A stretch of 64,000 nucleotides of DNA from Candidatus Chisholmbacteria bacterium. Lineage in GTDB: Bacteria > Patescibacteriota > Microgenomatia > UBA1400 > Chisholmbacteraceae. Positions 1 to 64,000 of this stretch are shown piece after piece. Numbering within the stretch: position 1 is the stretch's first letter; the number at the start of each line of letters is the position of its first letter. Below the pieces are notes generated by a model. That model saw only the letters and a program-made list of their open reading frames with translations, was not told where the DNA came from and ran no database searches. The position numbers were made by a program, and so were the translations under genes. The stretch spans positions 203,011 to 267,010 of the forward strand of contig CAVPHZ010000002.1 of the NCBI GenBank assembly GCA_963704905.1, written 5' to 3'.

Positions 1-194
1 AAGCAGGTTGGCAGATAATAGTATCGCATCGCTCAGGAGAAACGAATGATGATTTCATTGCTGATTTTGCGGTTGGTATTGGTGCTCACTATGCAAAATT
101 TGGAGCTCCTGCACGAGGTGAGCGGGTAGCCAAGTACAACAGACTCCTTCGCATAGAAGAGCAACTTTCTTCTCGGCATCAAAATCAAAGTTAG
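1..194 (+). CDS. eno: Enolase, C-terminal fragment; 5' end lies outside the window
   Basis: Frame 3 translation ...[48 protein letters not shown] matches the conserved enolase C-terminus (SHRSGETED..IADLAV...RSERVAKYNQLLRIEE). Stop TAG at 192-194. Confidence 0.85.
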
Positions 195-218
195 AGACAG
201 TTTTTGTTCAATATTTTT

Positions 219-1853
219 ATGGCACCTATTCCAAAACCTCTAGTGTTAGTCATACTTGACGGTTGGGGATATACGTCAACGAAAACACCCGGAAATGCAA
301 TTTCTGAGGCTCAAACTCCGAATTTAGACAAGTTATACGCAGAGTATCCACATACCCTTTTAGATGCATCTGGAGAGGCTGTTGGGCTTCCGCATGGGGA
401 GGCGGGAAATACAGAAACCGGTCATCTTAACATTGGTGCGGGAAGAGTTGTGCTCCAGGATCTTCCCAGAATAAACATGTCAATAGCCGATGGATCATAT
501 TTTGAAAACGATGCGTTTATCAAAGCAGTAGAGCACGTTCACGATAATCAGAGTACCTTTCATATCCTTGGTCTTCTAGGTGCGGGAGGTGTTCATTCCA
601 ATCTTGAGCATATCTTTGCATTGCTTCACTTAGCCAAGGAAAACAATGTAAAAAGACTTGCATTTCACGTTATAACTGATGGCCGTGATTCTCCTCCGAC
701 ATCCGCATTAACCTACATCGGACAGCTCAACGAGAAGATAAAAACAACTAAAATAGGAAAAATTTCTTCAATTTCTGGGAGATACTATGCTATGGATAGG
801 GATCACCGCTGGGAACGGACTGAAAAAAGCTATAGAACTCTTACCTCAGGTGATGGAAAAATAGCTTCAACACCTGAGCAAGCAGTCAATCAATCCTACA
901 GATCAGGGAAAACAGACGAATTTATTGAACCGACGATAATTGTTGGCTCACATGACGAGCAACCAGTTCTAATTAGAGAGAACGATAGTGTGATCTTTGC
1001 AAATTTTCGTATTGATAGACCCAGGCAATTAACTAAAGCCTTTGTTCTTCCAAATTTTGAAGACTCTGCCAACAGAAAACCAGGTTTCGATCCATACGCT
1101 GTAAAATATTACAAAAAACACGAGGTCGACACAGAAACACAAACAAAACCATTTTCTCGAGGAGATCGGATAAAAAATCTGTTCTTCGTTACCATGACAG
1201 AATACGAAAGAGGCTTACCAGTTTCTGTAGCGTTTCCCCCTCAACCAATTCAAACTCCCCTAGGACAAGTATTGGCAAAAAAAAGCCTCAAACAACTTCG
1301 TATCGCTGAAACAGAAAAAGAACGATTTGTCACCTACTACTTTAACGGTCTCCGAGAAGATCCATTTCCAGGGGAAGATCTCATCATCATCCCTTCACCA
1401 AAGGTGAGTACATATGATCAACAGCCACAAATGTCAGCCCCAGAAATTACCGAAGCAGTACTCGAGCGCGTAGGTGAAGGCTTATATGACGTGATGATTA
1501 TAAATTTTGCAAATCCGGACATGGTTGCTCACACAGGAAACCTTAAAGCTACAATAGATGCTTGCCAGGTCGTCGATGGATCTGTTGGACAAATTGTAGA
1601 AAAAACACTGACTGTCAATGGTGCACTTATTATCACAGCCGATCACGGAAACGCCGAACAATTGCTCAATCCAGATTCAGGTGCGATTATCACCGAGCAT
1701 TCGAGTAATCCAGTTCCATTGATATTGGTTTCAAAGCAATATCATAAATCAACAAAATTACCGCAAGGGGTACTTGCCGACATTGCTCCAACTATGTTAC
1801 AAATGTTAAAGATATCAAAACCTAAGGAGATGACCGGTAGGTCGCTAATTTAA
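219..1853 (+). CDS. gpmI: 2,3-bisphosphoglycerate-independent phosphoglycerate mutase
   Basis: N-terminus MAPIPKPLVLVILDGWG..., full-length (~545 aa) alkaline-phosphatase-like iPGM signature. The ORF-track start at 204 is TTG; first ATG is at 219. Confidence 0.9.
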   Translation: MAPIPKPLVLVILDGWGYTSTKTPGNAISEAQTPNLDKLYAEYPHTLLDASGEAVGLPHGEAGNTETGHLNIGAGRVVLQDLPRINMSIADGSYFENDAFIKAVEHVHDNQSTFHILGLLGAGGVHSNLEHIFALLHLAKENNVKRLAFHVITDGRDSPPTSALTYIGQLNEKIKTTKIGKISSISGRYYAMDRDHRWERTEKSYRTLTSGDGKIASTPEQAVNQSYRSGKTDEFIEPTIIVGSHDEQPVLIRENDSVIFANFRIDRPRQLTKAFVLPNFEDSANRKPGFDPYAVKYYKKHEVDTETQTKPFSRGDRIKNLFFVTMTEYERGLPVSVAFPPQPIQTPLGQVLAKKSLKQLRIAETEKERFVTYYFNGLREDPFPGEDLIIIPSPKVSTYDQQPQMSAPEITEAVLERVGEGLYDVMIINFANPDMVAHTGNLKATIDACQVVDGSVGQIVEKTLTVNGALIITADHGNAEQLLNPDSGAIITEHSSNPVPLILVSKQYHKSTKLPQGVLADIAPTMLQMLKISKPKEMTGRSLI

Positions 1854-1855
1854 TT

Positions 1856-3598
1856 ATGAAAGTTGAAATATTTAAAAAAGATGTAAAATCCCTGAAAAAA
1901 ACTCCTAATCTTCCAGATTATGATGCCTACCACCAAAAATTTAAATGGAGCGATGCAAAAGATGAAATTGAATACTTTAGCGGTAAACTAAACGCAGCCT
2001 ATAATGCAGTTGACCGCAATGCAAATAATTGGAGAAAAAATAAAATTGCCTTATATTGGGAAGGTGACGAAGGTAACAAGCTCAGATACACCTTCACTGA
2101 TCTTTACAAGAGATCGAATCAATTCAGCAATCTCCTTCATACTCTAGATGTTCAAAAAAGCGATAGAGTCTTTTTCTTCCTCCCCAGAGTTCCAGAGTTG
2201 TACTATGGCTTTCTTGGTACCGTAAAACGTGGCAGCATAGCCGGAACCATGTTTTCTGCCTTTGGTCCTAAAGCAATTCAAGACCGTCTTGGTAACAGCA
2301 GTGCCAAAGTAGTTGTGACAAATAAAGAGTTGCTTCCCAGAGTTCTGAAAGTTGTAAAAGACCTTCCGGAATTGGAAACTATTCTGCTAGTCGATTCAAC
2401 CCAGGAGAAAAAGGAAGGACACGCGCGAATCGTTTCTCTGAGAAAACTCATCGATAAAGAGAAGGAAAGCTACGAGACTCGCATGATGAATCCAGAGGAT
2501 CCCGCTTTCATGCTCTACACTTCAGGAACAACTGGTAAACCGAAAGGTGTTATTCATGCACATCGCTCAATTCTTCATGAACACATGAGCGCTAAATGGG
2601 TCCTCGACCTCCAAGAAGACGATGTCTACTGGTGCACGGCTGATCCAGGATGGGTCACTGGTATTGCCTACGAAATCCTTGGAAGTTGGTCTAACGGTGC
2701 TTCTTCCGTTGTCTATGCAGGCCGTTTTAGTCCAGAAAAATGGTATGAAATCATTCAAGAATATAGTGTAAACGTTTGGTATACAGCACCTACAGCCATC
2801 AGAATGCTGGCTGCAGCCAAGGGAAATCCCTCTAAAAACTACGATTTCAGTTCTCTGAGGCATTTGGCAAGTGTTGGCGAGCCTCTCAATCCAGAGCCTA
2901 TCCGTTGGGGTCTAAAAACCTTTGGTTTACCATTCCACGACAATTGGTGGCAAACCGAGACTGGCGGGATTCTCATTGCCAATTATCCTTCTATGGATAT
3001 CAGACTCGGATCCATGGGTAAACCCTTGCCGGGAGTACATGCTGCAATTATTGATGATGAGGGTAAAGAACTTGGACCGAATCAGGAAGGCGACTTAGCA
3101 ATAAAGCCTGGTTGGCCATCGATGATGAAGACCATTTGGCGCAGGCCAAAAAAATACGATTCATATTTCCTCAAAGGCTGGTACATCAGCGGTGACCGTG
3201 CCTTCAAAGACAAGGATGGATATTTTTGGTTCATCGGTCGCGCAGACGATGTTATTAAAACAGCAGGGGAGCGGGTTGGTCCTTTCGAGGTCGAGTCCGC
3301 ACTTGTAGAACATCCTGACATCATTGAAGCTGGTGTTATTGGAAAGCCCGACGCTATGCGCGGTGAAATCATCAAAGCCTTTGTTACGCTCCGACCTGGA
3401 GTAGAGCAAACCGAGAAGCTTAAAGAGGAAATTCAAGTGTTTATCAAAAAGCATCTTGCAGGTCATGCCTACCCTCGCGAAATAGAATTTAAGGATGATC
3501 TCCCCAAAACCCGTTCTGGGAAAATTATGCGCAGGATGCTTAAAGCGCAAGAACTTGGACTACCCATAGGAGATACCTCTACCTTAGCCAAATTTTAG
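1856..3598 (+). CDS. AMP-forming acyl/acetyl-CoA synthetase (adenylate-forming enzyme)
   Basis: AMP-binding motif YTSGTTGKPKGV; N-terminal region resembles acetyl-CoA synthetases; C-terminal lysine motif PKTRSGKIMRR. Confidence 0.75.
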   Translation: MKVEIFKKDVKSLKKTPNLPDYDAYHQKFKWSDAKDEIEYFSGKLNAAYNAVDRNANNWRKNKIALYWEGDEGNKLRYTFTDLYKRSNQFSNLLHTLDVQKSDRVFFFLPRVPELYYGFLGTVKRGSIAGTMFSAFGPKAIQDRLGNSSAKVVVTNKELLPRVLKVVKDLPELETILLVDSTQEKKEGHARIVSLRKLIDKEKESYETRMMNPEDPAFMLYTSGTTGKPKGVIHAHRSILHEHMSAKWVLDLQEDDVYWCTADPGWVTGIAYEILGSWSNGASSVVYAGRFSPEKWYEIIQEYSVNVWYTAPTAIRMLAAAKGNPSKNYDFSSLRHLASVGEPLNPEPIRWGLKTFGLPFHDNWWQTETGGILIANYPSMDIRLGSMGKPLPGVHAAIIDDEGKELGPNQEGDLAIKPGWPSMMKTIWRRPKKYDSYFLKGWYISGDRAFKDKDGYFWFIGRADDVIKTAGERVGPFEVESALVEHPDIIEAGVIGKPDAMRGEIIKAFVTLRPGVEQTEKLKEEIQVFIKKHLAGHAYPREIEFKDDLPKTRSGKIMRRMLKAQELGLPIGDTSTLAKF

Positions 3599-3617
3599 GT
3601 CCAACTAGGAAAGCAGC

Positions 3618-5348
3618 ATGCCATCAATAGATCTAAATTGGAAAGTTGCCGGCTTTGCCGGAGAAGGAATCATGACAACCGGTTTGCTTTTTAGCAAAGT
3701 CTGCGCTCGTCATGGCCTCAACATTTTTGACTATACCGAGTATCCATCCCTCATTCGTGGCGGACACAATACCTATCAGGTGTTTGCCTCAAAAGATGAA
3801 GCAGTCGTTCAAAAGAAACAACTAAATCTCCTCGTTGCATTAAATAAAAATGCTCTAAATTTTCATAAGGACGAATTAAATGAAAATTCATTGGTAATTT
3901 ATGACAAAGAGGACGACAACATTAACATTGAAGAATTTTCTCTCCCTGGTAACTCATTCAATCTTCCCATGGTTCGCCTGGCAGAAGAATCGGGTGCTCA
4001 ACGTGTGATGTCAAATAATGTCGCAGTTGGAGCCTCATTATTTTTTCTGGGTTTAGATTTTAACATTCTCGAAGACCTTATCAAAGATATTTTTGGCAAC
4101 AAAGGCGAAGAAGTTGTGAATTTAAACAAGAACGCCGCCCGAGCTGGATACGATTTTGCCAAAGCCAACGGACAGTCGTTGATGGAAATTGAAAAACAAG
4201 ATCCAGGGAATCGATATACGCTTACCGGGAATGAAGCCGTAGGTCTTGGTGCAATTGCCGGTGGATTACAGTGTTACATTGCCTATCCGATGACTCCATC
4301 CAGCTCAGTTCTTCACTTCCTAGCAGCCAAGGCTGCAGATGCAAACATTGTTGTAAAGCATGCAGAAGATGAAATAAGTGTTATAAACATGGCTTTAGGT
4401 GCATCATTTTCTGGCGTTCGTGTCATGGTAGGAACTTCCGGTGGAGGATTTTGCTACATGACAGAAGCTTTGGGTTTGAGTGGAATTGCAGAACTACCCA
4501 TAGTAGTTTTTGTTGCCATGCGGCCCGGTCCAGCACTTGGCATGCCAACTTGGACTGCTCAGGGGGATTTGCAGTTCTTAATCAGCGCCAGCCAGGACGA
4601 ATTTCCCCGTTTTGTCTTGACACCCAGCAATGCTCAAGAATCGTTTGAATTAACCAGCGCAGCTGTAAATCTAGCAGAAAAGTATCAAACACCTGTAATA
4701 GTTGCAACTGACAAATTTATTGCTGAGAGCCGCCACACAATAGCGCTTGAAGGACAAACATTCAACAACAGTCGATTTGGATTTTCTCAAAATCCTCAGC
4801 CTGATGATTCTGGATTTTTCCCAAGATTTTCACCTACCGAAAATGGCGTAAGTGAGCGCGCCATTCCGGGTATATCAGGTGGAAATTACATTGCCAATTC
4901 CTATGAGCACGATCAATATGGTTTGGCAACCGAAGTTGCGGTAGTTCGACAAGCGCAAATGGAAAAACGATTTAAAAAATTTGAACATATGAAAAAAGAA
5001 GTACCACAGCAGTATTTCGATTCACAAGATGATGCAAAACTCACCTTCATTTCTTATGGCTCTTCAAAAGGCGTGATACAGGAAGCCAGAAAAATGCTCA
5101 GTAGAGATGGCGTCAACTCTAACATGCTCCATATCTCTTGGGCTTGGCCATTCCCTGCCGAGCAGGTTAAGTCGGTACTTGATCAATCACCGAAAACTCT
5201 TGCCGTGGAAGGAAACTACCAAGGACAACTCGCCCGTCTTATTGCTCAAGAAACGGGAGTCCAAGTTCAAAATCATCTGCATAAGTATGATGGCAGACCA
5301 TTTTATATAGACGATATTGTTAATCATGTTAAAGGGATGAACCTCTAA
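3618..5348 (+). CDS. korA: 2-oxoacid:ferredoxin oxidoreductase, alpha (fused gamma-alpha) subunit
   Basis: 576-aa protein with the OFOR alpha pattern (GNEAVGLGAIAGGLQCYIAYPMTPSS...); ATG preceded by AGGAAAG RBS; followed immediately by the beta subunit. Confidence 0.8.
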   Translation: MPSIDLNWKVAGFAGEGIMTTGLLFSKVCARHGLNIFDYTEYPSLIRGGHNTYQVFASKDEAVVQKKQLNLLVALNKNALNFHKDELNENSLVIYDKEDDNINIEEFSLPGNSFNLPMVRLAEESGAQRVMSNNVAVGASLFFLGLDFNILEDLIKDIFGNKGEEVVNLNKNAARAGYDFAKANGQSLMEIEKQDPGNRYTLTGNEAVGLGAIAGGLQCYIAYPMTPSSSVLHFLAAKAADANIVVKHAEDEISVINMALGASFSGVRVMVGTSGGGFCYMTEALGLSGIAELPIVVFVAMRPGPALGMPTWTAQGDLQFLISASQDEFPRFVLTPSNAQESFELTSAAVNLAEKYQTPVIVATDKFIAESRHTIALEGQTFNNSRFGFSQNPQPDDSGFFPRFSPTENGVSERAIPGISGGNYIANSYEHDQYGLATEVAVVRQAQMEKRFKKFEHMKKEVPQQYFDSQDDAKLTFISYGSSKGVIQEARKMLSRDGVNSNMLHISWAWPFPAEQVKSVLDQSPKTLAVEGNYQGQLARLIAQETGVQVQNHLHKYDGRPFYIDDIVNHVKGMNL

Positions 5349-5355
5349 GAATACT

Positions 5356-6276
5356 ATGGATCAAAATCAAAACTCTCAAAACCAACCATCACCAGCACAA
5401 CCCTCAGATCAAGATCGATATGGCAGATCATCTGCAGGAGCAAAATATCCTAAAAATCCGACTTGGTGTCCTGGGTGTGGCAACTATGCGATTTGGGGAG
5501 CCATAAAAATGGGAATTAAAAATCTTGCCTATCCCAAGGAAAAGATTGTGATGTTCTACGATGTCGGATGTTCAGGAAATATGGCAGACTTTAATGAATA
5601 TTATGGATTCCATGCATTGCACGGTCGAGCTCTGCCTCCTGCAGTTGGCGCAAAGTTAGCCAATCATGAGCTTAAACCGCTAGTGATCATAGGAGATGGT
5701 GGTTGCTACGGAGAAGGTGGTACCCATTTTCTCAACCTCATGCGCGGAAACCACGATATTACAGTGCTAGTCCACGATAATCATCGGTACAGCTTAACCA
5801 CCGGTCAAATGAGTCCAACCACCGACAAGGGTGTTAAGACCAAATCCACACCGGAAGGAACTATCGAGGAACCAATGATTCCCATGGCAATTGCGGTCAG
5901 CAATCATGCAACTTTTGTTGCCAGAGAATTTGCGGGAGATATTCCTAAACTCGCTTCTCGGATTACCGAAGCCATGAATCACGTTGGATTTTCTATAATC
6001 GACATCCTTCAACCATGTCCGGTGATGAACCCAGCTCAAGGGTACGACTGGTACAGAGAGCAGATGGTATATCTAGAGAATGAAAATCATGATCCATCCA
6101 GCAAAGAAAGCGCCTGGAAACAGTCAATGAGAGATGACAAACTTCCGGTTGGTCTTTTCTACAAGGAAGAAAAACCAGCCTACCACCAGCAGGTGAGCGA
6201 ACTTTCTGAAAAACCACTCATTCAGCATCAGATAGAATCTGTCGATTTGTCTAAACTGCTCCACCAGTTTAAATAA
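5356..6276 (+). CDS. korB: 2-oxoacid:ferredoxin oxidoreductase, beta (TPP-binding) subunit
   Basis: CPGCGNYAIW... TPP-binding beta-subunit N-terminus; GDGGCYGEGG motif. Confidence 0.85.
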   Translation: MDQNQNSQNQPSPAQPSDQDRYGRSSAGAKYPKNPTWCPGCGNYAIWGAIKMGIKNLAYPKEKIVMFYDVGCSGNMADFNEYYGFHALHGRALPPAVGAKLANHELKPLVIIGDGGCYGEGGTHFLNLMRGNHDITVLVHDNHRYSLTTGQMSPTTDKGVKTKSTPEGTIEEPMIPMAIAVSNHATFVAREFAGDIPKLASRITEAMNHVGFSIIDILQPCPVMNPAQGYDWYREQMVYLENENHDPSSKESAWKQSMRDDKLPVGLFYKEEKPAYHQQVSELSEKPLIQHQIESVDLSKLLHQFK

Positions 6277-7268
6277 TGAATCAATTTCCACCTTCCTCAG
6301 CGGCTCGGATAATGACAGAAAATGTTCCCACAGCAAAACCGGACGATACGGTTTCCTCAGTTCTTCAACACATCAAACAACAAGTCCCTTCCTTTGACAG
6401 CATAAGCTACACGTACGTGGTTGGCTCAAGTGGAAAACTTCTGGGTGTGGTATCCATAGGCTCACTATTGAAAGCCAAAGATTCCCAATTAGTACACGAT
6501 GTTATGACCAAAGATATCATTTCAGTCCATCCCTACACTGACCAAGAACACGTTGCCATGCTAGCAATTGAGCACAATATCAAAGCGATTCCAGTCATTG
6601 ACAGAAATGATTTATTCCGCGGTACTGTAGCAAACGACAGGATTTTGAGCATCCTTCATGAAGAACATATTGAAGATATTTTGAAATTATCCGGAATCGA
6701 TGTCAGTGTCATCAAGAGTTCAGAAATAAAATTAAAAAGTACATCATCTTCACTCCGGATGCGCATTCCTTGGCTTTTATTAGGTCTTTTTGGTGGGTTG
6801 ATAACAACTTTGTTAGTTTCACAGTTTGAAGCGTTAATTCAGGAAATCATAGCGCTTTCGTTTTTCATTCCAGTTGTTGCCTACTTAAGCGGAGCAATTG
6901 CCAATCAAACACAATCAATGCTCATACGAAACGTGATTGTAAGAGGTCTCAACATTAAAAAGTATTACTTTTCTGAGCTAGTCAGTGGCACGATTTTAGG
7001 AGCATTCTTCGGTATTCTGCTTGGTGTCATCTCCTATTTTTGGCTCAAAATTCCGGAAATTTCACTTACAATAGCAATTTCAATGACTATCAATGCAGCG
7101 TTATCAACAACCACCTCTACCTTCATCCCCTGGTTTTTAACTAAGTCCAATAAGGATCCTGCCTTTGCAGCTGGTCCATTTTCTATTGTTATTCAAGATA
7201 TGATGAATATCATCGTATACTTGACGACTGCATCCATAATATTTAACCTAACCAATTTTTCTGCATGA
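6276..7268 (+). CDS. mgtE: Mg2+ transporter MgtE-like (CBS pair plus MgtE membrane domain)
   Basis: CBS-like region followed by multiple hydrophobic helices and a conserved acidic/Pro-rich tail (PFSIVIQDMMNI); start overlaps korB stop. Confidence 0.7.
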   Translation: MNQFPPSSAARIMTENVPTAKPDDTVSSVLQHIKQQVPSFDSISYTYVVGSSGKLLGVVSIGSLLKAKDSQLVHDVMTKDIISVHPYTDQEHVAMLAIEHNIKAIPVIDRNDLFRGTVANDRILSILHEEHIEDILKLSGIDVSVIKSSEIKLKSTSSSLRMRIPWLLLGLFGGLITTLLVSQFEALIQEIIALSFFIPVVAYLSGAIANQTQSMLIRNVIVRGLNIKKYYFSELVSGTILGAFFGILLGVISYFWLKIPEISLTIAISMTINAALSTTTSTFIPWFLTKSNKDPAFAAGPFSIVIQDMMNIIVYLTTASIIFNLTNFSA

Positions 7269-8446
7269 AGAACATCAAAAGTCTTTCTGAACTAAACCTA
7301 GAAGGTAAACGGATTTTAATGCGCGTTGATTTCAATGTTTCACTTCAGGGAAAAATAATTGCCGACGATACACGAATCAAACAAGCGATCCCTACCATTA
7401 AATATCTTCTCGAAAAGAACGCTGGTATCATTCTTGTTTCACATCTTGGTAGGCCAGATGGAAAACGAGTAAATAAATTCTCTATTGCCCCTGCAGCTCA
7501 TCGTCTCAGCCTGCTTATAAAAAAACCTATTTCGGTTGTAAACGACTTCACCAAGAATCATGAAAAAGCCACATTACTTAAATTAAAACCCGGTGAAATT
7601 AAAATGTTGGAAAATATTAGATTTTATCCGCAGGAAGAGAGAAATGATTACCAGTTTTCCCAAGCACTTGCATCCCTTGCAGATGTCTATATTAACGACG
7701 CCTTTGGCGTTAATCACAGAGTGCACAGCTCTACAGTCGGCGTTGCAAGCTTTCTTCCCAAAGCCGCCGGTCTCCTCCTGGAAAAAGAAATTGAGATGAT
7801 CTCGAAGCTAGTAAAAAAACCTAAAAGACCGTTTGTTGCCATCATCGGTGGTGCTAAGGCAGAAACGAAAATTACACTCATCGACCGTCTCTTAGAAATG
7901 GCTGATCAATTGCTCATTGGAGGAGGTGTGGCAAATACATTCTTTAAGGCCTGGGGACTCGAAGTTGGTGATTCTCTTGTAAATCACGAAATGGTTGAAC
8001 TGAGCCGAAAACTCTTTTGGAAGGCCTTACAATCAAACACTGCTATGGTATTACCGCAGGATGTAGTTATAGGGAGTCTAAAAGAGAACAAAATCATTCG
8101 CGTCTCTTCTAGAGAAAATATTTCTAAAAATGGGAGAGTGTTGGATATTGGACCACACACACAAGCAGAGTTTGGCGCAATAATAGCCAAAGCAAAAACG
8201 ATTGTATGGAACGGTCCAATGGGAGTATACGAGAGTTCCAAATTTCGGCTTGGCACAGATTTTGTTTATCATGCGATAGCCGCAAATAAAGATGCATTTT
8301 CAGTTGTAGGAGGTGGAGACACGCTCGCTGCGCTTACCCACAAACATCTGGTTGACGAAATTACCCACATCTCTACCGGCGGTGGATCCATGCTTGAGTA
8401 TATTGAGAAAGGTACGTTACCTGCAATCGAAGCATTGAAGAACTAA
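7265..8446 (+). CDS. pgk: Phosphoglycerate kinase
   Basis: N-terminal KRILMRVDFNV..., HLGRPDG, C-terminal STGGGSMLEY motifs typical of PGK. Confidence 0.9.
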   Translation: MKNIKSLSELNLEGKRILMRVDFNVSLQGKIIADDTRIKQAIPTIKYLLEKNAGIILVSHLGRPDGKRVNKFSIAPAAHRLSLLIKKPISVVNDFTKNHEKATLLKLKPGEIKMLENIRFYPQEERNDYQFSQALASLADVYINDAFGVNHRVHSSTVGVASFLPKAAGLLLEKEIEMISKLVKKPKRPFVAIIGGAKAETKITLIDRLLEMADQLLIGGGVANTFFKAWGLEVGDSLVNHEMVELSRKLFWKALQSNTAMVLPQDVVIGSLKENKIIRVSSRENISKNGRVLDIGPHTQAEFGAIIAKAKTIVWNGPMGVYESSKFRLGTDFVYHAIAANKDAFSVVGGGDTLAALTHKHLVDEITHISTGGGSMLEYIEKGTLPAIEALKN

Positions 8447-8457
8447 TCACATCCAAA

Positions 8458-9078
8458 TTACAATCCAAATCTACGTATGAGTCCAACGACCTTACCTTGA
8501 ATACGTACATTTTTAGCAAATATTGGACTCATCTGAGAATTTGCAGGTTCAAGACGAACCCGTGTTGCTTCCTTGAAATATCGCTTGAGTGTTGCTAAAC
8601 CATTTTCAAGCAGGGCAACAACAATATCACCATCATAAACCTCATCTTGTTCTTCAATGACAACATAGTCACCGTCAAGAATACCTTCTTCAATCATACT
8701 TTCGCCTTTGACCTGGAGTACATAGGATCGTTTTTTACCGGTTATCATCGTAGGTGATACACGAAACTGTGCATTTGGATCAGTATGAGGCTCTATTGGT
8801 TGACCAGCAGCGATGTAACCCATGATTGGAAGTTCAAGGCCATCAGTATTCCTTCCGACCGTTCGATCAAGCAATTCAATACCACGAACTGCACCATCAT
8901 ATTTTTTAATCACTCCCTTTTTCTCAAGTGCTTGAAGATGCTCATGAACAGTGGCTAGTGAAGAGACATTAATCGAATCAGCAATATTTTGCAGAGTTGG
9001 TGAGTATCCATTTTTCTGAATGTACTGAGAAATAAAATCAACAATCTGTCTTTGTCTGCGGTAGAGTGTAACTGGCAT
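8458..9078 (-). CDS. lexA: LexA repressor (SOS regulator, S24 peptidase)
   Basis: N-terminal winged-helix DNA-binding region (LTLRQRQIVDFI...), Ser-Lys dyad region GESMIEEGILDGDYVVI...KGKVVGLIRRF; divergent from uvrB. Confidence 0.9.
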   Translation of the reverse strand: MPVTLYRRQRQIVDFISQYIQKNGYSPTLQNIADSINVSSLATVHEHLQALEKKGVIKKYDGAVRGIELLDRTVGRNTDGLELPIMGYIAAGQPIEPHTDPNAQFRVSPTMITGKKRSYVLQVKGESMIEEGILDGDYVVIEEQDEVYDGDIVVALLENGLATLKRYFKEATRVRLEPANSQMSPIFAKNVRIQGKVVGLIRRFGL

Positions 9079-9206
9079 AGATTTGTTCCTTTCGTTTATA
9101 GTTGATTGGGGTTATATTATTGTTCTCTGCGGGTCATATTAGCCCAAATAATTCCCGACTGTCAATGGGTACAAATGTCTCAAACAAGATCAAGTATAAT
9201 AGAGCT

Positions 9207-11219
<2,013 letters not shown>

Positions 11220-11235
11220 ATTAAAAGCCGAATCT

Positions 11236-11397
11236 ATGCCTGGAGATGAAGAAACCAAACCAAATGGAGTTGAGTTGCACAAAGATGAAAAAATGCAATC
11301 GGCGGTTCGTCGTTTGATTCAAAAACTGGGTGGCAATCCAGACAAACCAAAACAATCCACTGAAAACCAAAATAATACTGAATCAGACTCTTCTTAA
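11236..11397 (+). CDS. Small hypothetical protein (53 aa) between uvrB and uvrA
   Basis: ATG at 11236 just after the uvrB stop; hydrophilic Lys/Glu-rich peptide MPGDEETKPNGVELHKDEKMQSAVRRLIQKLGG...; no recognisable domain. Confidence 0.2.
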   Translation: MPGDEETKPNGVELHKDEKMQSAVRRLIQKLGGNPDKPKQSTENQNNTESDSS

Positions 11398-11455
11398 TAA
11401 ATTTACTCAGGAATCTTCTTTTTAGATTGATTGTCTGCTACAATGTCCGATTGCA

Positions 11456-14398
11456 ATGAAAGAAAATGTAATTAAGGTTATTGGTGCCAATCAGCATAAC
11501 CTAAAAAACGTCAACTTAAAGTTTCCCAAGAACAAACTTGTTGTCTTTACTGGTGTCTCAGGGAGTGGTAAAAGCTCAATGGCCTTTGATACCATTTACG
11601 CTGAAGGGCAACGTCGGTATGTGGAGTCACTGAGTTCGTATGCTCGGCAATTTCTCGGCATCATGAACAAACCGGAAGTAGAATCAATCGAAGGGCTTTC
11701 TCCAGCAATCTCGATTGACCAGAAGACTACTAGTCACAATCCTCGTTCGACTGTCGGAACCATCACGGAAATTTATGACTACCTGAGACTGCTGTACGCC
11801 AGAGTTGGACATCCGCACTGTCCAAAATGTGGAAAGGAAATCAGCAAACAATCACCACAGCAAATCTCTGAAGCAATTCTTGAACTGATAGTTGCAGAAA
11901 CTCGAAAAGAATCTCATGCAAGAGCCTTGCTTCTGGCTCCAATAGTTCGAGATAGAAAAGGAGAATTTACTTCTTTGTTTAGAAATCTTAAATCTCAAGG
12001 TTTTCAACGGGTAAGAATAGATGGAACCGTATTTGATGTCGATGAAGATCTATTCCTAATCAAAACGAACAAACATACAATTGACGTCGTTATCGATCGT
12101 ATCGCCTTTTCAAAAAAAGAAGCGAAAGATGATGTTTCCATCAGCAACATGAGGAGTCGGATCTCGAGATCAGTTGAACAGGCACTCAACTTAAGCAGTG
12201 GTCTTGTGGTTATTGCTCTGATTAAAGACAAAGGCTTCAATCTACCAGAGAGACCAAAGCAATTTGAAAATCATCTTTACTCAGAACATTTTGCCTGTCC
12301 TGATGACAATATCAGCCTTCCGGAGATAGAACCTCGCTCCTTTTCATTCAACTCCCCACATGGCGCCTGTCCTACCTGTAACGGCCTTGGAACGCTTCTT
12401 AAAGTCGATTCGGATCTTATGATAAACCCAAGGTTAACAATTGCCCAAGGTGCGATCTTACCCTACGCGAGTCTTACTTCAGAACGTGGGAGTTGGTATG
12501 GTCGGCTTATTCATTCGATTCTGGAGGTGTACAACGAGTCTCCTGATACGACTTGGGAGCATCTTCCTTCTGGTTTAAGAGAAATTCTCCTTAATGGTGA
12601 TGATTCTCGAGTTTTCACGATATCAGGAACCAGTAATTCAGGGAAAAGTAGATCGTACGATACAACCTTTGAAGGCATCATCAACAACCTTTCCAGAAGA
12701 TATAGAGAAACCCAATCTGAAATCGTCAGAGCCGAAATAGAAAAATACATGCGCAAGGAAATATGTCCCGAGTGTAAAGGTGCACGATTGAAGAAAGAGG
12801 CACTCTCAATTACCATTGAAGATCAAAATATTATTGATATCACTCGAAAACAAATTTATCATGCGCGGAAATGGATTCGCGCACTCAGCACCGACATCTT
12901 CCTCACGGATAAAGAAAATATCATAGGAGGACCAATCATTAAGGAGATTAACGCCCGTCTGGATTTTCTCGTCTCAGTTGGTTTAGCCTATTTAACCCTC
13001 GATCGTGAAGCTTCAACCTTAGCTGGCGGAGAAGCACAAAGAATTCGTTTAGCCTCTCAAATTGGAAGTGGTCTGACAGGAGTATTATATGTACTTGACG
13101 AGCCTACCGTTGGTCTCCATCAACGTGACAACCAACGTCTGATTACCACACTCAAAAATCTACGAGATCTTGGAAATACAGTGCTGGTTGTTGAGCACGA
13201 CCGCGATACCATAGAAAATGCAGACTGGATCGTGGATTTTGGTCTGGGTGCAGGGAAATATGGCGGAGAGCTAATCGCAGAAGGTACACTAGCACACATC
13301 AAAAAATCAAAAAGATCATTAACCGGAAAATACCTGAGTGGGAAAAAACACGTCAAGTACGAAAGGCTTCTGGATAATGGTAGCGTTAGCTCCGAAGTTA
13401 CAATCGGCTCAATCATTCTTGAGGGTTGTACACATCACAATCTGAAAAATGTCAATGTCAGGTTTCCCTTAGGAAAATTAGTCTGTATAACCGGAGTCTC
13501 TGGTTCTGGAAAATCAACACTAATTCACGATATCCTTTATCATGCTCTTTCTCGAGAATTGAATTTCCTCCACAAAGATAAACCGGGAGAGTTTAAATCC
13601 ATCAAAGGTGTTGGAGAAATATCAAAAGTCAGTCTTATTGACCAAAGTCCGATTGGTAAGACACCACGTTCGAATCCAGCCACCTATACAAAAGCTTTTG
13701 ACCATATAAGAAAACTATTTTCGTTGACGAAGGATGCAGCTGTTAGCGGTTATCAGCCAGGAAGATTCTCTTTCAACGTACGTGGCGGTCGATGTGAAGC
13801 ATGCCAGGGTGGTGGTCAGGTAAAAATTGAGATGCAATTCCTTCCCGATGTATACGTAACATGTGAAGTATGTAACGGCACACGATATAACAATGAAACA
13901 CTTGAAATCCGCTACCGCGGAAAAACCATCAATGATGTCTTGAAAATGAATGTAGATGAAGCAGTGGAATTTTTTGGTCAAATATCAGGTCTTGGTATAA
14001 AGTTAAAAATGCTGAAAGAGGTAGGTCTCGGTTACATTGAACTCGGACAACCAGCGCCAACACTTTCTGGAGGAGAAGCTCAACGCATAAAAATTTCTCG
14101 CGAGCTTTCAGTGACCAGTCCAGGTCACACAGTATATCTTCTTGACGAACCAACAACTGGATTACACTTTGCCGATCTGGAAAAACTTTTGAGCGTACTC
14201 AAACAGCTTGTATTTCATGGAAACACGGTCATTGTCATCGAACACAACCTCGATATTATTAAAAATGCTGACCACATTATTGATCTCGGACCGGAAGGTG
14301 GCGATGAGGGTGGTAAACTAATTGCAGAAGGAACACCAAAGCAAGTAGCAAAAATCAAATCCTCACACACAGGAAACTTTTTAAGCCGAGTCCTCTAA
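11456..14398 (+). CDS. uvrA: Excinuclease ABC subunit A
   Basis: 980 aa; two ABC ATPase modules (GVSGSGKSS / GVSGSGKST, LSGGEAQR x2) and zinc-finger Cys clusters. Confidence 0.95.
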   Translation: MKENVIKVIGANQHNLKNVNLKFPKNKLVVFTGVSGSGKSSMAFDTIYAEGQRRYVESLSSYARQFLGIMNKPEVESIEGLSPAISIDQKTTSHNPRSTVGTITEIYDYLRLLYARVGHPHCPKCGKEISKQSPQQISEAILELIVAETRKESHARALLLAPIVRDRKGEFTSLFRNLKSQGFQRVRIDGTVFDVDEDLFLIKTNKHTIDVVIDRIAFSKKEAKDDVSISNMRSRISRSVEQALNLSSGLVVIALIKDKGFNLPERPKQFENHLYSEHFACPDDNISLPEIEPRSFSFNSPHGACPTCNGLGTLLKVDSDLMINPRLTIAQGAILPYASLTSERGSWYGRLIHSILEVYNESPDTTWEHLPSGLREILLNGDDSRVFTISGTSNSGKSRSYDTTFEGIINNLSRRYRETQSEIVRAEIEKYMRKEICPECKGARLKKEALSITIEDQNIIDITRKQIYHARKWIRALSTDIFLTDKENIIGGPIIKEINARLDFLVSVGLAYLTLDREASTLAGGEAQRIRLASQIGSGLTGVLYVLDEPTVGLHQRDNQRLITTLKNLRDLGNTVLVVEHDRDTIENADWIVDFGLGAGKYGGELIAEGTLAHIKKSKRSLTGKYLSGKKHVKYERLLDNGSVSSEVTIGSIILEGCTHHNLKNVNVRFPLGKLVCITGVSGSGKSTLIHDILYHALSRELNFLHKDKPGEFKSIKGVGEISKVSLIDQSPIGKTPRSNPATYTKAFDHIRKLFSLTKDAAVSGYQPGRFSFNVRGGRCEACQGGGQVKIEMQFLPDVYVTCEVCNGTRYNNETLEIRYRGKTINDVLKMNVDEAVEFFGQISGLGIKLKMLKEVGLGYIELGQPAPTLSGGEAQRIKISRELSVTSPGHTVYLLDEPTTGLHFADLEKLLSVLKQLVFHGNTVIVIEHNLDIIKNADHIIDLGPEGGDEGGKLIAEGTPKQVAKIKSSHTGNFLSRVL

Positions 14399-14438
14399 TA
14401 CTAGAGATCAATACCTTCATTCCTCTACAATAGTGAAC

Positions 14439-16313
14439 ATGACTGCACGCCTAAAGTTTTTATTTGTACTCTGTGTGTCGCTCCTTCTATTTTTTTTCAA
14501 AACTGGTAAGGCAATAGCATCAGACGACTTCTTCATTCAATCAACATCAACATATGTTGTCGGTGTAGAGGGAAGAACTGCAGTCCAACACCAAATTAGT
14601 TTGACCAACAAAAAACTCAACATTTTTGCTACCCAGTATGCCTTATCAGTTGCTTCAACTAGGATTAGTAATGTATGGGCAAAAGATGGAATTGCATCGC
14701 TGACACCAAATGTAACAAAAACTGCAAATGCCACGAATATCTCGATTGATTTCAAGCAAAAAGCAGTCGGAGAAGGCCAAACACTGACATTTTTTATTGG
14801 CTATGAGGATGATGACATCACGCAAAAAATTGGTAGGGTTCGAGAAATGAACATTCCACGCCCTGAGGATATCCAAACCTATGAGCAATACACGATTAAA
14901 CTGATAGTTCCAAACGAATTTGAAGCTCCGGTTCAAATAATTCCACAGGCCAGCACAGTTACACATGGGGTAAATACAACCTTGTATACGTTCAATAGAG
15001 ATACTATTTTCGATCGTGGCGTGACTGCATTGTTTGGAGAGCATCAGTTCTTTTCTTTCGATCTGAGATACTCACTTCAAAATACAACGCCGATTGCCAG
15101 AACCATGGAAATTGCCCTCCCACCTGACACTGCAAACCAAACGATGATTTATGATGCAATCACCCCTCTTCCGGATAATATGAAAGTAGATAATGATGGA
15201 AACTGGATCGCGGAATATAAGGTCGATCCCAGAGAACAAATGGAGATTCATGCTGCCGGATCGGTAATTATTAGTCTTCTACCTAATGAAAAAGTATTTC
15301 AAGATTTCTCAAATCTCGATGAATATACTCGATCACAATCTCTTTGGCCAACCGACGATCCAGAAATCAAGCGTCTTGCCAAAGAACTCAAGACGGCTGA
15401 AAACATATACAACTTTGTCGTAGATCACCTGAGCTATAACACTAATCGCATTGATGCTCAGGCAAAGCGCTTGGGAGCCAAACAAGCATACGAGCAACCA
15501 GATCAAGCAATCTGTATGGAATTTACGGATCTTTTCATTGCAATCGCACGAGCAGCTGGTATACCTGCGAGGGAATTAAATGGTTTTGCCTATACGCAAA
15601 ACCCGGATCTCCGCCCACTTAGTCTCCGCCAGGACATTCTTCACGCCTGGCCTGAGTACTATGACCAACAGCAACAACGCTGGATCCAAATTGATCCTAC
15701 CTGGGGAAACACAACCCAAGGAATCGACTACTTTTCGCGATTTGACTTAAATCATTTTGTATTTGTTATCCACGGAACTGACGCTCAAGCACCATATCCT
15801 GCTGGTTTTTATAAAGCTGAAGGTTTTGAAGGAAAAGATATAGAGATAGTTCCCACGGATAGAGATCCAAAAATTATTGATCAGCTTCAGCTGGCCATAA
15901 ATCTGCCCGATCAAATCACAGCCGGATTTACAAACCGGTCAACCATTACGATACAAAATCACGGAAACACCGCACTGCAAAATGGAAAAGTAGAGGTAAG
16001 AACCACTGGGTTTGATATACTCACTCCGACGGTTTATAACATCAATGTTCTACTTCCATACACTGAAGTAGAACTTCCAGTAATCGTAAAAGGATCAAGT
16101 TTCTTTGACACAAAAATCGGGTCAATTCGTGTTGAATCAGGAAAATATGCAGATGAAAAACAAATTAAAATCAAAGCAACAACAACGACAATCCCAACCA
16201 TCATCACAACCATGGCAGTGGGTGCGGCATTTGCCGTTATTGCCACAAGACCCAGGCGTATATTCTTTTCTCTCAAAAAACGGTTCCATTCTTTACGTAG
16301 GAAAAGCAAATAA
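14439..16313 (+). CDS. Secreted/membrane-anchored transglutaminase-like cysteine protease domain protein
   Basis: N-terminal signal peptide; transglutaminase-core-like motif CMEFTDLFIAIARAAGIPARELNGF plus downstream His/Asp; C-terminal hydrophobic anchor followed by a basic tail. GTG at 14433; first ATG 14439. Confidence 0.55.
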   Translation: MTARLKFLFVLCVSLLLFFFKTGKAIASDDFFIQSTSTYVVGVEGRTAVQHQISLTNKKLNIFATQYALSVASTRISNVWAKDGIASLTPNVTKTANATNISIDFKQKAVGEGQTLTFFIGYEDDDITQKIGRVREMNIPRPEDIQTYEQYTIKLIVPNEFEAPVQIIPQASTVTHGVNTTLYTFNRDTIFDRGVTALFGEHQFFSFDLRYSLQNTTPIARTMEIALPPDTANQTMIYDAITPLPDNMKVDNDGNWIAEYKVDPREQMEIHAAGSVIISLLPNEKVFQDFSNLDEYTRSQSLWPTDDPEIKRLAKELKTAENIYNFVVDHLSYNTNRIDAQAKRLGAKQAYEQPDQAICMEFTDLFIAIARAAGIPARELNGFAYTQNPDLRPLSLRQDILHAWPEYYDQQQQRWIQIDPTWGNTTQGIDYFSRFDLNHFVFVIHGTDAQAPYPAGFYKAEGFEGKDIEIVPTDRDPKIIDQLQLAINLPDQITAGFTNRSTITIQNHGNTALQNGKVEVRTTGFDILTPTVYNINVLLPYTEVELPVIVKGSSFFDTKIGSIRVESGKYADEKQIKIKATTTTIPTIITTMAVGAAFAVIATRPRRIFFSLKKRFHSLRRKSK

Positions 16314-17523
16314 TCTTAAAAAAAGAATCCAATCCTACAAACACAAAACTGGCCATGATCCAAAAACGAGAGTTCTTCTCAAAACCGCTACGAGATTAAA
16401 ATACATTCAACTCGAATCAGAGTTTGAAGCTCTGCTCGTCGAAGCAGAACTCATTAAAACCCACAAGCCAAAGTACAACATTCGGTTGAAGGATGATAAA
16501 TCTCCACTGTATATCATTATTACCAAATCCAATTTTCCCAGAGTACTCACAGCCAGAAAATCAGATATCGAAGCGGGAAAAGTGACAGGCTTTATATTTG
16601 GGCCATATGCCTCGGCTCTTCAAGTAAAATTTGTCTTACGCTCAATTCGAAAAATCTTCCCCTACTGCAACGCAACAGAGAAACAGAGACGGATAAAAAA
16701 ACCATGCTTTTATTATCATCTGGGCTTATGTTCTGGAGCTTGCGTAGGAAAAATCTCTAAAACGGACTATAGGGATATCATCAACAACTTGAGACTCTTC
16801 CTAAAAGGCAAGCGCAGCAGCGTTACTCAGGGTGTTACCAAACGGATGCATCAGGCTTCACGTTCTAAACACTTTGAAGAAGCTGCAAAATGGAGAGATC
16901 AACTTCAAGCTATTGATGCTCTTCAACAACAGAGAAATTTCGCCCTACGCTACTCTTCAACTCAAGCACCGTCCAACCTGGCTAGAAAAGAACTCTGGAA
17001 AACAATAGCACCATTTGTTATTAGAAGTGGTTGTCAGCTACCCGACAGTCCATTTAAACGAATCGAAGCATATGATGTTTCAAATATCTCCGGAACAAGC
17101 GCCACCGCTTCAATGATCGTATTCACAGACGGTACACCAGATAAAAATCAATATCGGAAATTCAAAATACGCCTGAAAAATGAGCCTGATGACAGTATGA
17201 TGCTGGCCGAAGCGATCAGCCGTCGACTCAATCATCGTGAATGGACATTTCCAGAGTTAATGGTTATAGATGGAGGAAAAGGTCAGGTACAAATTATCAA
17301 AAAAGTTCTCGCCTCCAAAGGGTTGCATCATAGAATACCTGTAATTGGGCTTGCCAAAAGAAACGAAGAAATCATAGTACATAAGCAGACTTTCCATGCC
17401 ATACGACTCCGAAAAGTGTCAAGTGCTCTACGGCTACTCATGCACATGAGAGACGAAGCGCATCGGTTCGCTAGAGTTTATCATCATATACTCAGAGAGA
17501 GAAAACTGTTTGAGGCTGAATAA
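16147..17523 (+). CDS. uvrC: Excinuclease ABC subunit C, short form; start uncertain
   Basis: GIY-YIG module (PGVYSFLSKNGSILYVGKANNLKKRIQSY...), UVR domain (EEAAKWRDQLQAIDAL), RNase H-like endonuclease domain; lacks a C-terminal HhH2 domain. Candidate starts: ATG 16147/16153, GTG 16222, TTG 16231; all overlap the 3' end of the preceding gene. Confidence 0.8.
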   Translation: MQMKNKLKSKQQQRQSQPSSQPWQWVRHLPLLPQDPGVYSFLSKNGSILYVGKANNLKKRIQSYKHKTGHDPKTRVLLKTATRLKYIQLESEFEALLVEAELIKTHKPKYNIRLKDDKSPLYIIITKSNFPRVLTARKSDIEAGKVTGFIFGPYASALQVKFVLRSIRKIFPYCNATEKQRRIKKPCFYYHLGLCSGACVGKISKTDYRDIINNLRLFLKGKRSSVTQGVTKRMHQASRSKHFEEAAKWRDQLQAIDALQQQRNFALRYSSTQAPSNLARKELWKTIAPFVIRSGCQLPDSPFKRIEAYDVSNISGTSATASMIVFTDGTPDKNQYRKFKIRLKNEPDDSMMLAEAISRRLNHREWTFPELMVIDGGKGQVQIIKKVLASKGLHHRIPVIGLAKRNEEIIVHKQTFHAIRLRKVSSALRLLMHMRDEAHRFARVYHHILRERKLFEAE

Positions 17524-17580
17524 TAAATATCTGGACGTTAGCATCATAGCTGAGTAAAATAGATAGTATTGATAATTCTT

Positions 17581-17988
17581 ATGAAATCACTTCTCAGGTC
17601 ATTTATCATCAATATTGCAGCTCTTTATATTGCTTCAAACATTATCCCTGGAATGATGTATTCCGGAGGAATTCAAACGCTCATTTTTGCGACGTTAGTT
17701 CTGGCAATTATGAATCTTCTCATCCGTCCTATTATTAACATTCTGCTATTACCGATCAATTTGATAACCTTGGGTGCATTTCGTTGGTTAGTGAACGTAT
17801 TCGTCTTGTTTCTTCTAATCGTAGTAATTTCTAATCTCAATATAGAAGCGTTCTCATTTTCTGGTTTTGAATATCAAGGATTTACAGTGCCAGACATTGA
17901 AGTTTCAAGATTTTGGAGTATAGTACTTTCCTCTCTCACAATAAGCTTTACAAACGCCTTCTTGTTTTGGCTGGCAAAAGAGGAATAA
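17581..17988 (+). CDS. Small integral membrane protein (DUF360/holin-family-IV-like, 4 TM)
   Basis: Four hydrophobic helices; pattern AALYIASNIIPG...GAFRWLVN resembles the YvlD/DUF360 family. ORF-track TTG at 17569; first ATG 17581. Confidence 0.45.
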   Translation: MKSLLRSFIINIAALYIASNIIPGMMYSGGIQTLIFATLVLAIMNLLIRPIINILLLPINLITLGAFRWLVNVFVLFLLIVVISNLNIEAFSFSGFEYQGFTVPDIEVSRFWSIVLSSLTISFTNAFLFWLAKEE

Positions 17989-18031
17989 GTCAAGGCAAAT
18001 CTGGATTCATCATGATATACTCAAACCTCAT

Positions 18032-18247
18032 ATGAATACTGGACTGATCATTTTCCAAATGATTGTCTCCATCCTCCTCATCGGAGCAATTATGTTGCAG
18101 GCACAAGGTACTGGATTGGGGAGTGCTTGGGGTGGAGGCGGCGAAACCTATCGCTCCAAACGGGGCGTGGAACGTATCCTGCTCATCTCAACTATCATAT
18201 TAACGATAGTATTCCTGTTAACTGCACTAGCTAGTTTAGCCTTATAA
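18032..18247 (+). CDS. secG: Preprotein translocase subunit SecG
   Basis: 71 aa, two TM segments with the LLQ(x)GKG-like central motif (IMLQAQGTGLGSAWGGGG) typical of SecG. Confidence 0.65.
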   Translation: MNTGLIIFQMIVSILLIGAIMLQAQGTGLGSAWGGGGETYRSKRGVERILLISTIILTIVFLLTALASLAL

Positions 18248-18272
18248 ACTAGCCTGTATAGTCTTATAACCC

Positions 18273-19637
18273 ATGATGAAATCACTTCGAGTATCCTATT
18301 GGATGCTTTCCGGTTTCTTAAAAAAACATAAAAGAATTCTCTTACTCGGAATTGTATTGGGAATTTCCATCATGGTCCTGCTTCCCAGGATCAACAATCT
18401 TCTTCCTGAACCAACACGACGAGAAAAAATTGCAGTGATAGGGAATCCTACGTTATCGGAAATTCCACGCTTTATCCAAGAACAGATCAGCTTTGGACTC
18501 ACCGCCATCACTCCATCCGGGGAAGCAACACCAGCGGCGGCACAGTCATTCAGGGTTGAAGACGACGGTAAACGCTACGTGTTCAAATTACGCCATGATC
18601 TGAATTGGCATGATGGGAAGTCGTTTACCGCGGAAGACGTAAACTACAACTTTGAAGATGTGGAGATCAAACTCCAAAGTCAAGATGAAATTGTTTTTCA
18701 ACTCAAAGAACCGTTTGCTCCCTTTCCAACAATTGTCAGCCAACCGCTTTTTCGCCAGGAAAGATCGAAACTATTAAGAGGAAATCTTTCCCTTCTTGGT
18801 TTAGGGGAAGCAAAGGTCATCAAACTTACGCATTCCTCTCAGGGAAGTCAGAAAATAAATGAGCTTGTTCTTCAAATGGATGAAGGAATTCGATCCTATC
18901 GATTCTACAATACTCAGGAAGCAGCCATTACAGCATTTAAGTTGGGGGAGATAAACACAATACTTGAACTCTCATCGCCTGGAGAGTTGGCCAGTTGGCC
19001 GACGACAATAGTAGAAGAAAACGTACATTCCGATCGCTATGTTGCTTTATTTTTTAATACACAAAATGAATTTCTAGGTAGTAAAAATTTTAGAAAAGCA
19101 CTTACGTATGCAGTTCCAACCAAACCCATAAACGAGCTCAGAGCCATTAGTCCGATCAATCCGAACTCCTGGGCATATAATCCTCAAGTCAGAACCTATG
19201 AATTCGATCTGGAAGCAGCAAAAAATCTCCTTGATCAAGAAAAAGAAGAAAATGAAAATTTCGATCCGGTCATAGAACTCACCACGACACTCCCTCATCT
19301 TGATACAGCAGAGCTTATTAGAGAGCAATGGGAATTGCTAGGCATCCGCACCGCAATTAAAGTAGTCACGTATCTTCCTGAGGAAATGCAAGTTCTGCTC
19401 ATCGCCCAGGAGATTCCAGCCGACCCAGATCAATATAGTTTTTGGCATTCTACTCAGCCAACCAACTTCACTAAATATAATAGCCCAAAAGTAGATAAAC
19501 TACTCGAGGATGGGAGACAAACCCTTGACCAGCAGGAACGAACGCTTCTCTATCAGGACTTTCAACGTTTCCTTGTTGAGGATGCCCCAGCCGCTTTTCT
19601 TTATCATCATCGAACCTATTCCGTCTCGAGACAGTAA
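18273..19637 (+). CDS. Extracellular solute-binding protein, family 5-like (peptide/nickel-type SBP), N-terminal membrane anchor
   Basis: Signature DGKSFTAEDVNYNFEDV (SBP_bac_5 'DGxPxTAxDV'); N-terminal TM helix; shorter than canonical OppA-type proteins. Confidence 0.5.
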   Translation: MMKSLRVSYWMLSGFLKKHKRILLLGIVLGISIMVLLPRINNLLPEPTRREKIAVIGNPTLSEIPRFIQEQISFGLTAITPSGEATPAAAQSFRVEDDGKRYVFKLRHDLNWHDGKSFTAEDVNYNFEDVEIKLQSQDEIVFQLKEPFAPFPTIVSQPLFRQERSKLLRGNLSLLGLGEAKVIKLTHSSQGSQKINELVLQMDEGIRSYRFYNTQEAAITAFKLGEINTILELSSPGELASWPTTIVEENVHSDRYVALFFNTQNEFLGSKNFRKALTYAVPTKPINELRAISPINPNSWAYNPQVRTYEFDLEAAKNLLDQEKEENENFDPVIELTTTLPHLDTAELIREQWELLGIRTAIKVVTYLPEEMQVLLIAQEIPADPDQYSFWHSTQPTNFTKYNSPKVDKLLEDGRQTLDQQERTLLYQDFQRFLVEDAPAAFLYHHRTYSVSRQ

Positions 19638-19682
19638 ATTGACCCAACTCGTTCCCTGTGCTAGCCTGTTCATAGCATATCT

Positions 19683-20936
19683 ATGACATTAGTCGCCAAC
19701 TCTGTCCCTACTCCCCAGACTTCATCAAAAATCTCAACCCGATTTTTAAAAGATGCTTTCGATGAGCATGCCAGAGATGCAGTTTCGTTTGTTTCTACGC
19801 TGATACGTGAATCTGTAACCTTAAGAGCTTCAGATGTATTTATAGAACCACAAAAAAACAACTTTAGAGTTCGTGCTCGGGTAGATGGTGTGATGCATGA
19901 GCTGGGAGAAATCCCTCTCATATCTGCCGAACCGGTTGTTTCACGTATAAAAGTTCTATCTCAGCTTGACCCTACTGAAAAACGCCGTGTACAGGAAGGG
20001 CAATTTACCATCGAACATGAAAAAAAGACCATCAACGTTCGTGTAGAAATTGCCCAAACCGTGCATGGGGAACTCATCGTTGTCAGAATCCATGAGAGAG
20101 AATCAATTATCATGGAGTTATCTCAGCTTGGCTTTAGCGATCAGAACTATGCAACCTATCTTGATGTTCTGAAATACCGAAGCGGGCTCATTCTTGTAAG
20201 TGGTCCGACCGGCTGCGGAAAAACAACCACGCTCTATTCCACAATTAACCATATCAATAAAGATAAGCAATTCAACGTAATGACAGTCGAAGACCCTGTG
20301 GAGTATCAGATGGATGGTCTCAATCAAATGCAAACCCAGAATGAGATCGGATTCACTTTCGCAGAAGGGCTAAAAACTATCCTTCGTCTAAGTCCCGATA
20401 TTGTCTTTGTCGGAGAGATACGGGATCGTGAAACAGCAGAAATCGCTGTTGAGTCAGGATTGACCGGCCAACTAGTGCTTTCGACTATACATGCAGACGA
20501 TGCTGTAGGTGCTCTCTTTCGAATGCTCGATCTCGACATTGAGCCCTATCTGCTCAACTCATCTCTAACCGGAATAGTTTCTCAACGCTTGGTTCGAAAA
20601 ATATGCCCAAACTGTATTACTGAATACCAACCATCCGAACCCGAACGAGACATATTTCAAAATGTCATTGGAAATATTCCAGAAAAATTACGTAGAGGAA
20701 AAGGATGTTTTACCTGTCAAAATCTAACATTTCAGGGAAGAACCGCAATTTTTGAAGTATTGAAGATGGATGCCAATATTCGTGAAGAGCTTCGGAAAAA
20801 CAGTAATGAGGATCAGCTCAGAAAAGACCTCAGAGACAAGGGATATAACACACTCCTTGCTGATGGCCTACAAAAAGTTGAGCAGGGATTAACCACAACA
20901 GACGAAGTCTTCCGATCTAGCCTCAGGGTTCTCTGA
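19683..20936 (+). CDS. Type II secretion / type IV pilus assembly ATPase (GspE/PilB family), short N-terminus
   Basis: Walker A GPTGCGKTTT, Asp box, Walker B VGEIRD, His box, tetracysteine motif CPNC...C..C typical of PilB/GspE. Confidence 0.8.
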   Translation: MTLVANSVPTPQTSSKISTRFLKDAFDEHARDAVSFVSTLIRESVTLRASDVFIEPQKNNFRVRARVDGVMHELGEIPLISAEPVVSRIKVLSQLDPTEKRRVQEGQFTIEHEKKTINVRVEIAQTVHGELIVVRIHERESIIMELSQLGFSDQNYATYLDVLKYRSGLILVSGPTGCGKTTTLYSTINHINKDKQFNVMTVEDPVEYQMDGLNQMQTQNEIGFTFAEGLKTILRLSPDIVFVGEIRDRETAEIAVESGLTGQLVLSTIHADDAVGALFRMLDLDIEPYLLNSSLTGIVSQRLVRKICPNCITEYQPSEPERDIFQNVIGNIPEKLRRGKGCFTCQNLTFQGRTAIFEVLKMDANIREELRKNSNEDQLRKDLRDKGYNTLLADGLQKVEQGLTTTDEVFRSSLRVL

Positions 20937-20984
20937 TCGTCAAAGTTGAGATTCTCAGAGTAAAATGTAGAATACACCAAGAAT

Positions 20985-21692
20985 ATGCGGAAACTAAAGA
21001 GTGTGGCGAAGCTTTTGCTTCTTACGTTCATTGTTACAATCTATTTCACTCGAAGGCAAATTGGAGAATATGTTATTACAGTAAATGGACAAAGAATTCC
21101 AGAGGAACATCGTTCAATCATTCGGGAGTCCGCATCCGAAAAATTGTTGCGTAATCCAAGTCCCGAACCTTTGAACCATACGGAACCAAGTCCGACACCC
21201 ACATCATCACAGAATCCAAAAACCAAAACTCCTTCACCGACAAACAATCCTGAGTTGGATCTAAACTATCAGCTCGAACCGTGTGAAAACGATGACGAGG
21301 TAGGCTGTTATATGATTCGAAACGCACCGTCAGAAACCATGAGTACGGTTGATGACCTCAATCTTGCCGTAAATGCATATCGGAGTAACCATAATCTCTC
21401 ACAAATGTTTATTGATCAGCAGCTATGTGAAGTTGCAGATATTCGTGCCAAAGAAGTTGAAGAAGAATTTAGTCATGCAAAATTTGGGGAACATGTAGAA
21501 AACGGGGATTTCGATTACATCGGTTTTCACACCATTGCTGAAAATCTCTGGCAAGGAAGTTTTTCAGCCGTTCATATCGTTGAATTTGGCTGGGATAAAT
21601 CCGACGGTCATCGTGCCAATCTTCAAGGAAGTTGGAATCGCGGTTGCGCCGGGATTCATGGAATAAATGCAGTATTTATCTTTGTAAACTAA
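20985..21692 (+). CDS. Secreted CAP (SCP/PR-1-like) domain protein
   Basis: N-terminal TM/signal, Pro/Thr-rich linker, C-terminal region with CAP-like HR(A)NL and GH(T) motifs (DGHRANLQGSWNRGCAGIHG). Confidence 0.45.
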   Translation: MRKLKSVAKLLLLTFIVTIYFTRRQIGEYVITVNGQRIPEEHRSIIRESASEKLLRNPSPEPLNHTEPSPTPTSSQNPKTKTPSPTNNPELDLNYQLEPCENDDEVGCYMIRNAPSETMSTVDDLNLAVNAYRSNHNLSQMFIDQQLCEVADIRAKEVEEEFSHAKFGEHVENGDFDYIGFHTIAENLWQGSFSAVHIVEFGWDKSDGHRANLQGSWNRGCAGIHGINAVFIFVN

Positions 21693-21694
21693 TC

Positions 21695-21880
21695 ATGGCT
21701 GCTACAGAATCAAGACCCGGGAATATTGAAAGAGGTGCAAACATTCTAAGAGATGTAAGTCTTATCGTCGGTGGTATTGCCCTATTCTTTGGGAGATTTG
21801 GGAAAGCAGCAATTGCTGCAATTTCTGCAGTGGTAAGTCACGCAAGTGCGAAATATCTCAAATCACGAAGAGAGGGCTAA
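21695..21880 (+). CDS. Small membrane protein (61 aa)
   Basis: ATG at 21695 directly after the preceding stop; single TM (LIVGGIALFFGRFGKAAIAAISAVV). ORF-track version (21632) begins inside the previous gene. Confidence 0.3.
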   Translation: MAATESRPGNIERGANILRDVSLIVGGIALFFGRFGKAAIAAISAVVSHASAKYLKSRREG

Positions 21881-21896
21881 AGGTCAATGGTATACT

Positions 21897-22100
21897 ATGA
21901 GCATGGTAAAGAAAAAAACCCAGAAGAAAACCATTTCAACTGATAGATCATTCTTTTACTCGATAGGCGTTGCTATTATTTCCATCTTTGCTGTTCTGCT
22001 TTTTACGCAGGATCAGATCACCAGATTTACACTCATCATCCCAATTCTTTCCGGTTGGATTCTCATAAACATCTTCATGTTGCCCGAGGAAGAGAACTAA
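21897..22100 (+). CDS. Small membrane protein (2 TM)
   Basis: ATG (MSMVKKK) after a TATACT element; two hydrophobic helices; no domain recognised. Confidence 0.3.
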   Translation: MSMVKKKTQKKTISTDRSFFYSIGVAIISIFAVLLFTQDQITRFTLIIPILSGWILINIFMLPEEEN

Positions 22101-22124
22101 CATCAGGTCAGATTTCAAACTTGT

Positions 22125-23396
22125 ATGGAACGAGAAACCTCGAGTCGCTATAACGAGCTCGCCCCAGTACTAAAAGCTACCCGCTATCCTGAACTCGAAG
22201 AAATAGGCATACCCTACCAAGAAACAGAAACGCGAAATATCGGCAGCATAACAATGGTAACTACAGGGCTTGGATACCTTGAAACAAATCAAGATTTAGC
22301 CGAGCAACTTCCACAAAGCCTTCTCGTTGAAAAAGGAATTCTCAGAGACGGAGTTCTACGGCCAGAAGTCATTACAAAACTTACAGGATTTGAATCTCGT
22401 ACCCAATTATACCGTTTAGGAATAAGTATTGAGCAGAGTTTAGACATTGTCCACGCTGGGGCAAAATCAGTAGCACGGCAAGCTCTCAAACAAGCAAAAT
22501 GGCAGTCTCAGGATGTGGATGTTCTAGTAACGCTTGGCAGTTATACTCGAAACAATTACGGATTTGACATCCTCAGTTCGTTAAACGCTAAAAATGCAGC
22601 GTTGCTCGAAGTGATCTGCGCCTGTCCTGCTCCTGCAATTGCGTTGAATATGCTTTCCCAGTTACATCAGCAGGAAAATAGAAATCTGCGAGTGTTAATC
22701 ACTGGAGCGGAAGTGTTCAGTCACATTAAAGAAGAAGATCGTCTTCTGTTTGCAGACCGAATGTTGGCAATCACGCTCACCTTAGGTGAGGACATTTCCA
22801 TCCTCTCCCCTTTAGTCTGGGGAGAAACAGTTCGTGAATACCCAGCAGAAAGCAAATATCTCAGCGTCGCCTCACCGCATTACAGTCTGGAAGGCTTCAC
22901 AACTAAGGGAGGTGTCATTCACCAAAAACAAGTCAATATCAATGGCCAGAATCACACGCAGTTAAGAAGCAGTCATTCTGATGAATATATCAATGACCCC
23001 GAAAATATTCGTTTGGTAATGATTGGCGATCAAGTTGCAAGATGGATGGCTACTGAAACACATAAACCGGTTGATTCAGCTTTAGCGTATACTGGTTTGC
23101 AATATTCAGATATCAAAATGATAGTTCCTCATGGAGCTAATGGGCGATTCGTGAGGATGCTTCGGCGCATGTTTTCAAGAGAAACAGGCTTAGATTCATC
23201 CGAAATTCCGCCGATCTATTTTGCTACCGAAGATGTTGGAAATTGTTCATCGCTAACTACGCTTCTCGCCCTAACAAGAGCGTTAGACGGATATCATCTC
23301 GATCCAGATAATAAACCTTCCTCTGGCGATAAACTGGTGTTAGTATCAATGGGCGGCGGGCTAGGGACTGCAGCCTCAGTAGTAAAAATTCTTTGA
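22125..23396 (+). CDS. Thiolase-fold condensing-enzyme-like protein (FabH / KAS III-like)
   Basis: Motifs at FabH-equivalent positions: active-site Cys context CACPAPAIALNML, VPHGANGRFV (cf. HQANxRI), GNCSSLTTLLAL (cf. GNTSAAS). Function uncertain. Confidence 0.5.
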   Translation: MERETSSRYNELAPVLKATRYPELEEIGIPYQETETRNIGSITMVTTGLGYLETNQDLAEQLPQSLLVEKGILRDGVLRPEVITKLTGFESRTQLYRLGISIEQSLDIVHAGAKSVARQALKQAKWQSQDVDVLVTLGSYTRNNYGFDILSSLNAKNAALLEVICACPAPAIALNMLSQLHQQENRNLRVLITGAEVFSHIKEEDRLLFADRMLAITLTLGEDISILSPLVWGETVREYPAESKYLSVASPHYSLEGFTTKGGVIHQKQVNINGQNHTQLRSSHSDEYINDPENIRLVMIGDQVARWMATETHKPVDSALAYTGLQYSDIKMIVPHGANGRFVRMLRRMFSRETGLDSSEIPPIYFATEDVGNCSSLTTLLALTRALDGYHLDPDNKPSSGDKLVLVSMGGGLGTAASVVKIL

Positions 23397-23457
23397 AAGT
23401 ATACCTGCCTTGTATTCAACATTGTGAAAATGTAGACTATGCCAGCAGTAAAGACCC

Positions 23458-24555
23458 ATGCCAAAAAGTAAGCATAAAACACAAAACAAAATACGGGTAG
23501 GAATTATTGGTATTGGGAACTGCTTCTCCGGGTTAATTCAAGGAATTGAGTTTTACCGCAAGAATCCAAAAAAAGAAGTCATAGGTCTGATGCATCAAAA
23601 AATCGGGGGATATGAAATTTATGACATCGAAGTAGTAACCGCGTTTGACGTTGCCAAAAACAAAGTAGGCAAACCGCTTCACCAAGCAATTTACGAAAAA
23701 CCAAATAAGGTAAATTGGATAAAACTTCCCAAAAACAAAACGATTGTGAGCGAAGCTCCCGCATTAGACGGTATCGGAATTTATGTCCAAAATCTCATCA
23801 AACCTCTGGATAACGCTCATCGCTCAGATGAGTTAAAAATAAACATAATGAAAGAAATTAAGCGGAGCAAAACAAACATATTAGTAAACTATCTTCCAGT
23901 CGGATCTGATCGGGCAACTCGATTTTGGGCAAATATTGCACTGGAAACCAACTGCGCTTTCGTAAACTGCATCCCATCATTTATTGCTTCAGATAAAATC
24001 TGGGAAAGGAAATTCAAACAGGCTAAACTCCCTGTCATAGGTGATGACATTAAGGGTCAAGTTGGTGCAACCATTGTTCATCGCACACTTGCAAAACTCA
24101 CAGCCGACCGGGGCGCAAAAGTCGATAGATCATATCAACTGAACGTTGGAGGCAATACAGATTTTCTCAATATGAAGGAGATGGAACGGTTGCAAAGTAA
24201 AAAAGTGAGTAAAACTGAAAGTGTGCAATCTCAATTCAAAGAACGTTTACCAGATAATGACATCTATGTAGGACCAAGTGATTTCATCCCCTTTTTAGGA
24301 AACACAAAGTTGTGCTTTATACGTATCGATGGGCGTTTGTTCGCAGACATTCCGTTTAATATAGAACTTCGACTAGACGTTGATGATAAGGCCAACAGTG
24401 CCGGAATTGTCATCGACTGCATTCGTTTTGCCCAGAAAGCGTTAATCGAGAATAAATCAGGATTCCAACAAATATCATGTTTTTATATGAAGCACCCTCT
24501 TTATCAGATGTCTGACTCAGAGGCTCGTGCTCTTGTGGAAAAAAACGTAAATTAA
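23458..24555 (+). CDS. myo-Inositol-1-phosphate synthase (archaeal-type short MIPS)
   Basis: N-terminal Rossmann IRVGIIGIGNCFSGLIQG and overall ~365-aa archaeal/bacterial MIPS architecture. Confidence 0.8.
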   Translation: MPKSKHKTQNKIRVGIIGIGNCFSGLIQGIEFYRKNPKKEVIGLMHQKIGGYEIYDIEVVTAFDVAKNKVGKPLHQAIYEKPNKVNWIKLPKNKTIVSEAPALDGIGIYVQNLIKPLDNAHRSDELKINIMKEIKRSKTNILVNYLPVGSDRATRFWANIALETNCAFVNCIPSFIASDKIWERKFKQAKLPVIGDDIKGQVGATIVHRTLAKLTADRGAKVDRSYQLNVGGNTDFLNMKEMERLQSKKVSKTESVQSQFKERLPDNDIYVGPSDFIPFLGNTKLCFIRIDGRLFADIPFNIELRLDVDDKANSAGIVIDCIRFAQKALIENKSGFQQISCFYMKHPLYQMSDSEARALVEKNVN

Positions 24556-24574
24556 AGACACTCTGGGGTATACC

Positions 24575-25198
24575 CTAATCCAAATCTTGTGAAAATGTCA
24601 CGAAGTTATGGATATATCGAATTGTAGTAAATTCACACTCAACGTTTGAGGAGAGAGGCTTTGGAAACGGACCGTAAACCGTCTCTTCTTCTCTAAAATG
24701 ATACTTCTTGAGCATAGTATTTCGAGTCCGAAATAGTGTTGAAATTACTGATCTCTGAGAATAAAAAAGTTCTATTGGAAAATCAAACACCCGTTTATAA
24801 AAGATTTTTCTCGGATGTTTTTGTGTTCGCTGCAAATATCCAGTCAAAAGGGGAGTCGTACCATGAAAGTGGTGCATGATCTTAAATTCAACTTCGTGTC
24901 CACGGTACGTTTCACCAAGTAATACACGATGGAGTCCCGAAGGCACATCTGATGTAGTGAGTAATATGAACGAAGGTTGTTTTCCCTCCCGTAAATCAAG
25001 TTTATAAATCATCTGCATGTCTGGAAAAAGAGTAAATTCGAACCGATCAATATCAAATATCCGTTCTTGATCAACATGTGGGATATTTTTCAGAGTCGCA
25101 AAACGTTCGAACAGGGGATAGTGGGTCTCTTTTTTCCTTCCATCTCCTTCAGTTTGATAATTCAAAAGAAATCGGACATGAACAGCAGATGGTCGCAT
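24575..25198 (-). CDS. Hypothetical protein (207 aa)
   Basis: ATG-initiated ORF adjacent to the MIPS gene; no recognisable motifs. Confidence 0.35.
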   Translation of the reverse strand: MRPSAVHVRFLLNYQTEGDGRKKETHYPLFERFATLKNIPHVDQERIFDIDRFEFTLFPDMQMIYKLDLREGKQPSFILLTTSDVPSGLHRVLLGETYRGHEVEFKIMHHFHGTTPLLTGYLQRTQKHPRKIFYKRVFDFPIELFYSQRSVISTLFRTRNTMLKKYHFREEETVYGPFPKPLSSNVECEFTTIRYIHNFVTFSQDLD

Positions 25199-25217
25199 AT
25201 ATTCAGTGTAATTACTT

Positions 25218-25649
25218 CTACTCAGATTTCAACTCGAATAACTCAAGACAGTTCATCAATAGTAATGCTCTGCTCTCAACGACTTGGTCCGCGGTGAATT
25301 GAGCGACATCAACATCCGCAATTGCATTGTTTACAGAATTTGTGCAAATCATTTGCTTTTCTTTATCATCAAACTCTTTAGGGTTACTAATAAACACATG
25401 CTTCCGATGATCATACTGTGAAATATCAATGGCAATCTCAGTACCATTGGCTTTATCCTGAACCAGTATTTTTCCAGAAGAAATTGCATTAGGATTCATT
25501 GTACGAAATCCTGCCTGAAATACTTCTCTCAAGGGATCTTTAAGCAAGAGCAATAGCAAAACAGCTGCTGAAACGAGAACTAATCCAACTGCGATCATGC
25601 TGATAATCAATGCTGGGGAGAGTGATCGCTTTTTACACCTGATGTTCAT
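25218..25649 (-). CDS. Hypothetical membrane-anchored protein (143 aa)
   Basis: N-terminal TM helix (LIISMIAVGLVLVSAAVLLLLLL) then soluble domain; ATG start. Confidence 0.4.
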   Translation of the reverse strand: MNIRCKKRSLSPALIISMIAVGLVLVSAAVLLLLLLKDPLREVFQAGFRTMNPNAISSGKILVQDKANGTEIAIDISQYDHRKHVFISNPKEFDDKEKQMICTNSVNNAIADVDVAQFTADQVVESRALLLMNCLELFELKSE

Positions 25650-26166
25650 ACACTATGTAATAAGTATAGCAAGGATTATATTCAGTAGAATTGATGTGAA
25701 ATTATTTGCTACAATAAATATGCCCGTCCTACTGCTCAGCTCTGGTAGAGCAATCTCCAAAGCTAAACAAGGACGGGCATTTGTTAGTCTTTATCAATGA
25801 GTCTATCAGCTTTGCATCATTACTAAAAATACAACAATGTACAACTGAATACAGATCTCCTGCTGTTAGGATACTTGAAAGCAATCTTGAAGTGACAACT
25901 AGACTATGTCTTTCCTCGTCCCATATTCTTATTTTTTCCCCACCGTTTCATCATGCCCTGATTTGCATTTTTGCCGAAGCGTTCTTTGCCATACTGATCC
26001 TTTGGCTTCGTTTCAACTTTTTTTCCTTGAAATTTAACTGGGTTATTTTTCATGCTGCAATTATACAACGATTTCTTTTCTTTAATTTACGGGTCACTTA
26101 ATCAACTCAATTTGAACCTATTTCGAACAATGTAATAAGAGGTGGGAGTGTATTTAAACAGGCCTA

Positions 26167-26619
26167 TTAGTCTTTCGTTGTAGTGTTCTCAGCTTCCTTT
26201 TCGCTCGTTTTCATTTTTTCAATATTTTTATTTTCAGGAACAGCCTTTTCTACCACTTTCTTTATTTTAGTTTTCTTTGAATGAGGTTTTTTTTGAACAA
26301 TCGACTCAATCAGTGTAAGGATTCTCTCAAGTTTTACATTTAGAGAGCTTACTTGCTCGAGTAATTGTTTGTTTGTATTGTCTCTTTGTTCAAAGCCAGA
26401 TCTTCCAGACCTTCTTGAACTCCCTCCATCCTTTCCTTCAAAACAGTCATTACAAAATATTGGCTTATCTCCACTTGGTCGAAAAGGAACTTCACAGTCT
26501 TTTCCGCACTTATCACATACAGCCTTGTGCATTTCCCTACGCCCAGAGCCACTCCTGCGAAAATCTCCTCCTCCAAACCCTCCACCGCGGGATCTATTGT
26601 TTCGATTGTAATTACTCAT
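26167..26619 (-). CDS. RGG/FGG-rich zinc-ribbon protein (C-x2-C-x15-C-x2-C)
   Basis: N-terminal NRSRGGGFGGGDFRRSGSGRR low-complexity region, CDKCGK...CNDC zinc ribbon, Lys-rich coiled-coil tail; GAAAGGAAATT RBS before the ATG. Confidence 0.5.
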   Translation of the reverse strand: MSNYNRNNRSRGGGFGGGDFRRSGSGRREMHKAVCDKCGKDCEVPFRPSGDKPIFCNDCFEGKDGGSSRRSGRSGFEQRDNTNKQLLEQVSSLNVKLERILTLIESIVQKKPHSKKTKIKKVVEKAVPENKNIEKMKTSEKEAENTTTKD

Positions 26620-26718
26620 AATTTCCTTTCTTTCTCAATTATACTCCCTAATGTTATTCGACCTATTTTAAATAATAGTAAATTGCTACTCGTTATGTAG
26701 TAGATCTATTTCTGATCT

Positions 26719-26794
26719 TGGGGTGGCTGACGGGATTTGAACCCGCAACATTCGCCTCCACAGGGCGATGCTCTACCATTGAGCTACAGCCACC
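26719..26794 (-). tRNA. tRNA-His (anticodon GTG), with extra 5' G-1 and encoded CCA
   Basis: Manual fold: G-1 GTGGCTG acceptor, D arm GCTC/GAGC, anticodon stem TCGCC/GGCGA with loop CTGTGGA, T arm GCGGG-TTCAAAT-CCCGT, discriminator C then CCA. Confidence 0.85.
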
Positions 26795-26799
26795 ATAAG

Positions 26800-27672
26800 C
26801 TATGACGAGTCAGACTCTCGTTCCCGAGAAGCGTCAAAGATAACACCCTCTTCCGCTCCAGAGCCTTGCTCTTCCAAATCAATCGCTTTCGCTGTTTCTT
26901 CTTCCGTTATTTCCTGATTCCCAGCCTTCATTGGTTCAGCATGTTCACTATGCATACCCTCACGCTGATTATCTCCCATCTGCACATCTGTTTCAGAGAT
27001 AACGGGTAGAATGTTATCGGTTTTCCAAATTCTTGCCTCTATTGTATCAATAATTAACCGATAAATCCGTCTTCCTTTTGAAAATCCAATCCGACTTATC
27101 GCGATAAAAAGGCGGAATACAAGTTGAAACGCCCAGAAAACCAGAAAAAACATTTGCCCGATCAAAGATCTTTTCGTTCCCTTTTGTCGCTTCTCGGTAG
27201 AAATCATCCAATCTGAAACACTTTCCTTATTATTATTTCGAGGATATTGATGTCGATGGTGTAAATCAATTGGTTTTTCTTGCTTGAGTTGATCAAGATT
27301 AGGCTCAAGCGTTCGATCAATATATTGTTTCTTAATCATGCTTTCCGTCAGTGGAAGTGCGCGATAGACAGGTTCTCCTGTTGTTGATCCATCCTTCTCA
27401 TCTTTATCTTGATGTAGTTGCGGTACGCTTTCCCGGCGTAACTGATCTTCAGCCTCATTCCCCTCAACATGACTCCTGGGTTCAAAGTGACCTGGTTTCG
27501 ACACTGCCCCCGGGGCAATTTGGTGCATCATTTCTTTCCCGATAGAAGTAACCGCATGGCTAAGAGCGCCAAAAGTATCTTCAGCAATATCACCAAATGC
27601 GCCGATTCTGAAGCTAATTCCTCGGGATCTTTTTGATTTGTTTTCTTCAGTAGGAGTGTTATCGTCAGACAT
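26800..27672 (-). CDS. Hypothetical acidic protein with a central transmembrane segment (290 aa)
   Basis: ATG start; Glu/Asp-rich termini; hydrophobic stretch LIGQMFFLVFWAFQLVFRLFIAISRIGF; no recognisable domain. Confidence 0.4.
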   Translation of the reverse strand: MSDDNTPTEENKSKRSRGISFRIGAFGDIAEDTFGALSHAVTSIGKEMMHQIAPGAVSKPGHFEPRSHVEGNEAEDQLRRESVPQLHQDKDEKDGSTTGEPVYRALPLTESMIKKQYIDRTLEPNLDQLKQEKPIDLHHRHQYPRNNNKESVSDWMISTEKRQKGTKRSLIGQMFFLVFWAFQLVFRLFIAISRIGFSKGRRIYRLIIDTIEARIWKTDNILPVISETDVQMGDNQREGMHSEHAEPMKAGNQEITEEETAKAIDLEEQGSGAEEGVIFDASRERESDSS

Positions 27673-27972
27673 TTGAGTTACTTGTCTGAAAATTTGTCAG
27701 TATCCTCAACCGCTCCTACAAGATTTGCCTCATCTGGGGGAATATCTCGGCGTGCTTTTTCATCCTTTTCCATCTCCTCAGCCAGGCTAAATGGCTTTCC
27801 AGGAGCAGGTTTATTTCCGATAACATCTTCCAAATTATCACTCCACATTATCATCAGATGATGTTGATGGCGTACTTCCGCTTACGGAATGTTCTCCTTC
27901 CTCAGCGGGAGTCATAATGTCTTCATCATCTTGATTAAGATCATTTTGATCTGTCATGCATCTCCCTTCTAG

Positions 27973-28152
27973 CTAACCCTTAGCTTTTGTTTCTTCCTGA
28001 CTTGCTTCGTCAAGAATAGCATAGTATGCATCCCAAAGTTCCTTGGCCACTTTATGATAACCTTTTCTGGTTGCCTGCTGGGCCTGCCACTTTATATCAT
28101 TGGCCAACTTTCTATCATAATACGCATCTTGCGAAGGATCATCATATCCCAT
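27973..28152 (-). CDS. Small hypothetical protein (59 aa; below ORF-track cutoff)
   Basis: ATG with AAAGGAAC RBS 5 nt upstream and a TATAAT box further upstream; peptide MGYDDPSQDAYYDRKLANDIKWQAQQATRKGYHKVAKELWDAYYAILDEASQEETKAKG. Confidence 0.3.
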   Translation of the reverse strand: MGYDDPSQDAYYDRKLANDIKWQAQQATRKGYHKVAKELWDAYYAILDEASQEETKAKG

Positions 28153-28289
28153 ATGTTCCTTTTTATTATACTGAATACTTAAATAAGTACATGTTTATAT
28201 TGTAAAATTTGTCATCAATATCTAGTGTTTACACTAAATATTTCTGCAGAGCAAATGAGAAACTGTGTTTATCAAAAATATTACAGTGC

Positions 28290-28362
28290 ACCCCCGGGAG
28301 GATTCGAACCTCCGACCTACTGCTTAGAAGGCAGTTGCTCTAATCCACTGAGCTACGGGGGC
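28290..28362 (-). tRNA. tRNA-Arg (anticodon TCT)
   Basis: Manual fold: acceptor GCCCCCG, D arm GCTC-AGTGGATTA-GAGC, anticodon stem ACTGC/GCAGT with loop CTTCTAA, T arm GGAGG-TTCGAAT-CCTCC. Confidence 0.85.
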
Positions 28363-28382
28363 TCATCAAATGAGCTATTTTG

Positions 28383-28455
28383 AGCGGGAGACGGGATTCG
28401 AACCCGCGACCTTCTCCTTGGAAGGGAGACGCTCTACCAACTGAGCTACTCCCGC
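28383..28455 (-). tRNA. tRNA-Gly (anticodon TCC)
   Basis: Manual fold: acceptor GCGGGAG/CTCCCGC, D arm GCTC-AGTTGGTA-GAGC, anticodon stem TCTCC/GGAGA with loop CTTCCAA, T arm GCGGG-TTCGAAT-CCCGT. Confidence 0.9.
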
Positions 28456-28485
28456 GAATGTCAATGAGTGGGAGTATAGCGAAGT

Positions 28486-28548
28486 TGGTTCTACCAACTG
28501 TTTACGCTGTAAAAAGTATTTTTACAGTGAGCTACTCCCGCGAAACAA
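28486..28548 (-). pseudogene. Rearranged tRNA-Gly 5' fragments (nt 1-14 fused to a CUGUAAAA trailer plus 21-nt hairpin, followed by nt 14-24)
   Basis: Minus-strand reading TTCGCGGGAGTAGCTCA|CTGTAAAAATACTTTTTACAG|CGTAAA|CAGTTGGTAGAACCAAC duplicates the first 14 nt and nt 14-24 of the adjacent tRNA-Gly(TCC), separated by a 9-bp hairpin. Confidence 0.4.
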
Positions 28549-28656
28549 TACAATATCTTATCATCTCTTAAAAAGAATCGGACATCCGATATCCAACTTC
28601 GAAATCTCATATTGTACGGGATTAACCTATCCAGTAATTGAGATCCGTTTATATTG

Positions 28657-28728
28657 TCGGGGCGGAAGGAATTGAACCTACTACCTCTCGGTCCCAAACC
28701 GAGCGTTCTACCGATGAACTACGCCCCG
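28657..28728 (-). tRNA. tRNA-Pro (anticodon TGG)
   Basis: Manual fold: C1-G72 acceptor (CGGGGCG), anticodon stem CTCGG/CCGAG with loop TTTGGGA, T arm GTAGG?-TTCAATT. Confidence 0.8.
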
Positions 28729-28852
28729 TAAAATACTATCTAAATGAACAAATCAATCACTCTGCCTACTACTCCAAACACTGTTATATGTGTTTATACC
28801 GTAAATCTCTAGAGAAACGTAGTTTTCTCTCATATTATCAAGAATTTTACAG

Positions 28853-28936
28853 TGCCGAGGGAGGGACTCGAACCCACACGGTGTTGCCACCACGAGATTT
28901 TAAGTCTCGCGCGTCTACCGATTCCGCCACCTCGGC
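28853..28936 (-). tRNA. tRNA-Leu (anticodon TAA), long variable arm
   Basis: Manual fold: acceptor GCCGAGG, D arm with GGCGGAATCGGTAGACGC, anticodon loop CTTAAAA, long variable arm, T arm GTGGG-TTCGAGT-CCCTC. Confidence 0.9.
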
Positions 28937-29019
28937 AGGGTAGTAGCTATTGTATCAAACTAATTTTAGTAAGGAAAAGTTTCTCCGAACCATAGTACAA
29001 TACAAAATTGATATAAATT

Positions 29020-29697
29020 ATGATACCGATTCGAGACCATAACCCATCTGGCCGCACTCCTTTTTTCACCTACGCATTGATATCAATCAACAGCTTGATC
29101 TTTCTCTTCATGATCACACTCTCCGAGCCAAGTTTAGAACAATTTGTTGATCAATTCGCTCTTATACCGGCAATGATCACCAATGGCCAGAATTTCTTTA
29201 CCCTAATTACGTCTATGTTTCTCCATGGCGGAATTGGTCATATTGTAGGAAATATGTTGTTTCTCAATATTTTCGGTGACAATCTGGAAAACGTATTAGG
29301 TCACGTCAAATTTCTACTCTATTACCTTATGGCAGGGCTGGCAGGTTCCTTGCTTCAGATAGTCTCCGATCCGACTTCAACAATCCCGAATCTTGGTGCT
29401 TCAGGTGCTATCGCTGGAATAATGGGGGGATACCTCTTGCTGTATCCTCGCCATAAAATCGACGTTCTGTTCTCATTCGGCCTATTTCTCCAAAAAGTTA
29501 CCCTTCCTGCCTACACTATGCTTTTTTACTGGTTTATAGCTCAACTATTTTCTGGAGTAGGGGAGTTAGCTTTTTCATTTACTGAAGGTGTGGCGTATTT
29601 CGCCCACGTAGGAGGTTTCTTAGCTGGTTATCTGACTCTATTGCCAATTAAAAACCGTCTAATTAAAGATAAGCCGAGATTTCTGGGATATTTTTAG
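29020..29697 (+). CDS. Rhomboid family intramembrane serine protease
   Basis: Multiple TM helices, catalytic GASGAIAGIMGGY (GxSG) motif and downstream His in FAHVGGFLAGY. Confidence 0.85.
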   Translation: MIPIRDHNPSGRTPFFTYALISINSLIFLFMITLSEPSLEQFVDQFALIPAMITNGQNFFTLITSMFLHGGIGHIVGNMLFLNIFGDNLENVLGHVKFLLYYLMAGLAGSLLQIVSDPTSTIPNLGASGAIAGIMGGYLLLYPRHKIDVLFSFGLFLQKVTLPAYTMLFYWFIAQLFSGVGELAFSFTEGVAYFAHVGGFLAGYLTLLPIKNRLIKDKPRFLGYF

Positions 29698-30344
29698 GTA
29701 CCTAGTGTGGCAATCGCTCTCTTCCCGCAAACTGGCCAAGCTCCTACTCCATCTTGAGAAATTTTAAATGCCGCTGTTTTAATTGACTCATCGGCTTGGA
29801 ATCGAAGCTCAGGGTTATGTGGAAGACCCATGGCTTTTCGGTTCGAAACCCATGTTCCCCGGGAAAATTGATACATACCCCCATATGGCCCATTTATCGC
29901 CTGGGGCCGGGAACCAGATTCACAATGGGCAATGGTCTTGAGGACATCTTTTGGTACGCTATATTCCTGTGAATACATGTCAAAGAGCGGTTCAAGAGGC
30001 ACTCCTGTTTCCGTCGTGTTAACTTGAACTTCTACTGTATCTGTTACCTCTTCAGTATCAGTAGTAGTCATTTCTATTCCCTCTGGCAGTTCTTCAATGA
30101 TTTCTCCTACAGTATCTCCTCGCTGAAAGCTTCGCATCATCATCACTTGTGTTTCAGAAACCTGTTGAAAATCTCTTGTTCGTGCCAAAAAATCAGCCTC
30201 TTCCACAGCCACAGTCATCGCTGCCTGAGGAGTAATTTTTTCTCGTTCAATAATAGTAGTTGATCGTTTTACGTTCAAAAAGGTAAGCACAGGAAAACTA
30301 GCCAACAGCATACCTAGAAAGAACGGTTTTGTTTGAATGCGCAT
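29694..30344 (-). CDS. Secreted protein with C-terminal Rpf-like transglycosylase domain
   Basis: N-terminal signal/TM, acidic Thr-rich linker, C-terminal IAHCESGSRPQAINGPYGGMYQFSRGTW resembling the resuscitation-promoting-factor transglycosylase-like fold. Confidence 0.55.
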   Translation of the reverse strand: MRIQTKPFFLGMLLASFPVLTFLNVKRSTTIIEREKITPQAAMTVAVEEADFLARTRDFQQVSETQVMMMRSFQRGDTVGEIIEELPEGIEMTTTDTEEVTDTVEVQVNTTETGVPLEPLFDMYSQEYSVPKDVLKTIAHCESGSRPQAINGPYGGMYQFSRGTWVSNRKAMGLPHNPELRFQADESIKTAAFKISQDGVGAWPVCGKRAIATLGT

Positions 30345-30470
30345 AAGTAAAAAAAGACCCGCAGGTCTTTGAGTTGTTGCATTATAGGATATTGTGAAAA
30401 AAAGTCAAGTCAGGGCTACTAGGATGATGCCATCGTGGATTTTCAGATGAGCATCTAGAAGGATTACAGC

Positions 30471-31655
30471 TCAGTTTACAAAAGACAATGCAATACCAGT
30501 TTTATTAGCTCGGCCGGTTCTCCCAATCCGATGGACATAATCTTCGTACGTCTGCGGAAGGTCATAATTGATGACATGGGAAATGTCATCTATGTCTAGA
30601 CCTCTGGAAGCGACATCAGTAGCTAAAAGAACTTGAACAACATTCTCTTTGAAACTCCTCAGCGCTAGTTGGCGTTGGTGTTGGGATTTATTTCCATGAA
30701 TTGCTGCAACTCGAAAACCTCTCTCTTGCAATGCTTTAGCTAACTTATTCATACCATATTTAGTCCGTCCAAACACCAATACTTTTTCAAAATCCTTCTG
30801 AATCAATAGATTATGCAAGATGTCAATTTTATTTCTCCCCTCCATTTTAATCACATCCTGATCGACATTATCGGTGATCGGTTTAGAATCGACAGATATT
30901 GTAACTGGATTCGTCAAAAAGCGTTTCATAATCCCATTAAGTTTTTCTGGTATTGTTGCCGAAAAGAATAATGACTGTCGGACACGAGGTAAATGGGAAA
31001 CGATATGCTTGATATCTCGAATAAATCCCATATCGAGCATTCGGTCCACCTCATCAAGTACAACAGTAGAAAAAGTTTCAAACCGAAGTACGTTACGCAT
31101 TTCTAAATCTCTCAATCTTCCAGGTGTACCAATGATAAAGTGAGGTCTTCGTCGGATCAATCCTATTTGACGGTTGATATTGACTCCTCCGATACACAAA
31201 GCAGAATATAAATGTAAGCCTCTTGAAAAAGATCGAAACTCTTCTTCAATTTGAATGGCTAACTCTCTTGTTGGTGTAATGACTAAAACATTTGATGAAT
31301 TATGATAAAAAATAGTATTGATAAGAGGAATTAAGAAAGCTGCCGTTTTTCCGGTTCCAGTATTAGCGACTCCCACCACATCTTTTTTCTCCAATATATG
31401 TGGAATGACTTTATCCTGAATCGGTGTAGGTTTCTCATAGCCACGATCTGAAATATTCTTCTTTATTTGGGCGTTTATAAGAAAATCACTAAACGAGTGT
31501 TGCGCAATATACACAACAGTAGATTTTTCAGTAGCCTTTTTTACTAGAAGAGATGGATCAAAAGTTTTCAAAACGTTGGATCGATTTCTTCCTCTTTGAT
31601 TAAACCCACCTCCGCGAAATCGACGCGAATATTGATATGACATATATACTTTCAT
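30471..31655 (-). CDS. DEAD-box ATP-dependent RNA helicase with N-terminal RGG-like segment; start uncertain
   Basis: Q motif region, ANTGTGKT (Walker A), DEVD (LDEVDRMLD), SAT, HRIGRTGRA. ORF-track TTG at 31685; candidate ATGs at 31655 and 31643. Confidence 0.9.
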   Translation of the reverse strand: MKVYMSYQYSRRFRGGGFNQRGRNRSNVLKTFDPSLLVKKATEKSTVVYIAQHSFSDFLINAQIKKNISDRGYEKPTPIQDKVIPHILEKKDVVGVANTGTGKTAAFLIPLINTIFYHNSSNVLVITPTRELAIQIEEEFRSFSRGLHLYSALCIGGVNINRQIGLIRRRPHFIIGTPGRLRDLEMRNVLRFETFSTVVLDEVDRMLDMGFIRDIKHIVSHLPRVRQSLFFSATIPEKLNGIMKRFLTNPVTISVDSKPITDNVDQDVIKMEGRNKIDILHNLLIQKDFEKVLVFGRTKYGMNKLAKALQERGFRVAAIHGNKSQHQRQLALRSFKENVVQVLLATDVASRGLDIDDISHVINYDLPQTYEDYVHRIGRTGRANKTGIALSFVN

Positions 31656-31991
31656 CAACAGATATCGGAAAAAGAAATTGTGCAAGAAGTTTGAAGTCGT
31701 AACTGACTCAGAGCAATTGCAAGCTTAAACCAATGACTGTTTTAATTAAATAAACAACTTGAGAAGTGTAACACGGGGTGATGCTGATTGCAAATACAGT
31801 GATTTATAATTTGCTGGCAGTCTGGGATGAAATGAAATACTATCCAAAATAATTACTAAAATCCCGGTCGAGACATAAAAAGTGGGTGCACAAACGGATG
31901 TTTTTCAAAGCCCCACCCTTTACTCATCAAAAATAGCTGCAACGTCATCTCCAGACGTTGATATACTGGTATGAAAGGATAAACACAAGAT

Positions 31992-32459
31992 ATGGCAATT
32001 TACTTAAGAGACATAATTCTCGGTGATAAAAAGAAGCTTGCCAAACTCGTCCGAAATTATCATCAAGAACTTTTTGGAGGAAGCAACCAATATAAATATC
32101 GATACCTTGATTCCTACTGGGTGGAAAACGATCGACACCCTTGCTACATCATGCTTGATGATATTGTTGTTGGCTTCGCATTAATTAACAAGCACACTAT
32201 ACTGTCGAAATCAGCAAATAACCTGGCAGAATTTTACATTAAGCCTGAATATCGGAAGAGAGGATTGGGAAACAAAGCTGCTAGAGAGGTCTTTAAAAGA
32301 TATCCCGGAAAATGGGAGGTAAGAGTTTTAAAAGAAAATGCACTTGCGTATTCCTTCTGGAAAAAGGTACTAAGTGTTTCCACCACAAAAAATTTCAAAG
32401 AAACGCTCCTTGATGAGTCAGAGTGGAAAGGGTCAGTATTTACTTTCTGGATAATTTAA
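31992..32459 (+). CDS. GNAT family N-acetyltransferase
   Basis: Acetyl-CoA binding motif A region VVGFALINKH...YIKPEYRKRGLGNKAAREVF (R-x-x-G-x-G/A). Confidence 0.6.
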   Translation: MAIYLRDIILGDKKKLAKLVRNYHQELFGGSNQYKYRYLDSYWVENDRHPCYIMLDDIVVGFALINKHTILSKSANNLAEFYIKPEYRKRGLGNKAAREVFKRYPGKWEVRVLKENALAYSFWKKVLSVSTTKNFKETLLDESEWKGSVFTFWII

Positions 32460-32674
32460 GACACTCTCAAGAAATTTTCAATCTCGGAAACGTACTAGAA
32501 CAGTAAATCGCTGGCTGGCAGCTTGGGATGAAATAAGGAATAAAGAATCTACAAATTACGTTTCTTTCTCCTAACTATTCCCAAAATTCTAACAGTTGAT
32601 TCTAAATCCAAGAATAACTGTTTTTCCCTAGGATAAAGATCCTAAGGAATTAATGATGCGTAGAAAAACTTAAG

Positions 32675-33259
32675 TTATGGGATTAAAATTACTTTTTCCA
32701 TGATGTTTTTATGAACATTTTCGATTGTTTGATCAGCAGTTATTTCTTCTAAAACATCTTTTTTCTTGTAATACTCAAGTGCTTGCTTTTCCCCTGATTT
32801 GTAAATTTCTAATCTGCTTTTAATTCTCTCTGGCGAGTCATGAAGTTCATCTGTCCCAGGATGAAGTGGTCTAGCTCTTTTTATAAGTCTTCTATATGAC
32901 TCCTCTTCGCTTAGGTTTAGATATATGACCAACTCAACTTGATATCCATATTTATCAATTTTTCTATCAAGGAATTTTGCTTGAGAAATATTTCTTGGAA
33001 ATCCGTCCATAATCCAGTCTCCTTTTGCATCGTCTTCTTTTAATCTCCTTTTCCATAAAACGAACATCTCGCTATCTGGAACGTATTTTCCTCTTCTTAA
33101 AGTATTTCTGCACCTCTTCCCAATCACACCCTTATCATTAGCTGCTGCATCTCTTATAAGTTCTCCAGAGTTTAATATTGGTATTTTTAATTTTTCCTTT
33201 AATAATTTCGCCTGAGTTCCCTTGCCTGATCCTTCAGCCCCAAATATTACTATGTGCAT
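32675..33259 (-). CDS. adk: Adenylate kinase (short type), in an AT-rich stretch
   Basis: P-loop GAEGSGKGTQA, NMP-binding GELIRD, DGFPRN motif. Local composition is visibly more AT-rich than flanking core genes. Confidence 0.75.
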   Translation of the reverse strand: MHIVIFGAEGSGKGTQAKLLKEKLKIPILNSGELIRDAAANDKGVIGKRCRNTLRRGKYVPDSEMFVLWKRRLKEDDAKGDWIMDGFPRNISQAKFLDRKIDKYGYQVELVIYLNLSEEESYRRLIKRARPLHPGTDELHDSPERIKSRLEIYKSGEKQALEYYKKKDVLEEITADQTIENVHKNIMEKVILIP

Positions 33260-33462
33260 GATATATTTTAGAATTCTTAATTTTCTTTCCTCCCCAAGGA
33301 TATTTTATAATTTCCAACTCATTTGGTTTACCTTATGGATAAACATATATAGTGCCCGTTAACTTCGCTCAGGGCGATTCTCTGCATAGATACATAGTAA
33401 AGATGAATGCTTGACTTTTTTTTGAGCTTAAATCCGTGAGCGAATGTATCGATTTAAATCGG

Positions 33463-33533
33463 CTGCGGGACTTGGACTCGAACCAAGACTGACGGCTTCA
33501 AAGGCCGCTGTCCTACCATTAGACGATCCCGCA
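33463..33533 (-). tRNA. tRNA-Gln (anticodon TTG)
   Basis: Manual fold: U1-A72 acceptor (TGCGGGA/TCCCGCA) typical of bacterial tRNA-Gln, 3-bp D stem, anticodon stem GCGGC/GCCGT with loop CTTTGAA, T arm CTTGG-TTCGAGT-CCAAG. Confidence 0.8.
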
Positions 33534-33578
33534 AAAAAACAACAATGTATATTTTACCAAAAATATTTGTAAGGAATA

Positions 33579-34850
33579 TCAGTTTCTCTGGATTGGTGTT
33601 TCTGTATTGATTGAAACACCATAAGAGCCACTCTGTAATAATTCGATCATTCTTCCTTGGATCTCGTATGCCTGTTTTTTTGATCTACCGATAATAACGT
33701 AGATAAGTTCATTTGATTTAAGAATGTTCTCAGAATTGATAAGAACACCTCGTTTTTCTTTATGGTCATACAATAACGTATCAAGTTGATCGAGAAGTGA
33801 TGAAAATTTAATCGATTTCCCATGAGGAAAGGAGAAGTGACTTCTTGAAATAATGTAGTAATCATCCATAAAATCTTTTCCTAATAACTTATAAACCACT
33901 CGGTATACATCTGTGCCTCCACTATTTCGCGTGTTAGACTCAGAAACATAAATTTGGTTGTTTTTAGAAGCTATCATGTCAATGTCAAAGTGACCACGAT
34001 ATCCTGCGGTACTAAATTTTTCAGCGATAAAATATCCTGTATCGATGATCTTTGTGCTAATTCGATCGTTGATCAAATCGTCATTAATATCTAAGCCGAT
34101 AAATTCTCCTTTTTGAGTCACTTCCATCAAACAATAATAGAGCATATCAATTCGTCCATTTTTTTGAATCTTAAATTCTATACTAGGAAATCCACCCCCG
34201 ATACCGTACTTAATATTGATGAGATCTTCGATCACAATTGGAAAGTTATCCCAATATTTATCGCTGTTGAAATTCCGGAGAATAGCGGCAACACACTCTC
34301 GGTATGTCTGAGGCAGATCGCCATTTCTAAATATCAGAATACCGCTTCCACCGCTTCCCTTATTTGTCTTGATGACAACACCTTTTTGCTTAATGTATTT
34401 GTTGGCAGCAATATTAGCTGCAACTTCTCTTCCGACACATATAATACCTTCTGGCATGATAAAATCAGGTTCCTGCAACCTGCTTTGTTGCGCGAGTTGA
34501 CGGATCCCTGATTTACTACCGAAGAAATTAACTGTCCAAGCACAATCAATCTCAGGTGTTTCAGGCGTGTAAACCTCAAGACCTAACTCAACGAGTGTTT
34601 CTTTGAGCTTATAGAATTCAGCCGAAGCAGAGTAGCTTATTAACGTAATCTTTTTATATAATTTTGCTTTTTCAACCAAAATATTCAACGATTTTGTATC
34701 ACTCAGAAGATCTTCGCAAATGAGATCTGATTTTTTCTCAGGGGTAATAATTTCGGCTGACTTGTACCCGAGCAGTTGTTTGGCATAACTTTGAAATTCA
34801 GGTGAAATTTTCCTAGGACTGATAAATATGAATTCAGGCTCGGTAGCCAT
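33579..34850 (-). CDS. ATP-grasp fold protein (putative carboxylate-amine ligase)
   Basis: Central/C-terminal region with ATP-grasp-like Gly-rich and acidic motifs (SGGSGILIF, ...SESNTRNSGGTD); AT-rich codon usage. ORF-track TTG 34856; first ATG 34850. Confidence 0.4.
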   Translation of the reverse strand: MATEPEFIFISPRKISPEFQSYAKQLLGYKSAEIITPEKKSDLICEDLLSDTKSLNILVEKAKLYKKITLISYSASAEFYKLKETLVELGLEVYTPETPEIDCAWTVNFFGSKSGIRQLAQQSRLQEPDFIMPEGIICVGREVAANIAANKYIKQKGVVIKTNKGSGGSGILIFRNGDLPQTYRECVAAILRNFNSDKYWDNFPIVIEDLINIKYGIGGGFPSIEFKIQKNGRIDMLYYCLMEVTQKGEFIGLDINDDLINDRISTKIIDTGYFIAEKFSTAGYRGHFDIDMIASKNNQIYVSESNTRNSGGTDVYRVVYKLLGKDFMDDYYIISRSHFSFPHGKSIKFSSLLDQLDTLLYDHKEKRGVLINSENILKSNELIYVIIGRSKKQAYEIQGRMIELLQSGSYGVSINTETPIQRN

Positions 34851-35099
34851 GCTCAAAAAAAAGCAATCTGTTGTTTCTTCACAACGAGCGATTTCTTCAA
34901 TCCTCTTTTTCGGAGTAGATAAATAGTTAATATACGACCACTCATCTTCAACGATATTGAAAACATATACTAACAGCTCATTTCGCAGAGGTTCCTTGTC
35001 GTTTTGTTTAAATTGTAGGAGTGCAGAAGTATTTTTCGTTGTAATAAATCCTTTATCTAATAGTATTGATTAACTTCGTAATTCAATAGCTATCATTTG

Positions 35100-35172
<73 letters not shown>

Positions 35173-35261
35173 TTCTTCGCAGTATACCAAACTCAGCTTT
35201 AGGTGTTTCACTGTAAATTTCATGAGAGACTTTGTTTCACTACTTCAATGAAATTTACTAG

Positions 35262-35334
35262 TGCCAGGGAGAGGAGTCGAACCTCTATCTCATGTTTTTC
35301 AGACACGCGCCGTGACCACCTTGGCTACCCTGGC
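35262..35334 (-). tRNA. tRNA-Phe (anticodon GAA), atypical D arm
   Basis: Manual fold: acceptor GCCAGGG/CCCTGGC, anticodon stem CGTGT/ACATG (one G-U) with loop CTGAAAA, T arm AGAGG-TTCGACT-CCTCT. D arm has a short 3-bp stem and long loop. Confidence 0.75.
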
Positions 35335-35418
35335 TATAAATCAATTCCCGATTCAGACTAAACAGTTTTTCTGTATTTGTAAAGTTGTGTTTGTACTCAA
35401 ACTCAATAGCAATTTCGG

Positions 35419-35492
35419 TGGCCGCTGCAGGGATCGAACCTGCGACCTCCCGGATGTAAACCGGACGCTCTAACCAGCTGAGCTAAGCGGCC
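35419..35492 (-). tRNA. tRNA-Val (anticodon TAC)
   Basis: Manual fold: acceptor GGCCGCT/AGCGGCC, D arm GCTC-AGCTGGTTA-GAGC, anticodon loop TTTACAT, T arm GCAGG-TTCGATC-CCTGC. Confidence 0.9.
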
Positions 35493-35534
35493 CCTACCTT
35501 AGTATTTAGACTGTAAGATCTACTGATTTTACAG

Positions 35535-35619
35535 TGCCGAGAAGAGGACTCGAACCTCCACGCCCATAATGGGCACATGCTCCTGAAGCATGCGCGTCTA
35601 CCAATTCCGCCATCTCGGC
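35535..35619 (-). tRNA. tRNA-Leu (anticodon CAG)
   Basis: Manual fold: acceptor GCCGAGA, anticodon stem CATGC/GCATG with loop TTCAGGA, long variable arm, T arm GGAGG-TTCGAGT-CCTCT. Confidence 0.9.
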
Positions 35620-35660
35620 TCTGGTCAGTGTTTACACTGTAAAATGTAAACATTTTACAG

Positions 35661-35744
35661 TGGGCAAGAGAGGACTCGAACCTCCACGCTCGTAAGAGCA
35701 CTACGTCCTCAACGTAGCCTGTCTGCCAATTCCAGCACTTGCCC
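35661..35744 (-). tRNA. tRNA-Leu (anticodon GAG)
   Basis: Manual fold: acceptor GGGCAAG/CTTGCCC, anticodon stem CTACG/CGTAG with loop TTGAGGA, long variable arm, T arm GGAGG-TTCGAGT-CCTCT. Confidence 0.9.
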
Positions 35745-35930
35745 TAATTTTCTGTCAAACCGAAAATTCTTATCAACATTTGATCGTATATGCTGTCAGT
35801 TTTACGGATGTTAGCGAACAGAGGCAAGTCTAAAGCATATACTAAAACTCTCAATTTACCTACTCGCCTGACAGAAATTTATTATATCACGCGGAAATAT
35901 GTACTCCTAGAAATTGAAGAGGGGGAGTGA

Positions 35931-36677
35931 CTAAAAAGTGAGGAGTAATTTTCTAAATAATTTTTTACGCTTCTTCGCATAGTCGGGAAACTTATTTTTC
36001 AGAGCCAAAACGACATGTTCAGCTGCATCTTGAATATTCATATCTGCAGTGTTTATAACCAGATCATAATAGTTGGCATTTGAAATATCTTTGTTAAAAT
36101 ACTGGCTGATAAATTGCTTCCGATGTGTATCAGTGTCCTTAATAACGTGGATAGCCTTATCCCTGGAAATACCCTCATGCTTAACAGCTCTTTCAACGCG
36201 GACTAAATACGGAGCTTGAATTCTCACATGGAGTCCGCTATTGAATGGGGTAACGAAATTTGCTCCACGACCAAGAATTACCACTTCCCCTTTTATAGCT
36301 GCCGAAAGTATTACCGAACTCAGATATCGCATGTACTGGATATCTGAGACATAATCGGGGTTAAACATACTATGTACCATGTCTTCAATAAAGTTTCTCC
36401 CTCGCTCATCAACAGATTGAACAAGCGCCTTACGTTTTCGAGCGCTACTCGCCAAATCGCTAATCAGCTTTTTATTGTAGTAATCAAAACTCAACCATTT
36501 TGAAACTAATTTGGCGACCGGTTTTCCACCGCTACCAGGTTCTCTGGAAATGGTTATAAATGGTTGAGTGAACTCAATTTCTTCGCCATCCAACTGCAAC
36601 GTTTCTGTACGTTTCAGCTCAACTCTAGAAGAACCGCTAAATGCTTTATTGACAAGTTTATCGTACGTACGCGCCAT
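35931..36677 (-). CDS. Cytidylate kinase-like family protein (P-loop NTPase, Cytidylate_kin2-like)
   Basis: ITISREPGSGG P-loop followed by VAKLVSKWLSFDYYNKKLI; overall similarity to the archaeal/bacterial cytidylate-kinase-like family. Confidence 0.55.
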   Translation of the reverse strand: MARTYDKLVNKAFSGSSRVELKRTETLQLDGEEIEFTQPFITISREPGSGGKPVAKLVSKWLSFDYYNKKLISDLASSARKRKALVQSVDERGRNFIEDMVHSMFNPDYVSDIQYMRYLSSVILSAAIKGEVVILGRGANFVTPFNSGLHVRIQAPYLVRVERAVKHEGISRDKAIHVIKDTDTHRKQFISQYFNKDISNANYYDLVINTADMNIQDAAEHVVLALKNKFPDYAKKRKKLFRKLLLTF

Positions 36678-36767
36678 AGTTTGCTAAACCATACACAAAT
36701 TACTACTCAGGGTCAATAAATCACCAATACATCTCATGAAGGGCGTTTTGATATAATCTTTACGCTC

Positions 36768-36841
36768 GCCCCAGTAGCTCAGTGGATTAGAGCATCTGTC
36801 TTCGGAACAGAGGGTCGGGGGTTCGAATCCCTCCTGGGGCA
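36768..36841 (+). tRNA. tRNA-Arg (anticodon TCG)
   Basis: Manual fold: acceptor GCCCCAG/CTGGGGC, D arm GCTC-AGTGGATTA-GAGC, anticodon stem TCTGT/ACAGA with loop CTTCGGA, T arm GGGGG-TTCGAAT-CCCTC. Extended -10 TGATATAAT 11 nt upstream. Confidence 0.9.
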
Positions 36842-36858
36842 CAACCAATGGAAAAATC

Positions 36859-37134
36859 ATGCAAATAGACACTATGAATTATTCACAGTGGTACGTGTAC
36901 ATAGCGCAGTGCTACGATGGTTCTCTCTATACAGGAATAACCACAGACCCAATACGAAGAGAGTTGGAGCATAATACCGATAATGTCTTAGGTGCTAGAT
37001 CCTTAAGATATAAGCGACCAGTGAAGATTGTCTATACGGAGACACATGCTACAAGATCGGATGCTACTTTACGGGAACATGCTATTAAGAGCCGGAATAG
37101 AGGTTATAAATTGAAATTAATTCAGGAGAAATAA
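36859..37134 (+). CDS. GIY-YIG nuclease superfamily protein (UPF0213-like)
   Basis: WYVYIAQCYDGSLYTGITTDPIRRELEHN matches the GIY-YIG UPF0213 pattern (YVYI..C.DGSLYTG.T.D..RR..EHN). Confidence 0.75.
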   Translation: MQIDTMNYSQWYVYIAQCYDGSLYTGITTDPIRRELEHNTDNVLGARSLRYKRPVKIVYTETHATRSDATLREHAIKSRNRGYKLKLIQEK

Positions 37135-37198
37135 CATAGTGAGTATCCTGAACATTAAAGAATTTTAGGTTTACTCAAAATAAAGCTCTGTATTTTAA

Positions 37199-37270
37199 GG
37201 GCCCGTAGCTCAGCGGTAGAGCAGTTGCCTCTTAAGCAATTGGTCGAAGGTTCGAATCCTTCCGGGCTCA
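37199..37270 (+). tRNA. tRNA-Lys (anticodon CTT)
   Basis: Manual fold: acceptor GGGCCCG, D arm GCTC-AGCGGTA-GAGC, anticodon stem GTTGC/GCAAT with loop CTCTTAA, T arm GAAGG-TTCGAAT-CCTTC. Confidence 0.9.
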
Positions 37271-37600
37271 CAAAAAAAGAAATCGGGTTGGGAGTGTGGG
37301 CAGCACTGGCTGCGCTCACCTCCGCAGATAGATCTGCAAAGGCAAAATCCAGATTCGCCGAGAGCCGCCCGTTAAAAAGAATGAAGAAAAACGTAAGTTT
37401 TAAAGAACTTATTTTTAACTTAAATGGCCTAACCGGCGGAACCAGTTAGTAATTATTTACAGCTGTCCGAATAGGTCATTAAAAACAAATACTTTTTTTC
37501 AACTGGTTTCATATTATATATAAACATTTTTACGAAAACAAAACATTATCGATAGAGATGTGAATGTAACAAAAAAAACTATTAAATTAGATTGTAAAAT

Positions 37601-38605
37601 ATGAGCAACGAAACGACACCACAATCTGAATTAAATTCACAGCTTAGAAACGCTGTATTTTCATTAAGTCTTACTGATAATCAGTCAAATTTATCATTTA
37701 GTCCTCGCGTGCAAAGATTTTTTGATGGAGGAATGCATACACCACTGCAACAATTATCTTTTCTACAATCTTGGGGGTCGCTTATACCCCCATCGGAACT
37801 TGAGGTAAAAAGACAGTGGTATAATCCAAAACCTAGACTTCAGGACGGCCTTGCAATATACCCAAGTTTAACTGGGTTTCCGTCAGATATTTTTATGTCT
37901 ATTGAAAACGAACCTACCCTATTATCGCAAGTTACCGATAAAATCAATCATGCTTCCAATGCAGTACTTTTGGGGGTGATAAGTATACGAAGTGTTATAG
38001 ACACAGCTACCTACTTAAAAGAGAAAGGATTTAAAGGTAGATTAACTGTCTATGATATTCAGGAAGCACCCTTAGAAATCGATAGAATATATCAAGAATT
38101 TGGATTACTACCCAAAGAAATTACTTTTGAATTTGTACAGCAAGATGTATTGAAAATAGAAAAAGATACCAGCGCAGATTTAATAATAAGTGATGTGTTA
38201 GGTTATTATCTTACACCAGAGCAATATCAAACATTAGGAAATGTAATTTCTCGAATGTTAAAACAACATGGGTTATGGATAACACGAGAGCTAGTAGAAC
38301 CTAACGGTCCACCTGAGCCGGAAGAAAGAGATGCATCAGGAAAAAGAGAAAGTGATCCTATCAATCCATTTAACCAATATATTGAAAAGCTTTTTGGTTT
38401 TAAATTAGATACTAAAATTATTGATGAGTTTGAAAAAACGAAATGGGTAATAGTACCAACATACACAAGAAAAAGTTTAGATGAATATACAAGTAGTATT
38501 CCTATTGAATTAAAAATGTTAGGTTTAATACCTATAACAACAGTCAAACAAATCGAATCTGAAAATCCAAGAATTTTTAATTCAGTTGTTTATCGTAAGA
38601 ATTAA
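37601..38605 (+). CDS. Hypothetical protein (334 aa), possibly a degenerate Rossmann/methyltransferase-like fold
   Basis: ATG start in an AT-rich region; weak class I MTase-like beta-strand/acidic pattern (RLTVYDIQE ... ADLIISDV) but no Gly-rich motif I. Confidence 0.35.
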   Translation: MSNETTPQSELNSQLRNAVFSLSLTDNQSNLSFSPRVQRFFDGGMHTPLQQLSFLQSWGSLIPPSELEVKRQWYNPKPRLQDGLAIYPSLTGFPSDIFMSIENEPTLLSQVTDKINHASNAVLLGVISIRSVIDTATYLKEKGFKGRLTVYDIQEAPLEIDRIYQEFGLLPKEITFEFVQQDVLKIEKDTSADLIISDVLGYYLTPEQYQTLGNVISRMLKQHGLWITRELVEPNGPPEPEERDASGKRESDPINPFNQYIEKLFGFKLDTKIIDEFEKTKWVIVPTYTRKSLDEYTSSIPIELKMLGLIPITTVKQIESENPRIFNSVVYRKN

Positions 38606-38779
38606 ATGCTCGGTTTAGCCGAGCAAAAATCGCTAGCGCAAAAAATAACTGAAGCGCGGCGGGTTGGATCGCCGCGCTTGAGTAGCGAGCTCCGCGAAGC
38701 GGGACGAACTAACAATTTGTCTTAAATGAGTTCTAATATTTTCGAAAACGTTCACAAAAAATAGAAACATCATTACCAT

Positions 38780-39121
38780 ATGTCAAACAGTTTTAAAGGC
38801 TTAATTTTCACCAATCACGCTCTCCAACGGATGCATGAGAGGAAACTCTCTCAAAATGATGTCTGGGCTGTTTGGTATAAGCCAGATCAATCACGCTTTG
38901 CTAAAAGCAAAGGAGCATGGATTTACTATAAAACTTGGAATAATCAAAAAGTGGAAGTTGTTGCGAAAAAGAACCCATCCAATGAATGGGTCATCCTTTC
39001 TGTCTGGTCAAAAGAAACCACGAAAGAAAATTCATCTGCTCTACCCATTAAACTACCACAAAGATCGACTCTTCGAAATGTGTTCGATAAAATTCTCCCC
39101 AAGCACATCAATTCCAAGTAA
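38780..39121 (+). CDS. Hypothetical protein with N-terminal HALQRMHER motif (DUF4258-like, toxin-like small protein)
   Basis: LIFTNHALQRMHERKLSQNDV resembles the conserved N-terminus of the DUF4258 family; 113 aa; no obvious partner antitoxin gene adjacent. Confidence 0.35.
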   Translation: MSNSFKGLIFTNHALQRMHERKLSQNDVWAVWYKPDQSRFAKSKGAWIYYKTWNNQKVEVVAKKNPSNEWVILSVWSKETTKENSSALPIKLPQRSTLRNVFDKILPKHINSK

Positions 39122-39378
39122 AACTCACATAAAATTCAGTGAGTAATGAAATTAATTATCAAATGGTTCCAAGAAATGTAAAGTGGTAAGAATGCAAGTA
39201 AAAGTAAACGGATAGAGTAAATATAAAGTATTACATTTCAGAAATAATTATTGGAGCAGACAAAGACAAAACATATCCTTCCTTGACATTCCATCTCAAA
39301 ATATGTCACGATTGATATGAATTGACTATTTACACCAGTTTAAAAGGTTGATAACGTTTTCAGGTACCTGCCGCCATT

Positions 39379-39990
39379 ATGAAACGCTTATTCATCGTCC
39401 TCACATGGTTTCCAGCAACAATCGTTACGTTATTTTTTAGTCTCCAAACCTACGCCCACATCAGCAGAACCGAAGAAATTCAATCACTTATAGCTGCAGA
39501 AACGCAACGCATAACACAGACACAAACACCATTCTTGGCATATGCCGCCATTCCACTGGCAGCAAACGACATCAAAACCGCAATTCGAACCGGTGATGCA
39601 AGACCAGTCATGATCGATCTTTATCTGGAAAGATATGCCTCTCCAATGGCTGGATATGGGGAATTCATATTTAAAACAGCCCAACAATACAACATCGATC
39701 CATATTTATTTGTGGCAATCGCTCAGCAAGAGTCAAACCTAGGCAAGAAGATGCCCTCTGACGACTGCCACAATGCCTGGGGATATGGAATTCACTCAAA
39801 AGGCACACTCTGCTTCGATTCCTGGGAAGAAGGGATCGAATCTGTCATGAAAGGTATCTCAGAAAATTACTTGAGTAGGGGTCTTCAAGAACCAGAGGAA
39901 ATTATGAAAATCTACACACCAAAATCAAACGGCTCATGGGCACATGGGGTAAATCAGTTCCTCGATGAACTTCGAACGGGTGAGTATTAA
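39379..39990 (+). CDS. Secreted protein, possible peptidoglycan hydrolase (glucosaminidase/lysozyme-like)
   Basis: Signal peptide; segment IDPYLFVAIAQQESNLGKK resembles the catalytic-Glu region of FlgJ-type glucosaminidase/lysozyme-like folds. Weak assignment. Confidence 0.35.
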   Translation: MKRLFIVLTWFPATIVTLFFSLQTYAHISRTEEIQSLIAAETQRITQTQTPFLAYAAIPLAANDIKTAIRTGDARPVMIDLYLERYASPMAGYGEFIFKTAQQYNIDPYLFVAIAQQESNLGKKMPSDDCHNAWGYGIHSKGTLCFDSWEEGIESVMKGISENYLSRGLQEPEEIMKIYTPKSNGSWAHGVNQFLDELRTGEY

Positions 39991-40062
39991 CCATATTCCT
40001 CAAACCTTCCAATTATTTCTCAAGAAGAGTAAAATACGCATGTTTCGTATATTTCTATACAC

Positions 40063-40146
40063 GCCGGGGTGGCGGAATTGGTAGACGCGTACGGTTTAGG
40101 ACCGTATGGACTTTTGTCCTTGGAGGTTCGAGTCCTCTCCTCGGCA
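40063..40146 (+). tRNA. tRNA-Leu (anticodon TAG)
   Basis: Manual fold: acceptor GCCGGGG/CCTCGGC (one G-U), anticodon stem TACGG/CCGTA with loop TTTAGGA, long variable arm, T arm GGAGG-TTCGAGT-CCTCT. Confidence 0.9.
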
Positions 40147-40414
40147 CACGAATATACTGAAATGTTTACATCAAAGAGTATAATGACGGATGTCCTCATT
40201 GAGATTCGATTAAAGCAATGTTTACATTGAGAAACGCAGTGACCAAGTGTTTACACCGACCAACGGAGTGAGGAAGTGGCTAAGTTCTATTCGAAAATTA
40301 AATCTCGCGTAAAGCTCGCATACCGCACACCCAATGCCTATAGGCGTGCAGTTAAATTCGAAAAAATACGTAATTCATCTAACGCTCAGCCAAAACCAAA
40401 GGAGACTCATAACA

Positions 40415-41308
40415 ATGACAAAAAAAGTTAAACAGATAACCAAAGACCCTGATGGAACAATTCACATCAAACTGACAATTTCCTGGGAAAAAGTCAAAAC
40501 TGCATACAACAAGGCCTTACTCGATTCAAAAAAAACACTCGAGGTAAAAGGGTTTCGCAAGGGTAAAGCTCCAGACAAAATTGTTGAGGAGCAAGTAGGG
40601 AAACAGTCACTCTATACGCAAGCGTTACAATACATTTTACCTGAAGCATACGCTGAAAAAGTAAAACAGTTAAAACTCAAACCGATTGTCAGTCCCAAGG
40701 TGGAGCCCAACAGCCTTGAAGAAGGTCAAACCTGGGAACTTACCGCAACATTGGCTGAAAAACCATCCATTAAACTTGGCGACTATAAAAAAATTGTGAT
40801 AGGTGCAAAGGCTGCTAGCAAAATCTGGACTCCAGGAAAAGATACCGACTCCCCAAAACAACAAGATGACACCGTACAACAAAAAGAAGCCTCTCTCGAT
40901 GAACGGCTGGCAAAAATCTTTGATGAACTTATTAACGAGGTGAAATTTGACCTACCAAAATTTCTCATCGAAGAACAAGTAAATCGCCAACTTTCTCGTC
41001 TCTTGGAACAAATAGAAAAACTTGGTCTTTCTCTGGAGCAATACCTTATCTCTCTGGGCAAAACTAGCGATCAATTACGAAAAGAATACCACCAAGAAGC
41101 CGAGCGAACGCTGAGACTTGAGCTGATCTTAAATGAAATTGCCAATGATCTGAAAACAACTGTTTTTGAAGAAGAAGTAGATAGACTTATAGATTCAGTC
41201 GGCGATGAGAAGCTGAAGGAAACATTGAAAAGTAACGCTCATGAGCGAGATGCCATCCGGGCCAGTTTACGAAAACGAAAAGTGACCGACGAACTGCTCA
41301 AAATGTAA
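40415..41308 (+). CDS. tig: Trigger factor (short form, apparently lacking the PPIase domain)
   Basis: N-terminal ribosome-binding signature GFRKGKAP and the trigger-factor N/C-domain pattern. ATG at 40415 preceded by AAAGGAG RBS; ORF-track start 40334 is upstream non-ATG. Confidence 0.75.
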   Translation: MTKKVKQITKDPDGTIHIKLTISWEKVKTAYNKALLDSKKTLEVKGFRKGKAPDKIVEEQVGKQSLYTQALQYILPEAYAEKVKQLKLKPIVSPKVEPNSLEEGQTWELTATLAEKPSIKLGDYKKIVIGAKAASKIWTPGKDTDSPKQQDDTVQQKEASLDERLAKIFDELINEVKFDLPKFLIEEQVNRQLSRLLEQIEKLGLSLEQYLISLGKTSDQLRKEYHQEAERTLRLELILNEIANDLKTTVFEEEVDRLIDSVGDEKLKETLKSNAHERDAIRASLRKRKVTDELLKM

Positions 41309-41416
41309 TTATGATTTAATATCCCATAATATTCTTGACTTGGAAGAATATTTATGCTAATATTCGTCAAACTTCCTCAAGCAGGAAGTATATTTTGGTA
41401 CTGTACTTGAGCAATT

Positions 41417-42049
41417 ATGAATAACAAGAAAAAACAAAACAACTTCCGTTCAGACAGTTTCTTTGAAGCTTTTCGAGAACTTGGGGGTGGGACTCGTCAG
41501 GCTGCTAAGGATGCTGCCATGGGTATTGGTGGAGATATGATTCGCCAAGTCACCCAAAAGAACTGGACTCCACAGCCACTTTCCGGTGAAATTTCCATGG
41601 GAGAACATCTTGATATCGACATAGAAATACAGAGAAGGGAAAAAGACATCATCAAGAAAGAGCGGTCCCACCTTGAGTATGTAAGAAGAGAAGAACAGCT
41701 TGTGTTTAATAGGAAAGAAGAACAACTAAAAGAACAAATAAAATCCATCCAAGAGGAACTAAAGAAAGAACTCGAAAAACTCGCCGAAGAAGCCGGAGGA
41801 CTAGTTGGAGAACTTGAAATTGCAGTCGAGCAAACAATTGTCAGCCCTGGTACGTATCATCTAAACTTTTTCGATAAAATCCGACAACTCTTTATCTTGC
41901 TCAGAAAACGTGTTCATGAATCTAAAACCTGGATGCACACCGTCAATAGTCGATCCTCACACAGATCATTCTATTGGGGTAGTGTCGGCAAGTCGGGAAC
42001 CAAATTCATGCTCTCTCAAGAGAGATATATGTCTACTCAGGCTGGATAA
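41417..42049 (+). CDS. Hypothetical coiled-coil protein (210 aa)
   Basis: Charged heptad-like region (EEQLKEQIKSIQEELKKELEKLAEE); no recognisable domain. Confidence 0.35.
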   Translation: MNNKKKQNNFRSDSFFEAFRELGGGTRQAAKDAAMGIGGDMIRQVTQKNWTPQPLSGEISMGEHLDIDIEIQRREKDIIKKERSHLEYVRREEQLVFNRKEEQLKEQIKSIQEELKKELEKLAEEAGGLVGELEIAVEQTIVSPGTYHLNFFDKIRQLFILLRKRVHESKTWMHTVNSRSSHRSFYWGSVGKSGTKFMLSQERYMSTQAG

Positions 42050-42082
42050 CCTCTTACGAATTCAATAAGTTTTTTTTAGTGC

Positions 42083-42265
42083 TTGACACATCCATTACAT
42101 ATTTGCTAAATATAACAATTATGAACAAAGTCTCTCAAACCTACATGCTTATTGATCCTATTTTTGTCCTTATTACCAAGGGCAGTTTTGGTTTGGGGGA
42201 AACGTTGTAAATAAAAATTAAAAATAAGCAAAAACACGAAACCTCCAAACCAGGAGGTTTTTTTG
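42083..42265 (+). promoter_or_regulatory. Candidate leader-peptide transcription attenuator. TTGACA-N18-TAAATA promoter, 29-codon leader ORF (42121-42210, MNKVSQTYMLIDPIFVLITKGSFGLGETL), antiterminator strand GGTTTGGGGG, terminator CCTCC-aaacca-GGAGG-U7.
   Basis: Seen directly: -35 TTGACA at 42083-42088; leader ATG at 42121 (near-leaderless); GGTTTGGGGG (42190-42199) is complementary to CCTCCAAACC (42242-42251) with one G-U; CCTCC (42242-46) also pairs with GGAGG (42253-57), followed by TTTTTTT. Confidence 0.45.
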
Positions 42266-42278
42266 TTTCTAAAGGAAT

Positions 42279-43895
42279 ATGAAACAAGAACGCGACATAC
42301 TAATCTATCCAAGTCACGATTTCGAAGTAGGGAATCACAACGTTGTTAGTCAAGACTTAAAAAGTGGTAAAAGTGTTGGACTGTTGGATGGAGCTTCTCC
42401 GAAAACACAATTGGATGTAGGAGGTCACTATGACTTCCGAAGCATAGATCAGTTGATGAACCAAGAAGCCAAGGGGTACGTACTTACTACAGATGCGGAT
42501 CGGTTGTTCGCCCAAGTTCTCTATCGAGGAATACTCGCAAATCGAAGCTTAACAGCTGTTGAAAGATTGCAAGATATTCCTACAAAGAAAGGGGAAGTTG
42601 GATTGTATATTCCATATGTGAACTTTTATCCACCCGAATTTCCTAACACTGCAACTTGGAAGAGATATGGACTTCCGACAGAAGTTGCTCAACGTGCACA
42701 AAATAAAGCTGACTTCCACAATTGGTTAGTCAAAGAAGGATTTGCAGAACATACTCCTAATCATATCGTTAGCAATGTTGAATCTATCCCAAACCTCGGT
42801 CAAAACATGATCAGACAAATTGATCAGATGTACTCTCAAGCCGCTATGCAAAGTGAGTATCCTTTAGGGCTAATGATCAGAGCAGCTAGAAGCGACGGAA
42901 ATTATGGTGCAGCAAAAGTGGTTCAGCTTGTAGAGGGTGAAACTATTATTGAAAATCATGAAGGTCTAGATATTGTAAGACGGTTTAAGGCTGGAGATAT
43001 TCTTATGTACCCAGATGGAAAGAAAAGGGGTATCAAAAAATTCTCGGAATGGCCAAGGGCTCTGGAAGCAGCTTCAAAGCATATTGAGGGTGCTATGGAT
43101 ATGAACGTCGACAGCAGAGTCGTGATGTCAAGACTCTTAGACTTGGAAGCATCCCCTGGAATAAGTGCCGTAATTATAAAAGGTATAGCTCACACATTTA
43201 GATGGAATGGTCAATGGCAAGAAGATGGAGAAAGCGCTTGTACTGGAACGATGAGCTATGATCTCGCACATGATGGAAAAATCGAGGCTGATTACTTTGA
43301 GCAAAGTCAAGAGGTATATGTAAGAGTTCTAAGTAAAATGCTGGTAGGTCAAGAAAATCTCGAAGATATTTATGCCAAGAACAACATGGATCTCATGATA
43401 CCAGGAAGGCTAGAGAGAAAGCTATGGCAAAGAGCTCAAAGAGACCCTTCCCTGTTTAAATATCTTGGAACTGTTGGAAGAAATAATCTGGAATATATGC
43501 CGAGAATCTATTCGTCCCAGGATGTACTTATTGCTGAAGATAATCCAAGAGACACGAACTGGACTCTGGCTGTGCAAGCTGTTTTACAAGCTCTACAACG
43601 TCAGTTTACCCTGGAAAATATGCTAGCAATTGCGAATGGACTAGATGGTCAGATTATAGCTAGAGATGTATGGCCTTTACCTGAAGCCCTAAGGGGAGAA
43701 GATATGGATAAGGTTCGTGATACTCTACTCGAATTTCATGAGAGAGTTAAGAGAAGAGGAGATGGTTTCATTTTACGAATGCCCGATTTACCAAAAGCAG
43801 GAGCTATAGCCTATACAACTGATGTGTCAAGAACTCCGTACGGTTTGTTTGATGAGGCCTACGGAGCACTAAATTCAAATAATCTAGGACTATGA
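42279..43895 (+). CDS. Large uncharacterised protein A (538 aa), downstream of attenuator 1
   Basis: ATG with AAAGGAA RBS; no confidently recognisable domain. Weak ATP-grasp-like hints (IRAARSDGNYGAAKVV; LIAEDNPRD) that I cannot confirm. Confidence 0.5.
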   Translation: MKQERDILIYPSHDFEVGNHNVVSQDLKSGKSVGLLDGASPKTQLDVGGHYDFRSIDQLMNQEAKGYVLTTDADRLFAQVLYRGILANRSLTAVERLQDIPTKKGEVGLYIPYVNFYPPEFPNTATWKRYGLPTEVAQRAQNKADFHNWLVKEGFAEHTPNHIVSNVESIPNLGQNMIRQIDQMYSQAAMQSEYPLGLMIRAARSDGNYGAAKVVQLVEGETIIENHEGLDIVRRFKAGDILMYPDGKKRGIKKFSEWPRALEAASKHIEGAMDMNVDSRVVMSRLLDLEASPGISAVIIKGIAHTFRWNGQWQEDGESACTGTMSYDLAHDGKIEADYFEQSQEVYVRVLSKMLVGQENLEDIYAKNNMDLMIPGRLERKLWQRAQRDPSLFKYLGTVGRNNLEYMPRIYSSQDVLIAEDNPRDTNWTLAVQAVLQALQRQFTLENMLAIANGLDGQIIARDVWPLPEALRGEDMDKVRDTLLEFHERVKRRGDGFILRMPDLPKAGAIAYTTDVSRTPYGLFDEAYGALNSNNLGL

Positions 43896-44626
43896 AAAAA
43901 CCAACTCTCCTTCTCCAATTCAGAACCGACAGATCAGAGATCCATGAGCAAACCTGCATTATGAAAAAAGGTGGATACCTGCCAGATGAACTCAAAATTA
44001 TTAACGTATTAAAAAATGGAAATACTCTTCCTAAGCCAGAAGCTCTTGATAACTATCAAGCAGTAATTACCGGCGCTTCAGGACAATACAACACTACAGA
44101 TTGGCCTCCAGATATCCGTAGGAAAGTTGAGAAATTCCTTCCATTGCTAAGAGAAATCATTAAAAGAGATAAGCCACTCCTAGCTATCTGTTTCGGACAC
44201 CAAATAATTGCCAACCTCCTCGAGGGAAAAGTAGAGAATGATGAGGATCAAGCTGAAACAGGCACTATTTCTGTCTCGTTAACCAAGGAGGGAAGAAAAT
44301 CGGATCTATTCGAAAATATTCCAGATAATTTCCATGTTGTTCTTGGTCATAAGGACTCTGTAACGAAACTGCCAAAACAGGCAATGCTATTGGCAAAATC
44401 TAAAACGTGCCGAGTAGAGGCGTACAAAATTAAAAACAATATCTATTCAGTCCAGTTTCACCCAGAACTCGATTTAGATGGTCTTATTTGGCGTTTAAAA
44501 CTATATCCTGAGTACCTAAAAGGGAAAACTTTTAAACAAGTTCGCTCTGAATATAACGAAATACCATACGCATCCAAAATCATAGAGAATTTTAAAAAAA
44601 TAACTTTCAAGAACGGTTTTAAATAG
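43892..44626 (+). CDS. Class I glutamine amidotransferase-like protein
   Basis: Catalytic triad context LLAICFGHQIIANLL (nucleophile elbow G-x-C-x-G) and VQFHPE (His-Glu); start overlaps protein A stop by 4 nt. Confidence 0.75.
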   Translation: MKKPTLLLQFRTDRSEIHEQTCIMKKGGYLPDELKIINVLKNGNTLPKPEALDNYQAVITGASGQYNTTDWPPDIRRKVEKFLPLLREIIKRDKPLLAICFGHQIIANLLEGKVENDEDQAETGTISVSLTKEGRKSDLFENIPDNFHVVLGHKDSVTKLPKQAMLLAKSKTCRVEAYKIKNNIYSVQFHPELDLDGLIWRLKLYPEYLKGKTFKQVRSEYNEIPYASKIIENFKKITFKNGFK

Positions 44627-44667
44627 TAATTAATAATCAATAATGTAACTTGATAAACCTAACAAAA

Positions 44668-44798
44668 ATGAATCTGATTACAAGAATCACCACATCTTTT
44701 GAATTTTTTAGCTTCTGCAAAGGAGGTTGTGTTCTTGCGGAAAAGTAACTACTAATAGATAGCAAGAAATATACAACCTCCATTCCGGAGGTTTTTTT
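44668..44798 (+). promoter_or_regulatory. Candidate Phe-responsive leader-peptide attenuator. 26-codon leader ORF (44668-44747, MNLITRITTSFEFFSFCKGGCVLAEK), antiterminator GGAGGTTGT:ACAACCTCC, terminator AACCTCC-attcc-GGAGGTT-U7 containing the GGAGG upstream of the ATG.
   Basis: Seen directly: GGAGGTTGT (44722-30) is perfectly complementary to ACAACCTCC (44773-81); CCTCC (44777-81) alternatively pairs with GGAGG (44787-91), followed by T7 and the ATG at 44799. Leader has 4 Phe codons within 6 codons (TTT GAA TTT TTT AGC TTC). Confidence 0.5.
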
Positions 44799-46442
44799 AT
44801 GACTAAACAAGAAAAAGTAACGCATAAAAACATCGGCAGAGGAGAAATATTAAATCTTCATGGCCAACTGCTTCCGACAGGCAACCGAGAACCAGATATT
44901 CATCAGGGAGAGGGTGCTATTTTGATGGATCTGAGCGGAAACGTAAAACATGAACTGTGGCGCCTAAGAGCTGGATCAATTTCTGAGTATAATCCTGCAA
45001 TTGACGGAGACTTGATACCTTGGTGTCTTAGTCCAAATGTCAGTATACCACCGTTGCTACTTTCTCCCGATCAAATATTTATTGGCACCGAAGATGAAGA
45101 TCACTTAATAACAAGTGACCCTGAAACATCAGGGGACATGAACAATCTTAAACTTGAAAATATAAACGGACCCGAAACAGAGATAGATCCCGAGCTACTC
45201 ATCAACGCCATAGAAATTAAGCGTATCGGAGGAATGCAGGGTTTCAATGCAATTCTAAGGCACATCCAATCTTCACGGGCACGACTGCTAGATACTGCCA
45301 TTCAATCTGGACAGCACGCTTTGTTCCTGGGTGCACAGCCTACAGCATTGCTGCCGGACATTCACCCACACCCCTACTTGCAAAAAGCAGGTCTAACGAC
45401 TGCAAAGCAATATCTCCAACTAGATCCCGAAAGCCACACGCACCAAACGTACTTCTTCCCTTTAATTGGACAAGACTGGGCAACTGAAACGGATCAGCAG
45501 TATATGCGTGGCTTAAGCCAATTTAGCGGATTAGGTTTTCAAACTAATATAAACATTCCTGTGGATAATGAAAACTTAGCCGTAGAGGTAGGGAATAAAT
45601 TGGCTTTTTCCGACATCTCAATTATTTTAGCAGGCATCTTAAACTCTTCACCAGTCTTAAACGGTGTGCTTTCTGCACGCTCTGACACACGACTCATCGC
45701 TAAACGCGTATTAGCTTCCGCAAATCCACAAGCCGAATTTTATCCGCTTAAAGACGTATTGGAGAGGGTCAATGAGGAGGTAGTTTCAGGAAAAGTTCCT
45801 ACAATTGCCAGAGCCTTATGCCTGGGTGTTGATGGTGGTTCAGTGTTTCACGGCATGGGAATGAGGATTCGAGGAGATAGGGGACAGGGTAATTCAACCT
45901 GGGAAGATATGCTACCATCTACTGGAGACGATGAAATCCAGGCTGCCTATGCATACATTAAAGCCTGCCAAACCAGTTATCTGATCTACTGCCAATCACA
46001 TGCTATCGAACCGGATAGAGATGAATTCAACATCCAACCTTCAGACTACAGAGAATCATTGATCAACGATATCTCCATGTATGGACCAAAACCATACACC
46101 CGCAGGATATTCTCTCATCTTAATTTCTTAGAAAACTTTTTTGATCAAAATGCAATTCCCATTGAAGGATTCGAAGATGCTAAATTGGTATTCAGAAGAG
46201 CTCTACAAACCCCAACAAATTACTGTATCGAAAACTATTATCAAAGAGGGCATTATGACCACAAGATTGGTTTACTTACGGATCATCTCAGAGCCACCGT
46301 CAATCAGGAGATACAAAGTATTGGTGAAAATCCCAATCATTGGATCGACAAATACAATCCACAAATTGCATTAGCCGTTCATTCTGCAATGATGAGATAC
46401 GCCGTCTCGTTGGCGAGATACTACTCTCAACCACCTGTTTAG
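44799..46442 (+). CDS. Large uncharacterised protein B (547 aa), downstream of attenuator 2
   Basis: ATG 8 nt after a GGAGG that lies in the terminator hairpin; no recognisable domain by eye. Confidence 0.5.
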   Translation: MTKQEKVTHKNIGRGEILNLHGQLLPTGNREPDIHQGEGAILMDLSGNVKHELWRLRAGSISEYNPAIDGDLIPWCLSPNVSIPPLLLSPDQIFIGTEDEDHLITSDPETSGDMNNLKLENINGPETEIDPELLINAIEIKRIGGMQGFNAILRHIQSSRARLLDTAIQSGQHALFLGAQPTALLPDIHPHPYLQKAGLTTAKQYLQLDPESHTHQTYFFPLIGQDWATETDQQYMRGLSQFSGLGFQTNINIPVDNENLAVEVGNKLAFSDISIILAGILNSSPVLNGVLSARSDTRLIAKRVLASANPQAEFYPLKDVLERVNEEVVSGKVPTIARALCLGVDGGSVFHGMGMRIRGDRGQGNSTWEDMLPSTGDDEIQAAYAYIKACQTSYLIYCQSHAIEPDRDEFNIQPSDYRESLINDISMYGPKPYTRRIFSHLNFLENFFDQNAIPIEGFEDAKLVFRRALQTPTNYCIENYYQRGHYDHKIGLLTDHLRATVNQEIQSIGENPNHWIDKYNPQIALAVHSAMMRYAVSLARYYSQPPV

Positions 46443-46573
46443 CGTGAGATTTATTGCAATATGATTTATGATTATGAAAAAGATCTTTTGGCTGAATCGT
46501 TGTGTTTCGGTATAGATAACTTAACTTAGATGGATTGTCCCATTGACGAATTGAATCCTGATCCTTGAAACTC

Positions 46574-47986
46574 TTATAACCAACCCTTATAAATAATGTC
46601 TAACTTCTCCCTAGCGATTTTCCCTCCATCAAGGTCAACAGCTGTCAGTAGGAATGGATATGAAGCTTCAGTTCGACCAGACATCTCACTTTCAAATCGC
46701 TTAATCAAAGGCGCAAACCGCCTAGCATCGAGTGTGTACTTACCAACCAGACTACCATTCTCACGCACCACCGTTATGGAGCCGATTGGTGCCAGTCTCG
46801 CAGCATTTCCAACGTAGGCGAGTGCTAAAGAATTCTTGTTGACCGAACGTAAACTAAAAGACTTTTCTTCAACCCGAATATTCATACGTTGGGCAAGATG
46901 TCTGACAATAAACCACATCGTTGATGAAGGAAGTTGATTTACCTCAAGTGGGGGATAATACAACGTTTCTCCGTCATATGCCAGTACCCCCTCTCCTGGG
47001 CCATCCGCGATGACCACATTCTCGTACTGAGCATCAAATACACCAGGTTCCTGAAAGTTCACATATGATGCGATCCCACCATTTTTATCTACCGTGTAAG
47101 GTCCGAAGTAACCTGCCTCATCAATACCCTTGATATTACGCGCAAGTTTTCCCACTCGGCCGGCATCTCCATAGTTTGACGCATTTTTTCCCAAAATTGG
47201 AAACAAACGTTGGTCCGGAAAAAAAGCGATACGCAAACCCGATCCACCGTAAACTCTCTTTGGATGATTGAAATAATAAGGCCAATGTAAAGCCATTGCA
47301 GCCACATCAATCTGGTGATGTTCTTTTAGACTCACTCCGACACCGCCAGGTCCTGGTCGCGCTGATGGTCTAAGATAGGCTCTCGAAATTTCTCTTTTGG
47401 AGTTGGTGAGTATTCCCTCCCCCAAAACTGCAACCAGATCCCGAATTGCAAGATCAAATGTCTCGGGCAAACAGGGTAGCGAAAAAAACCTACTTTTCAG
47501 GGATATCTCAAATCGTTTCATCCGCAGAGGGTGCAAAACCAAATGTGCTCCCACAATTCTCCTGCCAGAGACTTCCGGCTCTACACTACTTCCTTCAAAA
47601 ACGCCAGAACCGTAATCTCCCGCGTGACTGGGTAATATCGTGGTTCGGTTGAGAGGATGCCATGAAGGCACGATGACTAGCTTGTTTTCATGGTAGGAGT
47701 AGACAAGGACATACGTGTTTCCTTTGCTTCCCTCTTCAAAAATATCCTTGCGTAGTCTGATCGATTCAGCGTCCGGTTCTTTATAAAAGTCAAGAATTCT
47801 GGTAGAAGGGAGATAATGAGCTATTCTATCTTCGATTCGTAAAGGAAATCCGAGTTGGATTGTTAGCTCATTAGTTGAAAATGATCGTTCAACTCTATCA
47901 AATTCCTCAAAAAGTGCTGACTTACGAAAATTCTTTGCCATTAAATTCATAGTAGCATTTCTATCATCAGATGTATGTGTCATCAA
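46574..47986 (-). CDS. Class IV (fold type IV) PLP aminotransferase, branched-chain aminotransferase-like, with ~100-aa N-terminal extension
   Basis: Aligns with IlvE motifs: SHAGDYGSGVFEG (cf. SHALHYGTSVFEG), HPLRMKRFEISLKS (cf. HREHMQRLHDSAKI), AYLRPSARPG (cf. AYIRPLIFVG), K-x-x-NY region (KNASNYGDAG), GNAARLAPI (cf. SGTAAEITPV). Confidence 0.6.
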   Translation of the reverse strand: MMTHTSDDRNATMNLMAKNFRKSALFEEFDRVERSFSTNELTIQLGFPLRIEDRIAHYLPSTRILDFYKEPDAESIRLRKDIFEEGSKGNTYVLVYSYHENKLVIVPSWHPLNRTTILPSHAGDYGSGVFEGSSVEPEVSGRRIVGAHLVLHPLRMKRFEISLKSRFFSLPCLPETFDLAIRDLVAVLGEGILTNSKREISRAYLRPSARPGPGGVGVSLKEHHQIDVAAMALHWPYYFNHPKRVYGGSGLRIAFFPDQRLFPILGKNASNYGDAGRVGKLARNIKGIDEAGYFGPYTVDKNGGIASYVNFQEPGVFDAQYENVVIADGPGEGVLAYDGETLYYPPLEVNQLPSSTMWFIVRHLAQRMNIRVEEKSFSLRSVNKNSLALAYVGNAARLAPIGSITVVRENGSLVGKYTLDARRFAPLIKRFESEMSGRTEASYPFLLTAVDLDGGKIAREKLDIIYKGWL

Positions 47987-48044
47987 ACCGACTATCCCTT
48001 TTTTATTGAATAACTAAGAGATATTTTGTACAATATCCTGATCT

Positions 48045-48119
48045 GGGGCGGGTAGCTCAGCTGGTTAGAGCGTTACGTTGACATCGTAAAGGTCAGAGGT
48101 TCGAGCCCTCTTCCGCCCA
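48045..48119 (+). tRNA. tRNA-Val (anticodon GAC)
   Basis: Manual fold: acceptor GGGCGGG, D arm GCTC-AGCTGGTTA-GAGC, anticodon stem TTACG/CGTAA with loop TTGACAT, T arm AGAGG-TTCGAGC-CCTCT. TACAAT -10 box 11 nt upstream. Confidence 0.9.
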
Positions 48120-48126
48120 CCCAGCT

Positions 48127-48357
48127 ATGCCTGACGATAATGAAGAACTTCCAAAATTCATCGACAAAGATCGCAGAGTTTCAGCAATACATAGAAACAA
48201 GTACACGCTTGGTGTAAGAATCGGCCCAGACTTCAAAATTCAGTCGATAGTCGGAACCCGAAAGGATATCCTTGGGAGCAAGGAACAGCATGATTCTCCT
48301 TCGGAGAAGAAGGATGCTAACACCAACGATCCAGAATCCGATTCTAAAAACAAATAA
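48127..48357 (+). CDS. Hypothetical small hydrophilic protein (76 aa)
   Basis: ATG-initiated ORF immediately after tRNA-Val; no recognisable motifs. Confidence 0.25.
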   Translation: MPDDNEELPKFIDKDRRVSAIHRNKYTLGVRIGPDFKIQSIVGTRKDILGSKEQHDSPSEKKDANTNDPESDSKNK

Positions 48358-48418
48358 ATTACTTCACACCTCTATCTCCACTTGATCAACGGTAAGAGAA
48401 TGTGATCAAATAGTAACA

Positions 48419-48811
48419 ATGCCGGATGAACAAGGCGAACAATCCCAGATAAAAAGAGAGGGAAAAACAATCTACGAAGCAGGATACGGGGCCATCTTCG
48501 CGCGAAATTTTGTCGCTGGTTTTAGCAGAGCACTAGGTTCAATTTTTGTGTATCTGATACTTGGAGGATTACTCTATGCGCTGGTAACAACCTATATCAT
48601 CCCTCAAGTCCAACGTATACTTCCAGAATCATTCCCTTTCTTCGGGCCATCGCTTCTGCAACAACTCCAAACCCAACCATTATCTGAGGAAAGCTTGCAA
48701 AACAACCCAACATTTACAGTCTCACCGGAACAGGTAAATAACGCATTGGACATTATTGAACAAGCTCAGCATGAACAGCAAAAAACACCAACGCCGACAC
48801 CTTCAGAGTAA
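48419..48811 (+). CDS. Hypothetical membrane protein (130 aa, one TM)
   Basis: TM helix IFVYLILGGLLYALVTTYII; Gln-rich C-terminus. Confidence 0.4.
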   Translation: MPDEQGEQSQIKREGKTIYEAGYGAIFARNFVAGFSRALGSIFVYLILGGLLYALVTTYIIPQVQRILPESFPFFGPSLLQQLQTQPLSEESLQNNPTFTVSPEQVNNALDIIEQAQHEQQKTPTPTPSE

Positions 48812-48872
48812 AATGTCCATGCAATTTCACAATCGTAAACTGAAGAATACGATTCCCATCTTCTAGTATTCG

Positions 48873-49038
48873 TTGACAGCCACTGCTATACTATTTAGTA
48901 GAAACAATCTTTGCCTTGATCCAGCCTCACCAATTGGGAAGCAAAGCGTCAACCCGCGAACGGGGAGAATAAAGACCAAATCAGGATGGAACCGTCTTGA
49001 GCGCAGCGAAAGACTCCTGAATAAGGGGTCTTTTTTTT
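48873..49038 (+). promoter_or_regulatory. Candidate T-box leader upstream of thrS (promoter TTGACA 48873-78; antiterminator with UGGAACC bulge; terminator 49011-49038)
   Basis: Seen directly: AAATCAGGATGGAACCGTC matches T-box consensus AAUUAGGGUGGNACCGCG. Helix A1 CAGGA/TCCTG, 7-nt bulge TGGAACC (48987-93), helix A2 GTCTT/AAGAC, overlapping terminator AGACTCC-tgaataa-GGGGTCT followed by T8. Confidence 0.55.
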
Positions 49039-49094
49039 GTATTCGTTATAAATTTTAGATAATATGCTTCCCGCCGAAGTGTCTGATCTCGAAC

Positions 49095-50945
49095 ATGGCA
49101 GGATGTGCAATTAGTCGAAACTCGCGAAACGAAGAAGGGTATCCGAATATAAATATGTCAATGCAAAACAGCCATACAGATAAAGCTGACAAATTCTTGT
49201 CAATTCGTCATAGTGCAGAACACGTCCTCAGCCAAGCTATGCTGAAACTGTTTCCTGGCATCAAAATGGCCATGGGACCAGCTACAGAGGATGGATTTTA
49301 TTTCGACTTTGATCCAACCGCAAAGGGTGGGGGAGAACACAAAATCAGTGAGGATAATTTTCCCCAAATCGAAGCAGAGATGAAAACAATAATGTTAAAA
49401 GATCTGCCAATCAAAAAAGAGGAAATTTCAATCAAACAAGCACGTGAATTATTTAAAGGAAATCCATACAAACAAGAATGGCTTGATGAAATAGAATCCA
49501 AGGGGGAATCAGCAACTGTCTACTGGACGGGAGATGAGTTTGTCGATCTCTGTGCAGGGCCGCATGTAAAATCGACTGGGAGAATTACCGCATTTAAGCT
49601 GCTGAGTGTTGCCGGTGCATACTGGCGAGGAAGTGATAAAAATAAAATGCTCACCCGCATCTATGGTACGGCATTTGATAAACAGACTGATCTTGACCAA
49701 TATCTTATTCTTCTTGAACAAGCTAAGCAGAGAGACCATAGAAAACTTGGCAAAGACTTAGATCTTTTCACCTTCTCAGACCTCGTGGGAAAGGGGCTAC
49801 CGCTCTTCACTGAAAAAGGCGCTACCATCTGGAGGGAGATCGAGCGTTTCGTCGTTGATGAAGAAATCAAGCGTGGCTATAAACACGTTAAAACACCCAG
49901 CATTGCCAAAACCGATCTCTACAGAAAATCAGGACATTATCCCTACTACGCGGATACGATGTATCCTCCTATGACCATTGATGATGATGAACTCATCTTA
50001 AGGCCCATGACCTGTCCACACCACTTTGCGCTGTTCATGAGTAAACCTCGCAGCTATAAAGAACTACCGATCCGCTTTGCCGAAATGGCCTCACTTTATC
50101 GATACGAAAAATCTGGTGAACTCACTGGTCTCCTCCGAGTTCGGGAGTTTGTCCTGGCAGACTCTCACAATTTTGTTCGCAAAAATCAGGCTGCCAAAGA
50201 AGTTGGCTTCGTCCTCGACCTGATTGAATATATTGCCAAAGTGTTGAAACTCAAGATAGAAAAAGACTTCGTGTATCGATTATCCTTGGGAGATAGAAAC
50301 AACCTAAAAAAGTACTACGATGCACCAGAGCATTGGGAATTTGCAGAAAATCTCTTAAGAAGAGTACTCAATCAGAGAAAATCTCCATACTACGAAGCCC
50401 CAGATGAAGCAGCCTTTTATGGTCCGAAAATCGATGTACAAATGAAAAATGTGCTTGAAAAAGAAGAAACAGCCTTTACCGTTCAATACGATTTCTGCTT
50501 ACCAGCCAGATTTAATCTTTCCTACATCAATGAAAAAGGAGAAGAAGAACAACCGATAGTCATTCATCGATCATCCGTTGGAGCGATGGAGCGATCAATC
50601 GGTTTTCTCATCGAACATTATGCTGGAGCATTTCCGATTTGGCTTTCTCCCACACAAGTGAAAGTAATCCCTATATCAGATAAACACCTAGCATATGCAG
50701 AAAAGGTCACAAGCGCATTACGGCATGGAGATGTTCGGATCGAGATTGACGACCGCTCGCTCAGCATGCAAAAACGCATTAGAGAAGCAGAGCTACAAAA
50801 AATTCCTTACATGGCAATAGTTGGCGATCGAGAGCAAAAATCAAATACGGTCTCTGTCAGAATGCGAGGGGAAAAAGATCAAGGCAGCATGAAACTAAAC
50901 ATCTTCAAAGACAGAGTCATCCAAGAAATAGCAGAAAAATATTAA
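49095..50945 (+). CDS. thrS: Threonyl-tRNA synthetase (lacking N-terminal TGS domain)
   Basis: Second additional/editing-domain HxxxH region (RHSAEHVLSQAML), class II aaRS motifs, C-terminal anticodon-binding domain; conserved position before infC. Confidence 0.9.
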   Translation: MAGCAISRNSRNEEGYPNINMSMQNSHTDKADKFLSIRHSAEHVLSQAMLKLFPGIKMAMGPATEDGFYFDFDPTAKGGGEHKISEDNFPQIEAEMKTIMLKDLPIKKEEISIKQARELFKGNPYKQEWLDEIESKGESATVYWTGDEFVDLCAGPHVKSTGRITAFKLLSVAGAYWRGSDKNKMLTRIYGTAFDKQTDLDQYLILLEQAKQRDHRKLGKDLDLFTFSDLVGKGLPLFTEKGATIWREIERFVVDEEIKRGYKHVKTPSIAKTDLYRKSGHYPYYADTMYPPMTIDDDELILRPMTCPHHFALFMSKPRSYKELPIRFAEMASLYRYEKSGELTGLLRVREFVLADSHNFVRKNQAAKEVGFVLDLIEYIAKVLKLKIEKDFVYRLSLGDRNNLKKYYDAPEHWEFAENLLRRVLNQRKSPYYEAPDEAAFYGPKIDVQMKNVLEKEETAFTVQYDFCLPARFNLSYINEKGEEEQPIVIHRSSVGAMERSIGFLIEHYAGAFPIWLSPTQVKVIPISDKHLAYAEKVTSALRHGDVRIEIDDRSLSMQKRIREAELQKIPYMAIVGDREQKSNTVSVRMRGEKDQGSMKLNIFKDRVIQEIAEKY

Positions 50946-50984
50946 TCTTCTCCATGGTATAATGCTTTCTCGAGATAACTGAGT

Positions 50985-51512
50985 ATGAAAAGATATTGGC
51001 AAATAAATCACTACATTCAAGCTGATAAGCTTCGCGTGGTTGACGAGGATGGAAATCAAATTGGTGTTATGACCAAAGAGGAGGCACTCAAACAGGCAAA
51101 GGCTGAAGGTCTTGATCTGGTTGAGGTTGCCGCCAATGCAAAACCGCCAGTTGCAAAAATTGTTGAATTTGCAAAATTCAAATATCAAGAAAAGCGAAAG
51201 CACATGGAGGGAAAAAAGAGAGCCAAGACTCAAGATCTTAAAATAATCCGATTCACACCGTTCATTGCTGAAAATGATTTTCAAATTCGCATCAATCGTG
51301 CCAGGGAATTCCTCGAGGAAGGTGACAAAGTCAACCTTGTGGTAAAATTCGTGGGTCGTCAGATCACCAGAAAGGAATTTGGTTTCGAGCTTATCAAACG
51401 AGCCTACAACGAGCTCCAGGATCTTGCTACCATGGAAAGAGAACCAAACTTGAGAGGAAAGCTGTTACTTACGACGCTATCACCAATCAAAAAGTCAAAA
51501 AAAGTAAAATAA
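50985..51512 (+). CDS. infC: Translation initiation factor IF-3
   Basis: INHYIQADKLRVVDEDGNQIGVMTKEEALKQAKAEGLDLVEV pattern; TGgTATAAT extended -10 about 25 nt upstream. Confidence 0.9.
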   Translation: MKRYWQINHYIQADKLRVVDEDGNQIGVMTKEEALKQAKAEGLDLVEVAANAKPPVAKIVEFAKFKYQEKRKHMEGKKRAKTQDLKIIRFTPFIAENDFQIRINRAREFLEEGDKVNLVVKFVGRQITRKEFGFELIKRAYNELQDLATMEREPNLRGKLLLTTLSPIKKSKKVK

Positions 51513-51513
51513 C

Positions 51514-51717
51514 ATGACCAAAACCAAGATGAAAACCAGAAAATCGGTATCCAAACGGTTTAGAGTCACCAAAACTGGCAAGGTTCTTCGACGTACCCAA
51601 AATATGCGACATTTGCGGAGAAAAAAGAGCAAAAAACAGATCCGAAAATATCATGTACCAAAATCAGTAACAGGCAAAATGGCGATAAAAATTAAACGCA
51701 TGCTCGGAGCAGCATAA
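51514..51717 (+). CDS. rpmI: 50S ribosomal protein L35
   Basis: MTKTKMKTRKSVSKRFRVTKTGKVLRR, 67 aa. Confidence 0.9.
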   Translation: MTKTKMKTRKSVSKRFRVTKTGKVLRRTQNMRHLRRKKSKKQIRKYHVPKSVTGKMAIKIKRMLGAA

Positions 51718-51723
51718 ATTGAT

Positions 51724-52080
51724 ATGCGGGTAAAAACCGGTCCTACTAGAAGAAGAAGACACAAGAAGGTTCTCGAACGCACCAAAGGAATGCGCATGAC
51801 CAAAAGTCGTCTCTATAAAGTAGCAAAAGAAGCTGATCTGCATGCCGGTCAATATGCATTCGTTGGTAGAAAACTTCGCAAAAGAGATTTTCGCAGACTT
51901 TGGATTCAAAGAATAAATGCAGGTCTCACAGAGTACGCGAACGGATTGAAATACTCAACCTTTATGAATCTTCTTAAAAAAAGCAACATTGATATCGATC
52001 GTAAAATCCTTGCGGACCTCGCAGTCAAAGATCCTGATACGTTCAAGGCAGTAGTTGAAACAGCCAGCCAATCCAATTAA
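51724..52080 (+). CDS. rplT: 50S ribosomal protein L20
   Basis: MRVKTGPTRRRRHKKVLERTKG..., 118 aa. Confidence 0.95.
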   Translation: MRVKTGPTRRRRHKKVLERTKGMRMTKSRLYKVAKEADLHAGQYAFVGRKLRKRDFRRLWIQRINAGLTEYANGLKYSTFMNLLKKSNIDIDRKILADLAVKDPDTFKAVVETASQSN

Positions 52081-52164
52081 AATGATTCTGATGAAATTAA
52101 ACTCAACCACCACCTTTTTCTTTAGTCCACTGTAAACGAGGGGAGTGTTATTATGGAAAAACCA

Positions 52165-52185
52165 ACTCCCCAAGGGGAGTTTTTT
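52165..52185 (+). terminator. Intrinsic terminator after rplT (ACTCCCC-aa-GGGGAGT + T5), with an upstream alternative partner GGGGAGTG at 52140-52147
   Basis: Perfect 7-bp GC-rich inverted repeat followed by TTTTT; a third copy of GGGGAGT 25 nt upstream could form an alternative hairpin. Confidence 0.5.
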
Positions 52186-52239
52186 AATGTGATTAATTCT
52201 CGATACAAATGTAAGGCGTAAGTGTATTACAATAAACCT

Positions 52240-53226
52240 ATGAATAGTCTAGATCTGCGTGACCAGCTAATCAATTTAAAAAATGAGGCATTAGCACTCA
52301 TTTCCGATGCTGGCTCTACTGAAGAACTCGAATATATTCGTATCACCTACTTGGGGAGAAAAGGAAAAATCAACCAGATTACCACCAAGATGGCAAAACT
52401 TTCTCCTCAAGACCGTTCTCAAACAGGAAAAGCAATAAACGACGCCAAAACCGCAATCGAAAATGAACTCAACCTGAGTCAAAAACAAAAAGATACCCCA
52501 AAAGTAGAAAAATCATTTTTTGATCCAACTGTTCCTTCAATCCGTCCAACGATGGGTCAACTCCATCCAATCACCAAAATCATGCACGAAGTTGAAGACA
52601 TTTTCAGGCATTTCGGCTTCACCGTAGCCTTCGGACCAGAAATCGAGTGGGATGAAATAAACTTCCAAAAGCTTCTTTTGGGACCCGATCATCCGAGTCG
52701 CGACACCCAGGAAACCTATTATTTCGACGAAAATCAACTCCTGCGCGTACATACAAGCTCCGTTCAAATTCGCTATATGCAAAATCACCAGCCTCCCATC
52801 CGCATTATCTCTCCAGGTAGGGTGTACAGACGCGATACCATCGATGCAACCCACCTTCCTAGCTTTCATCAAATAGAAGGTCTCATGGTTGATGAACAAA
52901 CAACGTTAACTGATTTGCTTGGCATCCTTGAATACACAGTCAAGCAACTCTTCGGAGAAAAGAGAAAAGTACGTTTTTACAGCCATCACTTTCCCTACAC
53001 CGAACCGAGCATCGAAGTCGAAATGCAAACTGAGACAGGCAAGTGGATGGAAATTCTTGGGTCTGGCATGGTTCGCCCGCAAGTGCTTGAAAATTGCGGA
53101 ATAGATAGCACCAAGTATCAAGGTTGGGCCTTTGGTATGGGTGCTGACCGCCTAGCCATGCTCAAATACGGTATCAACGACATCAGAAGCTTAGTTGCAG
53201 GAGATCTAAGACTGCTTGACATATGA
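52240..53226 (+). CDS. pheS: Phenylalanyl-tRNA synthetase alpha subunit
   Basis: Class II motifs including FPYTEPS and GMGADRLAML; conserved position after rplT. ORF-track GTG at 52222; ATG 52240 gives a typical N-terminus. Confidence 0.9.
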   Translation: MNSLDLRDQLINLKNEALALISDAGSTEELEYIRITYLGRKGKINQITTKMAKLSPQDRSQTGKAINDAKTAIENELNLSQKQKDTPKVEKSFFDPTVPSIRPTMGQLHPITKIMHEVEDIFRHFGFTVAFGPEIEWDEINFQKLLLGPDHPSRDTQETYYFDENQLLRVHTSSVQIRYMQNHQPPIRIISPGRVYRRDTIDATHLPSFHQIEGLMVDEQTTLTDLLGILEYTVKQLFGEKRKVRFYSHHFPYTEPSIEVEMQTETGKWMEILGSGMVRPQVLENCGIDSTKYQGWAFGMGADRLAMLKYGINDIRSLVAGDLRLLDI

Positions 53227-55214
53227 TAGTTCCAAAATCATGGATCAACCAGTACGTAAACACCAAAGGCATTTCTGATCAAATGTTTGCTCAAGAAATG
53301 ACCTTTGCTGGCAACAAAGTCGAGAACGTTTCAACTCAAGGAAAAGAGACTCTGTTTGAATTCGAAATCACCTCAAATCGTCCAGATACTCTTTCTATCA
53401 TCGGCATCGCCCGAGAAACCGCAGCCGTTTTTGGATTGAACCTGAATATTCCACCAACTCCAAAACTGAAAACCAATCTTCCACCAACCAAAAAGCTTCA
53501 TATTCACGAGGATCACTTATGTCCTACCTATAGCGCAATTGAATTGGAAAACGTCAAAATCGGGAATTCACCACAAAAATTGAAAAAACGGCTGAACGCA
53601 ATTGGAATCAATGCTGTCAATAATATTGTTGATATCACCAACTACATAATGCATGAAACTGGTCAACCAATGCACGCTTTCGACTCGGGAAACATCACAG
53701 GAGCCCTGACCCTTCGTGCTGCAAAACCTGGGGAAACAATCACCTTGCTTGATCACCTGGAAAGAACACTTGCAGGAGGAGAAATTATAATAGAGGACGA
53801 AACAAAACTCATCGATCTTGCTGGTCTGATGGGTGGTGAAAACTCAGAAATTACAGAAAAAACTACCAATGTATATCTATTGGTACCAATCTATGATCCG
53901 ATTGCTATTAGAAGAGCCAGCAAGCACTTAAAGCTCAGAACCGACGCGAGCAACAGGTTTGAAAAAAATCTTGATCTCACACAAACTGAGACTGTACTCG
54001 CCAGAGCCACACAGGATCTGTTAACAACTGCTGGAGGAAAACAAAAAACCTCACCGATTACCAAGAAAGCTGTTTTGCATACCCTAACCTTAACACTCGA
54101 TACAGAAAGAATGAACTCACTCATTGGGATCCAGATTAAACAAGCAGAAGTAGACCATCACCTTGAAAAACTTGGAATCAAAAAGAACAACCACGGCTAT
54201 AAGATACCATCATGGAGAAGAGATCTCGAAAAGGATGTTGATCTAATTGAAGAAATATCAAGACTTCACGGTTACAACCAACTTCCACGGACTCTTCCAA
54301 CAGGAATAATACCAACACACCAAGATGCGTTACAGCCAAACTGGGTCCGGATTGTGCGCGAACAAATTGCTGCACTCGGATTTATCGAAACCTACTCATC
54401 AACCCTCATCAGTCAGAGTCAGTTGGAGTCAATTGGACTCAACCAGGATGACCATTGCAAAGTACTTCATCCAATGTCGAGTGAATACGAATACATGCGA
54501 ATGACAACACTCGAAAATCTCATTCCCTTGATCAAAGAGAATCTCAAGTATACGCAGCAATGTAATCTTTTCGAGCTCGGAACGGTGTTTTACAAACAAT
54601 CAAAAGCAGACAGTCTTCCCAATCAACCATTTGAATTAGGTGCTATTTCTACAAAATATTCATATCCAGAAATGAAGGGCATTATTGAAAATCTAACCCA
54701 ATCGATTGGACTTACCCTATCCTTTCAACCAGCCTCAGATGAAGTAGTTCCATATCTTCATCCATCCAATCAAGCAGAAATGTATGTAGACAGTATTCAA
54801 GTTGGAACGATCGGTCAACTACATCCCAAGCTGGTTCAAATTGATGCTCCTACAACCTGGGTATTTAAGCTCAATATAGATAAACTCACTCAAAAGGCTA
54901 CGTTTTCAAAACAATATCCACAACTTCCTGAGCACCCTCCAATAATCGAGGATCTCACCTTTAGTGTTCCGTCTAAAACATTTTTGGGATTTCTCCTTGA
55001 CGAGGTGAGTGTCTCCGACAAGCTTATCGAAAGTGTCAGGATCAAAGAGATTTTTTCACCTGAACAATCAATCGGAAAAAATATTACCTTTACAATCACC
55101 TACAGACATCCAAAACGGTCATTGAAGGATAAAGAAATAGCACCAATCAGAAAAAAGATAGCAATAAACATGAAAAAGAATTTCAAAGCAGATCTCGTCG
55201 GAAAACTCGAATAA
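53223..55214 (+). CDS. pheT: Phenylalanyl-tRNA synthetase beta subunit (short, ~660 aa)
   Basis: N-terminus MIVPKSWINQYV (cf. MKFS.NWL.EY), B3/4 and B5 region, C-terminal FDBD-like domain; start overlaps pheS stop. Confidence 0.9.
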   Translation: MIVPKSWINQYVNTKGISDQMFAQEMTFAGNKVENVSTQGKETLFEFEITSNRPDTLSIIGIARETAAVFGLNLNIPPTPKLKTNLPPTKKLHIHEDHLCPTYSAIELENVKIGNSPQKLKKRLNAIGINAVNNIVDITNYIMHETGQPMHAFDSGNITGALTLRAAKPGETITLLDHLERTLAGGEIIIEDETKLIDLAGLMGGENSEITEKTTNVYLLVPIYDPIAIRRASKHLKLRTDASNRFEKNLDLTQTETVLARATQDLLTTAGGKQKTSPITKKAVLHTLTLTLDTERMNSLIGIQIKQAEVDHHLEKLGIKKNNHGYKIPSWRRDLEKDVDLIEEISRLHGYNQLPRTLPTGIIPTHQDALQPNWVRIVREQIAALGFIETYSSTLISQSQLESIGLNQDDHCKVLHPMSSEYEYMRMTTLENLIPLIKENLKYTQQCNLFELGTVFYKQSKADSLPNQPFELGAISTKYSYPEMKGIIENLTQSIGLTLSFQPASDEVVPYLHPSNQAEMYVDSIQVGTIGQLHPKLVQIDAPTTWVFKLNIDKLTQKATFSKQYPQLPEHPPIIEDLTFSVPSKTFLGFLLDEVSVSDKLIESVRIKEIFSPEQSIGKNITFTITYRHPKRSLKDKEIAPIRKKIAINMKKNFKADLVGKLE

Positions 55215-55221
55215 AAGAAGG

Positions 55222-57894
55222 TTAAGGAGTCGGAGTAGGAGAGGGAGCGTTGGTTGGCGTTGGTGTCACCTCTTCCCAATCGGCATTCACGCCGATCTTA
55301 AGTTCCCCGCTATCAGCTTCCTTGCCAGCGCTGTTTCTCGCCCGAAACTTCAACGTATGCTGTCCATTTTCAATAAACATGGTTGTTCGAAACGGCTTGG
55401 TTTCCAGCGTATCTCTCACAATACCATCTACGAGAACTTTCACCCATGAAATACTCGAGTCTGAAAATACCTCAATCTCCAAAGTAACATCATTGCTATC
55501 AATTCTCTCCTTATCTTTCGGCTTGTTGACACGCACGACGAGATCATCACCACCCTCACAAATATCAGATGGTGGGTGATAGCGTTCATCTGATTGACCT
55601 GATGTCCATGCATCAATTCCTTCCTGCCAAGCCTCTCGATCTGCTGAAGCCAATAGAGATGGTGCTTTAAAAACAAAGTATTCCTTCTCATCGTAATCTC
55701 CATTGGCAATTTGTGCTTGAGATGCAAGTCGATTTGAAGATCGGCAAATTTTTAGTTTAGTATGAATCGGGTCTTGTCCACTTGAGAGCGTTCCTTTCTC
55801 GAAATACTCACTTCTTGAAGGAAAATCATCATGAGCTGGAAAACCTGACACGGCATCAACAGAATATTGCTCCACTCCAGATGGGGGAGTAAACTCTGGA
55901 TCATCCCTGCTCTCTAACGTTTCCAGGAAAATCCGTCTCCATATCGGAGCTGCTCCCGATACACCAGATGCAACTTGCCGCATTGGACTGTTGTCATTAT
56001 TTCCGACCCAAACGCCAACTACCGCTGTACCATTTGTCCACCCAACCGTCCAATTATCTCGCTGGTCATTTGTCGTTCCGGTCTTTACAGCAATCGGTCT
56101 TCCTGAAATGTTTATTAAACTATTTACACCAAAGGTGATGAGTCTTGCATTGTTATCTGTTAACACCGAGTTGATGAGAAATGCTACATCTTCCGAGAGC
56201 ACCCTGCGACCCTTTACGGGTTTCTGTTCAAAAAGCTCTTTTCCATCTCTATCAACAACCTTTAAAATTGCTACTGGCTCTACCCCATATCCACCATTTG
56301 AAAAAGCACTGTAAGCAGTGACCATATCCAATAACCGAATTTCTCCGCCTCCCAGAGTCACCGATAGTCCAACGCGTCGCATATTTTCAGTGGTTGGCGC
56401 AAGTGTTGTAAATCCCATATCATGCGCAAGCGTCATCATATCTTCAAGCCCAATCAGTTGAAGGAGCTTGACTGCTGGTACATTAATCGAACTACCGAGT
56501 GCTCTGCGCAGTTGCAATGGTCCATGATATTCCCCATCATAATTCACTGGAATATAAGGCTCCTCTTTGGTTTTTCCAGGAAATTCTGTTTGGACATCCA
56601 TGATTGAGTACGCAGGAGAGTATCCTTTTGAAAAGGCCGTTGCATACGTCACAGGTTTTATCGAACTTCCGGGTTGTCTATGTGACAAAGAAACATTCAC
56701 CTGTCCATCATAATCTTCAGCAAAGAAATCTTTGCTCCCAACCATTACTAATATTTCACCTGTTGTAGGTTCGATGACCACTGCAGAGCCATTCGTAATA
56801 TCAAGTGATTCAACCTTTTCAATCTCTTCTGCAACAATCTCTTGAGAACTCTCTTGCAGTTCAAGATCAAGTGATGTAGTGACGGTAAGTCCACCTTGCT
56901 CAACCATCCGGTCGCCGAACATCTCCGAGAGTTGCTCTCTCACATACATAACGAAATGTGGCGCCTTGATATTGCGGTCACCAGCGCTGAATTCGACTTT
57001 CTCAAGTTCTTCAAGCGCAACCTCTTCTTGTTCTCGAGTAATATAGCCATCTTCTCGCATACGTCTGAGAACCTCTGTTGCCCGCCCTCTAAATGCATCT
57101 GGATTTGACCCAAATGGGGAATATGTTGTTGGGCGTTGTGGTAACCCAGCCAGAATCGCAGACTCAACCAGCGTGAGGTCTTGCACATCTTTCTGAAAAT
57201 ACACATCTGACGCTGTTTTAACACCCCATGCCGTACCGCCAAAAGGAGCCTCATTAAGGTACATAAGGAGTATTTCATCTTTACTGAACCGGCGCTCAAT
57301 TTGCACAGCTAAGATGAATTCTTTAATTTTTCGTACGACCGATCGCTCAGATGAGAGCAACACATTTTTTACTAGTTGCTGAGTCAGCGTTGATCCACCT
57401 TGTGCATAGCCCCGAGTAAAAAACCGAGAAAATCCGCGGACCATACCCAGTGGATCAAACCCCTCGTGCTTGTAAAAATCTTTGTCCTCAATAGCGATGA
57501 CTGCCTGTTGCAAGTGAAGGGGAACATGATCAAGTTTAACCGGTACCCTGCGCTCCTCACCATACACGTCCCAAAGTTGTTTCCCATTGCGATCCAAAAT
57601 TTGTGTTGCAAAACCTTCTCGGCGAATAACTTTATCAGGCTGAGGAAGATCCTTCGCAAACCATGCAAATAGAATGGAAAAAACAAAAACTCCTCCAATC
57701 ACTGCCACCAAAGCAGCTAATGCTGCACTGCGTAATAGTTTTGTCCTTTTTGGAGATTTGTATCCAGTCCGAAGAAGTGTAAGCTTCTTCATTCGACGCT
57801 TCCATTCACGCCGCCATGAAACACGTCTTGCCATACGCCACATTGTATATCTTCGTTGTATCCTGATCAATGAATTCTTTACCTTCACTATCAT
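55222..57894 (-). CDS. Class A penicillin-binding protein (GT51 transglycosylase + transpeptidase) with long C-terminal extension; true start probably an internal ATG (about 57792)
   Basis: GT51 motifs (EDKDFYKHEGFD, GGSTLTQQL), transpeptidase SxxK/SxN/KTG motifs (KTGTTND), N-terminal TM after a basic tail. ORF-track start at 57894 would leave only 19 nt to divergent tyrS. Confidence 0.85.
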   Translation of the reverse strand: MIVKVKNSLIRIQRRYTMWRMARRVSWRREWKRRMKKLTLLRTGYKSPKRTKLLRSAALAALVAVIGGVFVFSILFAWFAKDLPQPDKVIRREGFATQILDRNGKQLWDVYGEERRVPVKLDHVPLHLQQAVIAIEDKDFYKHEGFDPLGMVRGFSRFFTRGYAQGGSTLTQQLVKNVLLSSERSVVRKIKEFILAVQIERRFSKDEILLMYLNEAPFGGTAWGVKTASDVYFQKDVQDLTLVESAILAGLPQRPTTYSPFGSNPDAFRGRATEVLRRMREDGYITREQEEVALEELEKVEFSAGDRNIKAPHFVMYVREQLSEMFGDRMVEQGGLTVTTSLDLELQESSQEIVAEEIEKVESLDITNGSAVVIEPTTGEILVMVGSKDFFAEDYDGQVNVSLSHRQPGSSIKPVTYATAFSKGYSPAYSIMDVQTEFPGKTKEEPYIPVNYDGEYHGPLQLRRALGSSINVPAVKLLQLIGLEDMMTLAHDMGFTTLAPTTENMRRVGLSVTLGGGEIRLLDMVTAYSAFSNGGYGVEPVAILKVVDRDGKELFEQKPVKGRRVLSEDVAFLINSVLTDNNARLITFGVNSLINISGRPIAVKTGTTNDQRDNWTVGWTNGTAVVGVWVGNNDNSPMRQVASGVSGAAPIWRRIFLETLESRDDPEFTPPSGVEQYSVDAVSGFPAHDDFPSRSEYFEKGTLSSGQDPIHTKLKICRSSNRLASQAQIANGDYDEKEYFVFKAPSLLASADREAWQEGIDAWTSGQSDERYHPPSDICEGGDDLVVRVNKPKDKERIDSNDVTLEIEVFSDSSISWVKVLVDGIVRDTLETKPFRTTMFIENGQHTLKFRARNSAGKEADSGELKIGVNADWEEVTPTPTNAPSPTPTP

Positions 57895-57913
57895 CTGGTA
57901 TAGTATACCTAGT

Positions 57914-59089
57914 ATGTCGAGTAATCAAAATCACAAAAACGACTTGTTTTCCAGAAGGGTTGATAAAATTCTCCCGACAATGAAAGGTCTCCGATCACTC
58001 ACCAGCAAACGGAAGATCCGTCTCTATCAAGGTTTCGATCCAACCGGGTACAGACTCCATCTAGGCCATACCATCGGTCTTCGCAAGCTCATGGAGTTTG
58101 CCAATCTCGGACACGAGGTGATCTTCCTTTTTGGAACTGGAACCGTCCTCGCAGGTGATCCATCCCAAAGATATGAAGCTCGAAAGCGCATTGCAGCTGA
58201 GCAGATTGAACACAATATTCAAACCTGGAAAGATCAGGTAATGCCGATAGTAGACTTCAACAAAGTGAGAATGATGTACAACGCTGAGTGGTTATTAAAA
58301 CTGAACCTGGCTGACATTATTGAAATTGCCAGTAACATCAGCGCTGTACAACTATTTAAACGGGATATGTTTCAACGCCGGCTCAAACAAGGAGATACCA
58401 TCTGGATGCACGAAACACTCTACCCCTTATTACAAGGATATGATTCCGTAGCCATGGATGTTGATCTTGAGATCGGCGGAACAGATCAAGAATTTAATAT
58501 GCTCATCGGAAGAGAATTGCTCCAAAAGATGAAAAGTAAGGAAAAGTTCGTCCTAACAGTTCCGATGATTCTTGGAACCGATGGAAAACAAATGAGTAAA
58601 TCCTCAGGAAACTGTATTTGGCTTGACGACTCAGCAGATGACATGTATGGAAAACTCATGAGTATTCCAGATGAACAAATCACTCCCTATATGGAACTTC
58701 TTACTGATATTCCACTTGAAGAGATAAAAACGAATTCCTCTCAGGCGCTCCAAAACAAAAAACGTCTTGCTCTGGACGTGACAACCCAATTTCACGGACA
58801 GCCAAAAGCGTTCGCAGCACATACACAGTTTAAAAATGTTGTTCAAAAAAAGAAGATACCCCAAAAGCTTGAAGAATTTTTACTAAAACATATCTCCATA
58901 GACGACACCATCGTGGACGTTCTGGTAAAAACTAAATGTGTTCCAACCAGGTCAGCAGCAAAGCGTCTTACCCGTCAAGGTGGGGTAGAAGTAGATGGAA
59001 TAAAAATAACTGACCCTACAAAAAAGATAGCACGAACAAAAAATTCAATTCTCAAAGCTGGAAAAAGAAAGTATATTAAATTTATCTAA
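57914..59089 (+). CDS. tyrS: Tyrosyl-tRNA synthetase
   Basis: HIGH-type motif (HLGH), KMSKS-type motif (KQMSKSSG), C-terminal S4 domain; ATG at 57914 gives a ~39-aa lead-in before GFDPTG as in other TyrRS. ORF-track start 57674 overlaps the PBP gene. Confidence 0.85.
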   Translation: MSSNQNHKNDLFSRRVDKILPTMKGLRSLTSKRKIRLYQGFDPTGYRLHLGHTIGLRKLMEFANLGHEVIFLFGTGTVLAGDPSQRYEARKRIAAEQIEHNIQTWKDQVMPIVDFNKVRMMYNAEWLLKLNLADIIEIASNISAVQLFKRDMFQRRLKQGDTIWMHETLYPLLQGYDSVAMDVDLEIGGTDQEFNMLIGRELLQKMKSKEKFVLTVPMILGTDGKQMSKSSGNCIWLDDSADDMYGKLMSIPDEQITPYMELLTDIPLEEIKTNSSQALQNKKRLALDVTTQFHGQPKAFAAHTQFKNVVQKKKIPQKLEEFLLKHISIDDTIVDVLVKTKCVPTRSAAKRLTRQGGVEVDGIKITDPTKKIARTKNSILKAGKRKYIKFI

Positions 59090-59219
59090 CCTATGATCTT
59101 AACCAAGAAAAAAAGACTGGTGTTTAAAATATTGGTTACCATTGCCTCGCTTGCATTGATACTGACTTCACTCCTGCCATTGCTCTACTCCTTCTAGAAA
59201 AACCGCTATTAAAAAAACA

Positions 59220-61253
59220 ATGAAACTCACACTAGACTCACCAGTTAGCGACGTACAAATGGTTGGTCCCGCCTATCAAAGGCGTCTAAAAAAGCTTGAA
59301 ATTAACACAGTGGGCGACTTACTCCTTCACGCACCTCACCGATATGAAGATTTTAGTCAAACATCAGAAATAGCCACTACCCAACCTGGAGAAACAGTAA
59401 CGGTCAAGGCAAGTATTATAGATAGCAAAAATATATTCACCAGATCAGGAAAACAACTTCAAAAACTTCTCGTACAAGACAAATCTGGGCAGCTCACGGC
59501 TACCTGGTTTAATCAACCATACATAGTGAATACATGTAAAGTCGGCCAGCAAATCTACCTGTCAGGCAAGATCGCCGGGTCTCCGCTAAATCGAGAATTG
59601 ATGGCTCCAGCATATGAAATCGTAAAACGCGAAGATCAAACGCCCATACATACAAATCGCATGGTTCCCATCTATCCAGAGACGGAAGGGCTAAGTTCCA
59701 AATGGCTCCGTAGTCGAATCGCCCCACTTATTAAAGATATCACGCCGACCATTGAAGATTGGTTACCTAGGGAAATCCGGCTTCAGGAAGATCTGCCATC
59801 TCTTTCAGAGTCAATCCAAAACATCCACTTTCCCAATAGCACTGCCGGTGCGCACCAGGCAAAAGCAAGATTGGCTTTTGATGAGATGTTTTTACTCCAA
59901 CTCTCCCAACTCAAAAAAAAGAAGGAGTGGAGCACAACCAAATCTGCTCACCAAATAGAATCAAGTCAGCTACACATTCAGGATCTAATAAATCAACTCC
60001 CCTTCAAACTGACCAGCGCCCAGACCCGCGTAACTCAGGAGATACTATCAGATCTTAGTCTATCTCATCCAATGAACCGACTACTTCAAGGAGATGTGGG
60101 TGCAGGAAAAACAATCATCGCTGCAATTGCCATGTTCACAGTCTGGAAAAACGGTGGAAAATCTGCATTCATGGCACCTACTGAAATTCTTGTACAGCAA
60201 CATCTCGACTCACTCCAAAAAGTGTTTGCTCCCTACAAAATCAAGATCGCAATCCTTACCGGAAAAAAGAAAAACATTCCCAAGGATTTCGATATGGTGA
60301 TTGGTACTCATGCATTGCTTTTCAGCTCACTTCAAAAACAAGATCTTTCACTCATCATCATTGATGAACAACACAGGTTTGGAGTCGAACAACGATCTAA
60401 ACTGATTCAGAAAAGCGGCGCTCCTCACCTGCTTACAATGACTGCCACTCCAATCCCACGTTCCGTAGCACTAACGCTCTACGGTAATCTCGATCTCTCC
60501 ATCCTTGATGAACTTCCAAAAGGAAGACGACAAGTTAAAACTTGGGTAGTTCCACCCAAAAAAAGGATCGCGGCATATGATTGGATACGCCAGAAACTTG
60601 AGACGGGAGAGCAGGCATTTATTGTCTGTCCGCTCATCGAAGAATCTGATCATGAAACCATGACTCAGGTAAAAGCTGCAACTCAAGAAATCAAGGACTT
60701 GCAATCTGGCCCACTTAAACATCTGTCCCTTGGATTGTTACACGGAAAAATGAAATCTCAGGACAAGGAAGATGTCCTAAATGATTTCCGTATGAAGAAA
60801 CTGGATGCGTTGATTACCACTCCTGTCGTAGAGGTCGGTATCGATATCCCAAATGCAACCATCATGACTATCGAAGGTGCAGAACGCTTCGGACTTGCCC
60901 AGCTCCACCAATTCCGAGGTAGAGTGGGTAGAAGTAACCTACAAAGTTATTGTCTACTCTTCACTTCCTCTGGAGTAGAGGTCAATCTGCGTCGTCTACG
61001 AGCCATTGAAACCATGCATGTTGGTATTCAGTTGGCTGAATTTGATCTCAAACTCAGAGGCCCAGGTGAAATGTACGGAACCAGACAGCATGGTTTTAGC
61101 CATCTCAAATTTGCCAGCCTTCAAGATGTACAATTGATATCTAGAACAAAGCTCTACGCAAGTAAAATTATAAAAAACGATCCGAAGCTCACTCATCATC
61201 CAAAACTCATGAAACAGGTAATGAAGCTTGAAAATCATTCCCGACCTAACTAA
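59220..61253 (+). CDS. recG: ATP-dependent DNA helicase RecG
   Basis: N-terminal wedge-domain region (GDLLLHAPHRYED), SF2 helicase motifs (GDVGAGKT, DEQHRFG, TATPIPR), C-terminal TRG motif region. Confidence 0.9.
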   Translation: MKLTLDSPVSDVQMVGPAYQRRLKKLEINTVGDLLLHAPHRYEDFSQTSEIATTQPGETVTVKASIIDSKNIFTRSGKQLQKLLVQDKSGQLTATWFNQPYIVNTCKVGQQIYLSGKIAGSPLNRELMAPAYEIVKREDQTPIHTNRMVPIYPETEGLSSKWLRSRIAPLIKDITPTIEDWLPREIRLQEDLPSLSESIQNIHFPNSTAGAHQAKARLAFDEMFLLQLSQLKKKKEWSTTKSAHQIESSQLHIQDLINQLPFKLTSAQTRVTQEILSDLSLSHPMNRLLQGDVGAGKTIIAAIAMFTVWKNGGKSAFMAPTEILVQQHLDSLQKVFAPYKIKIAILTGKKKNIPKDFDMVIGTHALLFSSLQKQDLSLIIIDEQHRFGVEQRSKLIQKSGAPHLLTMTATPIPRSVALTLYGNLDLSILDELPKGRRQVKTWVVPPKKRIAAYDWIRQKLETGEQAFIVCPLIEESDHETMTQVKAATQEIKDLQSGPLKHLSLGLLHGKMKSQDKEDVLNDFRMKKLDALITTPVVEVGIDIPNATIMTIEGAERFGLAQLHQFRGRVGRSNLQSYCLLFTSSGVEVNLRRLRAIETMHVGIQLAEFDLKLRGPGEMYGTRQHGFSHLKFASLQDVQLISRTKLYASKIIKNDPKLTHHPKLMKQVMKLENHSRPN

Positions 61254-61288
61254 AATAAGAGGGTTCAAGCCCAGAATGGAGGAAATCA

Positions 61289-61441
61289 ATGGGAGCACTA
61301 CCAAAAAGAAAACTATCGACTATGCGAAAAGGAAAGCGACGCAGCGGAAAAATTCTAAACAACATCAATCTTATTAACTGTCCTCAGTGTGGTGAAAAAA
61401 AACTTCCGCATCAACTCTGTAAAGCCTGCGGACACAAATAG
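61289..61441 (+). CDS. rpmF: 50S ribosomal protein L32 (50 aa; below ORF-track cutoff)
   Basis: MGALPKRKLSTMRKGKRRSGKILNNINLINCPQCGEKKLPHQLCKACGHK with C-x2-C...C-x2-C zinc ribbon; GGAGG RBS 7 nt upstream. Confidence 0.8.
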   Translation: MGALPKRKLSTMRKGKRRSGKILNNINLINCPQCGEKKLPHQLCKACGHK

Positions 61442-61456
61442 TGATGAGGGGAAACA

Positions 61457-61834
61457 TTGAAAAGAGTAGACGACCCCAGACACAGAAAGCGAGAAGAAGC
61501 AATTAAACAACTTTTCGCAAATAGCTTTAACAGCAATGCGGAGCTTGGCTTATTAGCACAACAAACCATGAGTCTTGTCGGAAAAACCGATGAAATTATC
61601 CGTTCCTGTGCAACCGAGTGGCCAATTGATAAAATTAATAAGATTGACCTAGCCGTCCTTCGGCTGGCACTCACTGAATTACTCAAAACCGAAACGCCTC
61701 AGAAAGTGGTTATCGATGAGGCTGTAGAGCTTGCCAAAACATACGGGAGTGATTCAAGTCCTTCCTTCGTCAATGGTGTCTTAGGAAGTGCGCTCAAAGA
61801 ATTGGAAAATCAATCAGAAAAGAAAGGGAAATAA
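61457..61834 (+). CDS. nusB: Transcription antitermination factor NusB (TTG start)
   Basis: NusB-like helical protein with C-terminal [19 protein letters not shown]...FVNGVL; GAGGGGAAA RBS before TTG. Confidence 0.8.
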
Positions 61835-61835
61835 T

Positions 61836-62063
61836 ATGAACGAAGAAAAACGTGTGTTAAAGATCATTTCAGATCATTTGGGAGTTTCACCTGATGAGAT
61901 AACCATAGAATCTGAATTACGATCCGACCTGAACGCACAAGATCTGGAAATTGCAGATTTGCTAATGAAAATTGAAAAGGAATTTTCTACACAATTTGCA
62001 CCAGAGGATGTCAGAGAACTCGAAACCATTCGCGATATCATCGATTTAGTGAAGATCAGTTAA
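61836..62063 (+). CDS. Acyl carrier protein homolog with the phosphopantetheine-attachment Ser replaced by Asp
   Basis: Strong ACP similarity (EEKRVLKIISDHLGV...DLNAQDLEIADLLMKIEKEF vs E. coli EERVKKIIGEQLGV...[20 protein letters not shown]); aligned DSL becomes QDL. Located before rnc as acpP is in Bacillus-type gene order. Confidence 0.6.
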   Translation: MNEEKRVLKIISDHLGVSPDEITIESELRSDLNAQDLEIADLLMKIEKEFSTQFAPEDVRELETIRDIIDLVKIS

Positions 62064-62085
62064 AAACTCAGTTAATAAATATTTC

Positions 62086-62769
62086 ATGATTTCAAGCAAA
62101 AATCATAAAAACATTCCAATTCAGAATGATGAGCTGAGAACCAGAGCGTTAACCCATCGTTCATGGTTAAACGAAAATGAGGGTATCAAGGCAAGGTCGA
62201 ACGAACGATTGGAGTTTCTCGGAGACGCGGTTTTGGAGCTCATCGTTACCGAGTATCTGTTTAACAAATTTCCTCTAGAACAAGAGGGAACACTCACCGC
62301 ATATCGTGCATCATTAGTCAGAACTGAAACATTGGCGAAGATAGGAAAAAAATTAAAACTCGGGGAAATGATTCGCTTATCTAATGGAGAAGAGATGAGC
62401 GGTGGACGAGATAACCAAAGTCTACTGGCAAATACATTTGAAGCAATTATTGGGGCAATCTATCTTGAATCAGGAAAGATTTCAGCAGAAACGTTTGTCA
62501 CAAAACATCTTCTTCCAGAGCTTGTACAAGTACGCGAAAACCATTTAGAAAAAGACCCTAAAAGCCTACTTCAAGAAAAAGTTCAATCCGACGGATATCC
62601 AGCTCCTTTTTACAAAGTACAAAAAGAAGCTGGCCCTGATCATGCAAAAACGTTTACCGTTGCCGTGTACATCAATAATAAAAAACTCTCTCAAGGGAAC
62701 GGAAAGAGCAAACAACAAGCACAGCAGAAGGCTGCAGCCCTAGCACTTGAGAAATATAGTCACGACTGA
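62086..62769 (+). CDS. rnc: Ribonuclease III
   Basis: RNase III signature ERLEFLGDAVLELIV, C-terminal dsRBD. Confidence 0.9.
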   Translation: MISSKNHKNIPIQNDELRTRALTHRSWLNENEGIKARSNERLEFLGDAVLELIVTEYLFNKFPLEQEGTLTAYRASLVRTETLAKIGKKLKLGEMIRLSNGEEMSGGRDNQSLLANTFEAIIGAIYLESGKISAETFVTKHLLPELVQVRENHLEKDPKSLLQEKVQSDGYPAPFYKVQKEAGPDHAKTFTVAVYINNKKLSQGNGKSKQQAQQKAAALALEKYSHD

Positions 62770-62783
62770 TACAATTCCAAGTT

Positions 62784-63014
62784 ATGCTAAAGATCAAACT
62801 TTACCCCATGGGAAAAAGGAACCAAATTCAATACCGGATTGTCGTATCCGAGGCGAAAAGCAAGCGTGATGGAAAATATGTAGATCATCTTGGATATTAC
62901 AATCCTCACACCAATCCGCATACAGTAAAACTCGACAAAGATAAGTACAACAACTGGTTAGAAAAAGGAGCGAAACCGACTCAGACAGTTCGTCACCTAG
63001 CTGAAAAAGTATGA
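62784..63014 (+). CDS. rpsP: 30S ribosomal protein S16
   Basis: MLKIKLYPMGKRNQIQYRIVVSEAKSKRDGKYVDHLGYYNPHT. Confidence 0.9.
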   Translation: MLKIKLYPMGKRNQIQYRIVVSEAKSKRDGKYVDHLGYYNPHTNPHTVKLDKDKYNNWLEKGAKPTQTVRHLAEKV

Positions 63015-63304
63015 CCTCATTATTATCCGATATTATCAAAGCCATCGTAGAGTATCCTGACGATGTTTCTATTCAAGAAGACTCTTCTCAAGCCGATTTT
63101 ATTGGTCTTGACCTGTCGGTGAACCCTGAAGATATGGGAAGGGTAATTGGAAAAGAAGGAAAAACAATTGGAGCAATTCGCTCTCTCATGCGTGTCGCAG
63201 GCAGAAAAAAGGGTGTTCGAGTGCGAGTTGAAATTGTGGAACCCAAATCAACTCAGCATCGAGACACAGATGGAGAGAATAAAAATCAAACTGAAACTGA
63301 CTAA
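63011..63304 (+). CDS. KH-domain RNA-binding protein (UPF0109/YlqC-like), typically found after rpsP
   Basis: KH motif VIGKEGKTIGAIRSL; conserved rpsP-KH gene order. Confidence 0.8.
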   Translation: MTSLLSDIIKAIVEYPDDVSIQEDSSQADFIGLDLSVNPEDMGRVIGKEGKTIGAIRSLMRVAGRKKGVRVRVEIVEPKSTQHRDTDGENKNQTETD

Positions 63305-64000
63305 AACGGAGCAAAAAAATCTTCTCTCCCAATGATCTCGCTTGAACGCGTACTTGGTTCATACACCTGAAACTCCTCAAACCTCTCAAGTAGCTCAAAT
63401 TCTGATGCTGAAATGATATCCAAAGCTTTTGAAACAGGTGCGAGTTGATTAGGTAAAGGGACATAGAACAAGAGTAACTCCATTTTTGCTTGCGCTATCT
63501 CACCTCGAAGCTGCTCCTCCGGAACAACTCCACCCCTCCGTCGGGCTACTGGAACCAACTCAAGAGCAGTAATCCGTACAACAGGAGCTACTTGTTGAAT
63601 ATTCTCCAAAAAGTGTGTGACACCATCAATGCTCCCTTCAATTTCAAGTCCTAGCTCAAAACTTTCCAGTTGGGCTGAAACAACCCTATCCCTCGAAGAA
63701 GACGTTGGTTTTGGGGTTGGAGTTGGCCGGGTTTTGGATGAAGTGGATGCTTCAGCTGATTCAGTAGCAATGCTTCCAGGATTCAAGACAATCTCACCTA
63801 GAGCAACCTGAGACTCTCCAGAGAGTCCATTAAGTGCATGGAGCCATTCAATAACTGCCTTTTTTGTTGGTAATACGGTTTCAAGTGTTTCCACCTGTTT
63901 AATGAGAGTATCCTCATCCAAAGACGAAAGCGCTTGGACTTTTTCTTCAAGTTTATCAAGCTCTTTTTGACTTGAAACTAAACCGCTTCTAAGTTCAATA
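63301..64000 (-). CDS. Hypothetical coiled-coil/Pro-Thr-rich protein, 5' end beyond window (open to position 64000)
   Basis: Reading frame remains open upstream through the window edge (the 'M' at 63921 is a TTG); coiled-coil N-region then PT-rich linker. Possibly a pilus/secretion accessory protein but no domain recognised. Confidence 0.35.
   Translation of the reverse strand, partial: IELRSGLVSSQKELDKLEEKVQALSSLDEDTLIKQVETLETVLPTKKAVIEWLHALNGLSGESQVALGEIVLNPGSIATESAEASTSSKTRPTPTPKPTSSSRDRVVSAQLESFELGLEIEGSIDGVTHFLENIQQVAPVVRITALELVPVARRRGGVVPEEQLRGEIAQAKMELLLFYVPLPNQLAPVSKALDIISASEFELLERFEEFQVYEPSTRSSEIIGREDFFAPF

Follow-up and report, generated by a model that had tools for sequence, protein, structure and literature searches.

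A short leader ORF with three alternative RNA pairings lies in front of the gene found at positions 44799-46442 of the window (the whole stretch of 64,000 nucleotides that was analysed), an observation that was confirmed. Very probably, in our view, this element works by ribosome-mediated (leader-peptide) attenuation of transcription, with charged tRNA-Phe as the signal and, as the target, the gene, whose 547-aa product is a predicted carboxylate-amine ligase. The mechanism is of the textbook type, and the lineage and the gene family are apparently new for such attenuators. All steps of the mechanism were inferred from sequence and folding. The features involved are the following.

44630-44659, plus strand: possible weak promoter, TTAATA-N18-TGaTAAACC, uncertain (best promoter score 6/12).
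44668-44748, plus strand: leader ORF of 26 codons plus TAA, MNLITRITTSFEFFSFCKGGCVLAEK, read directly from the sequence; Phe-rich counterparts are present in all orthologous loci.
44673-44701, plus strand: region 1, the 5' strand of the 1:2 (anti-antiterminator or pause) hairpin, overlapping the first Phe codon (partial-transcript MFE and orthologue hairpins).
44698-44715, plus strand: proposed regulatory Phe codon cluster, TTT GAA TTT TTT AGC TTC (sequence and ribosome-masking folds).
44722-44738, plus strand: region 2, the 5' strand of the antiterminator, GGAGGUUGUGUUCUUGC, within the leader ORF; the 3' strand of the 1:2 hairpin is 44718-44741 (folds and shuffles).
44762-44781, plus strand: region 3, GCAAGA-AAU-AUACAACCUCC, partner of region 2 or, through AACCUCC, of region 4 (folds and shuffles).
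44775-44798, plus strand: predicted intrinsic terminator, AACCUCC, loop AUUCC, GGAGGUU and U-tract, with 7 bp and -10.1 kcal/mol (folding).
44787-44791, plus strand: GGAGG in the 3' arm of the terminator, 7 nt 5' of the ATG, a putative Shine-Dalgarno (sequence).
44799-46442, plus strand: gene proposed to be regulated, coding for a 547-aa orphan protein with a predicted YbdK/glutamate-cysteine-ligase fold (carboxylate-amine ligase).

The leader ORF starts with the ATG at 44668 and stops with the TAA at 44746-44748. An earlier reading made from the sequence only had recognized this ORF but ended it at 44747 instead of 44748. Its count of four Phe among six codons holds, with the Phe codons at 44698, 44704, 44707 and 44713. 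The F-E-F-F-S-F arrangement of the window is the weakest Phe cluster among the family members. The distance from the last Phe codon to region 2 ranges from 5 to 18 nt in the elements tabulated.

Secondary-structure prediction, which the sequence-only reading had proposed as a check, returned the 1:2 (-16.8 kcal/mol), 2:3 (17 bp, -24 kcal/mol) and 3:4 (7 bp plus U7, -10 kcal/mol) pairings. The 1:2 hairpin joins 44673-44701 to 44718-44741, and its MFE is the same for the partial transcript 44668-44745 and for its extension to 44768; this hairpin was absent from the sequence-only reading. The perfect complementarity of GGAGGTTGT (44722-30) and ACAACCTCC (44773-81) noticed there is real, but nine base pairs understate the extent of the antiterminator. 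GGAGGUUGUGU followed by UCUUGC (44722-38) pairs with the whole of region 3 (44762-81) in a duplex of 17 bp with a 3-nt bulge and an energy of -24 to about -26 kcal/mol, which covers the entire 5' arm of the terminator, so that the two structures are mutually exclusive. The terminator-like hairpin was likewise found as described (AACCTCC at 44775-81, loop ATTCC, GGAGGTT at 44787-93, seven T at 44792-98 and then the ATG at 44799), its stem of 7 bp being modest. The 2:3 duplex (-26.4 kcal/mol) is far more stable than the mean obtained with shuffled region 2 (-7.7; z -7.5), none of 1000 shuffles matching it, and the fold of the whole leader has a z of -3.5 to -3.7. The arrangement CCTCC-N3-9-GGAGG occurs twice in the 64 kb versus 0.14 times expected, and both copies are placed directly 5' of the two large orphan genes of the cluster. 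At equilibrium 99.97% of the free window RNA is in the antiterminator form, so termination must rely on kinetics and on a ribosome covering region 2.

The behaviour of such a ribosome was modelled by masking its footprint in constrained folds. With the A site at F44698, F44704 or F44707 the antiterminator forms, in agreement with the earlier proposal that a ribosome stalled at the first Phe codons leaves the antiterminator strand free, while a stall at F44713 yields the terminator; the stall geometry thus holds for three of the four Phe codons. When the stop codon is occupied instead, the footprint covers 44731-58, which takes in the 3' half of region 2 only; GGAGGUUGU stays exposed, so termination after translation of the complete leader would hinge on kinetics or sterics. 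The orthologous locus L001 gives textbook-like results in the same modelling: 1:2 and the terminator form in the free RNA, stalling at Phe switches the fold to the antiterminator, and with the ribosome on the stop codon the terminator is obtained.

In the proposed mechanism the leader ORF 44668-44748 would be translated while RNA polymerase transcribes the leader, the 1:2 hairpin being the first to form in the nascent RNA. When Phe-tRNA is ample the ribosome would pass the Phe codons and cover region 2 (44718-44741) before reaching the stop at 44746; region 3 would then be unpaired as region 4 emerges, the 3:4 terminator would form, and transcription would end in the U-tract 44792-98, one base 5' of the ATG; in any read-through RNA the GGAGG before the ATG would be held in the hairpin. 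When Phe-tRNA is scarce the ribosome would stall with a Phe codon (44698, 44704 or 44707) in its A site, melting region 1 and leaving GGAGGUUGUGUUCUUGC exposed. Pairing of this strand with region 3 (-24 kcal/mol) would pre-empt the terminator, allowing the polymerase to enter the gene with the GGAGG free. Where the leader transcript begins is less defined: no recognisable promoter (best score 6/12) was found for the window leader, nor a Shine-Dalgarno 5' of its ATG. If the weak promoter listed above is used, transcription would start at the leader ATG or 1-2 nt 5' of it. The segment TTGnTAAAnnTAACAAnnATGAA aligns with the leader of attenuator 1, which has a good TTGACA promoter, and of 17 related Microgenomates leaders, nine have a sigma-70-like -10 box whose end is 7-8 nt 5' of the leader ATG.

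The 547-aa protein belongs to a very rare family, with six strong relatives (five full-length and one fragment) among 1.84 billion representative proteins. It has no match in Pfam (PF04107 GCS2 included) or NCBIfam, and the same holds for the 538- and 590-aa proteins; its distant relatives P0011 and P0012 have sub-threshold matches to PF04107/NCBIfam family models (E 0.005-0.1). Scans of genome and metagenome contigs with a profile of the protein found no relatives, repeating the homologue search with a broader alignment brought nothing further, and a sequence search of the PDB returned only a spurious match to LlaJI. The structure predicted by AlphaFold2, from an alignment that includes the distant relatives, has the characteristic GCS2/YbdK fold, and the protein is predicted to be a YbdK-fold carboxylate-amine ligase. 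It differs from the YbdK/GCS2 ligases by being about 190 residues longer and by an Asn in place of the His of the H.H motif found in the distant relatives. The 590-aa protein of L001 is a distant paralogue (E 7e-5); the 538-aa protein was rejected as a paralogue since it shows no similarity to the 547-aa protein.

Four other family members, all that could be located on a contig (protein P0001 has no contig on record), are found in L001, L008 and L009 (41-43% protein identity) and in L043 (34%). These loci were found through protein homology alone. In each of them a short ORF carries an in-frame run of Phe codons (FFFF, FFF, FFFF and FFFF), the 5' arm of the terminator has a complementary region-2 strand, the terminator and its U-tract lie just 5' of the gene, and a 1:2 hairpin with an energy between -17 and -20 kcal/mol is predicted. 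The sequence-only reading had named loci without the Phe cluster or the complementary strands as evidence that would speak against it; all four carry the full element, and with the window the Phe run, the 1:2, 2:3 and 3:4 pairings and the U-tract are kept in five of five members. The strand sequences vary by locus (for example ACAAGAAUCAC/GUGUUCUUG, ACACUUUUACCU/AGGUAAAAGUGU and UUUCUCAAACCA/UGGUUUGGGAGA), and the pairings are conserved with compensatory change. An alignment-based covariation count was set aside in favour of per-locus shuffles because helices shift and indels occur between loci, and choosing the cores by complementarity would be circular. The 2:3 duplex surpasses its shuffles in 13 of the 15 tabulated elements (p 0.001-0.024); the remaining two, both 5' of pheS, gave p values of 0.057 and 0.23.

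The same leader design is present 5' of pheS within the window. Relatives in the Microgenomates have it 5' of pheS too and, in one case, 5' of a tRNA-Phe gene followed by pheS. The genes under such leaders include pheS, pheT and tRNA-Phe. This recurrence ties the Phe runs to Phe-tRNA supply. Leaders rich in Ile, Leu and Val were also seen, and a Thr-run version precedes thrS.

Could the hairpin act on translation only? In such a scheme 3:4 would hide the GGAGG and start region, a Phe stall would free them through 2:3, and no termination would take place. In the window, L001 and L009 the GGAGG is 7 nt 5' of the ATG and part of the hairpin, which fits this, and in relatives some genes are clearly preceded by a Shine-Dalgarno, in its full form AAGGAGGTGAT. 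However, every element has 5-8 T immediately 3' of the stem, a hallmark of intrinsic terminators, and the hairpin of L008, L043 and the pheS copies lies 12 to >100 nt from the start codon, where it cannot sequester a Shine-Dalgarno. Shine-Dalgarno use is also low in the window, where the cores are not enriched 5' of ORFs (6 of 43, versus 10.6% at random positions). Purely translational control is accordingly unlikely. The suggestion of the sequence-only reading that the terminator also sequesters the Shine-Dalgarno of the 547-aa gene is plausible, but the GGAGG spacing is found in only three of the five orthologues and the window lacks Shine-Dalgarno enrichment; a GGAGG acting in this way would add translational control to attenuation. 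A role of the GGAGG inside the ORF in holding the elongating ribosome through the anti-Shine-Dalgarno was dropped, the spacing between GGAGG and stop codon varying by about 5-16 nt among the loci (manual count). An ordinary intergenic terminator or 5' hairpin, next to a Phe-rich ORF arisen by chance from a T-rich spacer, is strongly disfavoured and in our view has a very slight chance of being correct. The genome is AT-rich and the window leader lacks a visible promoter and Shine-Dalgarno, as this explanation would have it. Against it, five loci at 34-43% protein identity keep the ORF in its frame, with its Phe run and the three pairings, although the upstream neighbour genes differ among them and three loci have their own promoters. 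Phe is moreover the sole strongly enriched residue in ORFs 5' of terminators: when 525 kb of related DNA with 70 terminator-like sites was surveyed, the small ORFs 5' of these sites that have at least four of one residue in seven numbered 16 for Phe, 1 for Asn and 0 for both Lys and Ile. AT-richness therefore does not explain the Phe run.

The T-runs might also act as uridines rather than as Phe codons, in an attenuator of the pyrBI type where the polymerase pauses in U-runs at low UTP, and leader runs such as UUUUUCUUUUUU would suit this function. In 15 related leaders, though, the T-blocks are interrupted by whole codons only and C is confined to codon position 3, pointing to a constraint at the level of the reading frame; the targets are pheS, pheT and tRNA-Phe and no pyrimidine genes, and the leader of thrS uses Thr codons. 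Both the reading-frame pattern and the set of target genes led us to reject UTP sensing, which we hold to be highly improbable. It is equally hard to credit that the small ORF codes for a peptide with a function of its own, such as a precursor that the adjacent ligase modifies, with the hairpin setting the ratio of peptide to enzyme transcripts. The leader ORF does adjoin genes for an amidoligase-fold enzyme and for peptidases or an amidotransferase, and peptide-natural-product clusters are known to contain leaky terminators 3' of precursor genes. But the leader peptide shows no conservation outside the Phe run, and the same type of leader stands 5' of pheS and tRNA-Phe. The motif GCAAAGG(GG)AGGT, 3' of the Phe codons, is common to the window and to Chisholmbacteria-type leaders but is read in another frame, while the Phe codons stay in frame, so selection at this motif acts on the RNA. 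The precursor role was rejected on the ground that conserved nucleotides are read in different frames.

Attenuation by a leader peptide requires a ribosome close behind RNA polymerase. Conservation of these attenuators suggests that transcription-translation coupling and amino-acid-responsive control are at work in CPR bacteria, whose genomes are reduced and for which our literature search found no report of leader-peptide attenuators. The element also provides the first functional clue to a very rare orphan enzyme family: the prediction is that the YbdK-fold ligase is turned on together with pheST when Phe-tRNA is short, a directly testable hypothesis on amino-acid supply in auxotrophic symbionts. 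More tentatively, the Microgenomates (CPR) might have a small Phe-starvation regulon working wholly through leader-peptide attenuators, often on leaderless mRNAs. Its members would be pheST, tRNA-Phe and the salvage genes of a variable island flanked by the DUF5660 gene and thrS. In this regulon the orphan ligase and its partners, M20/M24 peptidases or a class-I amidotransferase, would constitute a previously undescribed route of Phe acquisition or recycling in organisms unable to make Phe. We regard this extended proposal as possible but rather unlikely.

Known regulatory RNAs were compared with the element. The T-box is the usual regulator of aminoacyl-tRNA synthetases in Firmicutes; Rfam T-box models gave no match at gathering level or at E up to 10, and T-box or riboswitch control was rejected as Rfam matches were lacking. 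The Lactococcus leu/phe leader (RF01743), a candidate Phe/Leu-codon leader outside Proteobacteria, had no match in the region at E up to 10. Mycobacterial polycysteine attenuators reportedly work without a canonical intrinsic terminator. The closeness of the -10 box to the leader ATG in 9 of 17 related Microgenomates leaders recalls this mycobacterial system, from which the present one differs by sensing Phe instead of Cys, by its phylum and by the lack of a convincing promoter in the window copy. The mycobacterial regulatory short ORFs are translated from leaderless mRNAs (bioRxiv 10.1101/834739; PMC4633059). The trp attenuator (trpL) shares with the window element the logic of the 1:2, 2:3 and 3:4 pairings, regulatory codons in or next to region 1, and a terminator with U-tract. 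Besides the amino acid sensed, it differs from the window in energetics: here 2:3 reaches -24 kcal/mol versus about -15 for the defined 1:2 and 3:4 helices (-26.9 when the full 1:2 of -16.8 is counted). Given that 2:3 is much more stable than these defined helices, superattenuation without translation is not predicted thermodynamically. The likeness to pheA/pheST leaders proposed by the sequence-only reading is functional, but no sequence or covariance-model homology was detected, the Rfam Phe_leader model (RF01859) scoring 21.2 bits versus a gathering cutoff of 55 (E 0.49 in 600 nt), with no match at gathering level in the window or in nine related loci. In contrast to those systems the host is a Microgenomates-group CPR bacterium, the target is an orphan YbdK-fold ligase and not a Phe biosynthetic enzyme, and region 2 of the window element is within the leader ORF with the stop codon 3' of it. 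What the E. coli pheA (pheL; PMC3082878) and pheST (pheM) leaders have in common with the element is a short ORF with a Phe run, alternative antiterminator and terminator structures, and an intrinsic terminator 5' of the gene; as with pheM, a sister copy in the window lineage precedes pheS/pheT.

The leader region of the 547-aa gene (attenuator 2 of the window) contains all the elements listed in the sequence-only reading, whose interpretation as an attenuator is supported by the present analysis. They are, on the plus strand:

44668 to 44746-48: leader ORF of 26 codons, ATG to TAA, encoding MNLITRITTSFEFFSFCKGGCVLAEK
44698, 44704, 44707, 44713: Phe codons
44722-30: GGAGGTTGT, exact complement of ACAACCTCC at 44773-81
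44775-93: terminator (AACCTCC, loop ATTCC, GGAGGTT), followed by a T-run to 44798
44799: ATG of the 547-aa ORF (44799..46442), directly after the T-run

The 9-nt complementarity proposed as antiterminator is exact, and the pairing was retained on folding, but not its length: 44722-38 pairs with 44762-81 over 17 bp with a 3-nt bulge (-24.0 kcal/mol). The terminator stem has 7 bp (-10.1 kcal/mol). Folding of the RNA made before region 3 is transcribed yields a hairpin between 44673-44701 and 44718-44741 (-16.8 kcal/mol), the 5′ strand of which overlaps the first Phe codon. Together with the antiterminator (regions 2:3) and the terminator (3:4), this early hairpin (1:2) completes the four-region layout of a classical attenuator.

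When Phe-tRNA is ample the ribosome would clear the Phe codons and, as regions 3 and 4 are being transcribed, would cover region 2, a segment within the ORF; regions 3 and 4 would then pair locally and transcription would stop at the U-tract. When Phe-tRNA is scarce, a ribosome stalled at 44698-44709 would break the 1:2 hairpin and leave region 2 free from about position 44720 to capture region 3, allowing the polymerase to continue into the 547-aa gene. Constrained folds agree with this for a stall at Phe codons 1-3, which yields the antiterminator; at the fourth the terminator is obtained. A ribosome at the leader stop codon covers only 44731-58. Free RNA at equilibrium is 99.97% antiterminator, and the off state in the window thus rests on ribosome occupancy and kinetics. 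Note that the Phe cluster of the window is the least pure among the leaders of the family.

The 547-aa family is extremely rare, with four clusters in a search of 5.8 billion proteins and six strong matches among 1.84 billion representative proteins. The same device was found in 4/4 other members that could be placed on contigs, which had been picked by protein homology alone:

L001: leader MNQFNTFTFFFFNAFSGEVKV, no promoter seen before it
L008: leader MKTHASLFSKFFFSLAKGRYGCLT, preceded by a promoter
L009: leader MNLKNTSILFFFFNLIEGEGVL, preceded by TTGACA-N17-TATAAT
L043 (34% identity): leader MSEIFSQTNWFFFFNRLNGLGDNVDE, preceded by a promoter

In all four the 1:2 hairpin (-17 to -20 kcal/mol) is present, the 2:3 duplex overlaps the terminator 5′ arm and a U-tract terminator stands just ahead of the gene. 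Both the Phe cluster and the complementary strands, whose loss from homologous loci would have spoken against the device, are thus kept. The pairing strands are wholly different among loci, showing that structure, not sequence, is conserved. In constrained folds of the L001 leader, free RNA adopts the 1:2 hairpin together with the terminator. Placing a ribosome at any one of six of its seven Phe codons yields the antiterminator, and placing it at the stop codon yields the terminator; this predicted behaviour matches the requirements of the model exactly.

Chance does not readily produce these features. The 2:3 duplex (-26.4) is far stronger than the shuffle mean (-7.7; z -7.5), none of 1000 shuffles being as strong, and the fold of the window leader is 3.5 sd more stable than those of its dinucleotide shuffles. 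The arrangement CCTCC-N3-9-GGAGG is found at two sites in the 64 kb, where 0.14 would be expected, each immediately upstream of one of the cluster's two large orphan genes. The observation as a whole is confirmed. AT-richness does not account for the Phe run: a scan of small ORFs upstream of 70 terminator-like sites (525 kb of window and related DNA; at least four identical residues in seven) returned 16 Phe cases (15 credible), one Asn and neither Lys nor Ile. The T-blocks could also be read as mere U-runs, but in 15 leaders they are broken only by whole codons (GAA, AGC, GTC, AAG, GCATGC) and C is confined to codon position 3. Nor does the peptide appear to be the selected product. The sequence GCAAAGG(GG)AGGT lies 3′ of the Phe codons in the window, L008, L010 and L011 leaders, and its core GGGGAGGT is retained in L012; the frames differ, with C-K-G-G in the window against A-K-G-R, so that what is under selection in this segment is the RNA strand (region 2).

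Codon runs also precede aminoacyl-tRNA synthetase genes. A third attenuator of the window lies between rplT and pheS (52082-52185):

52082: leader ATG, 1 nt after the rplT stop, encoding MILMKLNSTTTFFFSPL
52140-46: GGGGAGT, pairing with ACTCCCC at 52165-71
to 52185: terminator, with T-run at 52180-85

In all pheS copies the leader stop codon precedes region 2, a second design. The device is also found upstream of pheS in L011, L013, L019, L020 and L026, and of an extended PheS gene in L027 (15955-17322). The latter, behind the six-Phe leader MTPTSFFFFFFSRT, encodes an alpha subunit with an N-terminal extension of ~280 aa with a weak resemblance to the alanyl-tRNA synthetase C-terminal region (Pfam tRNA-synt_2c; a sub-cutoff 24 bits). 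In L013 (13774-13996) tRNA-Phe(GAA) (13898-13971) stands between an upstream Phe-leader attenuator and pheS; judging from this arrangement, the tRNA gene appears to be controlled by a leader-peptide attenuator specific for the amino acid that the tRNA carries. A Thr-run leader (MSQGITITTTTIL) with terminator lies directly upstream of thrS in L042 (13285-13400). These placements tie the codon runs to cognate aminoacyl-tRNA supply. Another Thr-run leader (MKNLRQTTTTTSTQPF...) with terminator is present in L023 at 11273; the Thr-run leaders suggest that Microgenomates synthetase genes are commonly under codon-run attenuators, not T-boxes. The window thrS upstream region (48812-49094) has a promoter-like TTGACA (48875), a strong terminator (49008-49042) and a GGATGGAACCG segment in common with L023; it contains no Thr-codon leader and no Rfam match, and may represent another, uncharacterised kind of leader RNA. 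The window also has 14 tRNA genes packed into 26719-40147 and distributed over both strands, tRNA-Phe(GAA) at 35261-35334 among them, and a further tRNA-Val at 48046-48121.

Attenuator 1, upstream of the 538-aa orphan gene of the cluster (42085-42264), comprises:

42085: TTGACA promoter
42121-42210: leader ORF, encoding MNKVSQTYMLIDPIFVLITKGSFGLGETL
42190-99: GGTTTGGGGG, complementary to CCTCCAAACC at 42242-51
42238-61: terminator, then a T-run

The leaders of its orthologues in L044 and L045 are Ile/Leu/Val/Met/Phe-rich without a single-residue run, and a similar mix is found in the leader of a 590-aa ligase paralogue in L001 (MNQYLLNTIMINVLFMGVSGAGGNS is one example from this set). Our guess is that attenuator 1 senses branched-chain amino acids.

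Upstream of the window leader ATG of attenuator 2, neither the promoter candidates (6 of 12 at best) nor any Shine-Dalgarno are convincing. Translation of this leader may take place on transcripts that continue from the 538-aa/amidotransferase operon upstream, or a weak extended -10 (TGaTAAACC), which aligns with the attenuator 1 promoter, may serve instead. Shine-Dalgarno cores are not enriched before window ORFs of at least 150 aa (longest-ORF starts; 6/43 versus 10.6% of random positions), so their absence is not in itself an objection. The anti-Shine-Dalgarno is canonical, since a perfect AAGGAGGTGAT precedes some genes in relatives. A sigma-70-like -10 box lies 7-8 nt before the ATG of 9/17 leaders (L008, L013, L019, L020, L024, L026, L036, L043 and window 42085-42123) versus 2.1% of 13,453 background ATGs, a spacing implying that many of these leader peptides are probably translated from leaderless mRNAs. 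As for the proposed sequestration of a putative Shine-Dalgarno, in the window, L001 and L009 the terminator 3′ arm does contain GGAGG, at 7 nt from the ATG, but the spacing is not conserved (L008, 12 nt; L043, 17 nt); a second, translational control layer through the hidden GGAGG is plausible, though not a conserved one.

The cluster lies within a variable island flanked by trigger factor/DUF5660 on one side and the thrS-infC-rplT-pheST operon on the other. The DUF5660 protein is 60% identical to its Candidatus Chisholmbacteria counterpart, and those of its relatives that were found all come from MAG contigs of Patescibacteria or Microgenomates, or from MAGs labelled otherwise. Many MAG contigs of typical CPR type (DUF5660, same synteny, leaders) titled "uncultured Gammaproteobacteria" or "uncultured Pseudomonadales bacterium" (L013-L018, L027-L029, L031, L034, L036, L038-L041) are probably mislabelled bins. 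In L001 an IS200-like Y1 transposase ORF (1871-2773, minus strand) separates DUF5660 from the island; with its 5′ part it overlaps the plus-strand promoter and leader (at 2669) of the 590-aa gene. The AlphaFold2 model of the 547-aa protein is confident (pLDDT 86.2, pTM 0.89; 9-sequence alignment). Together with residues invariant even in distant relatives (GxExE (G96, E98, E100), E132, E139, R338, H351, R356, T367, E369) it predicts a divergent carboxylate-amine ligase; sequence models do not detect the protein as such. An M20 peptidase adjoins the family member in L001 and L043, and the window member is downstream of a class-I amidotransferase/C26-like gene. Other DUF5660-thrS island genes behind attenuators (L044 2517-8479; L045; L011 10834-12986) are amino-acid-salvage-like: M20 and M24 peptidases, GNAT, an MR/MLE-family racemase and a class I/II aminotransferase. 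We take this combination to resemble the N-succinyl-amino-acid racemase route from D- to L-amino acids. A salvage role for the 547-aa ligase is a guess.

No Rfam family reached threshold on the window element or nine related loci, and a full-text search of one literature collection returned no paper joining leader-peptide attenuation with CPR or Patescibacteria. What is new here is the lineage, for which no earlier report was found, and the position before an orphan enzyme family; the attenuation mechanism itself is not novel. The probable leaderless translation of many of the related Microgenomates leaders has a parallel in the polycysteine short ORFs of mycobacteria (bioRxiv 10.1101/834739). 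The likeness to pheA/pheST leaders drawn in the sequence-only reading does not extend to membership of Rfam Phe_leader (21.2 bits versus 55) but holds in function: the window attenuator belongs to one functional type with pheL (pheA leader) and pheM (pheST leader) of enterobacteria and with the paradigmatic trp attenuator.

Follow-up and report, generated by a model that had tools for sequence, protein, structure and literature searches.

Transcriptional T-box riboswitches are described in a review as generally needing the distal platform of Stem I, which binds the tRNA elbow, and Stem II with its S-turn is described as essential where Stem I is truncated. Truncated forms are exemplified by the ileS T-boxes of actinobacteria such as Mycobacterium and Nocardia (Sherwood et al. 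2015), whose Stem I is short or 'ultrashort' according to the summary in PMC7583486, and placement of the specifier in the apical loop is an established arrangement in such short Stem I T-boxes (PMC7583486). Canonical roles have also been assigned to the purine string and the RAG motif (PMC7583486, PMC11297988). About 29% of T-boxes are without the K-turn (GA) motif, and in streptococcal glyQS T-boxes a G-C pair at the base of helix A2 is a functional substitute (PMC11404447). A full-text literature search and Rfam yielded no reported T-box in CPR/Patescibacteria.

The leader described here precedes thrS in a stretch of 64,000 nucleotides (hereafter the window), and most likely represents a reduced, transcription-terminating riboswitch of the T-box type that senses tRNA-Thr. 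Its host belongs to the CPR/Patescibacteria (Microgenomates-like), not to the Firmicutes. An earlier note, made from the letters alone, had described a T-box-like leader at this position; direct inspection found all of the sequence features that it described, with one coordinate shifted by 1. Homologous leaders from other genomes are cited below by locus label (L003, L017 and so on).

Location, regulated gene and promoter

The leader element extends over 48909-49038 (+), ends ~56 nt 5' of thrS, and comprises four elements in the following order: a hairpin presenting ACC-A, a small hairpin or pseudoknot with a purine-rich linker, an antiterminator, and an overlapping intrinsic terminator that ends in U8. 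The entire switch measures ~130 nt. Within the 64 kb, this is the single intergenic TGGNA[AC]C site that is accompanied by a T-run and a terminator. The MFE z-score of the whole leader, -1.28, is unremarkable and uninformative when taken alone. The promoter and gene features are as follows.

48873-48878, + strand: TTGACA hexamer, present, doubtful as a -35 element
48884-48892, + strand: extended -10 TGcTATACT, shared with L087, L090 and L017
49095-50945, + strand: thrS (threonyl-tRNA synthetase), with Pfam domains tRNA_SAD, tRNA-synt_2b and HGTP_anticodon
3' of thrS: infC, rpmI, rplT and pheS

The Pfam domains confirm that the gene behind the element encodes threonyl-tRNA synthetase, as the earlier note had proposed. 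Because alignments with ThrS homologues begin only at about residue 20-37, the true thrS start may be the ATG at ~49155.

The hexamer TTGACA, which had been read as promoter-like, is present at 48873-78 but is not properly spaced to serve as a -35. It was rejected in that role because of its spacing, which is merely 8 nt to the best -10. A scan with a promoter consensus did not flag 48873. L087 and L017 do not have the hexamer, and in L090 a gap of 7 nt separates it from the -10. An identical CTGCTATACT / TTGCTATACT string, at an equal distance to the first hairpin, is found in L087, L090 and L017, and TGn-TAyAAT is found in L061 and L079. The conserved promoter element is the predicted extended -10, and transcription from it would start at ~48899-48900.

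The open reading frame at 48873-49058 (61 aa) had been judged probably noncoding, and this judgement holds: stops interrupt all frames in L087, L090 and L017, the frame is not conserved there, and its product has no Pfam match. The same ORF is of interest for ribosome-mediated attenuation, in which it, or another small ORF, would act as a leader peptide. Mini-ORF attenuators with Thr runs are found ahead of thrS in many related CPR genomes, which shows selection at this locus for attenuation responsive to Thr-tRNA and speaks for the T-box reading as well, and a Phe attenuator precedes pheS in the window itself. However, the thrS leader of the window contains no run of Thr codons, and the 61-aa ORF begins 5' of the likely transcription start, lacks a recognisable domain and is broken in the relatives. 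Control by a leader peptide is barely conceivable at this locus.

Structure of the leader RNA

The 5' half of the leader contains the specifier hairpin P1, the equivalent of Stem I, and a small structured element at the position of Stem IIA/B.

48909-48946, + strand: specifier hairpin P1, 38 nt
48909-48914 / 48941-48946, + strand: helix P1a, CUUUGC / GCAAAG, 6 bp
48915-48920 / 48938-48940, + strand: K-turn-like internal loop, CUUGAU / GAA
48921-48924 / 48934-48937, + strand: helix P1b, CCAG / UUGG, 4 bp
48925-48933, + strand: apical loop CCUCACCAA, 9 nt
48929-48932, + strand: specifier ACC (Thr codon) and purine A, loop positions 5-8
48947-48965, + strand: small structured element at the Stem IIA/B position
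48947-48949 / 48956-48958, + strand: helix S1, CGU / GCG, 3 bp, covarying, 93% paired
48953-48955 / 48962-48964, + strand: possible helix S2, CCC / GGG, of an H-type pseudoknot; alternatively a hairpin CCCG-CGAA-CGGG

A search for a specifier loop had been proposed in the earlier note, and such a loop does form, as a covarying hairpin with ACC-A in its apex. Every pair of P1a and P1b shows double-sided compensatory changes among 10 leaders, with 100% pairing in the first helix and 94% in the second. All eight leaders of the class (8/8) have an invariant ACC-A in the apical loop, while the bases that flank it vary (CUC, CUU or UUU before the codon), as does the length of the loop, which is 7 nt in L017. 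By eye, a Thr codon followed by a purine was also recognised in five other CPR thrS leaders, as ACC in L021, L064, L048 and L054, and as the synonymous ACA in L046. Of the two ACCA sequences noticed earlier, the one at 48929-32 is the specifier and was placed correctly; the second lies at 48975-78, not at 48974-77, and falls in the AAGACC of the linker. The internal loops of L076, L087 and L090 conform to the K-turn consensus (NNN-GA-N opposite N-GA). The loop of the window fits it imperfectly (CUU-GA-U opposite G-AA), and its second sheared pair would be A.A.

In E. coli, thrS is autoregulated through leader hairpins that mimic the anticodon arm of tRNA-Thr, and an operator for the ThrRS protein could be sought here in the hairpin with its loop of 7-9 nt. 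The loop, however, displays the codon ACC rather than an anticodon-like GGU, CGU or UGU, and is thus complementary to tRNA-Thr and not a mimic of it. An operator would also account neither for the UGGAACC bulge nor for the logic of the terminator, and the E. coli operator is translational, at the ribosome-binding site, whereas the element in the window stops 56 nt before the ORF. Autoregulation of this kind is very improbable.

In the small element, S1 occurs as CGU/GCG, CGU/ACG, CGC/GCG and GGC/GCC across the leaders, and the Rfam T-box model aligns the L003 counterpart of the element to Stem IIA. Helix S2 can be formed in all seven leaders (7/7, 3-5 bp), yet sequence by sequence it is no better than in shuffles. 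In L017 a plain 8-bp hairpin stands in place of the possible pseudoknot.

The 3' half contains the linker, the antiterminator and the terminator, and also the two strands of an alternative outer helix, P0.

48966-48980, + strand: purine-rich linker AGAAUAAAGACCAAA, with RAG-type purines AAG at 48972-48974
48971-48977, + strand: AAAGACC inside the linker, 5' strand of P0
48981-49020, + strand: antiterminator, loop 48999-49009
48981-48986 / 49015-49020, + strand: helix A1, UCAGGA / UCCUGA, 6 bp
48987-48993, + strand: T-box bulge UGGAACC, 7 nt
48994-48998 / 49010-49014, + strand: helix A2, GUCUU / AAGAC, 5 bp
49008-49034, + strand: intrinsic terminator GAAAGACUCCU / AGGGGUCUUUU, 11 pairs and a 5-nt loop GAAUA, found by a terminator scan
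49027-49033, + strand: GGUCUUU, 3' strand of P0, pairing with AAAGACC as an alternative to the terminator
49031-49038, + strand: U-tract (U8) that ends the terminator

The antiterminator claimed in the earlier note is present in all its parts, namely A1, the 7-nt UGGAACC bulge and A2, with the sole amendment that A1, given there as CAGGA/TCCTG, is one pair longer. The sequence AAATCAGGATGGAACCGTC (48978-96) fits the T-box consensus; in a comparison of the T-box 14-mer AGGGUGGNACCGCG with AGGAUGGAACCGUC of the window, 10 of the 13 specified positions agree and UGGNACC is exact. When the transcript is truncated to run from the linker to the 3' strand of A1, its MFE structure is exactly A1, the 7-nt bulge and A2, and the same is true for L076, L087 and L090. 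RNAalifold returned this fold from an unfitted alignment, and both helices covary, as evidenced by an A-U to U-A change in A1 of L076 and a UA to CG change in A2. The variable base N of the bulge is A in 13 of 14 CPR thrS leaders, which is expected if N reads a tRNA-Thr discriminator that is constant in the lineage. In the linker, AAUAA(A)G is kept in all members of the class, and the five window-like leaders share an unvaried AAGACC.

The 5' strand of the terminator is composed of the 3' strands of A2 and A1 (common strand AAGACUCCU), and in the window the two structures are mutually exclusive. The earlier note had claimed an overlapping terminator with U8 that shares the AGAC strand; the terminator scan and the MFE of the full leader, which in the window is this classical terminator, both agree. 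The 3' domain of the window folds with -23.3 kcal/mol, as compared with -13.1 kcal/mol for a shorter transcript able to form only the antiterminator.

It is possible, if rather doubtful, that the same tRNA-sensing element works a different switch, in which P0, formed just before the U-run, is the operative terminator. Here, P0 would enclose an intact A1/bulge/A2, and uncharged tRNA would block termination through the purine linker or by steric hindrance; the linker would act as a 'latch' equivalent to Stem III, and the 3' strands of A1 and A2 would not be protected. All five window-like leaders contain P0, with 6-9 contiguous bp that always abut the U-run, and the helix lengthens coordinately in L090 (AAGACCAC/GUGGUCUU) and L017 (AAGACCACU/AGUGGUUUU). 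It is the best terminator stem in L076, L087, L090 and L017, where it does not compete with A1/A2; in the first three it is the MFE, by 7-10 kcal/mol over folds in which the linker is blocked, and in L017 a classical terminator is impossible. RNAalifold, again with the unfitted alignment, gives P0 as the consensus. The consensus terminator stem of the closest relatives joins AAGACC of the linker to GGUCUU without opening the T-box fold. Textbook mutual exclusivity is therefore seen in the window, whereas the subclass as a whole does not show it. Against P0 as the operative stem, the MFE of the window is the classical overlapping terminator, with the P0 state 3.3 kcal/mol higher, and the P0 pairs are nearly invariant, so that they show little true covariation and the conservation of AAGACC may have another reason. 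To our knowledge, no T-box uses switching of the P0 type. An upstream pairing that resembles Stem III (GUGG/CCAC in L090) was considered as a P0 antagonist and rejected, since neither the window nor L076, L087 or L017 conserves it.

Homologous leaders and the T-box family

Homologous leaders precede thrS in other Patescibacteria, and the comparison with related thrS leaders that the earlier note had proposed shows that the region of the UGGAACC bulge is conserved in them. A leave-one-out covariance model, built only from the leaders of relatives with the window sequence excluded, scores the window leader at 113.5 bits (E=2.5e-25). Its runner-up in the window reaches only 16.6 bits (42160-42267) and was judged to be noise, being a hairpin and terminator after a 29-aa ORF and without UGGNACC. 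A model built from four leaders finds four on which it was not trained: L079 (55.6 bits), L017 (46.9), L061 (44.4) and L003 (33.9). Beyond these, only two other CPR thrS leaders were found at E<0.004 in the 503 kb searched with this model. All 24 of the 24 modelled base pairs show double-sided compensatory changes, and 95% of the cells of the alignment, which was fitted to the model, are able to pair, whereas shuffles reach 68% and slid controls 35-50%.

The scan with Rfam RF00230 that had been suggested for this leader gave no match in the window, either at the gathering score or at E<=10, and none in L076, L087 or L090 even at E<=10, a result that counts against the T-box reading. Sub-threshold scores were obtained for other relatives, with 32.4 bits for L003 (E=0.0012), 28.4 for L021, 24.1 for L079 and 22.1 for L064, the gathering threshold being 93 bits. 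These matches are non-random and tie the related leaders to the curated T-box family; the IIA, Stem III and antiterminator portions of these leaders align to the model. A match of the Rfam Phe_leader model to the terminator of the window is meaningless.

The earlier description of a canonical T-box architecture holds for the antiterminator; it does not hold for the remainder of the leader, which has a short hairpin for Stem I and neither of the stems II and III. With its 6-bp stem, internal loop, 4-bp stem and apical loop, P1 has no room for an AG bulge/distal-loop platform that would contact the elbow, and in the Rfam alignment of L003 a large gap takes up 91 positions of the Stem I region of the model. 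No Stem II with an S-turn was found: 0-1 nt separate P1 from the IIA-like hairpin (48946/48947), and there is no extra helix. A Stem III hairpin is absent from 48966-48980, though purines are present there (AGAAUAAAG ... AAA), and is likewise absent in L076, L087, L090, L017, L061 and L079, with L003 alone having one. The basal pair of A2, G48994-C49014, is G-C and not the G.U wobble of the steric sensor; the six further class members with an A2 helix also have G-C there, and L017 has no A2.

Such losses raise the question of a degenerate T-box relic, one that binds no tRNA any more and acts as a constitutive partial terminator or responds to some other signal. The leader lacks three modules taken to be required for binding tRNA or sensing its charge, the window has no Rfam match, and the L017 variant lacks even A2. 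Selection of the kind seen in these leaders is nevertheless not expected for a relic, with the specifier loop, the bulge and the helices maintained through compensatory changes among genomes that share only ~50-70% identity in ThrS, and with ACC-A and UGGAACC invariant. A relic is therefore unlikely, and the preferred reading remains a reduced but functional T-box.

The presence of the T-box is patchy: none was found in the top five ThrS relatives of the genome collection (L001, L002, L004, L005 and L072), nor in some relatives that are ~70% identical (L088/89, L091-95). In a metagenome scan, a pattern of the shared strings hit 14 stretches, of which two are real (L076 and L079) and the rest are chance matches in coding DNA. 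With only 2 of the 14 stretches real, this single scan revealed no such leader 5' of genes other than thrS. By analogy with known T-boxes, the predicted partner is a tRNA-Thr(GGU) with a U73 discriminator; no tRNA-Thr gene was found in the window, in 98 loci, or in the 19 kb around thrS in the genome of L090.

Proposed mechanism and comparison with known systems

If the leader works as a T-box, transcription would begin at the extended -10 promoter, ~10 nt 5' of the first hairpin, and the anticodon GGU of tRNA-Thr would pair with ACC in the 9-nt apical loop of P1. The 3' end of an uncharged tRNA (predicted UCCA) would pair with UGGA of the 7-nt bulge and stabilise A1 and A2, keeping the strand AAGACUCCU in the antiterminator, such that no terminator forms and readthrough into thrS-infC-rpmI-rplT follows. 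With charged tRNA, or with none, the more stable terminator at 49008-49034 would form with its U8, and transcription would stop. The steps of tRNA binding, discrimination between charged and uncharged tRNA, and readthrough are proposed by analogy with characterised T-boxes.

A broader proposal can be put forward only tentatively, namely that Patescibacteria possess transcriptional T-boxes of a minimal, hitherto unrecognised class, whose sensor measures ~100 nt, recognises tRNA through an apical-loop codon and the bulge alone, and lacks elbow platform, Stem II and Stem III. In the window subclass, the terminator would capture the purine linker (AAGACC/GGUCUU) and the T-box fold would be kept in both states, which would constitute a new switching logic.

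T-box regulation, if confirmed here, would extend to the Candidate Phyla Radiation, whose members are ultrasmall, mostly uncultured and have few known regulators. The leader would be a natural counter-example to the rules that transcriptional T-boxes need a Stem I platform, that a truncated Stem I cannot do without Stem II, and that all T-boxes possess Stem III. A ~130-nt switch that senses both the identity and the charge of a tRNA would define the minimal requirements for such sensing, and would be attractive for structural work and for small synthetic tRNA sensors. It would also mean that a whole branch of the T-box family escapes the curated covariance models, and T-box censuses based on RF00230 (for instance TBDB) would thus under-count. 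The occurrence of T-box and Thr leader-peptide attenuators at one locus in sister genomes would offer a compact system in which to follow the evolutionary replacement of unrelated sensors.

Leader-peptide attenuators, such as those of pheM-pheST and the thr operon leader in E. coli, resemble the proposed switch in that tRNA charging decides between termination and readthrough. They sense charging through a ribosome stalled at codon runs, whereas the thrS leader of the window has no such ORF or run.

The actinobacterial ileS T-boxes share with the window a truncated Stem I without an elbow platform, a specifier in the apical loop, and, if S2 forms in the window, a IIA/B pseudoknot before the linker. 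They differ in being translational, by sequestration of the Shine-Dalgarno sequence, and in depending on a long Stem II with S-turn and retaining Stem III. In contrast to such class II translational T-boxes, the leader of the window has a hairpin with U8 as its expression platform, which stops 56 nt short of the ORF, and it lacks both Stem II and Stem III.

The glyQS T-boxes are likewise naturally reduced, transcriptional and without a Stem II domain. IIA/B is missing from them as well, but their Stem I has its full length and the elbow platform, and they retain Stem III. Their tolerance has been attributed to strong GGC/GCC codon-anticodon pairing (PMC7583486), whereas the codon of the window is ACC.

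In comparison with the canonical class I T-boxes (RF00230), as in the tyrS and thrS leaders of Bacillus subtilis, the window lacks a long Stem I with AG bulge and distal loop, Stem II with S-turn and a Stem III hairpin. Its specifier is apical rather than in a side bulge, A2 has G-C in place of G.U at its base, the lineage is CPR and not Firmicutes, and the window has no Rfam score, with relatives at 22-32 bits as against 93. What it shares with these T-boxes is a position before an aminoacyl-tRNA synthetase gene, a cognate specifier codon followed by a purine, a small element at the IIA/B position, purines (RAG...AA) 5' of A1, a UGGNACC bulge between A1 and A2, and a more stable terminator that shares the 3' strands of these two helices.

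Architecture of the thrS leader

The threonyl-tRNA synthetase gene thrS, which is followed by infC, rpmI, rplT and pheS, is preceded by a compact T-box-like leader. All of the features that an earlier note had listed from the sequence alone are found on the + strand at 48873-49060. L-numbered loci are DNA around thrS homologues, or metagenome stretches, from other genomes, mostly of the Candidate Phyla Radiation (CPR)/Patescibacteria.

Features of the thrS leader (window positions)
48873-78, +, TTGACA hexamer (sequence inspection)
48884-92, +, extended -10 element TGcTATACT, identical in L087, L090 and L017
48909-46, +, specifier hairpin P1 (Stem I equivalent): 6-bp outer stem, K-turn-like internal loop, 4-bp inner stem, 9-nt apical loop CCUCACCAA
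48929-32 and 48975-78, +, two copies of ACCA
48947-58, +, small hairpin 3' of P1
between small hairpin and A1, +, purine-rich linker AGAAUAAAGACCAAA
48978-96, +, T-box string AAATCAGGATGGAACCGTC (sequence inspection)
48981-86 / 49015-20, +, antiterminator helix A1, UCAGGA/UCCUGA
48987-93, +, T-box bulge UGGAACC, 7 nt
48994-98 / 49010-14, +, antiterminator helix A2, GUCUU/AAGAC
49008-49034, +, terminator-like hairpin, then an eight-T run (terminator scan)
49095-50945, downstream of the leader, thrS ORF (Pfam)

After the linker, the elements follow in the order A1, bulge, A2 and closing terminator. An H-type pseudoknot between the small hairpin and 48962-64 is possible but lacks statistical support. 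The first ACCA copy lies where it had been placed, and the second is at 48975-78 rather than 48974-77. The TTGACA hexamer is present, but its 8-nt spacing from the -10 element and lack of conservation rule it out as a proper -35. A TTGACA 7-8 nt upstream of a TATACT -10 occurs both in the window (48873-48892) and in L090 (~1310-1330), an odd spacing in two genomes for which an overlapping second promoter, for example, is one conceivable role. ORF 48873-49058, suspected in the earlier note to be non-coding, is judged not to be a gene: it has no Pfam match, and in L087, L090 and L017 the corresponding region is broken by stops in all three frames. The listed thrS start is the ATG at 49095, but homologues do not begin to align until about residue 20-37. 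Translation may instead start at an ATG near 49155-49161 (MSMQN...), in which case the untranslated spacer 3' of the terminator would be longer.

Relatives, covariation and the T-box family

The Rfam T-box model RF00230, the scan that the earlier note had proposed, returns no match in the window at gathering score (93 bits), and none at E<=10 with the search confined to 48780-49160. The whole-leader folding z-score is an unremarkable -1.28, and taken alone these two results would make a T-box reading look weak.

The ThrS relatives in the genome collection (best, 58-64% identity, labelled candidate division WWE3 or with uninformative automatic names) are mainly Patescibacteria, including Microgenomates, Woesebacteria, Shapirobacteria and Saccharibacteria. 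In a large protein collection, Woesebacteria and Roizmanbacteria are among the sources of the nearest proteins (67-71%). Thus, the window is Microgenomates-like CPR, not Firmicutes. As the T-box reading had anticipated, the bulge region is conserved in related leaders: a (G)GUGGNACC motif followed by a terminator lies upstream of thrS in 9 of 72 loci of the genome collection, eight found with the pattern TGGNACC (L003, L007, L021, L046, L048, L054, L061 and L064) and the ninth, L017 with UGGAACA, only by covariance model. L076 and L079 came from a single metagenome pattern scan, which gave no leaders of this type at other genes; L087 and L090 came from the neighbourhoods of close ThrS homologues. 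Eight leaders, each 121-147 nt from first hairpin to U-run, form one class, with window-like (window, L076, L087, L090, L017) and L003-like (L003, L061, L079) members.

A covariance model built from four window-like leaders recovers independent leaders in L079 (55.6 bits), L017 (46.9), L061 (44.4) and L003 (33.9), and weakly L007 (25.3) and L048 (20.8), with nothing else comparable in 503 kb. A leave-one-out model of seven relatives, excluding the window, matches 48905-49038 at 113.5 bits (E=2.5e-25); its next window match scores 16.6 bits, a hairpin and terminator without the T-box bulge. In a ten-sequence alignment, itself fitted to the model, 95% of cells pair, compared with 68% in shuffles and 35-50% with partners slid, and 24 of 24 pairs have double-sided compensatory changes; an explicit pair table from a plain MAFFT alignment and RNAalifold on an unfitted alignment agree with it.

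RF00230 matches related CPR leaders at scores that are below threshold yet non-random: L003 (32.4 bits, E=0.0012), L021 (28.4 bits, E=0.012), L079 (24.1 bits, E=0.068) and L064 (22.1 bits). The alignment to L003 skips 91 positions in the Stem I region of the model, a large unaligned gap, and places the remainder on Stem II/IIA, Stem III and antiterminator. Since the covariance models tie the window to L003 and L079, a transitive chain links the window to RF00230.

Two of the related leaders have variant arrangements. The L017 leader (993-1120) is without A2, UGGAACAUGGGA forming a loop closed by CUCAGGA/UCCAGAG, and has a plain 8-bp hairpin in place of the possible pseudoknot; a 114-aa ORF without Pfam match (1139-1483) separates it from thrS. 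The CPR3 thrS leader in L007 (1378-1495, GGGGGAUGGAACCCUCC...) continues at its 3' end straight into AAGAGGUGAUUUUUUGUUAUG, a Shine-Dalgarno sequence and start codon, and may act on translation, or at both levels. The weak 16.6-bit match of the leader model in the window belongs to a different kind of locus, 42123-42267. There a 29-aa ORF (MNKVSQTYMLIDPIFVLITKGSFGLGETL) overlaps the hairpin UGUCCUU-AUUACC-AAGGGCA, and a strong terminator (AACCUCC...GGAGGUU + U7) comes next, upstream of a 538-aa ORF without Pfam match; this may be an unrelated attenuator.

Proposed tRNA-Thr sensing and the terminator register

The Thr specifier plus purine sought in a hairpin loop is found in P1, where ACC occupies apical-loop positions 5-7, followed by A. 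The loop therefore offers a codon that complements a GGU anticodon and does not mimic an anticodon. All 8 class leaders keep ACC-A unchanged, while the loop bases before it (CUC, CUU, UUU) vary and the loop itself differs in length, with 7 nt in L017; by eye, a Thr codon plus purine is seen in five other CPR thrS leaders, with synonymous ACA in one. In 13 of 14 leaders, A fills the variable position of the bulge. In folding predictions, transcripts from linker to A1 3' strand, lacking the terminator 3' strand, have A1/bulge/A2 as minimum free energy (MFE) fold in 4 of 4 leaders tested. The full window transcript favours the overlapping terminator: its 3' domain reaches -23.3 kcal/mol, and the shorter, antiterminator-only transcript -13.1 kcal/mol. 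Placing the specifier in an apical loop is accepted for short Stem I T-boxes (PMC7583486). Together, the loop, its invariance, the bulge A, the competing folds and this precedent are the grounds for reading the leader as a tRNA-Thr sensor, with tRNA-Thr of anticodon GGU and discriminator U73 as predicted partner. No tRNA-Thr gene was found in the window or any fetched locus. At 48046-48121, a short distance 5' of thrS, is a gene for tRNA-Val(GAC), a synteny conserved in many CPR genomes (L001, L006-L009, L011-L013, L017, L079, L090 and others); with 19 copies, this tRNA is the commonest among fetched loci.

An alternative outer helix, P0, pairs linker AAAGACC (48971-77) with GGUCUUU (49027-33). 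The linker AAGACC is kept in 5 of 5 window-like leaders and pairs with GGUCUU directly 5' of the U-run, giving 6-9 bp, extended in L090 and L017. In L076, L087 and L090 the MFE fold is P0 around an intact A1/bulge/A2, with an advantage of 7-10 kcal/mol over every fold in which the linker is blocked; the RNAalifold consensus is the P0 fold, and L017 has no other alternative terminator. In the window, the classical terminator beats P0 by 3.3 kcal/mol. These folds suggest that in the window-like subclass the terminator may capture the purine linker instead of unzipping A1/A2, a reading that covariation is unable to confirm because P0 is nearly invariant.

Putative leader peptides and departures from known T-boxes

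Mini-ORFs that contain a Thr codon run closely precede thrS in 33 of 80 CPR loci; in a control region the count is 1 of 80. Such leaders are commoner in CPR than the T-box-like leader.

Loci with Thr mini-ORFs
L002, L004, L005, L014, L015, L018, L022-L024, L026, L031-L033, L036, L037, L039, L040
L042-L044, L053, L057-L060, L062, L069, L091-L094

The mini-ORFs have 12-40 codons and lie within about 320 nt of thrS (for instance, MKKYFICTTTTTSP, MKQLNTTTTTSF and MHSIQILTTITTTFR); in L091-L093 the stop codon is inside a hairpin, and alternative GCGGGG/CCCCGC pairings lie 3' of this hairpin, with a terminator. The mini-ORFs look like ribosome-mediated Thr attenuators. Swapping of T-boxes and leader peptides at one gene is a known pattern (PMC2965389). 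In L003, a T-box-like leader (1170-1320) is followed, 3' of its terminator, by mini-ORF MIFTRITTTMPIRI (1366-1410) before thrS, and may be a tandem of both sensing mechanisms.

The rplT-pheS spacer (window 52082-52190) carries mini-ORF MILMKLNSTTTFFFSPL, then alternative hairpins and a terminator (GAGGGGAGUG ... ACUCCCC-aa-GGGGAGU + U6). It is a putative Phe leader-peptide attenuator before pheS, perhaps also Thr-responsive, and resembles E. coli pheM-pheST; Rfam Phe_leader has faint matches at the equivalent place in L079 and L090.

A full-text literature search, whose coverage was not exhaustive, returned no T-box in CPR or Patescibacteria, and in a 2024 Patescibacteria review riboswitches appear only as prospective tools. 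TBDB rests on two models, that of Rfam and an actinobacterial one, neither of which would be expected to capture these CPR leaders.

According to the literature, transcriptional T-boxes generally need a long Stem I with an elbow-binding platform, and a truncated Stem I is characteristic of actinobacterial T-boxes that act on translation, for which Stem II becomes essential. The window leader is transcriptional, but is without platform, Stem II or Stem III hairpin, keeping only the purines. Its A2 basal pair is G-C instead of G.U, a replacement documented as functional.
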